Virus record (IMG/VR): IMGVR_UViG_3300024270_000011
Strand: one strand, 5' to 3'
DNA: 64,000 bases
DNA from: a virus
Taxonomy: Duplodnaviria; Heunggongvirae; Uroviricota; Caudoviricetes
Part shown: positions 1 through 64,000 of the stretch, piece by piece
Layout: every line of letters starts with the position of its first letter
How positions within the stretch are numbered: position 1 is the first letter of the stretch
The notes under the pieces: generated by a model
The model's database searches: none
Told to the model about the DNA's origin: nothing
What the model saw: only the letters and a program-made list of their open reading frames with translations
Translations under genes and position numbers: made by a program

Positions 1-1512
1 TGAGAACCGTCAACATCAGCATCTGCGGTAATAACAATCTTACCATAACGCAACTTACTTTCATCAACAATTACTTTACCATCTTTAATTTCCAAACCAA
101 ATGCATCAACCATGCCATTGATTTCTGCATTTTGTAGGGCTTTATGCAAATCTGCTTTCAAAACATTCAAAATCTTACCACGAACAGGGAAAACTGCCTG
201 TGTAAGTCTATTTCTTGCTTCCTTAGTTGAACCAGCAGCGGATTTACCCTCTACGATGAAAACTTCACATTCTGCTCTGTTCTTTGAGCTTGCATCAGCG
301 AGCGTACCAGGCAGAACCGCACGTTTCTTACTGTCAGTTTTACGCACAGTCTCTTTCGCTTTCTTCGCCTTTTCACGGGCCGCACGAGCGAGAAGAGCCT
401 TATCTACGATAGCTTTTGCGTCTTTTGGGTTACTATCTAACCAAATCTTGATTTCCTTAGAAACCAATCTCTGTACAACACCACGAGCCTCGCCAGAACT
501 TAACACTTCCTTAGTCTGACCAGAGAAAACTGGGTCGGGCATAATAAATGAAAGAACCAACACAAGTCCTTCCTTAAGCTCTTCACCAGAAATATTTGCA
601 TCTTTCTCTTTCAAAAGACCTTTTTCTCTTGCATATTCATTAATAGAAGAAGTCAATGCAGTTCTGAAGCCAGTTAAATGTGTACCGCCAGTATTAGGAA
701 TAGAGTTAGTATAAAGTCTATACATATCTGTATAAGAATCATTATACTGCATTGCAATTTTAACACCGAGTCTGTCTTCAACATTTTCTGTATAGAAAAC
801 AGAAGTAAGTGTTGTTTTGCCTTTATTTAAGTCGCTAATGTAATCTTGAATACCTCTTTGTGAAGTGATGGTTTCCTCTTTGTCTTTGAAATTCAACATG
901 AAAACCATACCAGGAGAAAGATATGCCAACTCCTGAATCTGTTTTCTCAAAGCGGTATAATCAAGTTCAATACCTTCTTTGAAAATTTCTGCATCTGGGA
1001 TATATGATACAGTTGTGCCAGTTGTAGTTTCTTTAGTCGCACTTTCGTTGTAACTAATTAATTCGCCCTTTGCAAACTTTGCAACGGCCTTCTTACCATC
1101 ACGAGTAGAAGTCACAGTGAAAGTTTTTGAAAGAGCGTTAGTTGCTTTTGCACCAACACCGTTCATACCACCAGAAGTATTATAGCCAGTTTTACCCGAA
1201 CTATCAAACTTCGCACCAGTATGCAACTTTGTATAAACATTTACCAGTGTTTCACTTCCATCTTCAGCTTTACCAAACGGAACACCACGACCATTATCTG
1301 CAATCGTAATGCTATTGTCTGCTCCTACTGTAATGGAACACATAGTACAATGTCCGTTAAGATATTCGTCAACTGCATTAGAAATGATTTCCAGTGTGAT
1401 GTGTCTGACACCTTCAGGTCCGATACTACCGATATACATACCAGGTCTTAGTCGAATCGCCTCGATACCTTCAAGTGTCTTAATGTCATTTACACCATAA
1501 TTAGACACCATA
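1..1512 (-). CDS. DNA topoisomerase II ATPase+Toprim subunit (GyrB / T4 gp39-like); C-terminal part lies beyond window edge
   Basis: Minus-strand ORF, ATG at 1512. Translation MVSNYGVND... carries GHKL ATPase motifs (GGMNGVGAKATNALS) and Toprim EGKSA and DADVDGSH motifs. Plus-strand ORF 112-519 is its antisense shadow. Confidence 0.85.
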
Positions 1513-1556
1513 GAATACTCCTTTCAAATTTGTTGAGATTTTTTCTTTACATATAT

Positions 1557-1585
1557 ATTATACCAAATTTTTTGAAAAAAATCAA
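1557..1585 (-). promoter_or_regulatory. SigA-type promoter module (TTGATT-N17-TGgTATAAT) driving the topoisomerase gene
   Basis: Read on the minus strand: -35 TTGATT, exact 17-bp spacer, extended -10 TGgTATAAT. Member of a ~28-copy conserved module. Confidence 0.65.
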
Positions 1586-1616
1586 GCTAAATTCTAAATG
1601 ACAAGCCAGACAAATA

Positions 1617-1652
1617 GAAAAAGGCCCTTAGGACAAAAATCCTAAGGGCCCC
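1617..1652 (-). terminator. rho-independent terminator ending the lysis operon
   Basis: GGGGCCCTTAGGA...TCCTAAGGGCC hairpin followed by a T-run on the minus strand, immediately 3' of the 1657 stop. Confidence 0.6.
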
Positions 1653-1656
1653 AATA

Positions 1657-2088
1657 TTAACCTGCGGCGTTTTCATCAAGTGGGTCGTTATTTCCACTCA
1701 TCATTGCCAAGTCGTCTGGAGTGTATTCTGCCAGAGTTGTTTCATATTTAATTCCGTTTTTGGTGTTTTCAGCTGTTGCTTTCTTATAATAGAATGCTTG
1801 GCTTACTCCATATGCCGTCCATGGAAACGCTGCCATAGCAGTTAACCAAGGAAGTTCACCAAAATATTGATTTTTAATGCAGATAAAAGCTAAAACCAAG
1901 AAAGTTATAGTAACAAGCCAAATTAAAGCAGTTTCTTGGACCAAAAGCCACTTGGAAAATTCTTGAGTGTGCTTTTTATTCTTCTTTGTTGTAGAGCGTC
2001 TGCGAGACTTAGACTCAGTTACTCTTTGAGAAGACGCATATGTAGCATATCTTTCTGCATATGTTTGTGGTTTCTTATTTTCAGCCAT
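1657..2088 (-). CDS. small membrane protein, putative holin
   Basis: 143-aa ORF with a central hydrophobic TM region and a charged N-terminus, located directly downstream of two peptidoglycan hydrolase genes. Confidence 0.45.
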   Translation of the reverse strand: MAENKKPQTYAERYATYASSQRVTESKSRRRSTTKKNKKHTQEFSKWLLVQETALIWLVTITFLVLAFICIKNQYFGELPWLTAMAAFPWTAYGVSQAFYYKKATAENTKNGIKYETTLAEYTPDDLAMMSGNNDPLDENAAG

Positions 2089-2090
2089 TT

Positions 2091-3101
2091 TTACACCTTC
2101 TTAGTGTATTTCAAGCTAATCCATCCTGCGCCAGATTTTAACTTACCCCATCCAGCTTTTTCTTCTACGATGGTATAAGCTTCATTCTTATGTACTACAG
2201 TATTAATTTTATATGTAGTGCCAGCACCTGCACGAACATTTAGCGCGCTTGCGGTAATACGAACTATATATGGAAGAGAATTTCCAGTAGATGCATTCGC
2301 AACATAGCTGAAATACTTATTGTTTGCGTTACTTACATAAGCATATCCGCAACCAGCACCAGGCCATACGATTTTATACCAACCAGCAGAAGTTCTTTCT
2401 AAAACTTCAACTTTAGCACCTTTGTTAACAGTACCAATAATCTTATAAGAAGTTTTAGGGCCAGTTCTTACATTCATATAGTCTAAAGCGGTAGCGGTAC
2501 CAATGCCCTTGCCGCAGTATTCTTTGTTTTCAATTGGTGCTACTGGTTCAATCTTACCAGAAGAAACGTCAGCTTTTGCGCCATTAGAAAGAACAAGAAC
2601 AGTATGACTATTCTCTTTTACAAGAATGTCGCCGCGTTGCAAATAAGCATCGCTTGTAAGATATTTACTATCAGTTAAAATTTGGAATTTACCAGTATTA
2701 GCAAAAGCAGTTCTCATATTACGAGTGGTTCTCATGTTTCCGCCTGCATATAAGATATCAGCACTAACGCCTGCACAAATTGCACACATAGAAACTAATG
2801 AGCTACAGTCGCACTCACAATCTACAGAAACTTTTGACATATCTAACCCAACTTTTTTAAGCTGAGCATAAAGAGTATTACGATTCCACTGGTCATAACC
2901 AATATGTTTATTTGCACAAGCTTGTTCCATTGCAATTGCCATTTTTTCAGCAATTTCAGGGTCAGTACATCTAATTAAAACATTCCAGTCTTTATTATAC
3001 CAGTTTCTTGTGCAAACTTCTTTAGCGGTCTGGTCGCCAGCTTGACCGCCAGCGCCCTTTCCGTTTTCATCTATACTTGCATGTCCGATTAATACAGCCA
3101 T
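2091..3101 (-). CDS. endolysin / cell-wall hydrolase with two C-terminal SH3b cell-wall-binding domains
   Basis: 336 aa. C-terminal repeats GWYKIVW and AGWGKLKSGAGWISLKYT are SH3_3-like. N-terminal catalytic-like domain. Adjacent to second hydrolase and holin. Confidence 0.65.
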   Translation of the reverse strand: MAVLIGHASIDENGKGAGGQAGDQTAKEVCTRNWYNKDWNVLIRCTDPEIAEKMAIAMEQACANKHIGYDQWNRNTLYAQLKKVGLDMSKVSVDCECDCSSLVSMCAICAGVSADILYAGGNMRTTRNMRTAFANTGKFQILTDSKYLTSDAYLQRGDILVKENSHTVLVLSNGAKADVSSGKIEPVAPIENKEYCGKGIGTATALDYMNVRTGPKTSYKIIGTVNKGAKVEVLERTSAGWYKIVWPGAGCGYAYVSNANNKYFSYVANASTGNSLPYIVRITASALNVRAGAGTTYKINTVVHKNEAYTIVEEKAGWGKLKSGAGWISLKYTKKV

Positions 3102-3117
3102 ATAGGACCTCCTTTAA

Positions 3118-5427
3118 TTACACCCTCTTGGTGTAGTTTAAACTAATCCAACCAGCTCCAGATTTGAGTTTACCCCAACCGTTCTTTTCAGCAACGATAG
3201 TGTAAACCTCACCCTTTCTAACTTGAGTTTTAACTTTAAAGTTAGTTCCTGCATCAGAACGAACATTCAAAATATCAGCAGTAATTCTTACTAAATATGA
3301 TTTAAATTCAGAGGTAGAAGAATTAGAAGTTGTCTGACCTACGATAGAACTCTTCTTAACTACGCCAGTAATAGCGCCGGTTCTCAAAGTAGAGAACACA
3401 ACTTCATCATTGCGGATTTCTCTTACATAGAGAACACTCTTAAATACCCAAGCTGGAATATTACGACCAGTTGAATATGTAGCTCCTTCAACGAGCTTAA
3501 TAGTGTCGCCCACCTTTAATCCTTCGGTTGCAGCAGGCGGAGTAACAGTTTCGATTTTGTTAGGATATACCTGTACGCCTTTTGAGTTGTAAACGAAATA
3601 TCCATCACCAGCCTGGTCACAGCATTTCTTAGCATTTGCAAGAGAGGTAAAAGCACCTTTTTGAGAAGCTGCATTAGTCCAGCTCTTACGAACTCTATAC
3701 ATTTCACCAGCGGTTGGTTTTTCAGGGTCTGGGGTAACAGTAGTGCTCCCAGAGTCATTTAACAACTTCGCTACATCGTTACGAACATCATCCATATCCT
3801 TACCATATTTTCTAAACCAGTGCATTACGTCACCATGATTAGAACCAAAACCTAAATCATGAGACTCACAGTGGCAAGTAATAACAGGAACCTTAACTCC
3901 ATTCTTAGTTACAGTTCCTTTTGGATTTAAATTATACATCTTACATAAGTAAGCAGTAATTTCGCAAGCTTCTTTATAAACAGTTTCAAAATATTCTTTA
4001 CTATTTAAAGAATCTTCACAAATTTCAAACTGAATCCATCCGTCATTTAAAGAACCTTTAGAGCCACTGCCGCAACCCCATGGACGATAGTTCCAAGGCA
4101 TTGTCTGAACAGTAGTAACAGTTCCATCGGCAAGCTTACCAATCCAGCAGTTAAGACCAGCTTGACGTTCAATGTGGTTCCAGTCATTTTTGTTATTATT
4201 AGTTCCCAAAAGTTTCATAAGTTCAACATAGTTTTTATCATTAGAACTTGGTTGAACGTATCTCTTAAGGGTTGGGTTATTTGCACCTGTGCTGTGCCAA
4301 AGTACACCCAATACATTCATTGTACGAGTTCCTTTATAGCATGTAGAGTTAGTCATCATACATACTAATGGCTTATTACTTGAGTTGTACTTCATTTTAT
4401 TACCTCCAGTATTAGTTCCAGTAGTCGTGTTTGCTGATTTTGAAGCATATGAGTCATAGTACTTCTGACCATAGCTTGCGCGTTTATTTTGAACAGTTAC
4501 GCTTTGGTCTGCTGGTCTTTCGAACTTCAAGAGAACACTATTAGATGCCTCCAATACAGAAGTAGCTTCGCAAAGCACCTTGAGAACTGAATTTTTGTAC
4601 CCTTCGCTTAATTCTTTATATAAAAAATCAAGCTGCATATTTAAGTCACCAATTGACTTGTTAACGGAATTTGCATAGTTCAAAAGATTCTGCTTACGAG
4701 ACCAATAGGTCCATTGAGCTAATCCATATCCTGCGCTATCCTTTACGAAATTGGTATATTTACCCTGGTCAACTGCGGCTGTATATTCAGCATCAGTATA
4801 TCCCAATTTTTTCTCGTAAGTGTTTTGAAGATTAGTAGGTTTCAAGCCAGACTCAGCGTAAAGGTTACCCATTAAACCAGCAATACCATAATCATTAAGA
4901 CCTTTTGCCTTAAAATAATCCCAGATTACTTTAGGGTCTGCCGCAGATGTATTTACTGCGCTTGTATCAATCTTAGTATCAGTTGCCACAGTAGTACCTC
5001 CAAATGTTGAGCGAGAAGCTTCATTTTGGCCGTACCAGAAAGATTTAGTGGTTCTTGTGTCCACATGAACAAAAAATCCATCGCTATTGGTTTCATATAA
5101 TCCAATACCGAGGATTCCAATACTCTCTGCGTATTTTGCAATTTCTGCAGGAGTTACTCCAGTGATGTAGATATCTGCGGCCTGACCTTTTGCATGGCGA
5201 GAACCAGTTGCGCCGCCTACATTTTTGTTATGGGTTGCACATCTATAACCAGAACTAATATTGACAGGTTTGCCAAAATGCTCTCTAATCTGTTGTAAAT
5301 AAGTTACGAGCTTGTCATCGACAAGTGTAGAAGAGCAACATCCTGAACCGTGGCAATCAAACTCTGTGGATTTGAAGTTTGAACTAAGTTGAGTAGAACT
5401 ACCCTTAACAAAAGTTTTAATAGCCAT
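3118..5427 (-). CDS. multidomain peptidoglycan hydrolase: M15 (VanY-like) peptidase + lysozyme-like + Amidase_2/PGRP + SH3b
   Basis: 769 aa. SGYRCATHNKNVGGATGSRHAKGQAADI matches M15 zinc peptidase motifs. GLAQWTYW is a lysozyme-like region. WHSTG...CHCESHDLG is amidase-like. C-terminal GWGKLKSGAGWISLNY is an SH3b repeat. Confidence 0.7.
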   Translation of the reverse strand: MAIKTFVKGSSTQLSSNFKSTEFDCHGSGCCSSTLVDDKLVTYLQQIREHFGKPVNISSGYRCATHNKNVGGATGSRHAKGQAADIYITGVTPAEIAKYAESIGILGIGLYETNSDGFFVHVDTRTTKSFWYGQNEASRSTFGGTTVATDTKIDTSAVNTSAADPKVIWDYFKAKGLNDYGIAGLMGNLYAESGLKPTNLQNTYEKKLGYTDAEYTAAVDQGKYTNFVKDSAGYGLAQWTYWSRKQNLLNYANSVNKSIGDLNMQLDFLYKELSEGYKNSVLKVLCEATSVLEASNSVLLKFERPADQSVTVQNKRASYGQKYYDSYASKSANTTTGTNTGGNKMKYNSSNKPLVCMMTNSTCYKGTRTMNVLGVLWHSTGANNPTLKRYVQPSSNDKNYVELMKLLGTNNNKNDWNHIERQAGLNCWIGKLADGTVTTVQTMPWNYRPWGCGSGSKGSLNDGWIQFEICEDSLNSKEYFETVYKEACEITAYLCKMYNLNPKGTVTKNGVKVPVITCHCESHDLGFGSNHGDVMHWFRKYGKDMDDVRNDVAKLLNDSGSTTVTPDPEKPTAGEMYRVRKSWTNAASQKGAFTSLANAKKCCDQAGDGYFVYNSKGVQVYPNKIETVTPPAATEGLKVGDTIKLVEGATYSTGRNIPAWVFKSVLYVREIRNDEVVFSTLRTGAITGVVKKSSIVGQTTSNSSTSEFKSYLVRITADILNVRSDAGTNFKVKTQVRKGEVYTIVAEKNGWGKLKSGAGWISLNYTKRV

Positions 5428-5460
5428 TTTAGTCTATTCTCCCTTCTTAAATTTGTGCAT

Positions 5461-5491
5461 AAAAAAACCAAGTGGCTTTATTGCCACTTGG
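5461..5491 (-). terminator. rho-independent terminator after phoH-like gene
   Basis: CCAAGTGGC...GCCACTTGG hairpin followed by a T7 run on the minus strand. Confidence 0.6.
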
Positions 5492-5499
5492 TCTAATTA

Positions 5500-6738
5500 T
5501 CACATATTTTCAGCAATCATCGCAATCTTTGAACGATGGATATTCTTAAGAGTTACCTCTCCATAAATATCTGAACCTCTAAAGACGCGAGAAGCTCGTT
5601 TCATACCATTGTTAGCACCAGCAAACTCAATACTATCAACCTGAGTCTTGCAGTCACCATCAATAATACAAATGCTGTCTTCTCCAATACGTTGGAGAGC
5701 GAGCTTCATGAGTGAAATATCTAAATTCTGGGCTTCGGAGATATAAATGCCAGCGCGCATGCCAGTTGTATCATATCCACGAATGTCAGACATTGGTAAA
5801 AGAACAAGTTTCTCTTCTTGAATCATTCTTTCTACCTCAATCTTACCTCCGAATTTACTACTTAACAGGTTTCCGATTTGTGAATCCAAAAGTTTTTCAT
5901 CACGGGTTCCAGGATAGAATCCTAACTTAGCGGAATTCTTAGTCGCTACAGTATTACAGAACACAATGATTTTATCCAACTTGCCTTTATCAAGACGATT
6001 TAAAAGGAAACCAAGAGCTAAATAAGTCTTACCAGAGCCAGCTGGGCCTTTTAACATGGTAATTTGATTATTAGCTAAACTATCAGCCGCAAAAGCTTGA
6101 TAGACATCCCCCTTCATCGGACGAACATCTCCAAACCACTTAGAATTAAATGTTTGGTAATCGAGGTGACGATAAGCTTCACCAGTCCAACAAAGTCTAT
6201 CTACGATTTCTCCACCATCTTTCTCCTTAACAATTAGATATTGATTTGGAAGAAGATTGAAGCGGTTTTCATTAAAGTTAGAGTAAAACTCACCCATTTC
6301 GTCATTGTTTAAAGAAACTTCTACGAAACCAGTGTAATCGTCCTCATTATCTTCGTTAACACTTGCTACGTCTGCGAAGAAAATTCTTGCGATAGTTTTC
6401 AGAGCGAGGTCATTAGTATAAAAACATACTTCATCGCCCTTTGCGCAATCAATGGCGCATGCGAGAATTTTACTATCGTTAGTAATGGTTAATTCTGCCT
6501 CCTGGATGGGAATGAGCATTTTTTCCTTAAAAATAACGATTTTAAACTTCCCGATGTTTTCGTCTAACATATGTAATAGTTTACGAGCCGCATATTTGAC
6601 CTCTTGGTCTTTGTTAGATGAGGTCTTGATATTTTCAAGCTCATCAAGTGTAATGGATGAAATCGCAAATGGGATATTTTCTTCAAACAGACTATCTACC
6701 TTTAGTAGTAGGCTGCTTGTATCATAAAAGTTAATCAT
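5500..6738 (-). CDS. phoH: PhoH-like ATPase with N-terminal PIN domain (YlaK-like)
   Basis: 412 aa. Walker A GPAGSGKT. PhoH family architecture with N-terminal PIN-like domain. Confidence 0.8.
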   Translation of the reverse strand: MINFYDTSSLLLKVDSLFEENIPFAISSITLDELENIKTSSNKDQEVKYAARKLLHMLDENIGKFKIVIFKEKMLIPIQEAELTITNDSKILACAIDCAKGDEVCFYTNDLALKTIARIFFADVASVNEDNEDDYTGFVEVSLNNDEMGEFYSNFNENRFNLLPNQYLIVKEKDGGEIVDRLCWTGEAYRHLDYQTFNSKWFGDVRPMKGDVYQAFAADSLANNQITMLKGPAGSGKTYLALGFLLNRLDKGKLDKIIVFCNTVATKNSAKLGFYPGTRDEKLLDSQIGNLLSSKFGGKIEVERMIQEEKLVLLPMSDIRGYDTTGMRAGIYISEAQNLDISLMKLALQRIGEDSICIIDGDCKTQVDSIEFAGANNGMKRASRVFRGSDIYGEVTLKNIHRSKIAMIAENM

Positions 6739-6979
6739 CGTAGTCCTCCTCGTCTTCTTCTTCTACCTCTACTGGTGCAGGGACGCAAAAGCCAATCTGG
6801 CGTTTAGGCGGCTCTTCTGGTGTAAGTTTGTCTTGAACATCCTTTTGCATTAAAGCCAATTTAACTGAAAGTTTACCTTTCAATACCTCAAGCCATGTCA
6901 TAATGACAGTTGCGAGTGCATCAAGAATAGGCCATAGGAATGACGCGAATAACATACCTGCTAAAAAATATAGTAACAC
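6731..6979 (-). CDS. small membrane protein with acidic C-terminus
   Basis: 82-aa ORF, hydrophobic N-terminus, EEEDEEDYDD tail. 8-bp overlap with phoH start. Confidence 0.4.
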   Translation of the reverse strand: MLLYFLAGMLFASFLWPILDALATVIMTWLEVLKGKLSVKLALMQKDVQDKLTPEEPPKRQIGFCVPAPVEVEEEDEEDYDD

Positions 6980-7021
6980 AGATATAGAAAATCACCCCTT
7001 TGAAATTTCTTTCATTCCTAC

Positions 7022-7486
7022 TTAAGATTCAAAGAATAAAGATTGTTGGGCTTTGGCCATTCTTCTTAAACGGACACGGGTATAAAATTTTTCTTTTTCG
7101 TCGATAATCTCGTATAGGTTTTGCAGTTCTGTAGCTATGATGTTCTTAGCTGTAGCTAAATCATTTTCAGTCATGCGAATGTGTCTTTGTAACATAATAT
7201 TTTCATAGCCTCTGGGATTAAAACGAGAACTGTGTTTCATATTGTAATAAAGCCTGTTCAAGGCATTTAACTCGCACTTGAGTTCATCCCTATGACCACG
7301 AAGAGCATTGATTCTTGCGCGACGGTATGCAAGTTCGCAACCAGTCTTCTCGCTCATCATGTCTGAATCATCTGGATGACATGCCGCAGTTCCAACATAA
7401 GTTTTACCAGTAGTAGCATCAGTCAAAGTACAAGTTGCGTATCCAACCTCTTCATCCCAGGTAAAAATTGGGTCTAACTTAGTCAT
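7022..7486 (-). CDS. hypothetical protein
   Basis: 154-aa ORF immediately downstream of promoter module 7519-7547. Confidence 0.5.
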   Translation of the reverse strand: MTKLDPIFTWDEEVGYATCTLTDATTGKTYVGTAACHPDDSDMMSEKTGCELAYRRARINALRGHRDELKCELNALNRLYYNMKHSSRFNPRGYENIMLQRHIRMTENDLATAKNIIATELQNLYEIIDEKEKFYTRVRLRRMAKAQQSLFFES

Positions 7487-7518
7487 ATGAATAACCTCCT
7501 TTATAGATTTATATTTAT

Positions 7519-7547
7519 ATTATACCAAAAAATATAGGAAAAGTCAA
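7519..7547 (-). promoter_or_regulatory. SigA-type promoter module (TTGACT-N17-TGgTATAAT)
   Basis: Minus-strand -35 TTGACT, 17-bp spacer, -10 TATAAT. Upstream of 7486 start. Confidence 0.6.
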
Positions 7548-7679
7548 ATGGGCACTATTTGGAAATTTTTTTCCTATGGGCGATTTTTTGACGACAACGG
7601 TCGTCAAGGGTGGTCACGAAGAAAAAATGGTATGAAAAATCCCCAAGGCTTGCGCCCTGGGGACTATATGTATTATGCG

Positions 7680-9212
7680 TTAGTTGTTCTCACCATTGGT
7701 AACAATCTTAGCGCCGAGCATACCAGTGAGCAGAGTCTTAAGGTCGATACCCAAGGACTCAGCCATACCCTCAGAAATCTGAGTAGTAGTGCTCATGATG
7801 TTGCCAGCGAGCTGACCGGAGTCATTACCCAGCATGACAATCTTGTCAACGCCCTGGTAGCCTTCACCAACCGCACGAGCGATTTCAGGCAGCTGCTCGA
7901 AGTAAGTCTTGATGGCCTGCATCTGCATGTCTGCCATAGCAGCGTCACCGTACTGCTTCATAGCCTCAGCCTTCTCACGAAGACCGTCTGCCTCAGCCTG
8001 GAGCTTAGCCTTGATGGCTTCAGCCTCAGCGAGACCCTTTGCCTGTGCCGCAGCAGCTTCTGCTTCACCCTGTGCACGAACTGCATCTGCAAGAGCCTTC
8101 TTAGCTGCAGCTTCTGCCTGAGCGAGAGCCAGGTCAGCTTCAGCCTTCTTCTCTGCCTCAATCTTAGCAGCTTCTGCCAGTCTCTGACGCTCGAAGAGGT
8201 CAGCCTCAGCGGCCTTCTGAGTCTTGTACAGAGCGGCGTCCGCAGCCTGCTGTTCAGCGTACTTCTTAGCTTCAGCAGTCTTCTTGATTTCAGCTTCCAG
8301 TGCCTTTTCCTTGATGGCTACGGCACGTTCCTGGAGCTCGATTTCCTTCTCCTGACGAGCAAGGTTAGCGTTAGCGGTTGCAATTTCCTGCTCTCTACGC
8401 TGGTTCTCAGCCTCAATCTGCTTAGCAGCATCAGCCTTAGCCTGCTCAGTGTCAGCCTGCTTCTGAAGTTCTGCCTTACGGATTGCGAATTCAGTCTGCT
8501 TCTGAGCAATCTCAGTTGCAGCTGCAACCTTAGCATCGTTGGCGTCCTTGTCGGCCTGAGCCTGTGCTACAGCAACCTCAGCCTTAGCCTTAGCAGCTGC
8601 GATGGAAGCTTCCTTACGAATCTTTTCGATGTTGTCAACACCGAGGTCCTGAATCACACCATTTCTATCAGAGAAGTTCTGAATGTTGAAAGTGGTGAGG
8701 TCGATACCAAGGTCTGCAAGGTTAGGAGTAACGTTCTCCTGAATCTTCTCAGCGAATGCCTTCTTGTCGCCGCGAATCAAATCTTCGAAACGAGTCTGGG
8801 AAATGATTTCACGAATGTTACCTTCGAGAACAGGAATTACAATGTCTCGAATCTGAGCCACAGTGTAGCCAGCAAACTTGCTTGCCGCGATGCTCTGACG
8901 AGCAGGGTCAAGAGAAATGCTCATGTTCGCAACTGCATCAACGAGCACATGGATAGCATCCTGAGTAGGAATCTCATTACGAGAAGTGAAGTCTACCTGA
9001 ATGTTTTCCAGTGTCATGCGCTGAACACGCTGAAGCAGAGGAATTACGAAGATACCGCCGCCAGTCTTGCGCTTAACCTTACCCATACCAGAGATGATAA
9101 GGACTTCGTTAGTGCCAGCAACCTTCCAGCAGCTCTTAATCAGAACAATTACCAGAACGATTGCGATGAGGGCGATGCCCACAGTGGAAATAATAGGAAT
9201 CAATACATCCAT
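7680..9212 (-). CDS. flotillin-like SPFH/band-7 domain protein with long Ala/Glu/Lys-rich coiled coil
   Basis: 510 aa. N-terminal TM helix, SPFH core (IQVDFTSRNEIPTQDAIHVLVDAV...) and a ~200-aa AEAKA-type coiled coil typical of flotillin/YqiK. Locally GC-rich. Plus ORF 7548-9218 is its shadow. Confidence 0.75.
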   Translation of the reverse strand: MDVLIPIISTVGIALIAIVLVIVLIKSCWKVAGTNEVLIISGMGKVKRKTGGGIFVIPLLQRVQRMTLENIQVDFTSRNEIPTQDAIHVLVDAVANMSISLDPARQSIAASKFAGYTVAQIRDIVIPVLEGNIREIISQTRFEDLIRGDKKAFAEKIQENVTPNLADLGIDLTTFNIQNFSDRNGVIQDLGVDNIEKIRKEASIAAAKAKAEVAVAQAQADKDANDAKVAAATEIAQKQTEFAIRKAELQKQADTEQAKADAAKQIEAENQRREQEIATANANLARQEKEIELQERAVAIKEKALEAEIKKTAEAKKYAEQQAADAALYKTQKAAEADLFERQRLAEAAKIEAEKKAEADLALAQAEAAAKKALADAVRAQGEAEAAAAQAKGLAEAEAIKAKLQAEADGLREKAEAMKQYGDAAMADMQMQAIKTYFEQLPEIARAVGEGYQGVDKIVMLGNDSGQLAGNIMSTTTQISEGMAESLGIDLKTLLTGMLGAKIVTNGENN

Positions 9213-9260
9213 TCTTAGTTCTCCTTTTTCTTATCATATTTTGTTTTCAAAGTACATATA

Positions 9261-9566
9261 TTAGCAGTGCCATTCGCACTTAACTAACCAAAAGATTCTT
9301 CGACCTTGGCGGTATCTGACCGCGTGGTCATCATACCAACCTTTATCGAATTTTTCAATCGCCTTTTCGGCTTCCTCTCGGTTTTTGTAAACCGGCTCCT
9401 TATGGAAAGTTAAGTTACCGTGGTAACCACAACTCTCCTGAGGGTCATAAGCAAAACTGTTGAGGTCTTTCAGAATTGCTCGCTCACTTGTTGAACAGTG
9501 ATAGTCCAAATGTCGGATTGCGTGGCTCATTCTTGTTCCTCGCTCTCCCCAAGCATTGCGATACAT
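9261..9566 (-). CDS. hypothetical protein
   Basis: 101-aa ORF, Cys/His-containing, no recognizable motif. Confidence 0.4.
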   Translation of the reverse strand: MYRNAWGERGTRMSHAIRHLDYHCSTSERAILKDLNSFAYDPQESCGYHGNLTFHKEPVYKNREEAEKAIEKFDKGWYDDHAVRYRQGRRIFWLVKCEWHC

Positions 9567-10114
9567 TCAGCAGCCTTTGTCTTAATATCCTCAATGATGG
9601 TATCAATGTCAACAGGATAGCAGTCGTGAGAGTCCATACCTACATGGTACATAAATGGAATATCCTGATAGAAGTTATCTTTCTGATGGGTGTGACCATA
9701 CAGATTGATAGTATGTTCACGCAGGCTTGCTCCCTTTTCCAAATTGGAAGTCATTGTTGGGTAATGACTGATGTAGAAGCGAATCTTCTTATAAGTCACG
9801 ACATCTGCGTACTTGCCGCACTCAACGACATTTGGAGCGTCTGCGTAAGCCTTAACACGAGGGTTTGTGTCATGGTTTCCTCGCATCATAATGATATGAC
9901 CATTAAGACGCTTTAGGAATTCCATTCCCCTTTCAGTGTCATTCAGCATACCGTCGCCCAGGTGATACACGGTATCCTCGGGCGCAACCACGCTATTCCA
10001 TCTTTGTACGATGGCTTCATTCATATCTTCGACATTCGTGAAGCCTCTTGGTTCATACAAGAACCCTCGGTCGTGACAGAAGTGAGTATCGCTTGTGAAC
10101 CAAATTTTACTCAT
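9527..10114 (-). CDS. calcineurin-like metallophosphoesterase
   Basis: Motifs SDTHF, GDG, GNHD. Start adjusted to MSKIWFTSDTHF inside the longer tracked ORF. Confidence 0.7.
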   Translation of the reverse strand: MSKIWFTSDTHFCHDRGFLYEPRGFTNVEDMNEAIVQRWNSVVAPEDTVYHLGDGMLNDTERGMEFLKRLNGHIIMMRGNHDTNPRVKAYADAPNVVECGKYADVVTYKKIRFYISHYPTMTSNLEKGASLREHTINLYGHTHQKDNFYQDIPFMYHVGMDSHDCYPVDIDTIIEDIKTKAAECIAMLGESEEQE

Positions 10115-10613
10115 TTTCTGTCTCCTCTCTTGGTGCCACAGTGAGCACCTGATATTTATATTTCTCATTCTCAGTAGGACGCTGGTACTGATGCCACATT
10201 CTGCGAACTACGCTCTTAGGAACGAAAGCTCGACCAGAACGCAAATCATTCTGTGCCAGACAAATGTCCAAAGGAATGTTGAAATCTACTGCGTACAGAT
10301 TGACCACATTGCGCAAGTCCAATCTGTCGAGAACTTTGTTGCGAGCCTTTTCGCTCAAGTGAGTTGCGTCGATGAAGACATTAGCAGGACCTGCCACATC
10401 TTCCAACGCCTCTTGGATTTTGGAACAAAAAGCGGAGAATACTTCGTTCTCACGAGCAAAGTAATCTTCGTCTTCTCCAATCATGGAAAATCGAACTTCA
10501 TCGCGAGAGATATGAACTCCACCGACATTGCTCATAGCGAGCTGGTTCTTAACCCAAGTAGTCTTGCCGGAACCCGGCACGCCACACATCAAAAACACAT
10601 TTTTCTGCTTCAT
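10107..10613 (-). CDS. P-loop kinase (AAA_33 / polynucleotide-kinase-like)
   Basis: 168 aa. Walker A GVPGSGKTT at N-terminus. Size and fold class of the T4 Pnk kinase domain / zeta-toxin-like kinases. Confidence 0.6.
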   Translation of the reverse strand: MKQKNVFLMCGVPGSGKTTWVKNQLAMSNVGGVHISRDEVRFSMIGEDEDYFARENEVFSAFCSKIQEALEDVAGPANVFIDATHLSEKARNKVLDRLDLRNVVNLYAVDFNIPLDICLAQNDLRSGRAFVPKSVVRRMWHQYQRPTENEKYKYQVLTVAPREETENE

Positions 10614-10880
10614 TTACATACCTCCTTTTTCAGATTCGATAAAGGACATAGACTCTGCAGCCTCTTCCTTATAATCTCCATTTTCAAAAGCTTCAAGAAA
10701 CTCCTGAACATCTTCGTAGGTTTTACACTCGATGTGATTTACCTCGACTTTGCAAAACGGACAGTAGAGCTTCTTTCGATGATGCTTACCATGCTGGAAA
10801 CCCTTGTTTCGCATCAGCGGAATACCCTTTTTACCACAGTTCATACAATAAAAATTATGCTCTACCATTGCTCTTGCCAT
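10614..10880 (-). CDS. zinc-ribbon protein
   Basis: 88 aa with CxxC...CxxC pairs. Confidence 0.45.
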   Translation of the reverse strand: MARAMVEHNFYCMNCGKKGIPLMRNKGFQHGKHHRKKLYCPFCKVEVNHIECKTYEDVQEFLEAFENGDYKEEAAESMSFIESEKGGM

Positions 10881-10927
10881 ATTTGTTCTCCATTTCTTAT
10901 CAACTTCTTTCTTTACCTTATATATAT

Positions 10928-10956
10928 ATTATATCATATTTTTTATAAAAAATCAA
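10928..10956 (-). promoter_or_regulatory. SigA-type promoter module (TTGATT-N17-TGaTATAAT)
   Basis: Conserved 40-bp module, exact 17-bp spacer. Confidence 0.65.
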
Positions 10957-10958
10957 AA

Positions 10959-11669
10959 TTACAGATAAGGTGTAGTGTTGAAGACCTCTTCTTCCCAAGT
11001 ATCAAGGTTCATCAGTGAGAAGTAACCTGTAAATACCGCACCTGCATCAATACAACACTTGTGACCATCACAGTACCAAATGGCGCCAGGTTCAACCTCG
11101 CCCATACGGCACGCAGGGTCAATTTCATCCAAGAGATATGGAGTAGGAGTGTGTCCATGAATTACAATCGCCTTTTTGAACATTTCATCTTCAGGCCACG
11201 CATCAAGGAAATGGTCTCGACTCCAAATCAAATCTTCGTCCCAGTTCCACGCGAGTTGTCCGTCGCGCTCACGAGGAGTGAAGCCTGCATGAGAGAGATA
11301 TACGGTCTCGCCTTGCGCATTTACATAAACGGCTTTTGTTGGAAGCTGAAGCATCTTGATTCTCCACTGAGCCCAATCTTCTTCCTCCATACACTGCTTG
11401 TAGGTGTTTCCACCGCCGTTGCTACGAAGCAGGTTGTAGTTACGACCGAATCCCTTACCAAGAGCGTTAACGAGCATATCCTCGTGGTTTCCCTTAATGT
11501 AAATAAACTGAGGGTCATTCAAAATTGCTTTGATACATTCCCAAGGTTCGGGACCGCGGTCACCAGCATCGCCCAAGAAATACACAATATCATCGGGCTG
11601 AAGAAACTCTTTAATTGTCTTGTAAAATACCATCATTCCGTGAATATCAGAACAAGCATAATGAGCCAT
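10959..11669 (-). CDS. Ser/Thr protein phosphatase family metallophosphatase (lambda-PPase/ApaH-like)
   Basis: Motifs DIHG, GDAGDRG, GNHE, HGHT. Confidence 0.75.
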   Translation of the reverse strand: MAHYACSDIHGMMVFYKTIKEFLQPDDIVYFLGDAGDRGPEPWECIKAILNDPQFIYIKGNHEDMLVNALGKGFGRNYNLLRSNGGGNTYKQCMEEEDWAQWRIKMLQLPTKAVYVNAQGETVYLSHAGFTPRERDGQLAWNWDEDLIWSRDHFLDAWPEDEMFKKAIVIHGHTPTPYLLDEIDPACRMGEVEPGAIWYCDGHKCCIDAGAVFTGYFSLMNLDTWEEEVFNTTPYL

Positions 11670-11718
11670 CGCTAATCGCTCCTTTCTTTTTTTATTTATT
11701 TCTTAACTTTGTATATAT

Positions 11719-11747
11719 ATTATAACATATTTTTTTATAAAAATCAA
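11719..11747 (-). promoter_or_regulatory. SigA-type promoter module
   Basis: TTGATT-N17-TGTTATAAT on the minus strand. Confidence 0.65.
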
Positions 11748-11775
11748 AAAAGGACTTATGGTTTACATAAGTCCT
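11746..11775 (-). terminator. rho-independent terminator with conserved TTATGGTTTACATAA loop
   Basis: AGGACTTATGGTTTACATAAGTCCT hairpin. Its T-run on the minus strand overlaps the -35 of the downstream promoter. Confidence 0.55.
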
Positions 11776-11782
11776 CTTCTGT

Positions 11783-12574
11783 TTAGAAATGCCAATGATA
11801 ATTGTCGTTACGACCTTCGGCGCGAGGGCCAGGCAAGTTAATGCATTTCTTGTGTTCATTTCTTGCATGACGCTGGCTCATATTACGCCAAGTATCGACA
11901 TCGGGGATAATGTCCAGAAGCAGATAATCATCAATCTGGTCATAAGTTACGCCCATATTGTCTTCATCAGTCTGACCAGTCATACCATCCGCAGGCGCCT
12001 TATCAACCAGGTGACGAGGGATTTCCTTCATCGCACGACCCATCATGAGAACTTCACGAACAGTCAGCTCCTGGAACAGATGGAAGTCGCCGGCGAGATC
12101 GCCATACTTGGTGGTGTAACCAATCCAACCCTCGGACCAGTTACCAGTATTGACTACACGACCTCCATAAATTGCTGCGATAGCATATAGAGTTACCATA
12201 CGCATACGAGCAGGAACATTAGTGCGAACAGCAGGAATTTCGCAATCACCACGACCCACGCAACCATAAAATGCATCAACTGCAGGCTCGATATTGATTT
12301 CATCATACTTGATACCAAGAGCCTCGCAGACTTCATAGGAATGCGCGATGTCTGCCTGAGTGCCACAAGGCATCAATACGCCGTGAACCCTGTCTGCGCC
12401 CAGTGCTCGGACAAGCAGGGCGGCCGCAATTGTAGAATCCTTACCGCCGGAAATACCGATGATAGCTTTGGTCTCGGGACCGGCATTCTTCACGAAATAT
12501 TTACGAATCCACTCAACAGTGTATTCAATCTGATATTTGGGGTCAAATTCCCACTTTCTCTTATCCTTACCCAT
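11783..12574 (-). CDS. nadE: NH3-dependent NAD+ synthetase
   Basis: 263 aa. PP-loop SGGKDS (GISGGKDSTIAAAL). NadE size and layout. Confidence 0.8.
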   Translation of the reverse strand: MGKDKRKWEFDPKYQIEYTVEWIRKYFVKNAGPETKAIIGISGGKDSTIAAALLVRALGADRVHGVLMPCGTQADIAHSYEVCEALGIKYDEINIEPAVDAFYGCVGRGDCEIPAVRTNVPARMRMVTLYAIAAIYGGRVVNTGNWSEGWIGYTTKYGDLAGDFHLFQELTVREVLMMGRAMKEIPRHLVDKAPADGMTGQTDEDNMGVTYDQIDDYLLLDIIPDVDTWRNMSQRHARNEHKKCINLPGPRAEGRNDNYHWHF

Positions 12575-12575
12575 T

Positions 12576-13079
12576 TTACTTTCCTCCGTTATAATGAACG
12601 ATATAGACTATATAGTCTTCATCAAAAACTTCTCGAATCATTGCTTCGATTACATTCCAGTTTGCGCCACCGCGGTCACAGCCAATCAGATAAGGGAAAC
12701 CGATTGTAGACCCCTTAGGAAGAACCTGCTTGAGATTATTCAAACAAATCCAAAACGCATCATAGGAAGTGTAACGCTTGCCATCATAACCATAGTTATT
12801 CTGTGCAAACATATTGCAGACATGTTGATGTTTAATGTCTTTCATAAAGTCCTCATACAGAGGAACGAGCTGAACATCACCAAGCATCATATTAACGCCC
12901 AATGTTACCATTGCATCATATTTTGCTCGATATGCATCATAAACTTGCGGGTAGGTATCGCGAATCTGCTTCGCGATACCAGACGCCATTTTACCCTGAC
13001 AATTCACCTGATGGCAAATCACATCAAGATTCATGTCTTTCTGTACTTTGAGTAAGTCACCAGGCATATGAACTATCAT
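12576..13079 (-). CDS. macro-domain protein (ADP-ribose / O-acetyl-ADP-ribose processing)
   Basis: 167 aa. ICHQVNCQGKMASGIAKQI and GFPYLIGCDRGG match macro-domain signatures. Confidence 0.7.
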   Translation of the reverse strand: MIVHMPGDLLKVQKDMNLDVICHQVNCQGKMASGIAKQIRDTYPQVYDAYRAKYDAMVTLGVNMMLGDVQLVPLYEDFMKDIKHQHVCNMFAQNNYGYDGKRYTSYDAFWICLNNLKQVLPKGSTIGFPYLIGCDRGGANWNVIEAMIREVFDEDYIVYIVHYNGGK

Positions 13080-14551
13080 TAGTGTACCTCCGGATAAAGA
13101 TTTGCACGAATCTGCTGGAAAGTCTGCAGATTGTAGTACTGACCATCCTTGTAGATAGTCTTCATAACAGTGAGATTGTCGTCAACCCACTCAGAGAAAC
13201 CATCAATGCACTCGAAAGTGCCATCGGGATGCTTCTGAACCATGCAGCAACCCTTCTGAGACTTCTTCAGTCCGCCAACGTCGGTCTTAGGGTCCTTGTA
13301 GATAGGAACTTCCTTACCACCGAAGACACCATAAGTAGCCTTCATAGCCATGCCCCAAGTATCACGAGTCAGAACAGTGAACTTGTTGTCCGGGCTGAAC
13401 AGAGCGTGGAAACAGAAAGCGCCAACGCCGAAGACCACATTAGTGGAAGCAAAGCCCAGTTTTTCGAGGGATTCATAAATCTGCTCAACGCGGTTCAGAG
13501 TGCAGCCATCGCCGTAAATCAGACCAATATGAGGGTCGAGGACCTTGTAACCAGCAGCATTGATAGTGCCGCCAAAAACATCCCACAGCTTCTGGATAGT
13601 GCCAACGGAGATAGCAACCATGTCGCCGGAGTCAGGACGAATGAGCAGTTTGCCATTGTGGGCGAGAATTTCGTCCTTGCAAGCAGGAATGATATTGTTT
13701 ACCATATTCCAGTAGTCATAGGTATCAGATACCATAGAGAAACTGGTATTAGGATAGATTTCAGTCAGCATACGCTTTACGAAAGTAATTTCATCACCAT
13801 CGATTGCGTAGTTAGCAGCCATAACAGAGTGCTCAGTGGAAACGGCGCCAATGCCAATCTTGTGCTCTGCACAGTTAGCATAGTAGTACTCGTCCAGATA
13901 AGGCAGAGCAGGAATGGTAGAAGTCTTATTGAAAGACAGGAGCCAAGAAGCAGAGCAACGAGTTGCATCTTCCAGGCAGCTCATGCCACGGAAACCGAAG
14001 TCAGCCATTGCCATATAAGGGTCGGCGCCAGGTGCGGTATGAGAATAGAACTTCTCAGCAACCTTGTGGTACTCCCAACCTACGGTCGCATATGCGCACA
14101 TAGGCCACACTTCAGTCTGAAGCAGGCACTCAAGCCACTGAATAACCCAGGCGAAACGAGGATGGGTATTGCGCATCTCAACCAGAGGAATTCCCATATT
14201 GATTACAGAACCCTCGGGAATTGCGCGGATTTCTACGGGCAGGTAGCCCAGTTCATGCAGTTCGACGATACGGTCTCGCGCCACATTGCCAAGACCAAGG
14301 TGGGCATCGATGTAATGGTCATATTCATACATAACCTGTTCGATGGTTTCATAGAAGAACTCTTCAAAGCCCTTCTGCATATCCATAATGAAAGGCTGAA
14401 TACCATAAACAACCATCTTAGGGAAGTTGTCATTCATTGCCTTTCGAGCAGTCAGATAAGATACCAGATACTCCTGGTTATCGGGATACATCAGAGGGTG
14501 GCACTGCTTATAAGAGTCACTGTACAGCATAATCATCTTACGAAAATTCAT
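13079..14551 (-). CDS. nadV: nicotinamide phosphoribosyltransferase (NAMPT/NadV)
   Basis: 490 aa. NAMPT-like MVSDTYDYWN motif and overall length. Plus ORF 13082-14656 is its shadow. Confidence 0.8.
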   Translation of the reverse strand: MNFRKMIMLYSDSYKQCHPLMYPDNQEYLVSYLTARKAMNDNFPKMVVYGIQPFIMDMQKGFEEFFYETIEQVMYEYDHYIDAHLGLGNVARDRIVELHELGYLPVEIRAIPEGSVINMGIPLVEMRNTHPRFAWVIQWLECLLQTEVWPMCAYATVGWEYHKVAEKFYSHTAPGADPYMAMADFGFRGMSCLEDATRCSASWLLSFNKTSTIPALPYLDEYYYANCAEHKIGIGAVSTEHSVMAANYAIDGDEITFVKRMLTEIYPNTSFSMVSDTYDYWNMVNNIIPACKDEILAHNGKLLIRPDSGDMVAISVGTIQKLWDVFGGTINAAGYKVLDPHIGLIYGDGCTLNRVEQIYESLEKLGFASTNVVFGVGAFCFHALFSPDNKFTVLTRDTWGMAMKATYGVFGGKEVPIYKDPKTDVGGLKKSQKGCCMVQKHPDGTFECIDGFSEWVDDNLTVMKTIYKDGQYYNLQTFQQIRANLYPEVH

Positions 14552-14569
14552 ATCTTAAATCTCCTTTTC

Positions 14570-15106
14570 TTATTCAAAATCGCCTTTGATATCAACTTCA
14601 ATGTCATTCGGAATAATATCCGCTGCGCCTTGAACTTCTTCAAAGACGCGATTTAAGTAGCCGTCAATTGCAGCTTCGAATTCAGATTCTGTACAATCTT
14701 CTGAAACTCCAACTTCACTCGGCTCAAAAGTGAATAGATAAGTTACTGACACATAGGCTTGTTTCTTCATCTTAGGCTTCCTTTCTGCATGACCGCAGGT
14801 AGCAATTGCTTCGGCATCGCCAGGACATCTCTGGGTGCCGCAATGACTACAAAATTCCTTTTGAAAATATTCAATCATATGAGGCTGAAGAATGTATTGC
14901 TTTTTACCATCAACCCATTTCCAAAAGAAGCGACCAGAGCGAGGATAGCAGAAATTGGGATTTTCAAAATCCGCCTTTACATTAGATTGCGCTACTGGTA
15001 AACCGGGTGACCACGGCCACCAACCAATAGGTACGAAATCAATTCCATCAGCTTCTGGGCATTTCGCCCATTCTTTTTCCCAAAATTCATTCATTGTATA
15101 CACCAT
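14570..15106 (-). CDS. hypothetical protein (Trp-rich, Cys cluster)
   Basis: 178-aa ORF. Confidence 0.45.
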   Translation of the reverse strand: MVYTMNEFWEKEWAKCPEADGIDFVPIGWWPWSPGLPVAQSNVKADFENPNFCYPRSGRFFWKWVDGKKQYILQPHMIEYFQKEFCSHCGTQRCPGDAEAIATCGHAERKPKMKKQAYVSVTYLFTFEPSEVGVSEDCTESEFEAAIDGYLNRVFEEVQGAADIIPNDIEVDIKGDFE

Positions 15107-15275
15107 TCTTTCCTTCTTTGTAGTACCCAGCGCATCTCAACTTGCTGAGAGGAACGGGTTTATGGTCTGAGAAATACAAGGTTCCTTTATCAGACACTCT
15201 ATACTTAGCTACCTCTTGGGTGCCATCTTTGTAAATTAACAGTAACTTTTTGCCTTTAATAAAGTGCTGATGCAT
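15087..15275 (-). CDS. hypothetical small protein
   Basis: 62-aa ORF directly after promoter module. Confidence 0.35.
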   Translation of the reverse strand: MHQHFIKGKKLLLIYKDGTQEVAKYRVSDKGTLYFSDHKPVPLSKLRCAGYYKEGKNGVYNE

Positions 15276-15325
15276 GGCTTTTCTCCTTTTCTCTTGTTTT
15301 TTTCTCTTTCCTTACTTTCTATATA

Positions 15326-15354
15326 TATTATAACATATTTTTATTAAAAAATCA
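15326..15354 (-). promoter_or_regulatory. SigA-type promoter module
   Basis: TTGATT-N17-TGTTATAAT. Confidence 0.65.
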
Positions 15355-15381
15355 AAGAAGCCCTATTTGCATAGGGCTTCT
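15349..15381 (-). terminator. rho-independent terminator
   Basis: GAAGCCCTATTTGCATAGGGCTTC hairpin followed by a T-run on the minus strand, merging into the promoter -35. Confidence 0.55.
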
Positions 15382-15392
15382 CTATCTTTTCT

Positions 15393-15908
15393 TTATTCAA
15401 AAGTAATGGACAGCTCGTCCGTACGATAGAGCTCATTCCAATCAGCGTCGTAAATTGCCAGTTTAAAGGCAATTTTATCAATGCTTTCTGTAATGTTATT
15501 GCGGTCAAGGTCTTCCTTCATAAACGAGAAGGTTTCATTTGCCTTTTTACCTTCCGCAATTTCAATCGTGAAATAAGGGTCAATCATACAGTCATTAACC
15601 GAAGTCTCGACCATGGCAACATAGATTGTCTTATCTGTTGGGTTCTCAACATAAACATCAACAGTATAAGCATCCCAGAAGTCGTCACGATAAGGTTTAC
15701 TTGTTACTCTGAAGATGACACGGTCATTAGAAACCAAAGTAACAGGATTAAAAACGACTTCGTCCACAGCAGTCTCATCCTCGGAAGGGTCAATAGTTTC
15801 GGAAATCGAAGTGTCCGGCTCGGTTGTGTCAGGAGCAGGGTCGCCCGCACAGGCAACCAAGCTGAAACACATACACAGAGCCAAAATCAAAGCCAAAAAC
15901 TTTTTCAT
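15393..15908 (-). CDS. lipoprotein
   Basis: 171 aa. Signal peptide with lipobox SLVAC. Confidence 0.6.
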   Translation of the reverse strand: MKKFLALILALCMCFSLVACAGDPAPDTTEPDTSISETIDPSEDETAVDEVVFNPVTLVSNDRVIFRVTSKPYRDDFWDAYTVDVYVENPTDKTIYVAMVETSVNDCMIDPYFTIEIAEGKKANETFSFMKEDLDRNNITESIDKIAFKLAIYDADWNELYRTDELSITFE

Positions 15909-15925
15909 TTGGTTCAGTTCCTTTC

Positions 15926-16699
15926 TTAAATAATCTCAATCAGTTCATTCTGAGCATTTCCAGGGAAGATGCTATTGGTAGTGAAAATCTTCTCTACCAG
16001 ACCAGAATTCACCAAATCTCCATTGAAAATAGTCATCTCACAGTGAGTGACATAGAGATAAACCTTTGCTGCGCCAGCGTCCTTGAGAGCCTTAGCAGTA
16101 TGGTAGAAAGTGCCACCACGAGAGCAGATATCGTCAACAATCAGAACATTCTTGCCGACAACTACATCGGGATGCATGAGGTCCAGACCCTCAATCTTAC
16201 CATCTGCCCAGTTACGACGCTTCACGCCAAAGGAATAAGGCTTGTTTACCATACCAGAGTAACGCTTCATTGCGCCCTCGTCAGGGTAGCACATAACCAG
16301 ATTTTCGTCTGCAATCTTTTCGATTACAGTTTCGATATGGGCCTGTGCAGATACAACCTGCACATTATCCAGAAGAGCCTCGCACACATTGGAATGGGGG
16401 TCTTCGATGTACACAGCAGCAAATCCCAGGTCATTGATGGTTTCGCAGAAATACTTCAGCGTAAACACATCAGTAGGAGCCTTAACCCGGTCCATACGAG
16501 CGTGAGGGCAGTAAGGCATATACAGGCTCAGAGGAAGGTGCTGATAGTGCTTGCGGATGCAGATGATGGTAAACAACTCGGCATCATTCTCATAATTCCA
16601 GATTACCAGGCCGTTTTCCAGCTGCTCCGGCAGATGCATGAGCAGGGTGTTGTCGGGATAAGAAAGCTGGTCAATTACAACATTTCCAATTCGAATCAT
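15926..16699 (-). CDS. prs: ribose-phosphate pyrophosphokinase-like (PRPP synthetase family)
   Basis: 257 aa. PRPP-binding loop VLIVDDICSRGGT and Prs-like HARMDRV region. Shorter than canonical Prs. Confidence 0.6.
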   Translation of the reverse strand: MIRIGNVVIDQLSYPDNTLLMHLPEQLENGLVIWNYENDAELFTIICIRKHYQHLPLSLYMPYCPHARMDRVKAPTDVFTLKYFCETINDLGFAAVYIEDPHSNVCEALLDNVQVVSAQAHIETVIEKIADENLVMCYPDEGAMKRYSGMVNKPYSFGVKRRNWADGKIEGLDLMHPDVVVGKNVLIVDDICSRGGTFYHTAKALKDAGAAKVYLYVTHCEMTIFNGDLVNSGLVEKIFTTNSIFPGNAQNELIEII

Positions 16700-16700
16700 A

Positions 16701-16889
16701 TTACTTCTCCTTTATCAATCTACTATAAACTTCTTCGATTCGGTCACTATCTTCCCATCCCATCTGCCTATATGCAGCCAATCTCAATATTGCACAATAC
16801 TTTTTGAAATTTTGCTTTGCATATATGAAGAGGGATGGGGAGTAAGGAATATCGTTTTGCTTTAGAAAAGCAATTTGTTCATCATTCAT
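16701..16889 (-). CDS. hypothetical small protein
   Basis: 62-aa ORF. Confidence 0.3.
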   Translation of the reverse strand: MNDEQIAFLKQNDIPYSPSLFIYAKQNFKKYCAILRLAAYRQMGWEDSDRIEEVYSRLIKEK

Positions 16890-17454
16890 TGATAACCTTA
16901 ATCTGGCAAGACTTCATAGTTTCCAGAGCTGCCAGATGACGCTCGGGAGTAACGCCGGCGCAGCAACTTGCGTCAACAGTTACCTGCACTTCAGGGCAGT
17001 AAGCCTTAATCAGCATTGCATTGGAAACAACGCAGATATCGGTGCAAACGCCCATGAGGATAACCTCGTCGATAGGATTGTCGGGGAGAATGTCGCGGAT
17101 AATCTCAGCCAGGCGGATAGAACCAAAGGTATTCTTGAGAACACGGCTCTTCATAATGTCCTTAGCAGAGTAGAAGCAGAAATTGCTACCATAGTCCACA
17201 ACGCTGGAAATCTGCTTATTAATGCTCCAGCCCGGAGTACCCTCGATACAGTGGGGAACAGGCAGGTTCTTACCCTCCTGGGTATCCATATAGTCAGCGT
17301 AATGGGTGTCCTTGGTGAACATAATCAGATTATCACCGGCGTTCAGTTCTTTCAGACGCTCCACCATCACAGGAACGATTGCCTGAGCCTCAGGACTACC
17401 CAGGGCGCCATCGATGAAATCATTCTGCATATCAACTACAACAATAACTTTCAT
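16882..17454 (-). CDS. pncA: isochorismatase-family hydrolase, probable nicotinamidase
   Basis: 190 aa. VVVDMQNDF and GVCTDICV catalytic motifs. Sits in the NAD-salvage cluster. Confidence 0.65.
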   Translation of the reverse strand: MKVIVVVDMQNDFIDGALGSPEAQAIVPVMVERLKELNAGDNLIMFTKDTHYADYMDTQEGKNLPVPHCIEGTPGWSINKQISSVVDYGSNFCFYSAKDIMKSRVLKNTFGSIRLAEIIRDILPDNPIDEVILMGVCTDICVVSNAMLIKAYCPEVQVTVDASCCAGVTPERHLAALETMKSCQIKVINE

Positions 17455-17488
17455 AAGGTATTAACTCCTTTTCTTACTTTATATATAT

Positions 17489-17517
17489 ATTATAACATAT
17501 ATTTTATAAAAAATCAA
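17489..17517 (-). promoter_or_regulatory. SigA-type promoter module
   Basis: TTGATT-N17-TGTTATAAT. Confidence 0.65.
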
Positions 17518-17540
17518 GGGCGAGGTTTTACCCTCGCCCT
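17512..17540 (-). terminator. rho-independent terminator after MVP gene
   Basis: GGGCGAGGTTTTACCCTCGCCC hairpin plus a T-run on the minus strand. Overlaps the promoter -35. Confidence 0.55.
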
Positions 17541-17551
17541 CTATCTATCTC

Positions 17552-25858: not shown

Positions 25859-27292
25859 TTACTCCTCCCCATTTTCCTCTGCTACATCCTGAGCCTCTTC
25901 CATATCAGGCGCAACAGCGTCGGCCTTGATGATGCCCTCGAGCACCTTGAAAGAGAAGTTCTTATGCTTGTAAGCGCAGAACTTAGGTCTGTTGACGATT
26001 CTTACAACTACGCCCTCACGAACGTGGGTCTTACCGATTGGGTCTGGACCATCGTAGAAATCTTCTGCAATCTTACGAACATACTCACCAGCGTCAACCA
26101 CCTGTAGAGAACCTACATCGTCAGGCAACTGGTAGAACTCAGGGATGATGAACTGGGCAAAAACTGGGACAGTCTTAACGCCCATCTGCTCACAACGATA
26201 ACGCATGAAGTCAGGAGTGTACTCAACCACATCGCCATCCTCGTTGGTCATAGTCATTCTGTAGACATAGATATCAGACTGAGGCACAGTAGTTTCGATT
26301 TCGAAGTTACCCTCTGCATCTCTACCGTACATAGTCTTCTTTCCAGTTGGAGAACAACCATAAGAGAAAGTAGTAGTCTTTCCGTACTGCTTTACGAAAT
26401 CCTTATCGTTCAGCTTCTTGTTATCAGCGTCGCCCATGATAGGTGCGCCAGAAGTAGTGAAGCCAACTACCTCATAGTAAACAGTCTCGCCCTTATGGAG
26501 CTTGCCATCGAAGAACTTGGAGTGCTGCTCACGGAACTCGTTAGAACCGTAATAGCCACCATCAAAGTCTGCAAGGATAACTCTACGAGTACCAGATACA
26601 GAACCCCAGTTGTACTGTGCCACACCCTCACGTCTCAAGATACGGTCCATAAGAGTTCTTTTATAGCCATTGAAACGAGGCAGGTTAGCAGTACGCTGAG
26701 AAGTGCCGTGCATCTTCAAGGTAATCTCAACGAGGTCACCAGGCTTGAAAGCAGACAAGTTGTAAGCCAACTGCTCAGTATCTGCGTGCTCCATGAACAG
26801 AGGTGCCACAGGCACTTTCTTCTTGCGGGTACGGTTACCCTCAGGAGTGTTAGAGCGAGTCTTGTTGTTTCTCTTAGGGATATACTTGGTGCAGATATCG
26901 TGACCGTTTACCACGTCGATAGTATCACCAATTTTCAAATGATTTTCTGCCTTATCGTTCTCGCCGTAGCAGTAGTCCAAGCAAGACAGAGGCAAGAAAA
27001 GTCCATCAGACTTCTCACCACGCAGACGAATAGTAGTAACATTTCTCTTATCAGGGTCCATGTAACCGCCAATGTTGTTACCATTCTCGTCCTTTTTACG
27101 GAGCAAGTTGTTCTTCTCCGCGAACTCTACAGAAAGCTGTCCATCAGTTGGGAAGTATACGCCGACCTGGTCAGCAACATACTCCATGCTTACACAGACA
27201 GTGTTGCCAAAGCACTCAGCCAACTGAAGTCTATCAGCATTTGGGTGCTTACGCAAATTCTTTAGAGTAGTAACATAAGCTACATATGCCAT
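25859..27292 (-). CDS. ATP-dependent RNA ligase with N-terminal tRNA-binding (EMAP/Myf-like) domain
   Basis: 477 aa. N-terminal LKNLRKHPNADRLQL OB-fold tRNA-binding-like domain. Nucleotidyltransferase motif I KMHGTS and ligase-like downstream motifs. Plus ORF 26495-27265 is its shadow. Confidence 0.6.
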   Translation of the reverse strand: MAYVAYVTTLKNLRKHPNADRLQLAECFGNTVCVSMEYVADQVGVYFPTDGQLSVEFAEKNNLLRKKDENGNNIGGYMDPDKRNVTTIRLRGEKSDGLFLPLSCLDYCYGENDKAENHLKIGDTIDVVNGHDICTKYIPKRNNKTRSNTPEGNRTRKKKVPVAPLFMEHADTEQLAYNLSAFKPGDLVEITLKMHGTSQRTANLPRFNGYKRTLMDRILRREGVAQYNWGSVSGTRRVILADFDGGYYGSNEFREQHSKFFDGKLHKGETVYYEVVGFTTSGAPIMGDADNKKLNDKDFVKQYGKTTTFSYGCSPTGKKTMYGRDAEGNFEIETTVPQSDIYVYRMTMTNEDGDVVEYTPDFMRYRCEQMGVKTVPVFAQFIIPEFYQLPDDVGSLQVVDAGEYVRKIAEDFYDGPDPIGKTHVREGVVVRIVNRPKFCAYKHKNFSFKVLEGIIKADAVAPDMEEAQDVAEENGEE

Positions 27293-28200
27293 TATTCGTT
27301 TTCTCCTTCCACATTTTCTTCTTTCACTACGATTTCCTCAGCAAAAGTAGGAACAGTGAAGTTATCGCTGAGGTAACTAACTTCCTTGTCTCCGCCATAA
27401 ATCTTAAACTTCCAAGACATATAAGGCTGGTTCTGAGAGCTTGCACGACGAATACGCTTTGCAACATTCTCAGGCTTCATCTCAGTTAACTGAGCCTTGT
27501 TGTTCTTGGCTACTTCTTCATAAATCCAGTTCATGCAAGCATCCATAGTTTCATAAACTTCCACAATAGTATTCTTACGCATACGAGCGATATGAGGAGT
27601 AGAAGGTACTTCTACCTTAGGCTGAACAGGCTTAGCCACTTTCTTAGGCTTCTGATATTCAGGGAAAGGACACTCTTCAATTTCGCCCTCTGCATTTATG
27701 TATTCAAATACTTCCTTGAGGAATTTTGCGTCCTCAAGTGCATCGTGGCTCTGTTCAACAGATTCAACACCACGATAATGAGCCAGAACCTTAACCAGAC
27801 CAATAGGCTTAATCAAACCAAAATGCTTCTTCACGGAAGTCGCATAATCGTTCAAAGCCATGCCAATCATAGAGAGGGCGGCCTGAGCTTCAAAATTTAT
27901 ACTCTTACTTAAATTCTTTCTAACGAAGTCAATGTCAGAATTGCCATAGCAATAGAACTCAATGTTCGTATCGCCTTTAAGCCACTGATAAAAAGAGGAA
28001 AATACTTCGTCGGACGAAGGTGCGTTATTAACCATCTCCTGCGTAATGCCGGTCAGATTGATGATGAAGTTGGTAAGTTTCTTGTCTGCCTTAACATAAG
28101 ACTTGAACTCTTCTCCGTCCTCACGAACGCATCCGATTTCAATAATTTCATTGCTAAACTGAGTAGCTTCAAAGTCCACGAAATATTTCATAATTATCAA
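27292..28200 (-). CDS. DEDD-family 3'-5' exonuclease
   Basis: 302 aa. Exo motifs FVDFEAT (Exo I) and HDALEDA (Exo III). Confidence 0.65.
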   Translation of the reverse strand: MIIMKYFVDFEATQFSNEIIEIGCVREDGEEFKSYVKADKKLTNFIINLTGITQEMVNNAPSSDEVFSSFYQWLKGDTNIEFYCYGNSDIDFVRKNLSKSINFEAQAALSMIGMALNDYATSVKKHFGLIKPIGLVKVLAHYRGVESVEQSHDALEDAKFLKEVFEYINAEGEIEECPFPEYQKPKKVAKPVQPKVEVPSTPHIARMRKNTIVEVYETMDACMNWIYEEVAKNNKAQLTEMKPENVAKRIRRASSQNQPYMSWKFKIYGGDKEVSYLSDNFTVPTFAEEIVVKEENVEGENE

Positions 28201-28232
28201 TTCCTTTCATTTCTTCATTTCTTTATATATAT

Positions 28233-28261
28233 ATTATAACATATTTTTTAAGAAAAATCAA
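28233..28261 (-). promoter_or_regulatory. SigA-type promoter module
   Basis: TTGATT-N17-TGTTATAAT. Confidence 0.65.
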
Positions 28262-28293
28262 AAAAGATAAAAAGGGCCGTTGTTAGCGGCCCT
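28262..28293 (-). terminator. rho-independent terminator
   Basis: GGGCCGTTGTTAGCGGCCC hairpin plus a T-run on the minus strand. Confidence 0.55.
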
Positions 28294-28855
28294 TTGTGTA
28301 GTTCTCATATATTTCTTTCATCTGTTCACGCATATCTTCAACCCAGCCTTTTCCACCATGACTCCAGAATCGAGTTCCGTCCTCATTTTCGGCAACAAAA
28401 GCCACAGGGTCTTCGATGGAAGCGCACCCCCAAGGGGCCGGCGCAATTCCTACCAGAAAAATATCATTTTCTACGCAATCAGAGTTCATTACATAAAAGT
28501 CTACTCCAACCCATGCGTTCCACATTTCATGGTAAGCATCGCCCACATCATACATATCATTGAACAAACCCAGCAAATTCAGCTGATTTTTGCTATTGGT
28601 TAAATCAAACTGCTTAACATACCACGCATCGCGCTCCTGCCAAGAAGTTTCTCTATCTAATTCTGTAATATTTTCAACAAGGTGACCGTATACATCAGCC
28701 TTACCATCACCTTTATAAATTGTCGTGCAGAGATGTGTAGAGCCGGGTTCGTCAGAGCATTTGTATCCACGATACTCAACTCCAACAATACCCTCTTCTA
28801 CTGGAATCCACACGGAACGAGGTGCCCCGTACATATTTAACTCCTTATGTATCAA
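28283..28855 (-). CDS. hypothetical protein
   Basis: 190-aa ORF. Confidence 0.45.
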   Translation of the reverse strand: MIHKELNMYGAPRSVWIPVEEGIVGVEYRGYKCSDEPGSTHLCTTIYKGDGKADVYGHLVENITELDRETSWQERDAWYVKQFDLTNSKNQLNLLGLFNDMYDVGDAYHEMWNAWVGVDFYVMNSDCVENDIFLVGIAPAPWGCASIEDPVAFVAENEDGTRFWSHGGKGWVEDMREQMKEIYENYTKGR

Positions 28856-29877
28856 GCAAGAGCTTCGTGAAGCATCTTGCTGCGAATAGGATTGCGCAAT
28901 TTGCGCAGAGCCTTGGTTTCAATCTGGCGAATTCTCTCACGAGTTACACCGAAGTGCTGACCGATTTCCTCAAGAGTACGAGGCTTATCGTCCTCAATGC
29001 CGAAGCGCAGCATCATAACTTCTTTCTCTCTCTGAGAAAGAGTATCGAGAACCGCAATTACCATTTTCTTGTTGTCCTCAAGAATAATGGAATCACCAGG
29101 CATTTCAGCAGAATGGTCAGCAACAAGGTCGCCCACGGTTGCATCATCTTCGTCGTTTACTCGATTATCGAGAGACAGGGGGTCTCTATTAGCTTCGAAC
29201 AAGAACTTAATCTTATCAGCAGAAACGCCCATTTCAGAAGCGATTTCCTCGATAGAAGGCTCTCTTTCGAGTTCCTGAGTCAACTTACGAATTGCTTTGT
29301 TCATCTTAGCCGCTGTTTCGACCATATGAACAGGGATACGAATAGTTCTGCTCTGCTCCTGGACTGCACGACCGATAGTCTGACGAATCCACCAAGTAGC
29401 ATAGGTAGAGAACTTATAGCCCTTGGAAGGGTCAAACTTGTCAGCAGCTTTCATCAAGCCGATGTTACCTTCCTGAACCAAGTCCATGAAAGTCATACCA
29501 GCATGACCGATATACTTACGAGCCACAGAAATTACGAGGCGAAGATTGTGCTCAACCAGTTCGTTCTTTGCAGATTCATCACCTGCAACAATACGCTCAC
29601 CGATTGCCTTTTCCTGTTCAAAAGTGAGTAGAGGAATTGCACCAATCTCACGCATATACAGTTTAACAGAATCAGTCAGAGGAGCATTGCTTGCATCCCA
29701 GTCAGCAGCAGCCTCTTCCTCTGCGTTGTCGACGATAACATCTACGCCAGCTTCTTCCAGAAGAGCGTAAACCTGGTCGAGTTCGTCTTCCTTAAAAACC
29801 TTCTCAACCTCAGATTCATTGATTACATTGTTGTTCTTTACTGCTTTAGAAATCAAAACATTCAATCTTTTCTGCAT
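28852..29877 (-). CDS. sigma-70 family RNA polymerase sigma factor (primary-like, regions 1.2-4)
   Basis: 341 aa. Region 2 YATWWIRQ, region 3 and a region 4 helix-turn-helix. Plus ORFs on the opposite strand are shadows. Confidence 0.85.
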   Translation of the reverse strand: MQKRLNVLISKAVKNNNVINESEVEKVFKEDELDQVYALLEEAGVDVIVDNAEEEAAADWDASNAPLTDSVKLYMREIGAIPLLTFEQEKAIGERIVAGDESAKNELVEHNLRLVISVARKYIGHAGMTFMDLVQEGNIGLMKAADKFDPSKGYKFSTYATWWIRQTIGRAVQEQSRTIRIPVHMVETAAKMNKAIRKLTQELEREPSIEEIASEMGVSADKIKFLFEANRDPLSLDNRVNDEDDATVGDLVADHSAEMPGDSIILEDNKKMVIAVLDTLSQREKEVMMLRFGIEDDKPRTLEEIGQHFGVTRERIRQIETKALRKLRNPIRSKMLHEALA

Positions 29878-29930
29878 AGATACCGTCTCCTATTCCCATT
29901 AAATACTTTATCACTTTTTCTTACATATAT

Positions 29931-29959
29931 ATTATAACATATTTTTTTATAAAAGTCAA
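29931..29959 (-). promoter_or_regulatory. SigA-type promoter module (TTGACT -35)
   Basis: TTGACT-N17-TGTTATAAT upstream of the sigma-factor gene. Confidence 0.65.
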
Positions 29960-29980
29960 GTGCAATCGGGAGGACTACAA

Positions 29981-30862
29981 TTAGTCCTCCTCGTTGCCAG
30001 TATTCTGGAATGAAAATTCGGGATTTTGGTCCCAAGTGTGGTCATCTTTGTCAAGTTCAGAGTAGAACATTGGAGATTTATCCAGCCACCACTCGTTGTT
30101 CCAGGTCTTCTGACCATGCCAACGATTCCATACAGTTTCCATATCTTCGTATTCCCAGTAGAACTGTTCTACACAAGGACGCTCAATACGGTCAGCATGG
30201 AAATGACCGAAACACCAAACTCCGAAACCAATATGCTTGCGCAACTCATCCATCCACAGCTCCATACCAGTCTCTACGGTAGTCTGGTCTACACAACCAA
30301 GGAACAAGTCAGTAGGCTCCCAAGAGAAAGGACAAGTGTGAGTGAAAACGAAGTCGTACTCCTTGTTAGCAACCTTATTGCCGATTGCTTCCATTTCCTC
30401 CGCGGTTAGCTGTTCGTCCTTAAACCAGCCAGAGAAGGACTGCCCGGCCGCAGCCGCACGCTGCAAACGCCAATACTTATCAACAGAGTAAGCACCACCA
30501 ATAGTCAAAACAGAATGCCCATTGATATTGTACTCGCCGCCGTCCATAAAGTAGCGAATGTTTGCGTTGTCCGGGTCCATGTAAACATTACCCTGAACAT
30601 CTTCATCCCAAGCTACCTCATAACCGAGATTCTCAGGACGCTCTTCGTGGTTACCACGCACGCAGTAAACGCGCATGCCCCACTTAGACAGTTGATGTTT
30701 CTTTTTCTTTTCGCTCTTATTACAGTAGAAATTAACGCCTGCATCACCAAGGATGATGACTGCGGTTTCGCCTGGTGTATATTCTACGTTGCGAGCAATG
30801 TTACCAAGACGAGTATCGACTTGACCATGAGTGTCGCCAGTCAAAATCCATTTAGTAATCAT
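29981..30862 (-). CDS. metallophosphoesterase
   Basis: Motifs GDTHG, GDAG, GNHE. Start set at MITKWILTGDTHG. Confidence 0.65.
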   Translation of the reverse strand: MITKWILTGDTHGQVDTRLGNIARNVEYTPGETAVIILGDAGVNFYCNKSEKKKKHQLSKWGMRVYCVRGNHEERPENLGYEVAWDEDVQGNVYMDPDNANIRYFMDGGEYNINGHSVLTIGGAYSVDKYWRLQRAAAAGQSFSGWFKDEQLTAEEMEAIGNKVANKEYDFVFTHTCPFSWEPTDLFLGCVDQTTVETGMELWMDELRKHIGFGVWCFGHFHADRIERPCVEQFYWEYEDMETVWNRWHGQKTWNNEWWLDKSPMFYSELDKDDHTWDQNPEFSFQNTGNEED

Positions 30863-30864
30863 AG

Positions 30865-31152
30865 TTAATCTCCTTTCATAGAACTCCATACGACAGAAAT
30901 CCAAACTGTCAGACTTCCATCTTCTTCAATTTCATATTTATCTATCACATCGTTAAGATAGTAGCTATCCCCGTCGACACTCTCCAATTCCTTGCCGGTC
31001 CAGCGGCAATAGCCATAGAGCATATCAGGCTCCATGTCAGGGAAAGGAGAGTTGCAACGATACATAATGTCGACAGGTTTATTATTTACGAGCAAATCTC
31101 TTAAAAAAGTCATACCATTTCCTCTTTTTCTTAAGCTCGCGCGCAACCGCAA
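30865..31152 (-). CDS. hypothetical protein
   Basis: 95-aa ORF. Confidence 0.35.
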   Translation of the reverse strand: MRLRASLRKRGNGMTFLRDLLVNNKPVDIMYRCNSPFPDMEPDMLYGYCRWTGKELESVDGDSYYLNDVIDKYEIEEDGSLTVWISVVWSSMKGD

Positions 31153-31939
31153 TCTTCATGATGTTGTAAGAAACATCTTCCAGAAGGTCACGCATTGCAG
31201 GGTCTTCTTCATCCTTCTTGCCTTCGCAGAATGCGTCAGCGATCGCTACGGCGTGGTCTAAGTATTCCTTAGCCTCGACGCGCGCAGTTTCCAAGTCGAT
31301 TTTATCAAGGAGTTTGTAATCCATGATTCTTTCTCTCTTGGTCTCAGTTGGATGTAGGCAGCTCAGATAGCTCTCGCCGTTGATGTATCTTTCCAGATAG
31401 TCGTCAACACGGATTAAGTGAGATACCTGCTTACCATCGTAGCCATATTTATCGATGATGTCTGCCTTAGTAGGATATCTGTGCTCCATTGCATGGTACT
31501 TCTCAAGAGCGATACCTTTCATAGACTTAACCGCACGATGGACATTCATTCTTGCGATTTCTTCTCTCTTGGCTACGAGTCTCTGCCACTGTTCTACATA
31601 CATAGGGTTTACGATGTAAAAATCAGTGAACAGAATTTCGAGGAAGTTAAGGTTCTGTTTACGGAAAGTTTCCATATACAGGCGCACGTCCTTCCAGTCA
31701 GTATGCTCGTCATTTGCGCGAACATGAGTGGTAGACACGGGCTTTTTGTTTAAGCACACATCTTTGAAACTTGGTACGACGATGAGCTTAGTGTCGACAT
31801 CAGAGCCCTCATAGTCCAGACCATAGTTCTGGGAACCCTGCAGGAAAACGCCAACAATCTGCTCTTCGGGGAAATACTGCAGGGACTCATCATAATGTTC
31901 CTGCAATCTTTGAAAAATTAACTTTTCTCTCTGAGCCAT
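31082..31939 (-). CDS. Pol-beta superfamily nucleotidyltransferase
   Basis: GSQNYGLDYEGSDVDTK (GS-x9-DxD) catalytic motif. Start set at MAQREK. Confidence 0.55.
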   Translation of the reverse strand: MAQREKLIFQRLQEHYDESLQYFPEEQIVGVFLQGSQNYGLDYEGSDVDTKLIVVPSFKDVCLNKKPVSTTHVRANDEHTDWKDVRLYMETFRKQNLNFLEILFTDFYIVNPMYVEQWQRLVAKREEIARMNVHRAVKSMKGIALEKYHAMEHRYPTKADIIDKYGYDGKQVSHLIRVDDYLERYINGESYLSCLHPTETKRERIMDYKLLDKIDLETARVEAKEYLDHAVAIADAFCEGKKDEEDPAMRDLLEDVSYNIMKIAVARELKKKRKWYDFFKRFARK

Positions 31940-31940
31940 T

Positions 31941-32228
31941 TTAACACCAGCTTTCTTCAAAATCTTTCTTGTGAACAAATTCGATAAGACCTTGGTTATT
32001 ACCAATCAGCATAACCTGAAGAATAACAATTTCTTCAGCCATGCGGTGGTCCATATTCCAAGTCGTAGGATTGTTTACATTGAATTCTCGGTTATCCCAC
32101 TTCAGTTCGCGCAGAATAATCTGGCTCTTGGGATGGGATTTGCGGAGAGTGCCGCTAACTGCATTTACATTGTAGTTGAAGTGGGCGCCACCCACATGAA
32201 CATTAGTAGAATCAAACATAATTACCAA
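31941..32228 (-). CDS. hypothetical protein
   Basis: 95-aa ORF. Confidence 0.35.
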   Translation of the reverse strand: MVIMFDSTNVHVGGAHFNYNVNAVSGTLRKSHPKSQIILRELKWDNREFNVNNPTTWNMDHRMAEEIVILQVMLIGNNQGLIEFVHKKDFEESWC

Positions 32229-32279
32229 CCTCCATATCGAATATAAACACTTAACATAGATAATCCCAGTAGCACCAAA

Positions 32280-32654
32280 CTACCAAGGATAAGGATTAGA
32301 CATTCCCTTGTTTTCATAACGCATCACCTTTCCGTGCTTTCCAAGCTGTTGCATTGTAGAAATCATATTCTGGGTGCCTTTGGATTTTCCATCCCAAAAA
32401 GCTACAAGGAAATCTGCATATTCTGCCATTTGTCTATTGCGCGCGTGGCCGGCGTAATTCCCTAATCCATCCCAATCTGCAGGGAAATACTTTACGGGGA
32501 TGCCGTTAATCTGCGCCCACTTCTCACCCAAAGAATCTGCCCCTCGAGCGCCGCCGCAAACTACTTCTGACACAATAATATTCAGACTTTTCATCATTTC
32601 GGAGAGATAATCATAGTTATCGAAATCTCTGCCACCAGCAATTATTACTTTCAC
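32280..32654 (-). CDS. SLOG/DprA-like domain protein (DUF2493/YspA-like)
   Basis: 124 aa. VIIAGGRDF...GGARGADSLGEKWA. Confidence 0.55.
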   Translation of the reverse strand: MKVIIAGGRDFDNYDYLSEMMKSLNIIVSEVVCGGARGADSLGEKWAQINGIPVKYFPADWDGLGNYAGHARNRQMAEYADFLVAFWDGKSKGTQNMISTMQQLGKHGKVMRYENKGMSNPYPW

Positions 32655-32688
32655 TATTTATTTTCTCTCCTTTCACTTTTCTATATAT

Positions 32689-32717
32689 ATTATAACATAT
32701 TTTTATTAAAAAATCAA
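32689..32717 (-). promoter_or_regulatory. SigA-type promoter module
   Basis: TTGATT-N17-TGTTATAAT. Confidence 0.65.
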
Positions 32718-32746
32718 AAAAGCCCTTATGGTTTACATAAGGGCTT
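32716..32746 (-). terminator. rho-independent terminator with conserved TTATGGTTTACATAA loop
   Basis: AGCCCTTATGGTTTACATAAGGGCT hairpin. Same loop as the terminator at 11751-11775. Confidence 0.55.
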
Positions 32747-32750
32747 TTGG

Positions 32751-33020
32751 TTACTCCAGACGACCTTTGAAAGGTTTATTATCATCTTCATCATTTTCTT
32801 CAATCATATCTTTAATGAATTCGTCGATAAAGGTATAGTCGCCATCTTTGTATTTTTTAACTAAACTATGCGCTACTGGGAACAGTAGAACGAATACTCC
32901 CACCCATGCGAGCCACCAGCTAATCAAAGCGAGTAGAGAAAATAGACCCATAATCACCAGAGAAGCGAGAGCCGCAATGCCCATAGCTGGGAAAATATGT
33001 TTATCAAATTTCAACTTCAT
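32751..33020 (-). CDS. small membrane protein
   Basis: 89 aa, two TM helices. Confidence 0.45.
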   Translation of the reverse strand: MKLKFDKHIFPAMGIAALASLVIMGLFSLLALISWWLAWVGVFVLLFPVAHSLVKKYKDGDYTFIDEFIKDMIEENDEDDNKPFKGRLE

Positions 33021-33049
33021 GCTATCAGCTCCATTTTTATCTTTATTAT

Positions 33050-33078
33050 ATTATATCAAATTTTTTAGAAAAAGTCAA
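33050..33078 (-). promoter_or_regulatory. SigA-type promoter module (TTGACT)
   Basis: TTGACT-N17-TATAAT. Confidence 0.55.
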
Positions 33079-33124
33079 TAAACAAGAAAAAGGGAGAACG
33101 ATACGAAATCGTTCTCCCAGTTCA

Positions 33125-33526
33125 TTAGGCTTTAGGTGGCTTGTTAACATTAACAGCAGCTTCAATCTGCTGAGTGATATACTCATTCAAGTCGCCAACT
33201 GCATTCTCAAGATATTTCTTAGCTTCGTCATTAAGAATTGCCATAACAGCATTCTTTGTCATATTGAAAGCAGTCTTCTGAGCCTCGGCGTCAAATTTAC
33301 CAGCCGCCTTAAGTGCTTCGACATATGTCTGGTTTGTTGCAATTACACAGTTTTCAATGGTAACAGCAAGCATATTGATGTACTTGTCTGCGAGGTCATT
33401 ATCAACCTTACCAGTGATTTCTGCGCTCTTAACTTGGATAAATTTAACAATATACATTGTTAAAACACCAAGAAGAGGAAGCACACAAACTTCGAAAATG
33501 TCAGATAAAAGTGCTAACCAATCCAT
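33125..33526 (-). CDS. hypothetical protein
   Basis: 133-aa ORF. Confidence 0.45.
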   Translation of the reverse strand: MDWLALLSDIFEVCVLPLLGVLTMYIVKFIQVKSAEITGKVDNDLADKYINMLAVTIENCVIATNQTYVEALKAAGKFDAEAQKTAFNMTKNAVMAILNDEAKKYLENAVGDLNEYITQQIEAAVNVNKPPKA

Positions 33527-33554
33527 AATATTACCTCCATTATTCGGTTTATTA

Positions 33555-33583
33555 TATTATACCATAAAATTAGCAAAAAGTCA
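33555..33583 (-). promoter_or_regulatory. SigA-type promoter module (TTGACT)
   Basis: TTGACT-N17-TGgTATAAT. Confidence 0.55.
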
Positions 33584-33606
33584 AATTGGGGAGAAAGAGC
33601 CTCCCC
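33584..33606 (-). terminator. terminator hairpin
   Basis: GGGGAGAAAGAGCCTCCCC hairpin immediately upstream of the promoter -35. Confidence 0.45.
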
Positions 33607-33612
33607 ATAGAA

Positions 33613-33837
33613 TTAGTCCTCTAATTCAGCAACAGACTCAAGAACTTTATCAGTAAAAGCCTTGAAATCTGCGTCAACATCAGCCTTGTGGAGTGCGAAG
33701 AGTGCGTGGTCTTCAACAGAAATGCCGATGTAAATATTCTTCTCACCATTGTAAGAAGCAGTAAAAGTAGCAATAACCTTGTCAGCAACAACGGAACTAC
33801 CAGCAAAATTTACACTACAACTATCCATTCTAAGCAT
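33613..33837 (-). CDS. hypothetical protein
   Basis: 74-aa ORF. Confidence 0.4.
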   Translation of the reverse strand: MLRMDSCSVNFAGSSVVADKVIATFTASYNGEKNIYIGISVEDHALFALHKADVDADFKAFTDKVLESVAELED

Positions 33838-33939
33838 ATCAAGTTCCTCCTTTTAGTTCAAAAATTTCCCAACGAAATTTTTATTTCAGGTTTTCGGTCT
33901 TTGCGCCCATCTCCGGTCGGCGCAGACTCGTAGATTTTA

Positions 33940-34224
33940 TTACTCAACTTCTCCCTCATTTGCCACCTCATCTTCAACAGGGTTTTCTGTTAGAGTTTCA
34001 GGCACAACTGGAGTTGTCTCTTCTGGGGTCTCCTCGACTTCTGGAGCTTCTTCAGCAGCGGCCGCAACCTCTACAAACTCGTCTTCAATAGCAATGAAAA
34101 CTTTTTCAGAATTAGCATCAAAAGCTAAAGTACCAGGTTCAACTCCTGGGTATTCCTCAAGCTTTAAGCTATCTCCAAGAACCATATGAGAAGAGCCACG
34201 ATTGTAAAGAATTAACTCGTACAT
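33940..34224 (-). CDS. hypothetical acidic protein
   Basis: 94-aa ORF. Confidence 0.4.
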   Translation of the reverse strand: MYELILYNRGSSHMVLGDSLKLEEYPGVEPGTLAFDANSEKVFIAIEDEFVEVAAAAEEAPEVEETPEETTPVVPETLTENPVEDEVANEGEVE

Positions 34225-34247
34225 TTTGGTTCCTCCTTTTTACGTAA

Positions 34248-34280
34248 TAAAAAAGTAAGGTGCGTTACAAACACCTTACT
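34248..34280 (-). terminator. rho-independent terminator
   Basis: GTAAGGTG...CACCTTAC hairpin plus a T-run on the minus strand. Confidence 0.5.
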
Positions 34281-34298
34281 ACTATATATCTTTGAAAA

Positions 34299-34514
34299 TC
34301 AAATCAAAGGTTTTATTTTATTTTGTCCAACATTAAACTCCCAGTTTTCGAGTACAGCTTCAAGAGAACTATAAGGACACCAATTTCCACTTTTTCTGTC
34401 GTGCAAACAAATACACCAACCGTAAATCTGTCGAATCTGCGTGCTCAGTTCATATACCTCACCATGACGGAATCCGCAAGACCCATCCTGACCAATAAAT
34501 CTACCTTTTACCAT
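34299..34514 (-). CDS. hypothetical protein
   Basis: 71-aa ORF. Confidence 0.4.
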   Translation of the reverse strand: MVKGRFIGQDGSCGFRHGEVYELSTQIRQIYGWCICLHDRKSGNWCPYSSLEAVLENWEFNVGQNKIKPLI

Positions 34515-34522
34515 ATTTCCTC

Positions 34523-34552
34523 CTTAAACAGAAAAAAGCGGCTCACATTTCT
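34523..34552 (-). terminator. rho-independent terminator after Ro60-like gene
   Basis: GCGGCTC...GAGCCGC hairpin plus a T6 run on the minus strand. Confidence 0.55.
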
Positions 34553-34569
34553 GCGAGCCGCGGGATTTC

Positions 34570-44080: not shown

Positions 44081-44149
44081 TAAATGGTTTTTGGAAGAGA
44101 ACCTTAACTCTAAGAGTTTCATTTGGACTTGTACTCATAACTATGTCAT

Positions 44150-44228
44150 TGGTCGGAGTGGCGGGATTCGAACTCGCGACCTCCTGATCCCAAATCAGGC
44201 GCTCTAACCAAACTGAGCCACACCCCGA
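44150..44228 (-). tRNA. tRNA-Pro(TGG)
   Basis: Acceptor TCGGGGT, anticodon loop TTTGGGA. Confidence 0.8.
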
Positions 44229-44330
44229 TATTAACAAGGCGGTTTTGTAAACAAACTTAAGTTTTATATAGGGCATAAAAATTTAATTTCTGTTATCAAA
44301 TAGGATTGCAGAATCCGCCTTTATTTATTT

Positions 44331-44489
44331 TTAATTTTTAGTTTTACTCTTGTCGAACTGCGCCCAAAATCTTTCGATGGCTAACTTATTGATTTCATCG
44401 TGGTGCTTACATAGGGTTCCACCGTAGTAGGTGTTGTTGCACACATTATTGTTTTCGCATTCTCGACAATTCTGAGGAATATTTGCCAT
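44331..44489 (-). CDS. hypothetical small Cys-rich protein (below the 60-aa ORF-track cutoff)
   Basis: 52-aa minus-strand ORF MANIPQNCRECENNNVCNN... directly downstream of promoter 44522-44550. Confidence 0.3.
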   Translation of the reverse strand: MANIPQNCRECENNNVCNNTYYGGTLCKHHDEINKLAIERFWAQFDKSKTKN

Positions 44490-44521
44490 ATCTTTTCTTC
44501 CTCTCTTTATCTTACATATAT

Positions 44522-44550
44522 ATTATAACATTTTTTTTGAAAAATGTCAA
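44522..44550 (-). promoter_or_regulatory. SigA-type promoter module with perfect TTGACA -35
   Basis: TTGACA-N17-TGTTATAAT. Confidence 0.65.
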
Positions 44551-44561
44551 GTTTCTCTTTT

Positions 44562-44638
44562 TGGTGGGCCCTCGGGGATTCGAACCCGGGACCGTCCAGT
44601 TATGAGCTGGATGCTCTGACCGACTGAGCTAAGGGCCC
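44562..44638 (-). tRNA. tRNA-Met(CAT) (or Ile2/lysidine type)
   Basis: Acceptor GGGCCCT, anticodon loop CTCATAA, elongator-type D-stem. Confidence 0.75.
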
Positions 44639-44665
44639 ATATCGGCGGGGCGGTTGCCCCACCTT

Positions 44666-45778
44666 TTATACTGCGTAATGCAGGTTTTTAGTACCCTTGC
44701 GACGTATCACGATGTAATCCACAGTGCGCTGCTTGCGCAGTGCCAGAGCCTTCTGCTCTTCTGGCTCATCGTAATAGTCATCCTGCCAGTCAACTTCACA
44801 CTCTCCGCCAGGGATAATAGTGCCACCCTTATCATAATTGTACACAGAGTTCTGAGGATTAAAGGTGACATAGAAGTCAAATCCCTTTTCATCAGTGAAC
44901 TCAACATGAACATCATCGTCTGCGAACATATCCATGTAAATCTCACGACGACACTTACCGCCGTCCGCAAACATAAGAGTTGCAACATAACTCTCACGAG
45001 AGAGGTTGAGGATATTCAAATCCTTAATTGCTTCCTCGAAGCAAGTACCAAGAGAGAGTTCGAAAGCAATCGCGCGCAGACAGTCATAGTTCAAATCAAT
45101 CTTTCTTGCGAAAGCGATTACCTTGTCAATCTGTGCATATGCGGTTTCTGGAATCTTGTCTTCCAGATACTCACGAATCTGCTCTGCGGAAGGATAATCA
45201 AATCTAAAATGATAATGGAAACGACCAGGGCGATTAACCAAATAGTTATTGAGGTTATTCAATTCGTTACAAGTAACGATGAACAACTTCTTACCCTGAC
45301 TCAAACCATCGAATAAAGTCAGCATTTCGGACTGAGGGTCGCTCATAGAGTCTCTATCGCCCTTAGAATAAAAAGTCTTATCAAACTCGTCAAAGAAGAC
45401 GATTACTTCCTGCTGAATAGAAGTTAAGTAGTCTGCAATGCCTGGGATATACTGATTAACAATAATCAGAGGATAGCCTGCCGCAATTCCCTCAACAGAG
45501 AGCATTTTGCCGAACAGAGATTTACCGATACCCTTGGCGCCAGACAGAATTACACCCAGATTTCGGTCGAAAATCTCAAAAGACTTGAGAACCTTATGCA
45601 CCTTATCGGTATGCACACCATAGACCTTTTCTGTAATTGCAATATCATCGTAGCCAGTCAAGAAGAAACCGGACTGCTGACTAAAATTAACCTGATAAGC
45701 CCTTGCAGGTAGCTCATTATAGGTTTTCATTGTATCGTCATAGATACGAAATACATTACCAGTATTTACTACTCGCAT
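44666..45778 (-). CDS. AAA+ ATPase
   Basis: 370 aa. Walker A GAKGIGKS, Walker B FFDEFD, sensor RPGRF. Plus ORF 44654-45316 is its shadow. Confidence 0.7.
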   Translation of the reverse strand: MRVVNTGNVFRIYDDTMKTYNELPARAYQVNFSQQSGFFLTGYDDIAITEKVYGVHTDKVHKVLKSFEIFDRNLGVILSGAKGIGKSLFGKMLSVEGIAAGYPLIIVNQYIPGIADYLTSIQQEVIVFFDEFDKTFYSKGDRDSMSDPQSEMLTLFDGLSQGKKLFIVTCNELNNLNNYLVNRPGRFHYHFRFDYPSAEQIREYLEDKIPETAYAQIDKVIAFARKIDLNYDCLRAIAFELSLGTCFEEAIKDLNILNLSRESYVATLMFADGGKCRREIYMDMFADDDVHVEFTDEKGFDFYVTFNPQNSVYNYDKGGTIIPGGECEVDWQDDYYDEPEEQKALALRKQRTVDYIVIRRKGTKNLHYAV

Positions 45779-45820
45779 AACTTACCTCTTACTTTCTTAA
45801 TCATAATTATTTTCTACTAC

Positions 45821-45897
<77 letters not shown>

Positions 45898-46032
45898 ATA
45901 TAAATAGCGTCTTTCCTCAACCACATTCTCACTCTTGGAAAATCAAACCCCGCTAAAGGTCGACTCAAATGGGCCGTAGATATTTAGCTGTGGATTGCAT
46001 CAATCTAAAGACATTACCCCATCTGAAACGCT

Positions 46033-46109
46033 TGGCATCCCAGCAGGGACTCGAACCCCGGACACATGGCTTAGAAGGCCATTGCTCTATCCAACTGAGC
46101 TACTGGGAC
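46033..46109 (-). tRNA. tRNA-Arg(TCT)
   Basis: Acceptor GTCCCAG, anticodon loop CTTCTAA. Confidence 0.8.
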
Positions 46110-46140
46110 ATATATTATTTTGCCCACCGGTTAAGAGAGA

Positions 46141-46371
46141 TTAGGCAGCTACGCCCATCTTCTTAACCAGTCGCATGAAATAGTTCGGATTTAAATCATC
46201 GGGAGCCACGAGTAATGCATCTTTACCAACGAAGGCAAACAGACCAAGAATACTGCGTGGGTCAATCATAGCGTTGCCGCAAGAAACAGACATATCAATG
46301 CCAGCATTTGCTGCTACTTCACTAACACGAACTACATCTTCCTTTGTGTTCATCTTAATAGGACAAATCAT
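46141..46371 (-). CDS. hypothetical protein with HPr-like C-terminal segment
   Basis: 76 aa. RSILGLFAFVGKDALLVA resembles the HPr KSIMGVMSLG region. Confidence 0.3.
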   Translation of the reverse strand: MICPIKMNTKEDVVRVSEVAANAGIDMSVSCGNAMIDPRSILGLFAFVGKDALLVAPDDLNPNYFMRLVKKMGVAA

Positions 46372-46471
46372 CTTTCTGACCCCCTTTGTTATTTAGTTTA
46401 GGTTGGACAGGTTCCGTACTGTCCCTCGGTTTTAAACTCCGAACGCTGAAGCTATATTAAACCTTCAGTAC

Positions 46472-46547
46472 TGGTCCGCCGTCAGGGGCTCGAACCCTGG
46501 ACACCCGGATTAAGAGTCCGGTGCTCTACCAACTGAGCTAACGGCGG
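46472..46547 (-). tRNA. tRNA-Lys(CTT)
   Basis: Acceptor CCGCCGT, anticodon loop CTCTTAA. Confidence 0.8.
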
Positions 46548-46668
46548 ATATATCAAGGCCTCAAGGTCATGACTCTCAAGACCAAGACACTTTTGCAAAA
46601 CTTCGGCTTCGTTAACAAGCCTCAGACGCCTGCGAAGGGAGTCGAACCCATTCAAGCCACTACAGGCG

Positions 46669-46743
46669 TGGAGCTGATAGCGAGAATCGAACTCGCGACC
46701 CCTTCCTTACCAAGGAAGTGCTCTACCGCTGAGCCATATCAGC
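46669..46743 (-). tRNA. tRNA-Thr(GGT)
   Basis: Acceptor GCTGATA, anticodon loop TTGGTAA. Confidence 0.8.
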
Positions 46744-46751
46744 AAAGATTG

Positions 46752-47123
46752 TTATAGGACACAATCTCTCCAAATTCGGTCATACCAATTTGGTTCTTGC
46801 TTTTCTAAATCTGAAAACAAAAATGGAATTTCTTCAAGTTGGACTACACCAGTCCAGTCATAGAAGTTCTCACCATCGCCGCACACGAAGTGCCCGTCGA
46901 TTGGCAAGTAGTACAACTCCAAAAATGGAAATCTCGTTTGTAGTATGCGAGCAAACCAATAGCAGTTGCCATCTAACCAATTTGCGTCCTTGCGCCAGCG
47001 TCGATGGATGAAATCAAGAATCTCATACATACAACAAACTGTCCTTTCTTTTGGTTTTCTGCGAGATGCGCCGGATGAGCTTCCCAGGCGTCCGGGTTTC
47101 CTACTCTGGCATATGACCTCCAT
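46752..47123 (-). CDS. hypothetical protein (true start may be internal)
   Basis: 123-aa ORF. N-terminal third is low complexity. Confidence 0.3.
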   Translation of the reverse strand: MEVICQSRKPGRLGSSSGASRRKPKERTVCCMYEILDFIHRRWRKDANWLDGNCYWFARILQTRFPFLELYYLPIDGHFVCGDGENFYDWTGVVQLEEIPFLFSDLEKQEPNWYDRIWRDCVL

Positions 47124-47183
47124 TTTGGCGTGATACCTTTACCTACACTACACATCTCTAACAAACTTGTACTTCGTTTGTTT

Positions 47184-47274
47184 TGGCGGAGAGGGTGGGG
47201 TTCGAACCCACGCGCCGCTACTAACGACCTACTCCCTTTCCAGGGGAGCCCCTTAACCACTTGGGTACCTCTCC
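47184..47274 (-). tRNA. tRNA-Ser(GGA)
   Basis: Class II. Acceptor GGAGAGG, anticodon loop CTGGAAA. Confidence 0.8.
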
Positions 47275-47372
47275 AGATAAGCAAGACACTTAACCAAAAG
47301 CACTTTTAATTCCCTAAATTAACGCTTAATTGTTATCATTATAGCAATGATAAAGTTGCTGTATGTGTCTTA

Positions 47373-47466
47373 TGGCGGAGGCGGTGAGGCTCGAACTCAC
47401 GCGCCGGGTATTAGCCGACCTAACAGTTTAGCAAACTGTCCCCTTCACCAACTTGGGTACGCCTCC
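47373..47466 (-). tRNA. tRNA-Ser(GCT)
   Basis: Class II. Acceptor GGAGGCG, anticodon loop TGCTAAA. Confidence 0.8.
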
Positions 47467-47721
47467 ATAAAATATATGAAAAAACGACGAGTAAAAAAGC
47501 AAGCCAATTGACGGTCTCAACAAGCCAGATGTAAAAAACTCTCGCCGCGATGATAGTTTTTTGTTTCTATATAGGACAATATATAGAAAGAGTGGCAGCC
47601 CGCAGCCTATACGCCGAACAAGAAACAAAAGGAATTTTTACTACAAAATGTTGTTTTTAACCAGAAAAGGAGTTGAATCGTATAGGTTCCTCTGTTGCGG
47701 TCCTTTAACTATATCGAGTTG

Positions 47722-47797
47722 TGGTGGCTGGGGTCAGGGTCGAACTGACTACACTGGGATTTTCAGTCCCATGCTCTACCAGTTGAGCTACCCAGCC
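47722..47797 (-). tRNA. tRNA-Phe(GAA)
   Basis: Acceptor GGCTGGG, anticodon loop CTGAAAA. Confidence 0.8.
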
Positions 47798-47815
47798 ATA
47801 TACAAGGCACAAATG

Positions 47816-47888
47816 AAATATTTGTTGGATTTGAACCAACTACAGATTGTTTAACAGACAATTACTCTACCAATTGAGTTAAAATATT
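47816..47888 (-). tRNA. tRNA-Asn(GTT), AT-rich, CCA not encoded
   Basis: Acceptor AATATTT/AAATATT, anticodon loop CTGTTAA. Confidence 0.7.
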
Positions 47889-47930
47889 TTCAAAAGAAAA
47901 AGATTGCTGTGTGTGCCTTTATTGGTTTTA

Positions 47931-48164
47931 TTACATTTGAACTTTTTGGACAAGAGGCTTCTTTGATACTTCGCCGCATCCTGTTCCTTGATAGGAAGTT
48001 GCAACTGTATACAGCCTCTCCGGTTTCACATTTCCAAACCTGTGGAGAATGTGAGCGCCCTGGCGCATATGCGAAGTCTTATTTTCAACTTGAAACTTCG
48101 CCCATTGAATGATTTCCGAACCAGTGAACTCGGTTCCGGGTTGATAACTTAGAATATTTCGCAT
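47931..48164 (-). CDS. hypothetical protein
   Basis: 77-aa ORF. Confidence 0.35.
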   Translation of the reverse strand: MRNILSYQPGTEFTGSEIIQWAKFQVENKTSHMRQGAHILHRFGNVKPERLYTVATSYQGTGCGEVSKKPLVQKVQM

Positions 48165-48189
48165 AGTAAACCTCCTATCATCATTTTTG

Positions 48190-48266
48190 TGGTAGCGGGA
48201 GAAGGATTTGAACCTCCGACCTCTTGGTTATGAGCCAAGTGAGCTGCCGAACTGCTCTATCCCGCG
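48190..48266 (-). tRNA. tRNA-Met(CAT), candidate initiator
   Basis: C1xU72 unpaired end with A73 and an A11:U24 D-stem pair. Anticodon loop CTCATAA. Confidence 0.65.
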
Positions 48267-48342
48267 TGGATGCGGGGGGTGGACTCGAACCACCGACCTT
48301 CAGCTTATGAGGCTGACGAGCTACCACCTGCTCTACCCCGCA
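48267..48342 (-). tRNA. tRNA(CAT), fourth CAT-anticodon tRNA (Met or Ile2)
   Basis: Acceptor TGCGGGG/CCCCGCA, anticodon loop CTCATAA. Zero-nt spacers to both neighbours. Confidence 0.7.
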
Positions 48343-48418
48343 TGGTGACCCCAAGGAGAATCGAACTCCTGCCTTCGCCGTGAAAGGGCGACGTCTTAAA
48401 CCGCTTGACTATGGGGCC
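48343..48418 (-). tRNA. tRNA-Glu(TTC)
   Basis: Acceptor GGCCCCA, anticodon loop CTTTCAC. Confidence 0.8.
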
Positions 48419-48550
48419 AGATATCAAGACCTGTTGCCGCAGGTCTTGTCATTCTATCGTGGCATTTTGGCATTATTGTCGGCAAACAATCGTGACCTCT
48501 CAACCACCTATTGGCTTCTTCATCATTCCACCAGGCCGGCACTCCTGCCA

Positions 48551-48640
48551 GAGAAGGAATCGAACCCTCTAACAACTTCTGTCATAGAACTACCCAACAC
48601 TCGTACTCTTGGGTCGGAGCGTACTCACTTGTACATTTAA
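48551..48640 (-). ncRNA. tRNA-like element with T-arm but unresolved acceptor
   Basis: AGAGGGTTCGATTCCTTC T-arm. No 5' strand found to pair with the 3' strand. Confidence 0.25.
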
Positions 48641-48676
48641 TCTTCATCTATAAATCGGGCTGAGTAATAACCCTAT

Positions 48677-48751
48677 GGTGACCCGTGAGGGAATCGAACC
48701 CTCGTCTCCGGCGTGAGAGGCCGGTGTCTTGACCGCTTGACTAACGGGCCA
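48677..48751 (-). tRNA. tRNA-Glu(CTC)
   Basis: Acceptor GGCCCGT, anticodon loop CTCTCAC. Confidence 0.8.
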
Positions 48752-48897
48752 TATGATTAGACTTCCTTGGCGAGTTCTTCTTGAACCTCAAGCCAAGCCT
48801 CATACATAGCTTCATTGTAAACTTCTTCACATTGAATTTGAGTTGTAAAATCATCAAATGGCATATGTATTATTTCCTTTCTTTATCTTATATAAAT

Positions 48898-48926
48898 ATT
48901 ATAACATATTTTTTTTGAAAAATCAA
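48898..48926 (-). promoter_or_regulatory. SigA-type promoter module
   Basis: TTGATT-N17-TGTTATAAT. Confidence 0.65.
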
Positions 48927-49014
48927 TTAAGAAGAAAGGAACCAGTTTTTTATCTCTTGTTCATATAGAAAGGAGAACTGGCGAAACCCATGTGTTCATA
49001 GATGGCGTAAAGCC

Positions 49015-49099
49015 TGGTATCCACGGTGGGACTTGAACCCACACGCCTTTCGGCACAGCATTCTGAGTGCTGCATGTCTGCCTATTCCATCACGAGGAC
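49015..49099 (-). tRNA. tRNA-Leu(CAG)
   Basis: Class II. Anticodon loop CTCAGAA. Acceptor has one U-U mismatch. Confidence 0.7.
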
Positions 49100-49184
49100 T
49101 GGTGCCCAAAGCGGGACTTGAACCCGCACGCCCCGAGGACACTTGATTTTGAGTCAAGCGCGTCTGCCATTCCGCCATTCGGGC
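49100..49184 (-). tRNA. tRNA-Leu(CAA)
   Basis: Class II. Acceptor GCCCGAA, anticodon loop CTCAAAA. Confidence 0.8.
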
Positions 49185-49261
49185 AAATAAGTGCCGGTTT
49201 ATGTTTCTTGGCACCGGCTGCCGCAGATGTAGGTCACATCACCCAATTATTAAGCTGCGAG

Positions 49262-49337
49262 TGGTGGAGGATACGGGACTCGAACCCGTCACCTTCTGCT
49301 TGCAAGGCAGATGCTCTCCCAGATGAGCTAATCCCCC
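49262..49337 (-). tRNA. tRNA-Ala(TGC)
   Basis: G3:U70 identity pair. Anticodon loop CTTGCAA. Confidence 0.8.
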
Positions 49338-49442
49338 ATATTGTAGCGTGGCGGAGGTCTATTGCCGCTACTTTTTGTCTGCTCTTCCGCCGACTATTTT
49401 GATGGCACTTTGGGTCCATCTTACTCCTTCGTCAAGGGAGAG

Positions 49443-49517
49443 TGGCAGCTCCGAGGGGAATTGAACCCCCGTCTCCAGCGTGACAGGCTGGCATCCTAAC
49501 CATTGAACGACGAAGCT
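49443..49517 (-). tRNA. tRNA-Asp(GTC)
   Basis: Acceptor AGCTTCG, anticodon loop CTGTCAC. Confidence 0.75.
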
Positions 49518-49685
49518 ATATAAGTGATGTTGGACAGCTACCCTTGTAGACTAATCAAAGCCAAGGCACACATCGAGTACCTGCAACAGTTTATCACCAA
49601 AAAACCGTTGCCAAACAAAGCGATTCTCTCGTCTCCTCTTCCACGCCCGAGTTTTCCGCTACGAGGTATCGGGAACATACCTTAA

Positions 49686-49762
49686 TGGCGACTTCGATGG
49701 GATTCGAACCCACGACCTCCGCCGTGACAGGGCGGCGTTCTAACCATCTGAACTACGAAGCC
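49686..49762 (-). tRNA. tRNA-Asp(GTC), second copy
   Basis: Acceptor GGCTTCG, anticodon loop CTGTCAC. Confidence 0.8.
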
Positions 49763-50114
49763 AAATTACACAGGATATTTGACACAGGAATGTGTACTAC
49801 TCTCACGCTTCGACACTGTTAGTTGGTCGACGGAGCCACACCTGACTTTTCCACGCACTCATACAACAATCTCTGTATCAGTACCCTGTGGAACCTCGAA
49901 CTATGCAGTCATTATTAGGACAACTGGTGTCCTAACTGTAATGGGTAACATAGGTCATTGATAGTGACCGTAACAACCACATTAGCCGATTATATCTTTA
50001 TTATTTCCCATTTATCTCAATAATCCCCAGAGGCTATCAAACTCTCTCGTGTAACGCTCCAAGCAGGGGTATTGCGAGTAATTTTCTTCCCCCAGCCACC
50101 ACGCTGGGCATTCT

Positions 50115-50199
50115 GGTGCGGATGGCGGGACTCGAACCCGCACGCCATCGCTGGCACCAGCCCCTCAAGCTGGCGTGTCTGCCATTCCACCACATCCGC
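50115..50199 (-). tRNA. tRNA-Leu(GAG)
   Basis: Class II. Acceptor GCGGATG, anticodon loop TTGAGGG. Confidence 0.8.
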
Positions 50200-50465
50200 A
50201 TAGGAATGCAACTTATTTATGTCCTGATGGAGTTGCCAACCACCCGTGACTTATACGGAGTCACCAACCGCCAACTTTCGTATGAACACGCCACTTACTT
50301 CGCTTCCTTATATTTAGTCAGCCGTTTTCCGCTTATGCTCCATATCGGTTTCTTCTACTTAGGGGAGATGCACACCCTACGATTTTCATCGCACCAACCT
50401 CTGGTTTTACTCAGTAGTTCCCACCGCCGGGAGTAGTTTAGTGGTAATCCGTGTTAACGGCTCAT

Positions 50466-50550
50466 TGGTGGGCATATAGGGAGTCGAACCCTAACACCCG
50501 AAAGTATCGGAACCTAAATCCGACGCGTCTGCCAATTTCGCCATACGCCC
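50466..50550 (-). tRNA. tRNA-Leu(TAG)
   Basis: Class II. Acceptor GGGCGTA, anticodon loop TTTAGGT. Confidence 0.8.
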
Positions 50551-50927
50551 ATATAATCTCATTTCCGCCGTAGCGAGGCAGAGTCACCCAAGTCGACTTT
50601 GGATTAGTTTTGTTCTCTCGTGACAGGTTACAATCCATTCCAACGGCATTCCCAGTATTCTTTTTGTGCTTTTGGCTCTTAGCACGGGTGAAGTTGGGTG
50701 TGCGGTACCATCTCCCAAACCCCTATTCTTTTTGTCAATAGGGAACATCCATTTCCTTTATTTCAGTACTAATGGCAAGACCTGTTTCGCATACACATAT
50801 CAACTGCTGTGATATGAGAAGGAAATTATGTGCCGCGGCTTATATTTACGAGAAACTCACGGCTAAAACCTCGTATGGCTTTCAACTTTTTATTCATCGA
50901 GAAGCGAACCATAAGAAACAAACTCTC

Positions 50928-51003
50928 TGGCTGCCCCGGTGGGGCTCGAACCCACGACAGCGCGGTTAACAGCCGCGTGCTCTACCGACTGAGCTACAGG
51001 GCA
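50928..51003 (-). tRNA. tRNA-Asn(GTT), second copy
   Basis: Acceptor TGCCCTG/CGGGGCA, anticodon loop CTGTTAA. Confidence 0.75.
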
Positions 51004-51100
51004 ATATCTGTTGCTGATATTCTACGCTGTTTTAGGACAACGCTGAAATCACAGCTTGAAGGCACAACCTGTAAGATTTCTTTCTTTATCTTACATATAT

Positions 51101-51129
51101 ATTATAACATATTTTTTTGAAAAAATCAA
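51101..51129 (-). promoter_or_regulatory. SigA-type promoter module
   Basis: TTGATT-N17-TGTTATAAT. Confidence 0.65.
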
Positions 51130-51332
51130 TTAAGATTTTTCGTTTAGAACAAGACAACATGGAAGTTTCAAGTATTCAGTAAAAATGTTTCCTCAAAAGT
51201 TGCTGAAGTCGTCTTTAATGCTCATTAAATAATCTCAATGGTTTCCTATTTTCTCTCGAATCTCCGAAACTCCTTGCATCACATCAATAGTCTTCGTGGA
51301 ATTTCCATATCCTTTATTTAACTTACATATAT

Positions 51333-51361
51333 ATTATAACATATTTTTTTTGAAAAATCAA
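51333..51361 (-). promoter_or_regulatory. SigA-type promoter module
   Basis: TTGATT-N17-TGTTATAAT. Confidence 0.65.
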
Positions 51362-51429
51362 GAAAGATTTTTTATTTTCAACATCTTGGAAAGGTCTTGT
51401 AAAAATCTCTTTCTTAACTTTCTATAAAT

Positions 51430-51458
51430 ATTATAACATATTTTTTAAGAAAAATCAA
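51430..51458 (-). promoter_or_regulatory. SigA-type promoter module
   Basis: TTGATT-N17-TGTTATAAT. Confidence 0.65.
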
Positions 51459-51564
51459 AAAAGTTTTTTCAGCCTCCCTAACAGGAACCTTGGTTTGGAG
51501 GCCACCTACTTCTATGGTTCCTTCAGCAATTCCGGCGATAAAAAACAAGACCGCTTTTTCGATT

Positions 51565-51650
51565 TAACGGCGCTCTCCCAGCTGAGCTATCCCCCTATGT
51601 TGGCAGGGGGAGAAGGGCTCGAACCTCCGACTTCCGGCTTGGCAGGCAAT
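51565..51650 (-). ncRNA. permuted or split tRNA-like locus: T-arm + 3' acceptor + CCA (51601-51650) immediately followed by matching 5' acceptor + D-arm (51565-51597)
   Basis: Minus-strand order is ...GGAGGTTCGAGCCCTTC-TCCCCCT-G-CCA-acat-AGGGGGA-TA-GCTCAGCTGGGAGAGC... The 5' strand AGGGGGA is the exact complement of the 3' strand TCCCCCT. Confidence 0.4.
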
Positions 51651-51739
51651 CATTTGAAAATTGCAGTAACGGTCTTTTATTTAGGTATTATCATTTGAAA
51701 ACTGTCAAGTAGGTTTTATCCCACTCTGTCCACAGTTTT

Positions 51740-51856
51740 TCAAAAATTTTCACTTGCTTGATGCATATGAACCGCGATGATTCCCAGAATTGCACCAACT
51801 CCGGCGATACACAGAGCGGCCATCGCGCAGCCACCCAAAATGAAAAGTAACTTCAT
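51740..51856 (-). CDS. hypothetical 38-aa hydrophobic peptide (below the 60-aa ORF-track cutoff)
   Basis: Minus-strand ORF MKLLFILGGCAMAALCIAGVGAILGIIAVHMHQASENF. Its ATG overlaps the TGA of the upstream gene (ATGA). Confidence 0.3.
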   Translation of the reverse strand: MKLLFILGGCAMAALCIAGVGAILGIIAVHMHQASENF

Positions 51857-52206
51857 CTGATTTCCTCGTAGCCATAGTGGCTCAAAGTCTCTCTGATATT
51901 CTGAGCTCCTACTGGGTTCATAGAATGGACTCTAAACCTAATGTTCGGATAACCAGAGGCGACAATCCATTTAGCGATATCGTAACCATTCTTCTTGCAA
52001 CCAAGGTCATGGTCGAAGTCGACAATCAGCTTAGTTCCATGCTCGATATAGAAACGGAGTTTCTCAATAGCATCTTTGTAAGTCTTGCAATGAACAAACG
52101 CCATTCCATCAGGAACATTGGAGTAGTCATATCTCGTGTCATCAATGTAGATATAGCACTTACCAAGAGAACTCATTGATAATTTCTCCTTTCCTATATA
52201 ATACAT
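51853..52206 (-). CDS. hypothetical protein
   Basis: 117-aa ORF. IYIDDTR...VDFDHDLG motif cluster of unknown family. Confidence 0.45.
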   Translation of the reverse strand: MYYIGKEKLSMSSLGKCYIYIDDTRYDYSNVPDGMAFVHCKTYKDAIEKLRFYIEHGTKLIVDFDHDLGCKKNGYDIAKWIVASGYPNIRFRVHSMNPVGAQNIRETLSHYGYEEIR

Positions 52207-52394
52207 ATATCAGACAAAGAAAGTTAGGTGGTCGTGACACCTATTCATACCCTCGGACCTGTTTACTCACCAGTTGCGCTGGGCACTACTACCGTCAACC
52301 CTCTTACGAGAGGAACTCACAGTGAATACGATGGCCGGACTCGCGTCTTTCCTTTACGACTAAGATTAAAGGGCTTTCTTTATCTTACATATAT

Positions 52395-52423
52395 ATTATA
52401 ACATATTTTTTATAAAAAATCAA
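52395..52423 (-). promoter_or_regulatory. SigA-type promoter module
   Basis: TTGATT-N17-TGTTATAAT. Confidence 0.65.
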
Positions 52424-52452
52424 AAAGAATTTTTATTTCCAAGGCACCTCTG

Positions 52453-52524
52453 AATCGCAATGGGGAATCGAACCCCAACTTTCACCGTGGAAGGGTAATG
52501 TCTTAACCGTTTGACTATTGCATT
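52453..52524 (-). tRNA. tRNA-Gly(TCC)-like, imperfect acceptor, no CCA
   Basis: T-arm TGGGGTTCGATTCCCCA, anticodon loop CTTCCAC. Acceptor AATGCAA/TTGCGAT with one A-A mismatch. Confidence 0.5.
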
Positions 52525-52582
52525 AGCTTTTTAAGCATTTTGCTGTATGTGCCTTATATTCTTTTATCATCTTTACATATAT

Positions 52583-52611
52583 ATTATAACATTATTTTTT
52601 ATAAAAATCAA
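52583..52611 (-). promoter_or_regulatory. SigA-type promoter module
   Basis: TTGATT-N17-TGTTATAAT. Confidence 0.65.
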
Positions 52612-52617
52612 TTAAGA

Positions 52618-53568
52618 TTAAATAGTTGAATCTGACCAGAAATCATAGTCTGGGAAATAGCTATTATCACCAAAAATATCGAAATAAATGTTGATATAAA
52701 CATCTTCCCAAAATTCTGGCTTAATTAAATATGGTACCAATCTCAAAGGAGCTGCCGCAGTAGAAATACGACCGCTAATTTTGAACTCTGACCATCCAAG
52801 AGCTTCATATGCCGCAATTTCAGGTGGAGTAATCTTATATTGAGAATAAGTTGCTTCATGGAAAGGATTATCTTTTGCAAAACCCGTGCAAATTACTTCT
52901 TCAAAAGAAACATCTTCCCATAACTGTTCCATACCTAATTTAGTATAATGCTGATAAATTCGAGGGCAATCAATGGGACAGGCATCTGTACAAAGTAACT
53001 CTACTCGATGCTTTAATTCCTGAGGAAAGCCTTGAATAAAATCAATATCATTAACCTTTTTACGAGGTACAACAATACGAGGATATTTATCCAATAGCGC
53101 GACATAATCTTCAATTGTGCTACAAGTGTTTTCGCAGCCAGTTGCACCAACAATACTTCTTGTTACATTGGCTTTTGGATATTTATTGCGAATATAATCC
53201 TCAAGACACTGAGCAGAAACTAATACTTCTAATTGCTCATATCCTAAAATCTCAACCGCAACATCTAAAATGCAATTAGCATATCTGTCGTATACATCAG
53301 TTTCCTGTAACATAGGATTAGTAAAAGTTAACTGAATAATAATACCTTGGTCTTTATACCACTGGAATACATTTCTCATGATAGGTTTTGCGGGCGGATA
53401 TTGAATCCAAGTAGACCCTCCATTCCAAATACAGTTAGGGAAACAACCAAAAATATGAGTAATTTTTGCGCCATCTACCCAACACTGTGGATAATACTTT
53501 TGGAACCATAAGAGTCTTTTATACATAACGGCATTTTCATAAAAGCCTGGACAATAAAAGTTCGCCAT
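52618..53568 (-). CDS. hypothetical Cys-rich protein
   Basis: 316-aa ORF with scattered Cys (CTDACPIDCP). No recognizable family. Confidence 0.5.
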   Translation of the reverse strand: MANFYCPGFYENAVMYKRLLWFQKYYPQCWVDGAKITHIFGCFPNCIWNGGSTWIQYPPAKPIMRNVFQWYKDQGIIIQLTFTNPMLQETDVYDRYANCILDVAVEILGYEQLEVLVSAQCLEDYIRNKYPKANVTRSIVGATGCENTCSTIEDYVALLDKYPRIVVPRKKVNDIDFIQGFPQELKHRVELLCTDACPIDCPRIYQHYTKLGMEQLWEDVSFEEVICTGFAKDNPFHEATYSQYKITPPEIAAYEALGWSEFKISGRISTAAAPLRLVPYLIKPEFWEDVYINIYFDIFGDNSYFPDYDFWSDSTI

Positions 53569-53598
53569 AAAAAATCTCCTTTTTCTCTTATTACTATA

Positions 53599-53627
53599 AT
53601 TATACCATATTTTTAATTAAAAATCAA
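53599..53627 (-). promoter_or_regulatory. SigA-type promoter module
   Basis: TTGATT-N17-TGgTATAAT. Confidence 0.6.
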
Positions 53628-53628
53628 T

Positions 53629-54024
53629 TTACCAATCTTCGTTTTGCAAATCTTCAACTCGACATCTCTCTTCATAAATTGCCTCTTGCATAATGGTTTG
53701 TGCCCAAGGGGTTAAAGCTGGACGGCTATTAACCCTTGTGCGAATTATATCAGAAGGATATCTATTATACAAGAAGTATCTTTCCATTCTGCCATCGGAA
53801 TAGAAAATCAATCTTTCTTTCCAAAGAAGAGGAGTTGTACCTTCCATATCTTCTGCCATAACAGCGATATTGTCTACTGGCTTAATAATTTCTTGAGTGA
53901 AAGAATCAATCTTTCCACCATTAGCAAGCCATTCTTTTGTGATAATAGTAAAATTTTCATCAGCATTACCAATGCCATAGGCATCGTCAACAAAAATTTT
54001 ATCTAAATTCTGCCATTCGCTCAT
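53629..54024 (-). CDS. hypothetical protein
   Basis: 131-aa ORF immediately 3' of the first rSAM gene. Confidence 0.45.
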   Translation of the reverse strand: MSEWQNLDKIFVDDAYGIGNADENFTIITKEWLANGGKIDSFTQEIIKPVDNIAVMAEDMEGTTPLLWKERLIFYSDGRMERYFLYNRYPSDIIRTRVNSRPALTPWAQTIMQEAIYEERCRVEDLQNEDW

Positions 54025-55450
54025 GACGCTCCTCCTCCATTACATTTTCATATAAACGAATAAGATTCTGCGCATTTGGATAAAATACATGGTAAGGAGA
54101 AATGTTTTCTTTTAACCAATCCAAAAATCCTAAATCATGGTAACGTTTAATCAAATGCTTAATCTTACTCTTTAAGAAGTTGCAAACCGTAGGGTCTAAA
54201 TGATATGGGTCATTAAATTTTTCCATTTGTTGACCAGGGCATCCACCCATACAATATCTATTATAGAAACAAGAGTCGCAACCTAAAGTTCCCACATGGT
54301 TATTTACCATTAGATTTCTAATAGCCTGATGAGGATTATTAGATTTAATACCTGTAATTGCCCCATTTTCAACAGTAAACCAACCATATAGATTTTTATT
54401 ATAAGCAGTTCTATGGCAAGGGCAAATTGCTAAATCACCTAAACGAACTGTTAAAGTATTTTGTAACGTACATCCAAGAAATTCATCAGTTTCTGCTAAA
54501 TGATAAGGCGTATATGCACTCATTTCTTCGTCTTCGATAGCTAACAAATTCTTATCATAATAAGTTTGGTTAATACCAAAACCGAAAATACAAGCTTTAA
54601 TTGGGTCATTATCATTACGCTCTAAAAGACCATCAATTAAAATATCCTCAAAATCTAAGAACGCTTGAATTTTCTCTGGAGTCCAGTCTCCATTTCTTAC
54701 TTCAAGCATCATAACTTCTCCAAGAGTCAAGCCATATTTCTTTAGCATTTCTTTCCACCACTTATAATTCTCTGGCCACATTTCAATAGAGGCTGCCGCA
54801 ATCATCGGATGGAAGCCAAATCCATTGTGCTTAGAAAATGAAAACGCCATATCATAAAAGTCATCATCATGAGTAATTTTCGCATTGACATTAGGGCGAA
54901 TATCATTATCTACATACTTTCCATCAATAGAGATAGAGAAAATAAGTGGAACACCAATAGCTCTAAACTTGTCAATATATCCTTGAATAATTGCAGCTCT
55001 CTTACGGTCTTTAAGAAAACTGCAGTTAGAAGGAATCATGAACTGGCGCACTTGCAATCCAGCTAAAAGATAATCAAAAGTAATATCTAAGATATCAGTT
55101 CCAAATTTACTATGCCAGATTTCGCCAGTATAAAACTCAATCTGAGGAATACAATAATTATTTGCAATAACCCAGTCATAAAAAATTTTAAGGTTTTCTT
55201 TGATTTGCTCTGGGTTTAAAAATTCCTTTGGATAAAGGTCAGGATATTTAACCAAATAACAATACTCACACTTTTGGTTACACTGAGAAGTAATAAATAA
55301 CTCCACATGCCCACGAGGTACATCCATCGCACTATTATTTGGTCTCCAAGTAGAGAAGAATCGTTTATCTAATACAACTTGCAATAATTTATCTTGTTCT
55401 TGCTGGAATAATTCCTTGTCGTCATGAATATTTACAATCACATTATCCAT
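53999..55450 (-). CDS. radical SAM enzyme with C-terminal SPASM domain
   Basis: 483 aa. Radical SAM CNQKCEYC (CxxxCxxC). C-terminal GCDSCFYNRYCMGGCPG (C-x2-C-x5-C-x3-C SPASM) plus upstream CPCH. Confidence 0.75.
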   Translation of the reverse strand: MDNVIVNIHDDKELFQQEQDKLLQVVLDKRFFSTWRPNNSAMDVPRGHVELFITSQCNQKCEYCYLVKYPDLYPKEFLNPEQIKENLKIFYDWVIANNYCIPQIEFYTGEIWHSKFGTDILDITFDYLLAGLQVRQFMIPSNCSFLKDRKRAAIIQGYIDKFRAIGVPLIFSISIDGKYVDNDIRPNVNAKITHDDDFYDMAFSFSKHNGFGFHPMIAAASIEMWPENYKWWKEMLKKYGLTLGEVMMLEVRNGDWTPEKIQAFLDFEDILIDGLLERNDNDPIKACIFGFGINQTYYDKNLLAIEDEEMSAYTPYHLAETDEFLGCTLQNTLTVRLGDLAICPCHRTAYNKNLYGWFTVENGAITGIKSNNPHQAIRNLMVNNHVGTLGCDSCFYNRYCMGGCPGQQMEKFNDPYHLDPTVCNFLKSKIKHLIKRYHDLGFLDWLKENISPYHVFYPNAQNLIRLYENVMEEERHERMAEFR

Positions 55451-56819
55451 TCGATCTTACTCTCCTTTCTCCTTCTTCAATATAAGCTTTCGCTCCGTTT
55501 AATAATAACTTAAACAAACCAACAGGTGTCAAGCTATGAGAACCTGTTACATTATAATTATCCTTGATACAATAAGAAGAATGACCTGCCATAAAATGCG
55601 CAGCACGCAACGCTTCATCTTCATTCAAGTATTTTCTTTCAATCTCATCTGCAAGAGCGAGAGTACGAATCAAAGCGGTCGTGTTAACCATTCGCGCAGT
55701 TGACCATGGATGGTTATAATAACCCATAAATCTCTCATGCTCTTTATAACCTTCTGCATCCAACACATATACAGGACCATCTTCATTTACCCACTGGTTA
55801 AAGTTAATAGTACCATCTTCAACACGTCCAGAAGATTGTGCAAACTTCTTATAGTCTTCATATAATGAAGTAAATCCTTCATGGCAAGTAGATACCAGAT
55901 TATCTGGCAATAAACAAACCATAATAGACCCACTGCCGCACAAAGTAGAACAGTGTTCATATGTTGCATTTAAAGGCATTGGTTCGCCAAAATAAGGCAT
56001 GATACTTTCATAGTATCTAAAGTAATGGTTTCTATAATTCTCAACTTCAATTTCATTGCAAAGACGACAGAACTCAGCAAAGATTTCGCCATCTTTCTTA
56101 GTGACTGGCGCAGGTACGGCAGTGTTAGGTACTGTACAAGACATCAATACATTTGGCAGATTTAACTCATTGATTCTCAAATAAAAATTCTCAAAAAATT
56201 GGAAATACTCAATAATCTTTTGCTTATCGCAAAGTTCTCTTACTGAATAAGTATCCAAAGTCTGCTTGAATACGATTTCTAAAACAACATTATTTGGAAG
56301 TCTTTCAGGAATCATATCCATTAACTTATTGAAATTTTCAATACATCTCTTGGTTACGCCCTTACCTCTATTTGGGTCATTGATATACTCAGGACCGTCC
56401 ATAGAAAGCTGTAAAGTGAATCTAAAAGTTCTTTCTGGGTACTTGGCAAACTGGTCAGTTAAACCAAATACTTTATTTGTCCACTCTGGATATGAGAAGT
56501 TTGTAGAAGAGAAGAACTGGTCGAAATATGGATAATATTCAATAACTTGAGTAATCAAATTATAAATTCTTTCCATATGCAAAAATGGCTCTCCACCCCA
56601 AGTTTCAATCTTACGAAGCTGGTCAATATTTGGAAACCACTCTTTCATTTGGTTAAAATAGTAATCGCCTTCAAAACTCTCTGCTAACTTTTCATCAATC
56701 TTAGCTAACACAGGATTCTTATCGATGTTACAATATCTACATTTTAGATTGCAGGTGCCGCAGGTGTAAAACACCGCGACACTGCGCTCTTTATTCATAC
56801 AATTTAATCCGCATTTCAT
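55443..56819 (-). CDS. radical SAM enzyme, SPASM/twitch-like C-terminus
   Basis: 458 aa. CNLKCRYC near N-terminus. C-terminal Cys cluster CSTLCGSGSIMVC...TCHEG. Confidence 0.7.
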   Translation of the reverse strand: MKCGLNCMNKERSVAVFYTCGTCNLKCRYCNIDKNPVLAKIDEKLAESFEGDYYFNQMKEWFPNIDQLRKIETWGGEPFLHMERIYNLITQVIEYYPYFDQFFSSTNFSYPEWTNKVFGLTDQFAKYPERTFRFTLQLSMDGPEYINDPNRGKGVTKRCIENFNKLMDMIPERLPNNVVLEIVFKQTLDTYSVRELCDKQKIIEYFQFFENFYLRINELNLPNVLMSCTVPNTAVPAPVTKKDGEIFAEFCRLCNEIEVENYRNHYFRYYESIMPYFGEPMPLNATYEHCSTLCGSGSIMVCLLPDNLVSTCHEGFTSLYEDYKKFAQSSGRVEDGTINFNQWVNEDGPVYVLDAEGYKEHERFMGYYNHPWSTARMVNTTALIRTLALADEIERKYLNEDEALRAAHFMAGHSSYCIKDNYNVTGSHSLTPVGLFKLLLNGAKAYIEEGERRVRSNG

Positions 56820-56834
56820 ATGTCAAAACTCTCC

Positions 56835-57839
56835 TTATGGTTTATAACTATTCATAATATCAATAACCGTTACATTAGATTTAGCCTGGTGAGAATTAGT
56901 GTTACTATGAGCACTGTTTGAACAGGTCTGTGAGTTAGTGACATTGGAATTTGTTTGGCTGTGAGCACTATTAGAACAAGTCTGACCATGTGTACTATGG
57001 CTTCTGCTCTGGCTGTGCGCACTATTAGAACAACCCTGGCTATGAGCACTGTTAGAACAAGTATTACTGTTATATCCATTACTATTGGTATTACCATTGG
57101 TTCCGTTTGAACAAGTATTACTGTGACTACCATTAGTTCCACAAGTACCATTAGATTTATACTGATAAGAACATTGGTCAGTATAGAATCTACTACTATG
57201 ATGCTTCAATCCATTGCCACGTGCACCGTAGGAGTTGCTACCATTAGAACAAGATTGACCATGAGAACTATTGCTATTGGTATTGCTATTATAGCCGTGG
57301 CTATTTGTATTTCCATGAGTACCATTAGAACAGGTGTTACTATGGCTACCATTGGAACAAGTGTTGCTATTAGAGCCGTTTGTACAAGTGTTACTATTTG
57401 TACTATTGGAACAAGTATTACTGTTTGATGTGTTAGAGTTATTATTGCTATGAGCACTATTAGAACAAGTTTGGCTGTTTGTTCCATTAGAATGATTCTG
57501 GTTACTGTGAGTATAAGAGTTACGACACTTAATAGTTTCCAGTTTAGCAATAACTGCTTCTAACTGGTTACCCGTATTCGCATAAATGATTGTACCTATT
57601 CCAACAGTAGAATATGTTGGGTATAAGTTTGCATTTGAACCCAGGTAACTATCTGCTTTCATGGCATTTAATTTAGCCACAAGATTATTTACATCGGAGG
57701 CTTTTGCGGGAGTAGCAGAAGGAACAGCAATCGTAGCCATACCTCCGCCATATTTCGTAATTACAGAATTAAGTCTATCATACCAATTTTTAATTTGCGC
57801 GCTGTATAATAGTCTATCGCCGCGACTTACTGTAGGCAT
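56835..57839 (-). CDS. Cys/Ser/Thr/Asn-rich repeat protein (~20 TCSN(S/G)xxS repeats); candidate RiPP precursor/substrate
   Basis: 334 aa. ~110-aa non-repetitive N-terminal region followed by degenerate repeats such as SNTCSNGSHSNTCSNGTHGNTNS. The nucleotide sequence is also internally repetitive. Overlapping ORFs 57123-57428(+) and 57206-57550(-) are out-of-frame artefacts. Confidence 0.55.
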   Translation of the reverse strand: MPTVSRGDRLLYSAQIKNWYDRLNSVITKYGGGMATIAVPSATPAKASDVNNLVAKLNAMKADSYLGSNANLYPTYSTVGIGTIIYANTGNQLEAVIAKLETIKCRNSYTHSNQNHSNGTNSQTCSNSAHSNNNSNTSNSNTCSNSTNSNTCTNGSNSNTCSNGSHSNTCSNGTHGNTNSHGYNSNTNSNSSHGQSCSNGSNSYGARGNGLKHHSSRFYTDQCSYQYKSNGTCGTNGSHSNTCSNGTNGNTNSNGYNSNTCSNSAHSQGCSNSAHSQSRSHSTHGQTCSNSAHSQTNSNVTNSQTCSNSAHSNTNSHQAKSNVTVIDIMNSYKP

Positions 57840-57843
57840 ACTG

Positions 57844-59649
57844 TTACTCCTCCTTTACGCTAAAATATGCTTTTACAATATTATCGTAAATATCACTATT
57901 GTAAAAGGCAGAAGTTGGATAGAAATAACAATCCATCAATGCAATGTCCATATTAGGTACATCTTCAATTTGAGGATAAGTTAATTCTGTACCAAACAAA
58001 GTTTTGAAAATATCTTTAATCTCTTTATTGCTGTATCCATTACACTTATATACCATAATAGAAGCATATAATTTCTGGATGCCATAAAGATAACTCTTTG
58101 GATTAACAGTTGGAATTTGACCATTATTTCCATTATTTAACATTTGCTCAACAGAGAACATTGGTGAAATACCTTCTCCATTAAACAGACAGCTATCATA
58201 AGTTGACAATAATAAATCGCCAAAATGTTCATAATCATTTGTATTAGCAGATAAGTTTCTAAATAAGTTATACTCATTATAAAGCTTATCATAATACTCT
58301 TGGTCACCAATATGGTCAGTTAAGTCACAAATTAAAGAGGTTAAATTTTGCATTCTTTCAAACATTATAAGCAATGCTTGAACAATAATAGGACTAATGA
58401 AACGAGCATTCTTTTCACGAATTTGTTCAATAGAACAAAAATCTGGTCCTAAAATATAAACAGCTGCCATCTCATTTGGGATAGGACTGCAATTATAATA
58501 AAAGAATTCATAACCCAAATCTTTGGAGAGCTTTTTATAGTAATCCAATAAATTCACATTTGTACTATCAGGATTTACGAACACTTTACTTTCATATGCC
58601 AAAACATCATAAGGAACATACTCTACTTTTTCAGTAATAAATTCATCATGAATATAATTAGCTTGAGAATAATTGTTTCCATAGAAATTCAAAACAAAAG
58701 ATGCTTTATTTGTTTTTGCAGGAACTTCAAAACCAGAGCAATACATTCTCATATTATCAATACCTTGATATAACTCAGTTAAAATTCTTTCAAATGCGAT
58801 ATCAAAAACTGGAAAGGCACTGAAGTTTACACGGCAATTACAACCAATTTTATCAATTAACAAACCAGCTAATACTGGCATGCCAAAATTATGGGATAAA
58901 TCCATAACAATAAAATCAAACTCTCGATTAACGATATTACTTACTGCTTCTCTAAAATCTTCTCTTGTAATTGTTTCAAGGTCAACCGCACGATAATGCT
59001 CTTGTGGCTGACTATAAAATAATACAGTTCCCTTGCGCTCAAAAAGCTCGGACAAACCTTGATTCAAAGCTTCTTCTTCTGTATTACCAGCCGCCATACC
59101 ATTACTACCAGTAGCACGCTGCATAATACTTGGGTCTAAATACTTAACCTTTGTGGGGTCAGAAACGCTTGTAAAAGGAACGCCGATTGCGCCATCAGGA
59201 TAATTGATTTCAAAGAACTTCTTCATATTTTCATCAGATTTCAAGAATGTTCTATAATATTGGTCTAAAATATGATTCTCAATAACCATATCATAAGCAT
59301 CAATCTTCTTTTCTTCTGGACAATATACATAGTCTTCTCTCAAGGCTCTAATTTTTCTTTGGAAGTAAGGATTGTTAATATATCCTACTTTATTGGAAAA
59401 ACGCTCGAACATTTCACTGTAGCCGCTGGCCAAAGCGAATTCTTGAGTCATACCCTTGCCATTACTACCAAGAACCTCTAAGTTATTGGAAGAAATAGTT
59501 ACATGGCAAGTCCAAGTCCCAATTTCAGTCTGGAACATTGTATGTCCGATTTTAAATCCACTATTCTCGAAAAATGATTTAATTAAATTGACTGTATCCA
59601 TCGGACTACGGTCTTTATATTTATTCGATAATAGATTCTCTGACATCAT
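57844..59649 (-). CDS. ycaO: YcaO-domain protein (E. coli YcaO-like, ~600 aa)
   Basis: 601 aa. LGSNGKGMTQEFALASGYSEMFERFS and GSNGMAAGNTEEEALNQGLSELFER match the two ATP-binding signature blocks of E. coli YcaO (FTNGKGATKKAALASALGEYFERLS; VSNGMSAGNTRNEARVQGLSEVFER). Confidence 0.8.
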   Translation of the reverse strand: MMSENLLSNKYKDRSPMDTVNLIKSFFENSGFKIGHTMFQTEIGTWTCHVTISSNNLEVLGSNGKGMTQEFALASGYSEMFERFSNKVGYINNPYFQRKIRALREDYVYCPEEKKIDAYDMVIENHILDQYYRTFLKSDENMKKFFEINYPDGAIGVPFTSVSDPTKVKYLDPSIMQRATGSNGMAAGNTEEEALNQGLSELFERKGTVLFYSQPQEHYRAVDLETITREDFREAVSNIVNREFDFIVMDLSHNFGMPVLAGLLIDKIGCNCRVNFSAFPVFDIAFERILTELYQGIDNMRMYCSGFEVPAKTNKASFVLNFYGNNYSQANYIHDEFITEKVEYVPYDVLAYESKVFVNPDSTNVNLLDYYKKLSKDLGYEFFYYNCSPIPNEMAAVYILGPDFCSIEQIREKNARFISPIIVQALLIMFERMQNLTSLICDLTDHIGDQEYYDKLYNEYNLFRNLSANTNDYEHFGDLLLSTYDSCLFNGEGISPMFSVEQMLNNGNNGQIPTVNPKSYLYGIQKLYASIMVYKCNGYSNKEIKDIFKTLFGTELTYPQIEDVPNMDIALMDCYFYPTSAFYNSDIYDNIVKAYFSVKEE

Positions 59650-59672
59650 AAAACTCCTTCCTTTTTAATTAT

Positions 59673-59701
59673 ATTATAACATAAATTTTATGTTAAGTCA
59701 A
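59673..59701 (-). promoter_or_regulatory. SigA-type promoter module (TTGACT) driving ycaO-rSAM operon
   Basis: TTGACT-N17-TGTTATAAT. Confidence 0.6.
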
Positions 59702-59828
59702 GACAAAGCTGAATTGTCTCCTGTATACTATAAAATTCATTATAGATAAATTGTTAACTTCTAACCAAAACTATTAAAGAGGTATGTGAATCCCTTCACA
59801 CACCTCTTATCTTTCGTCCAAATTTCAA

Positions 59829-60149
59829 TTATAGACCAAGTCTCGCCATTAAATCTGCAACAGTCTGCTTTTCTTCATCGGAAATTTCAGCTGGCTCGAA
59901 AGAGGTCTGTGCAACAACCGGCGCACCCATATTTTCAAAATCAAGGTCGCCACCGAAATCTAAAGCTGCAGGATTAACTGCACCTACTGGATTTTTAGGA
60001 CAGGTCATAGAAATAGCAATCTGAATTTTCTCGCCGTTCTCTTGTGCCCACACATACACTTTCTTATCATATTCACCAACAAAATCTGCTCCAAAAGCAG
60101 CTTGGATTTTCTTGACTACATTAGCCTTTGCTTCTGCACCCTTTGCCAT
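59829..60149 (-). CDS. hypothetical protein
   Basis: 106-aa ORF. Confidence 0.45.
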   Translation of the reverse strand: MAKGAEAKANVVKKIQAAFGADFVGEYDKKVYVWAQENGEKIQIAISMTCPKNPVGAVNPAALDFGGDLDFENMGAPVVAQTSFEPAEISDEEKQTVADLMARLGL

Positions 60150-60316
60150 ATGCTCTTTCTCCTTTTACTTTCTCTTGATTATATTAACACCATCAAACTT
60201 GACTGAGTAAACGGCAAACCAGAACGCCGCAATCAACCAATATGAAGTTTGACGTTGCGCTTCAATTCCTCTATAAGGATAATTGAAGCCGTCAATTATA
60301 TATTTCATACCCATAT

Positions 60317-61729
60317 TTAGAACGGTAGCAATGAGCTAAAAAACTCTTGCATCCTTTCTTGTCTATCGTCATTATCAGAGTGACAATGCTCACAACGATA
60401 GTCATGATTTTTCTTGTCATACACTATATCGCTATTCCAATAAAGTTCTCCGCAATTATCACAGGTTCTACATTCTCTATTGGCACATTCTTCACAAACA
60501 TTTTCTCCTGAAGATTCGACGTACCAAGAATCATCATATAAAATTCTTCGTCCACAACAAGAGCAGGTGATGTAGGCTTCATCTTCAGAACTCCCATACT
60601 CGAGTTCGCAATCTCGACAAAGCATATCATCTGTCTGAGCGACCGGATATTCGCCGCAGCGCAAACAAGGAATTTCGCCACCAATCAAAAAGTGAATCTC
60701 TTTATGACCACTGAAATATGATTTATTCCAACAGTAATATGGAATATAACAAGAACTTCTCAACAAATCATTGAAGTGCATCGGATTTTCACAGTCTTCA
60801 ATCAGCTCTTCTTTAGGATACAATCTCCCTCGAATTGGAAGATATGGACTCCTGAAGTACATCTCATCTTCATGTTCCTCATCTCCAGCAAAATTGAAGT
60901 TGCGCAATTCATCATTATGCCACTTACTCCACTGTCCGTGGAACTTAAACACATTCATAGAGTGATACAATACTGATTCTAAAGCAGTTTCACTAAAGAA
61001 TGGATATTGCCTGCCCGCAAACATTGCATTCCAAGCATCGCTAAGGAACAATAACATTCTCCATTTCTTAGAGTTCCAAGGAACATCACTTGGGAAATTC
61101 GGCAAATGGTTATCGTCTTTGTCACTCTTTAAGTAACAAATAACAGTAGACTTATCCATCATATAAGATAAATTGCCGCAACGATATTCGCCATCAAGCG
61201 CATGACAAGAGCGCCAGTTGTATGTGTTTTCACTCGTACTTAAAAAGTCCAAAGGATGAACTGAAAAACACAACCAGCCTTCTACCTTATCCTCTTGGAT
61301 AATCATACTTGCACGATTCTGAATTTCTTCCAAAGTAATCTTGTCATCTTCAAAGAACTTAAAAGCCTTAACGAGCTTCATGCCCTTCGGAATCTTTTCA
61401 CCCCTTGGCGCAGTAAAACTCTCAACGACAACATTACTGAAAAAACCGTCTTTATTTTCATCAATGAAACAAGCCAAATCATTGTTTCTCCAAGTCATAG
61501 AAACAGACTCGATAAACTCATTAACTCGATTCATTTTCTCTTTATAGCTCAGTTCAAAACTGACTTTTTGTGGAATGGTATAAATAAGACGCCCATCCAT
61601 CGCTTCAATAATGTCTCTCTTAGCCTCAAGCCATCTGCTAAAAAGCTCGTCAGTTTGGGGTTCATTAATGCCCTGAGAATGTGAAATAACTTTATTAAAT
61701 TGCTCTTGGATTTCTTTAATATTAACCAT
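60317..61729 (-). CDS. hypothetical protein with C-terminal multi-Cys zinc-finger region
   Basis: 470 aa. C-terminal 120 aa has >20 Cys in CxxC pairs. Confidence 0.5.
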   Translation of the reverse strand: MVNIKEIQEQFNKVISHSQGINEPQTDELFSRWLEAKRDIIEAMDGRLIYTIPQKVSFELSYKEKMNRVNEFIESVSMTWRNNDLACFIDENKDGFFSNVVVESFTAPRGEKIPKGMKLVKAFKFFEDDKITLEEIQNRASMIIQEDKVEGWLCFSVHPLDFLSTSENTYNWRSCHALDGEYRCGNLSYMMDKSTVICYLKSDKDDNHLPNFPSDVPWNSKKWRMLLFLSDAWNAMFAGRQYPFFSETALESVLYHSMNVFKFHGQWSKWHNDELRNFNFAGDEEHEDEMYFRSPYLPIRGRLYPKEELIEDCENPMHFNDLLRSSCYIPYYCWNKSYFSGHKEIHFLIGGEIPCLRCGEYPVAQTDDMLCRDCELEYGSSEDEAYITCSCCGRRILYDDSWYVESSGENVCEECANRECRTCDNCGELYWNSDIVYDKKNHDYRCEHCHSDNDDRQERMQEFFSSLLPF

Positions 61730-61731
61730 GT

Positions 61732-62787
61732 TTATTTATTCCCCTTGCCTTTTTTCTTTTTATCGGACTTAGGCTTTGGATTCTTTGCGCAGTCGGGGCA
61801 AACATCCACAAGACTAATATCAGTACCAGGTTCAACCTCAAATGGCTCTTGACAATATTTACACCAAGATACATTATCAACTAAACAGTCAGGACAATAC
61901 CAGCCTGTCTTACCATCTAAGAGTTTAACTGGAAATACTTCTTCTTCGAGGAAGGTCTTATGACACTTCGTACAAACGACTTCATCATCATATGGATAGG
62001 AGTAACAACCGTACCCATACGCTTTAGAGTAGTAGTTTTCTTCCCACCCATCTTTCTTCCAGTTTTTCCAATTCCAAGCGTAGGGACTGGGAATATACTT
62101 GAAGAAAGGAATTTCTTCCTCGTCCAACATCTTTTTAACTTTTTCGATTGTTGCGAACATAGGGCTTACAAACAAAAGTTCTTGATGACTGTGTTCATCA
62201 CGGTATCCAATAGACAGATTTACACCAGCAACTCCCCATTCAGGACAAAACTCACAGATGTCAGAAAAGCTACCATAGGCCTCAGTAAAGCCGAACTGCT
62301 CAACATAATCAACAAACTGAGGGTTCTCACAATCATAGAATACACAGTCATTTGTACCACGTCTATCCAGTTCAATAACATACTTCAAATCCTCAAAAGG
62401 ACAGCTTAATTTTGCAAGTTCTCCAGCACCCAAACAACCTTTTTCTTCATCGGTGGTAAGGATTACATGAGGACGGTAACCTGCACGCAGAATCTGAATA
62501 ATTGCATACACACCAGCTCTATCATCTGCACCCAATCCTTCAGGACTCCAAATTACATTCTTGCGAGTATCATAAAACATTTCAGAAACTGGCTTGTCAA
62601 AGACAGTATCCATATGCGCCGTCAAAGCAATCGGAATCTCACCAACCGCAACAATATAATCCTTGGTTTCAATAACCTTGCTATACTTCTTTCTGAGGAA
62701 ATTGGACATTACCTTTTTCAAAGCCGGTTGCTTTAAAGATACGATTTGTTCAAAAGTCTTCAATTCATTTTCTCGTAAAATTCTCAT
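61732..62787 (-). CDS. M20/M28/M42-type metallopeptidase-like domain fused to C-terminal zinc ribbons
   Basis: 351 aa. Metal-ligand pattern AHMDTV...GADDRAG...TDEEKG...ELDRRG. C-terminal CxxC x4. Confidence 0.5.
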   Translation of the reverse strand: MRILRENELKTFEQIVSLKQPALKKVMSNFLRKKYSKVIETKDYIVAVGEIPIALTAHMDTVFDKPVSEMFYDTRKNVIWSPEGLGADDRAGVYAIIQILRAGYRPHVILTTDEEKGCLGAGELAKLSCPFEDLKYVIELDRRGTNDCVFYDCENPQFVDYVEQFGFTEAYGSFSDICEFCPEWGVAGVNLSIGYRDEHSHQELLFVSPMFATIEKVKKMLDEEEIPFFKYIPSPYAWNWKNWKKDGWEENYYSKAYGYGCYSYPYDDEVVCTKCHKTFLEEEVFPVKLLDGKTGWYCPDCLVDNVSWCKYCQEPFEVEPGTDISLVDVCPDCAKNPKPKSDKKKKGKGNK

Positions 62788-62825
62788 TCACAACAACCTA
62801 CCTCTCTTCATATTCTTATATATAT

Positions 62826-62854
62826 ATTATATCAAAAATTTAATAAAAAATCAA
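62826..62854 (-). promoter_or_regulatory. SigA-type promoter module
   Basis: TTGATT-N17-TGaTATAAT. Confidence 0.6.

Positions 62855-64000: not shown

Follow-up and report, generated by a model that had tools for sequence, protein, structure and literature searches.

Even in model bacteria it is debated what exactly flotillins do, although they are well known as membrane scaffolds. Those of Bacillus subtilis, FloA and FloT (YuaG), belong to the sigma-W envelope-stress regulon, the triggers of which include phage infection, and their loss results in a more rigid membrane and slower cell-wall synthesis (PMC8581546). In one account (10.1101/2025.04.21.649849), SPFH proteins build domes that abut the membrane, the SPFH domains being combined with walls of coiled coil. 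Genes for SPFH proteins were noted in phages before, and their role was termed unclear (PMC13239085, PMC13384950, PMC3220722). Homologues of MVP (major vault protein), the shoulder domain of which is homologous to SPFH (PMC13347060), have been described from human-gut Caudoviricetes in a preprint that leaves flotillin unmentioned (10.1101/2023.11.10.566534).

The window (the whole 64,000-nucleotide stretch that was analysed) belongs to a large phage and carries 37 tRNA genes, every one on the minus strand. The open reading frame at 7680..9212 (minus strand) encodes a protein of 510 amino acids from an ATG start at 9212, and a ribosome-binding site, AAGGAG (9221..9226, minus strand), was read from the sequence 8 nt 5′ of the ATG. 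Searches with Pfam identified Band_7 (PF01145) in an SPFH core (aa 31-211; 8580..9122, minus strand) with an E-value of 1.6e-20 and 74.4 bits against a gathering cut-off of 23.6, and C-terminal to it Flot (PF15975; aa 383-465), which at 28.7 bits is barely over its cut-off of 27; precomputed Pfam labels of the homologues agree with the latter assignment. When all PDB chains were searched with phmmer, flotillin-1 (human; aa 32-326, E 2e-41) and flotillin-2 (E 1e-34) were the only proteins whose chains passed E 1e-3. The best NCBIfam model is FloT (NF058507), but the score of 221.3 bits is far under the equivalog cut-off of 700, so functional equivalence to FloT is not to be assumed. The sole PHROGs result, a tape-measure match on the coiled coil, was rejected as spurious, and a 556-aa antisense reading frame (7548..9218, plus strand) was taken as a compositional artefact of GCN/GAR-rich codons; all of the homology found at the locus is in the minus-strand frame. 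With a profile derived from 20 flotillins, no second copy was found in the 64-kb window.

The protein has a single strongly hydrophobic segment (Kyte-Doolittle 19-mer maximum 3.23 at aa 7, with the rest of the protein at or below 1.13) and is predicted, based on hydropathy, the AlphaFold2 helix and the homologues, which likewise have a hydrophobic N-terminus, to be attached to the membrane by an N-terminal transmembrane anchor at aa 4-28 (9129..9203, minus strand). The AlphaFold2 model, a monomer computed from a 20-sequence alignment, has a mean pLDDT of 70.8, with values of 81-92 in the SPFH core. It consists of the transmembrane helix (aa 4-28), an alpha/beta SPFH domain (aa 29-190) and two long helices (aa 193-310 and 317-453), both helices corresponding to an Ala/Glu/Lys-rich coiled-coil region (aa 193-453; 7854..8636, minus strand) recognised from composition, the model and PF15975; Ala makes up 31%, Glu 14% and Lys 13% of residues 195-440. 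In Foldseek, ranks 1-4 are flotillin complexes (9bq2 and 9l3g; E 2e-21), followed by the HflK/C, stomatin, prohibitin, erlin and QmcA cages (E 1e-9 to 1e-12), while MVP chains are matched at E ~1e-7. Judged by these profile, sequence and fold matches, the product is a true flotillin-family (FloT-like) SPFH protein. The preliminary description had proposed exactly such a protein, with a membrane anchor and a long coiled coil, and had pointed to a fold shared with the MVP shoulder; both proposals were borne out, the first by, among other results, the Band_7 match, whose absence would have refuted it, and the second by the Foldseek matches to MVP chains.

The match to the eukaryotic flotillin-1/flotillin-2 complex, which is significant by sequence and the best by fold, points to a cage-forming architecture of the same kind. 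A transmembrane helix is lacking in eukaryotic flotillins, which are attached by a hairpin and acylation; they hetero-oligomerise from two paralogs, whereas the window has a single flotillin. The SPFH core and helical wall are shared, in the Foldseek comparison, with HflK/HflC, QmcA-YbbJ, stomatin, prohibitin and erlin, all of which have shorter coiled coils. HflK/C pairs with the FtsH protease and QmcA with the NfeD protein YbbJ, whereas no client or partner of the window flotillin was identified. Unlike B. subtilis floT (floT-yuaF) and qmcA-ybbJ, the gene has no adjacent NfeD-family gene, none being found with Pfam and PHROGs among the flanking ORFs (orf101, the metallophosphatases, orf154, orf82 and PIN-PhoH). 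It also differs from floT in coming from a large, lytic-looking phage, where it is the terminal gene of an accessory block. SPFH genes are likewise phage-borne in PhiSH19, Vi01-like phages, GIB1, Xanthomonas phage X1 and csAssE-Sib. The PhiSH19 protein is, however, short (263 aa) and that of GIB1 is lipoprotein-type, neither being a full-length flotillin, and the ‘flotillin family protein’ of the crAss-like csAssE-Sib (INPHARED annotation) has 27% identity over one third of the window flotillin. By comparison with MVP, the window flotillin lacks vault repeats and MVP lacks a membrane anchor.

The accessory block of which the flotillin gene is the last member also holds NAD+ salvage genes and an MVP homologue; its genes include those for NadE, NAMPT, a PRPP-synthetase-like protein, an isochorismatase and a Thg1-like protein, and we read it as an accessory, host-takeover transcription block. 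Upstream of the flotillin gene the order is orf101, a metallophosphatase, an AAA_33 kinase-like gene, a gene for a small zinc-finger protein and a second metallophosphatase, and further upstream NAD synthase, orf167, NAMPT, two ORFs without a family match, the PRPP-synthetase-like gene, the isochorismatase-family gene and the MVP homologue. On the downstream side lie orf154, orf82 and the genes for a PIN-PhoH protein, a 769-aa multi-domain endolysin and a second endolysin-like protein, the endolysin-type genes (3118-5427 and 2091-3101) being three genes downstream of the flotillin gene. No holin was identified beside the flotillin gene; orf82 was considered as a holin and rejected, its product having a strongly acidic C-terminus and no supporting family match.

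The block ends at an intrinsic terminator (7633..7665, minus strand), a GC-rich 12-bp hairpin with a U-run after it, located by RNA folding 15 nt past the flotillin stop codon. The hairpin has a folding energy of -22.5 kcal/mol (z = -4.4), which was equalled by none of 200 shuffled sequences. In 14 relatives that were checked, covering both gene arrangements and both of the flotillin lineages described below, a hairpin lies just past the flotillin stop codon in nearly all and is followed by a U-rich tail in most, and the hairpin sequences differ among relatives. A promoter scan found a putative sigma-70-like promoter, TTGACT-17 nt-TG-TATAAT (7519..7547, minus strand), with 11 of 12 consensus matches and an extended -10 element. 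Going by the consensus match only, this promoter would start the next unit, which comprises orf154, orf82, PIN-PhoH and the lysins and is of low GC content at third codon positions (GC3).

Codon usage changes at the same place, the boundary of a higher-GC3 block falling at the terminator after the flotillin stop codon. GC3 is 0.25-0.365 in the genes at 1657-7486 and 52618-63627; among the genes at 9261-36129 it is 0.33-0.555, and all of these except three are above 0.40. The flotillin gene and the MVP homologue both have a GC3 of 0.513. The low-GC3 genes were considered as late structural genes, an assignment that was rejected, those at 52-64 kb being radical-SAM and peptidase-like. The overall GC content of the flotillin gene (~0.508) is the highest among the listed ORFs of the window, compared with 0.38-0.39 in the downstream genes and 0.415 across the window. 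The preliminary description had called the gene more GC-rich than its neighbours, which is true. Because the upstream genes at 9261-36129 are GC3-rich too, the flotillin gene is not a GC island but the first gene, at the edge, of a higher-GC3 block of about 28 kb. The residual excess comes from position 1 of Ala and Glu codons (GC1 is 0.636 overall and 0.72 in the coil). When the protein was re-encoded, the expected GC was 0.488 with the codon usage of the block and 0.416 with that of the low-GC3 genes, as against an observed 0.509. The high GC is real, yet it is no sign of recent acquisition, since GC3 equals that of the block and overall GC is within 0.02 of the prediction.

Searches of metagenomes revealed more than 100 clusters of related proteins at ≥86% identity, on contigs of up to 220 kb. 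In IMG/VR, a single-protein query returned 14 loci and an alignment query 346 confirmed flotillin stretches. Matches in INPHARED are distant (best 42% identity; 7 records, 5 of them covering at least half of the protein length), and a megablast search of INPHARED with positions 5-13 kb gave no match, which indicates that this database holds no close cultured or deposited relative. The gene order orf88/zinc-finger gene, AAA_33, metallophosphatase, (orf101), flotillin, orf154, orf82, PIN-PhoH, lysin is kept in dozens of viral contigs of 100-200 kb, and this slot persists even where the identity of the flotillin has fallen to 43-53% and the flanking genes keep 45-70%. Pairwise dN/dS of the flotillin gene against four relatives is 0.07-0.14, and the gene is therefore under purifying selection. 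Four close relatives (L017, L047, L026 and L045) seem to have no flotillin in either of its known slots, which implies that the function is dispensable.

Matches from a scan of GTDB species genomes were of three kinds: phage-syntenic contigs that had been binned into assorted MAGs; chromosomal flotillins with 55-61% identity, from Blautia and the cultured isolate ‘Bacterium 1XD42-54’; and ordinary flotillins of Lachnospiraceae and Oscillospiraceae with 43-47% identity. The closest chromosomal flotillins, from Blautia-like Lachnospiraceae, are 59-61% identical to the window protein. Two chromosomal loci of the second kind that were inspected (L061 and L137) are clearly cellular, with genes for an MFS transporter, an alcohol dehydrogenase, a serine acetyltransferase and a rhamnosidase. 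In a neighbour-joining tree the clade of the window protein joins the Blautia group and several further phage flotillins in one clade with 100% support. A second lineage of phage flotillins (23 sequences, 93% support) is found elsewhere in the tree but occupies the identical syntenic slot. Two lineages in one slot indicate that, as read from the tree, a flotillin has long been part of the phage family and was exchanged on at least one occasion. The gene appears to have been captured long ago from Clostridia-type bacteria, although the tree, with low support at its deep nodes, sets no direction for transfer between phage and Blautia. The host is probably a Gram-positive, Lachnospiraceae-like bacterium, as inferred from the kinship to Blautia-type flotillins and from lysins of the Gram-positive type. 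What the protein is, how it is built, its long residence in the phage family and the selection acting on it are matters of observation.

The reading that we prefer as the most economical, with a probability of roughly 0.6, is that the phage supplies its own flotillin, which would form a cage anchored in the membrane and, while infection lasts, organise or maintain the membrane of the host. By analogy with solved SPFH proteins, the flotillin would be inserted after infection in the host cytoplasmic membrane by its single N-terminal helix. Its long coiled coils would mediate oligomerisation, and the resulting dome or cage, on the inner side of the membrane, might fence off or fluidise a patch of the bilayer. 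A scaffold that serves hosts in envelope stress and in membrane organisation, supplied as a phage copy and acting independently of host regulation, could keep the host membrane functional or suitably organised in the course of a long infection. Membrane insertion, oligomerisation and a benefit to the phage are expected from the behaviour of the family. Candidate benefits are maintenance of the membrane, a platform for phage proteins and interference with the host flotillin, and the results favour none of these specifically. Service as a platform for phage membrane proteins, timing of lysis, membrane protection or exclusion, and co-assembly with the host flotillin or with MVP are all ranked lower than membrane organisation. 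Three observations count against membrane organisation by a phage flotillin: the missing NfeD-type neighbour, the NF058507 score (221 against 700) and the existence of flotillin-free relatives.

It is highly improbable that the phage acquired the gene recently, as a passenger of no use to it. Such an origin would fit a GC content above that of every other listed ORF, and the preliminary description had offered recent acquisition as an explanation of the GC excess; GC3, however, fits the adjoining 28-kb block, the composition is close to that expected from the codon usage of that block, and the retention of a syntenic slot throughout a large family of phages, together with a dN/dS of ~0.1, already contradicts a passenger. 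A role in lysis timing, in which the flotillin would organise holins or keep them in check, or would do this to membrane proteases that act on holins, is suggested by its place in the conserved slot, three genes upstream of two endolysin-type genes, and by the enclosure of membrane proteases in SPFH cages such as HflK/C with FtsH. We regard this role as quite unlikely: the terminator, the putative new promoter and the codon-usage boundary all part the flotillin gene from the lysis-side unit; no holin was identified next to it; in relatives of ~140 kb the gene lies away from the lysins, beside MVP; and orf154 and the lysins remain in other flotillin-free relatives (L028, L035, L050 and L052). 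It is also doubtful that the protein is an anti-defence or exclusion factor at the membrane, shielding the membrane from abortive-infection effectors, blocking DNA entry by competing phages, or disabling host signalling by co-assembly with the host flotillin. NAD+ salvage genes, in the block of which the flotillin gene is the last, are of the kind used by phages against NAD-depleting immunity, and at 59-61% identity to a host-type flotillin hetero-oligomers are conceivable. Against this, PADLOC gave no match for the flotillin at E ≤0.01, no precedent for an SPFH anti-defence protein was found in the literature searched, and the reading is built on context.

The MVP homologue named in the preliminary description is present 8.3 kb upstream on the same strand (17552..20044, minus strand; 830 aa; Pfam MVP_shoulder, E 1e-26, and Vault_3), and the two proteins had been suggested to be partners in building a membrane microdomain or compartment. 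That the flotillin is the working partner of MVP, the two together building or tethering a vault-like or membrane-bound compartment, would be consistent with the location of both genes in one same-strand block and with the fold match of the flotillin model to MVP chains. In a subgroup of ~140-kb relatives the flotillin gene, a gene for a 140-aa HD-like protein and MVP lie within 2.5 kb, with the flotillin gene on the upstream side, an order seen in L016, L018, L030, L037, L041, L042, L046, L049 and L056. Three or more flotillin lineages are represented among the flotillins adjacent to MVP. Of 81 viral contigs with a flotillin, at least 20 also carry MVP, a lower bound, as the contigs were drawn from the best 80 of 346 matches and the loci were seen with flanks of at most 10 kb. 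Yet among the MVP loci listed, 31 of 43 lack a flotillin within 10 kb in tblastn and profile searches and 11 of 43 have one, so that the two appear to be frequent neighbours in one phage family and not obligate partners. The four relatives without flotillin in both known slots are among the cases against a partnership, and conversely five loci (L142, L148, L164, L166 and L171) have a flotillin and orf190, the isochorismatase gene, with no MVP beside orf190. Through rearrangements MVP keeps this isochorismatase gene, and not the flotillin gene, as its neighbour. The 7 flotillin records of INPHARED do not overlap with 3 huge-phage MVP records, and the flotillin has no significant similarity to the MVP of the window, BLASTP returning coiled-coil noise. 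Co-occurrence is confined to one phage family, and shared ancestry can explain it. On balance a working partnership is unlikely. It is distinctly improbable, in the more specific form of this proposal, that the flotillin and MVP, perhaps with the intervening NAD+ salvage enzymes, form a membrane-tethered proteinaceous compartment in infected Firmicutes; if true, vault or raft organelles would have in it a counterpart from a bacterial virus, serving protection or metabolism.

SPFH genes in phage genomes and phage MVP homologues were already known. What is new is the conserved slot, the occurrence of two flotillin lineages in it and the recurrent, non-obligatory adjacency to MVP; no functional study of a phage-encoded flotillin was found in the literature searched. 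Practical use is limited as long as there is no cultured pair of host and phage. The gene offers a compact natural system for the study of flotillin function, since deletion of a phage gene is feasible and its timing can be traced. A full-length flotillin has long been kept by a whole family of large gut phages, and its long retention, its swapping at one slot and, in some members, its adjacency to MVP suggest that membrane organisation matters to these phages.

The flotillin gene (7680–9212, minus strand) is preceded immediately upstream by orf101 (9261–9566, minus strand), which encodes a small Cys/His-containing protein for which family matches were sought and none found. The same neighbour occupies this position in both phage flotillin lineages, with orf101 identities of 56–83%, and at some loci its conservation exceeds that of flotillin itself. 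The loci in which flotillin lies beside the gene for the major vault protein (MVP) homologue are without orf101. On the opposite strand, an ORF of 556 amino acids (7548–9218, plus strand) spans the entire flotillin gene; its product is of low complexity and rich in Leu, Ser and Cys, and the reading frame seems to arise merely from the bias of the genuine flotillin gene towards GCN and GAR codons.

The genes of the window fall into two codon-usage classes, split by GC3. In the outer regions (1657–7486 and 52618–63627) GC3 is 0.25–0.365, while in the 28-kb middle block (7680–36129) it is 0.33–0.555 and mostly above 0.40. The terminator (7633–7665, minus strand) and consensus-based sigma-70-like promoter (7519–7547, minus strand) that follow the flotillin gene mark the exact position of one codon-usage boundary. 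The members of the low-GC3 class at 52–64 kb are radical-SAM and peptidase-like, not structural, genes. Of two adjacent cell-wall hydrolase genes (2091–3101 and 3118–5427, both minus strand), one encodes a 769-residue protein that combines SH3 domains with M15 peptidase, lysozyme and amidase domains, and the other a protein with an ELLD endolysin-like domain and SH3 domains, as is typical for phages of Gram-positive hosts.

A cluster of 37 tRNA genes (37187–52524, all minus strand) represents most amino acids and includes four copies of tRNA-Met (CAT). Beside this large array, three further minus-strand genes, for a Thg1-like tRNA-His guanylyltransferase (20886–21815), an RNA ligase (25859–27292) and an 'RNA-binding protein' (phrog_850; 34570–36129), look like a set for repairing or maturing tRNAs. 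In a relative's locus (L016, 7518–7613 of the 140-kb IMG/VR contig 3300021400_001206) flotillin starts with ATG ATT TAG, past which the same frame runs on through a normal transmembrane helix; this suggests that the ~140-kb relatives recode TAG. The window's own 37 tRNAs include no suppressor tRNA.

Another IMG/VR contig, 3300032167_000002 (402 kb; loci L011, L175 and L265), carries MVP and two complete flotillin slots, one occupied by each lineage; most likely the genomes of two related phages were concatenated in it, or the assembly is chimeric.

Between flotillin and MVP (17552–20044, minus strand) lies an NAD+ salvage gene set (11783–17454, minus strand), comprising NAD synthase (11783–12574), NAMPT (13079–14551), a PRPP-synthetase-like gene (15926–16699) and an isochorismatase/nicotinamidase-like gene (16882–17454). 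MVP keeps the isochorismatase gene as its neighbour in many relatives despite rearrangements. In the eukaryotic vault, ADP-ribose is reported to be bound in the shoulder and an NADase to be present inside the vaults (2026 preprint, 10.64898/2026.05.01.722283). On these grounds, the phage MVP may be tied to NAD metabolism.
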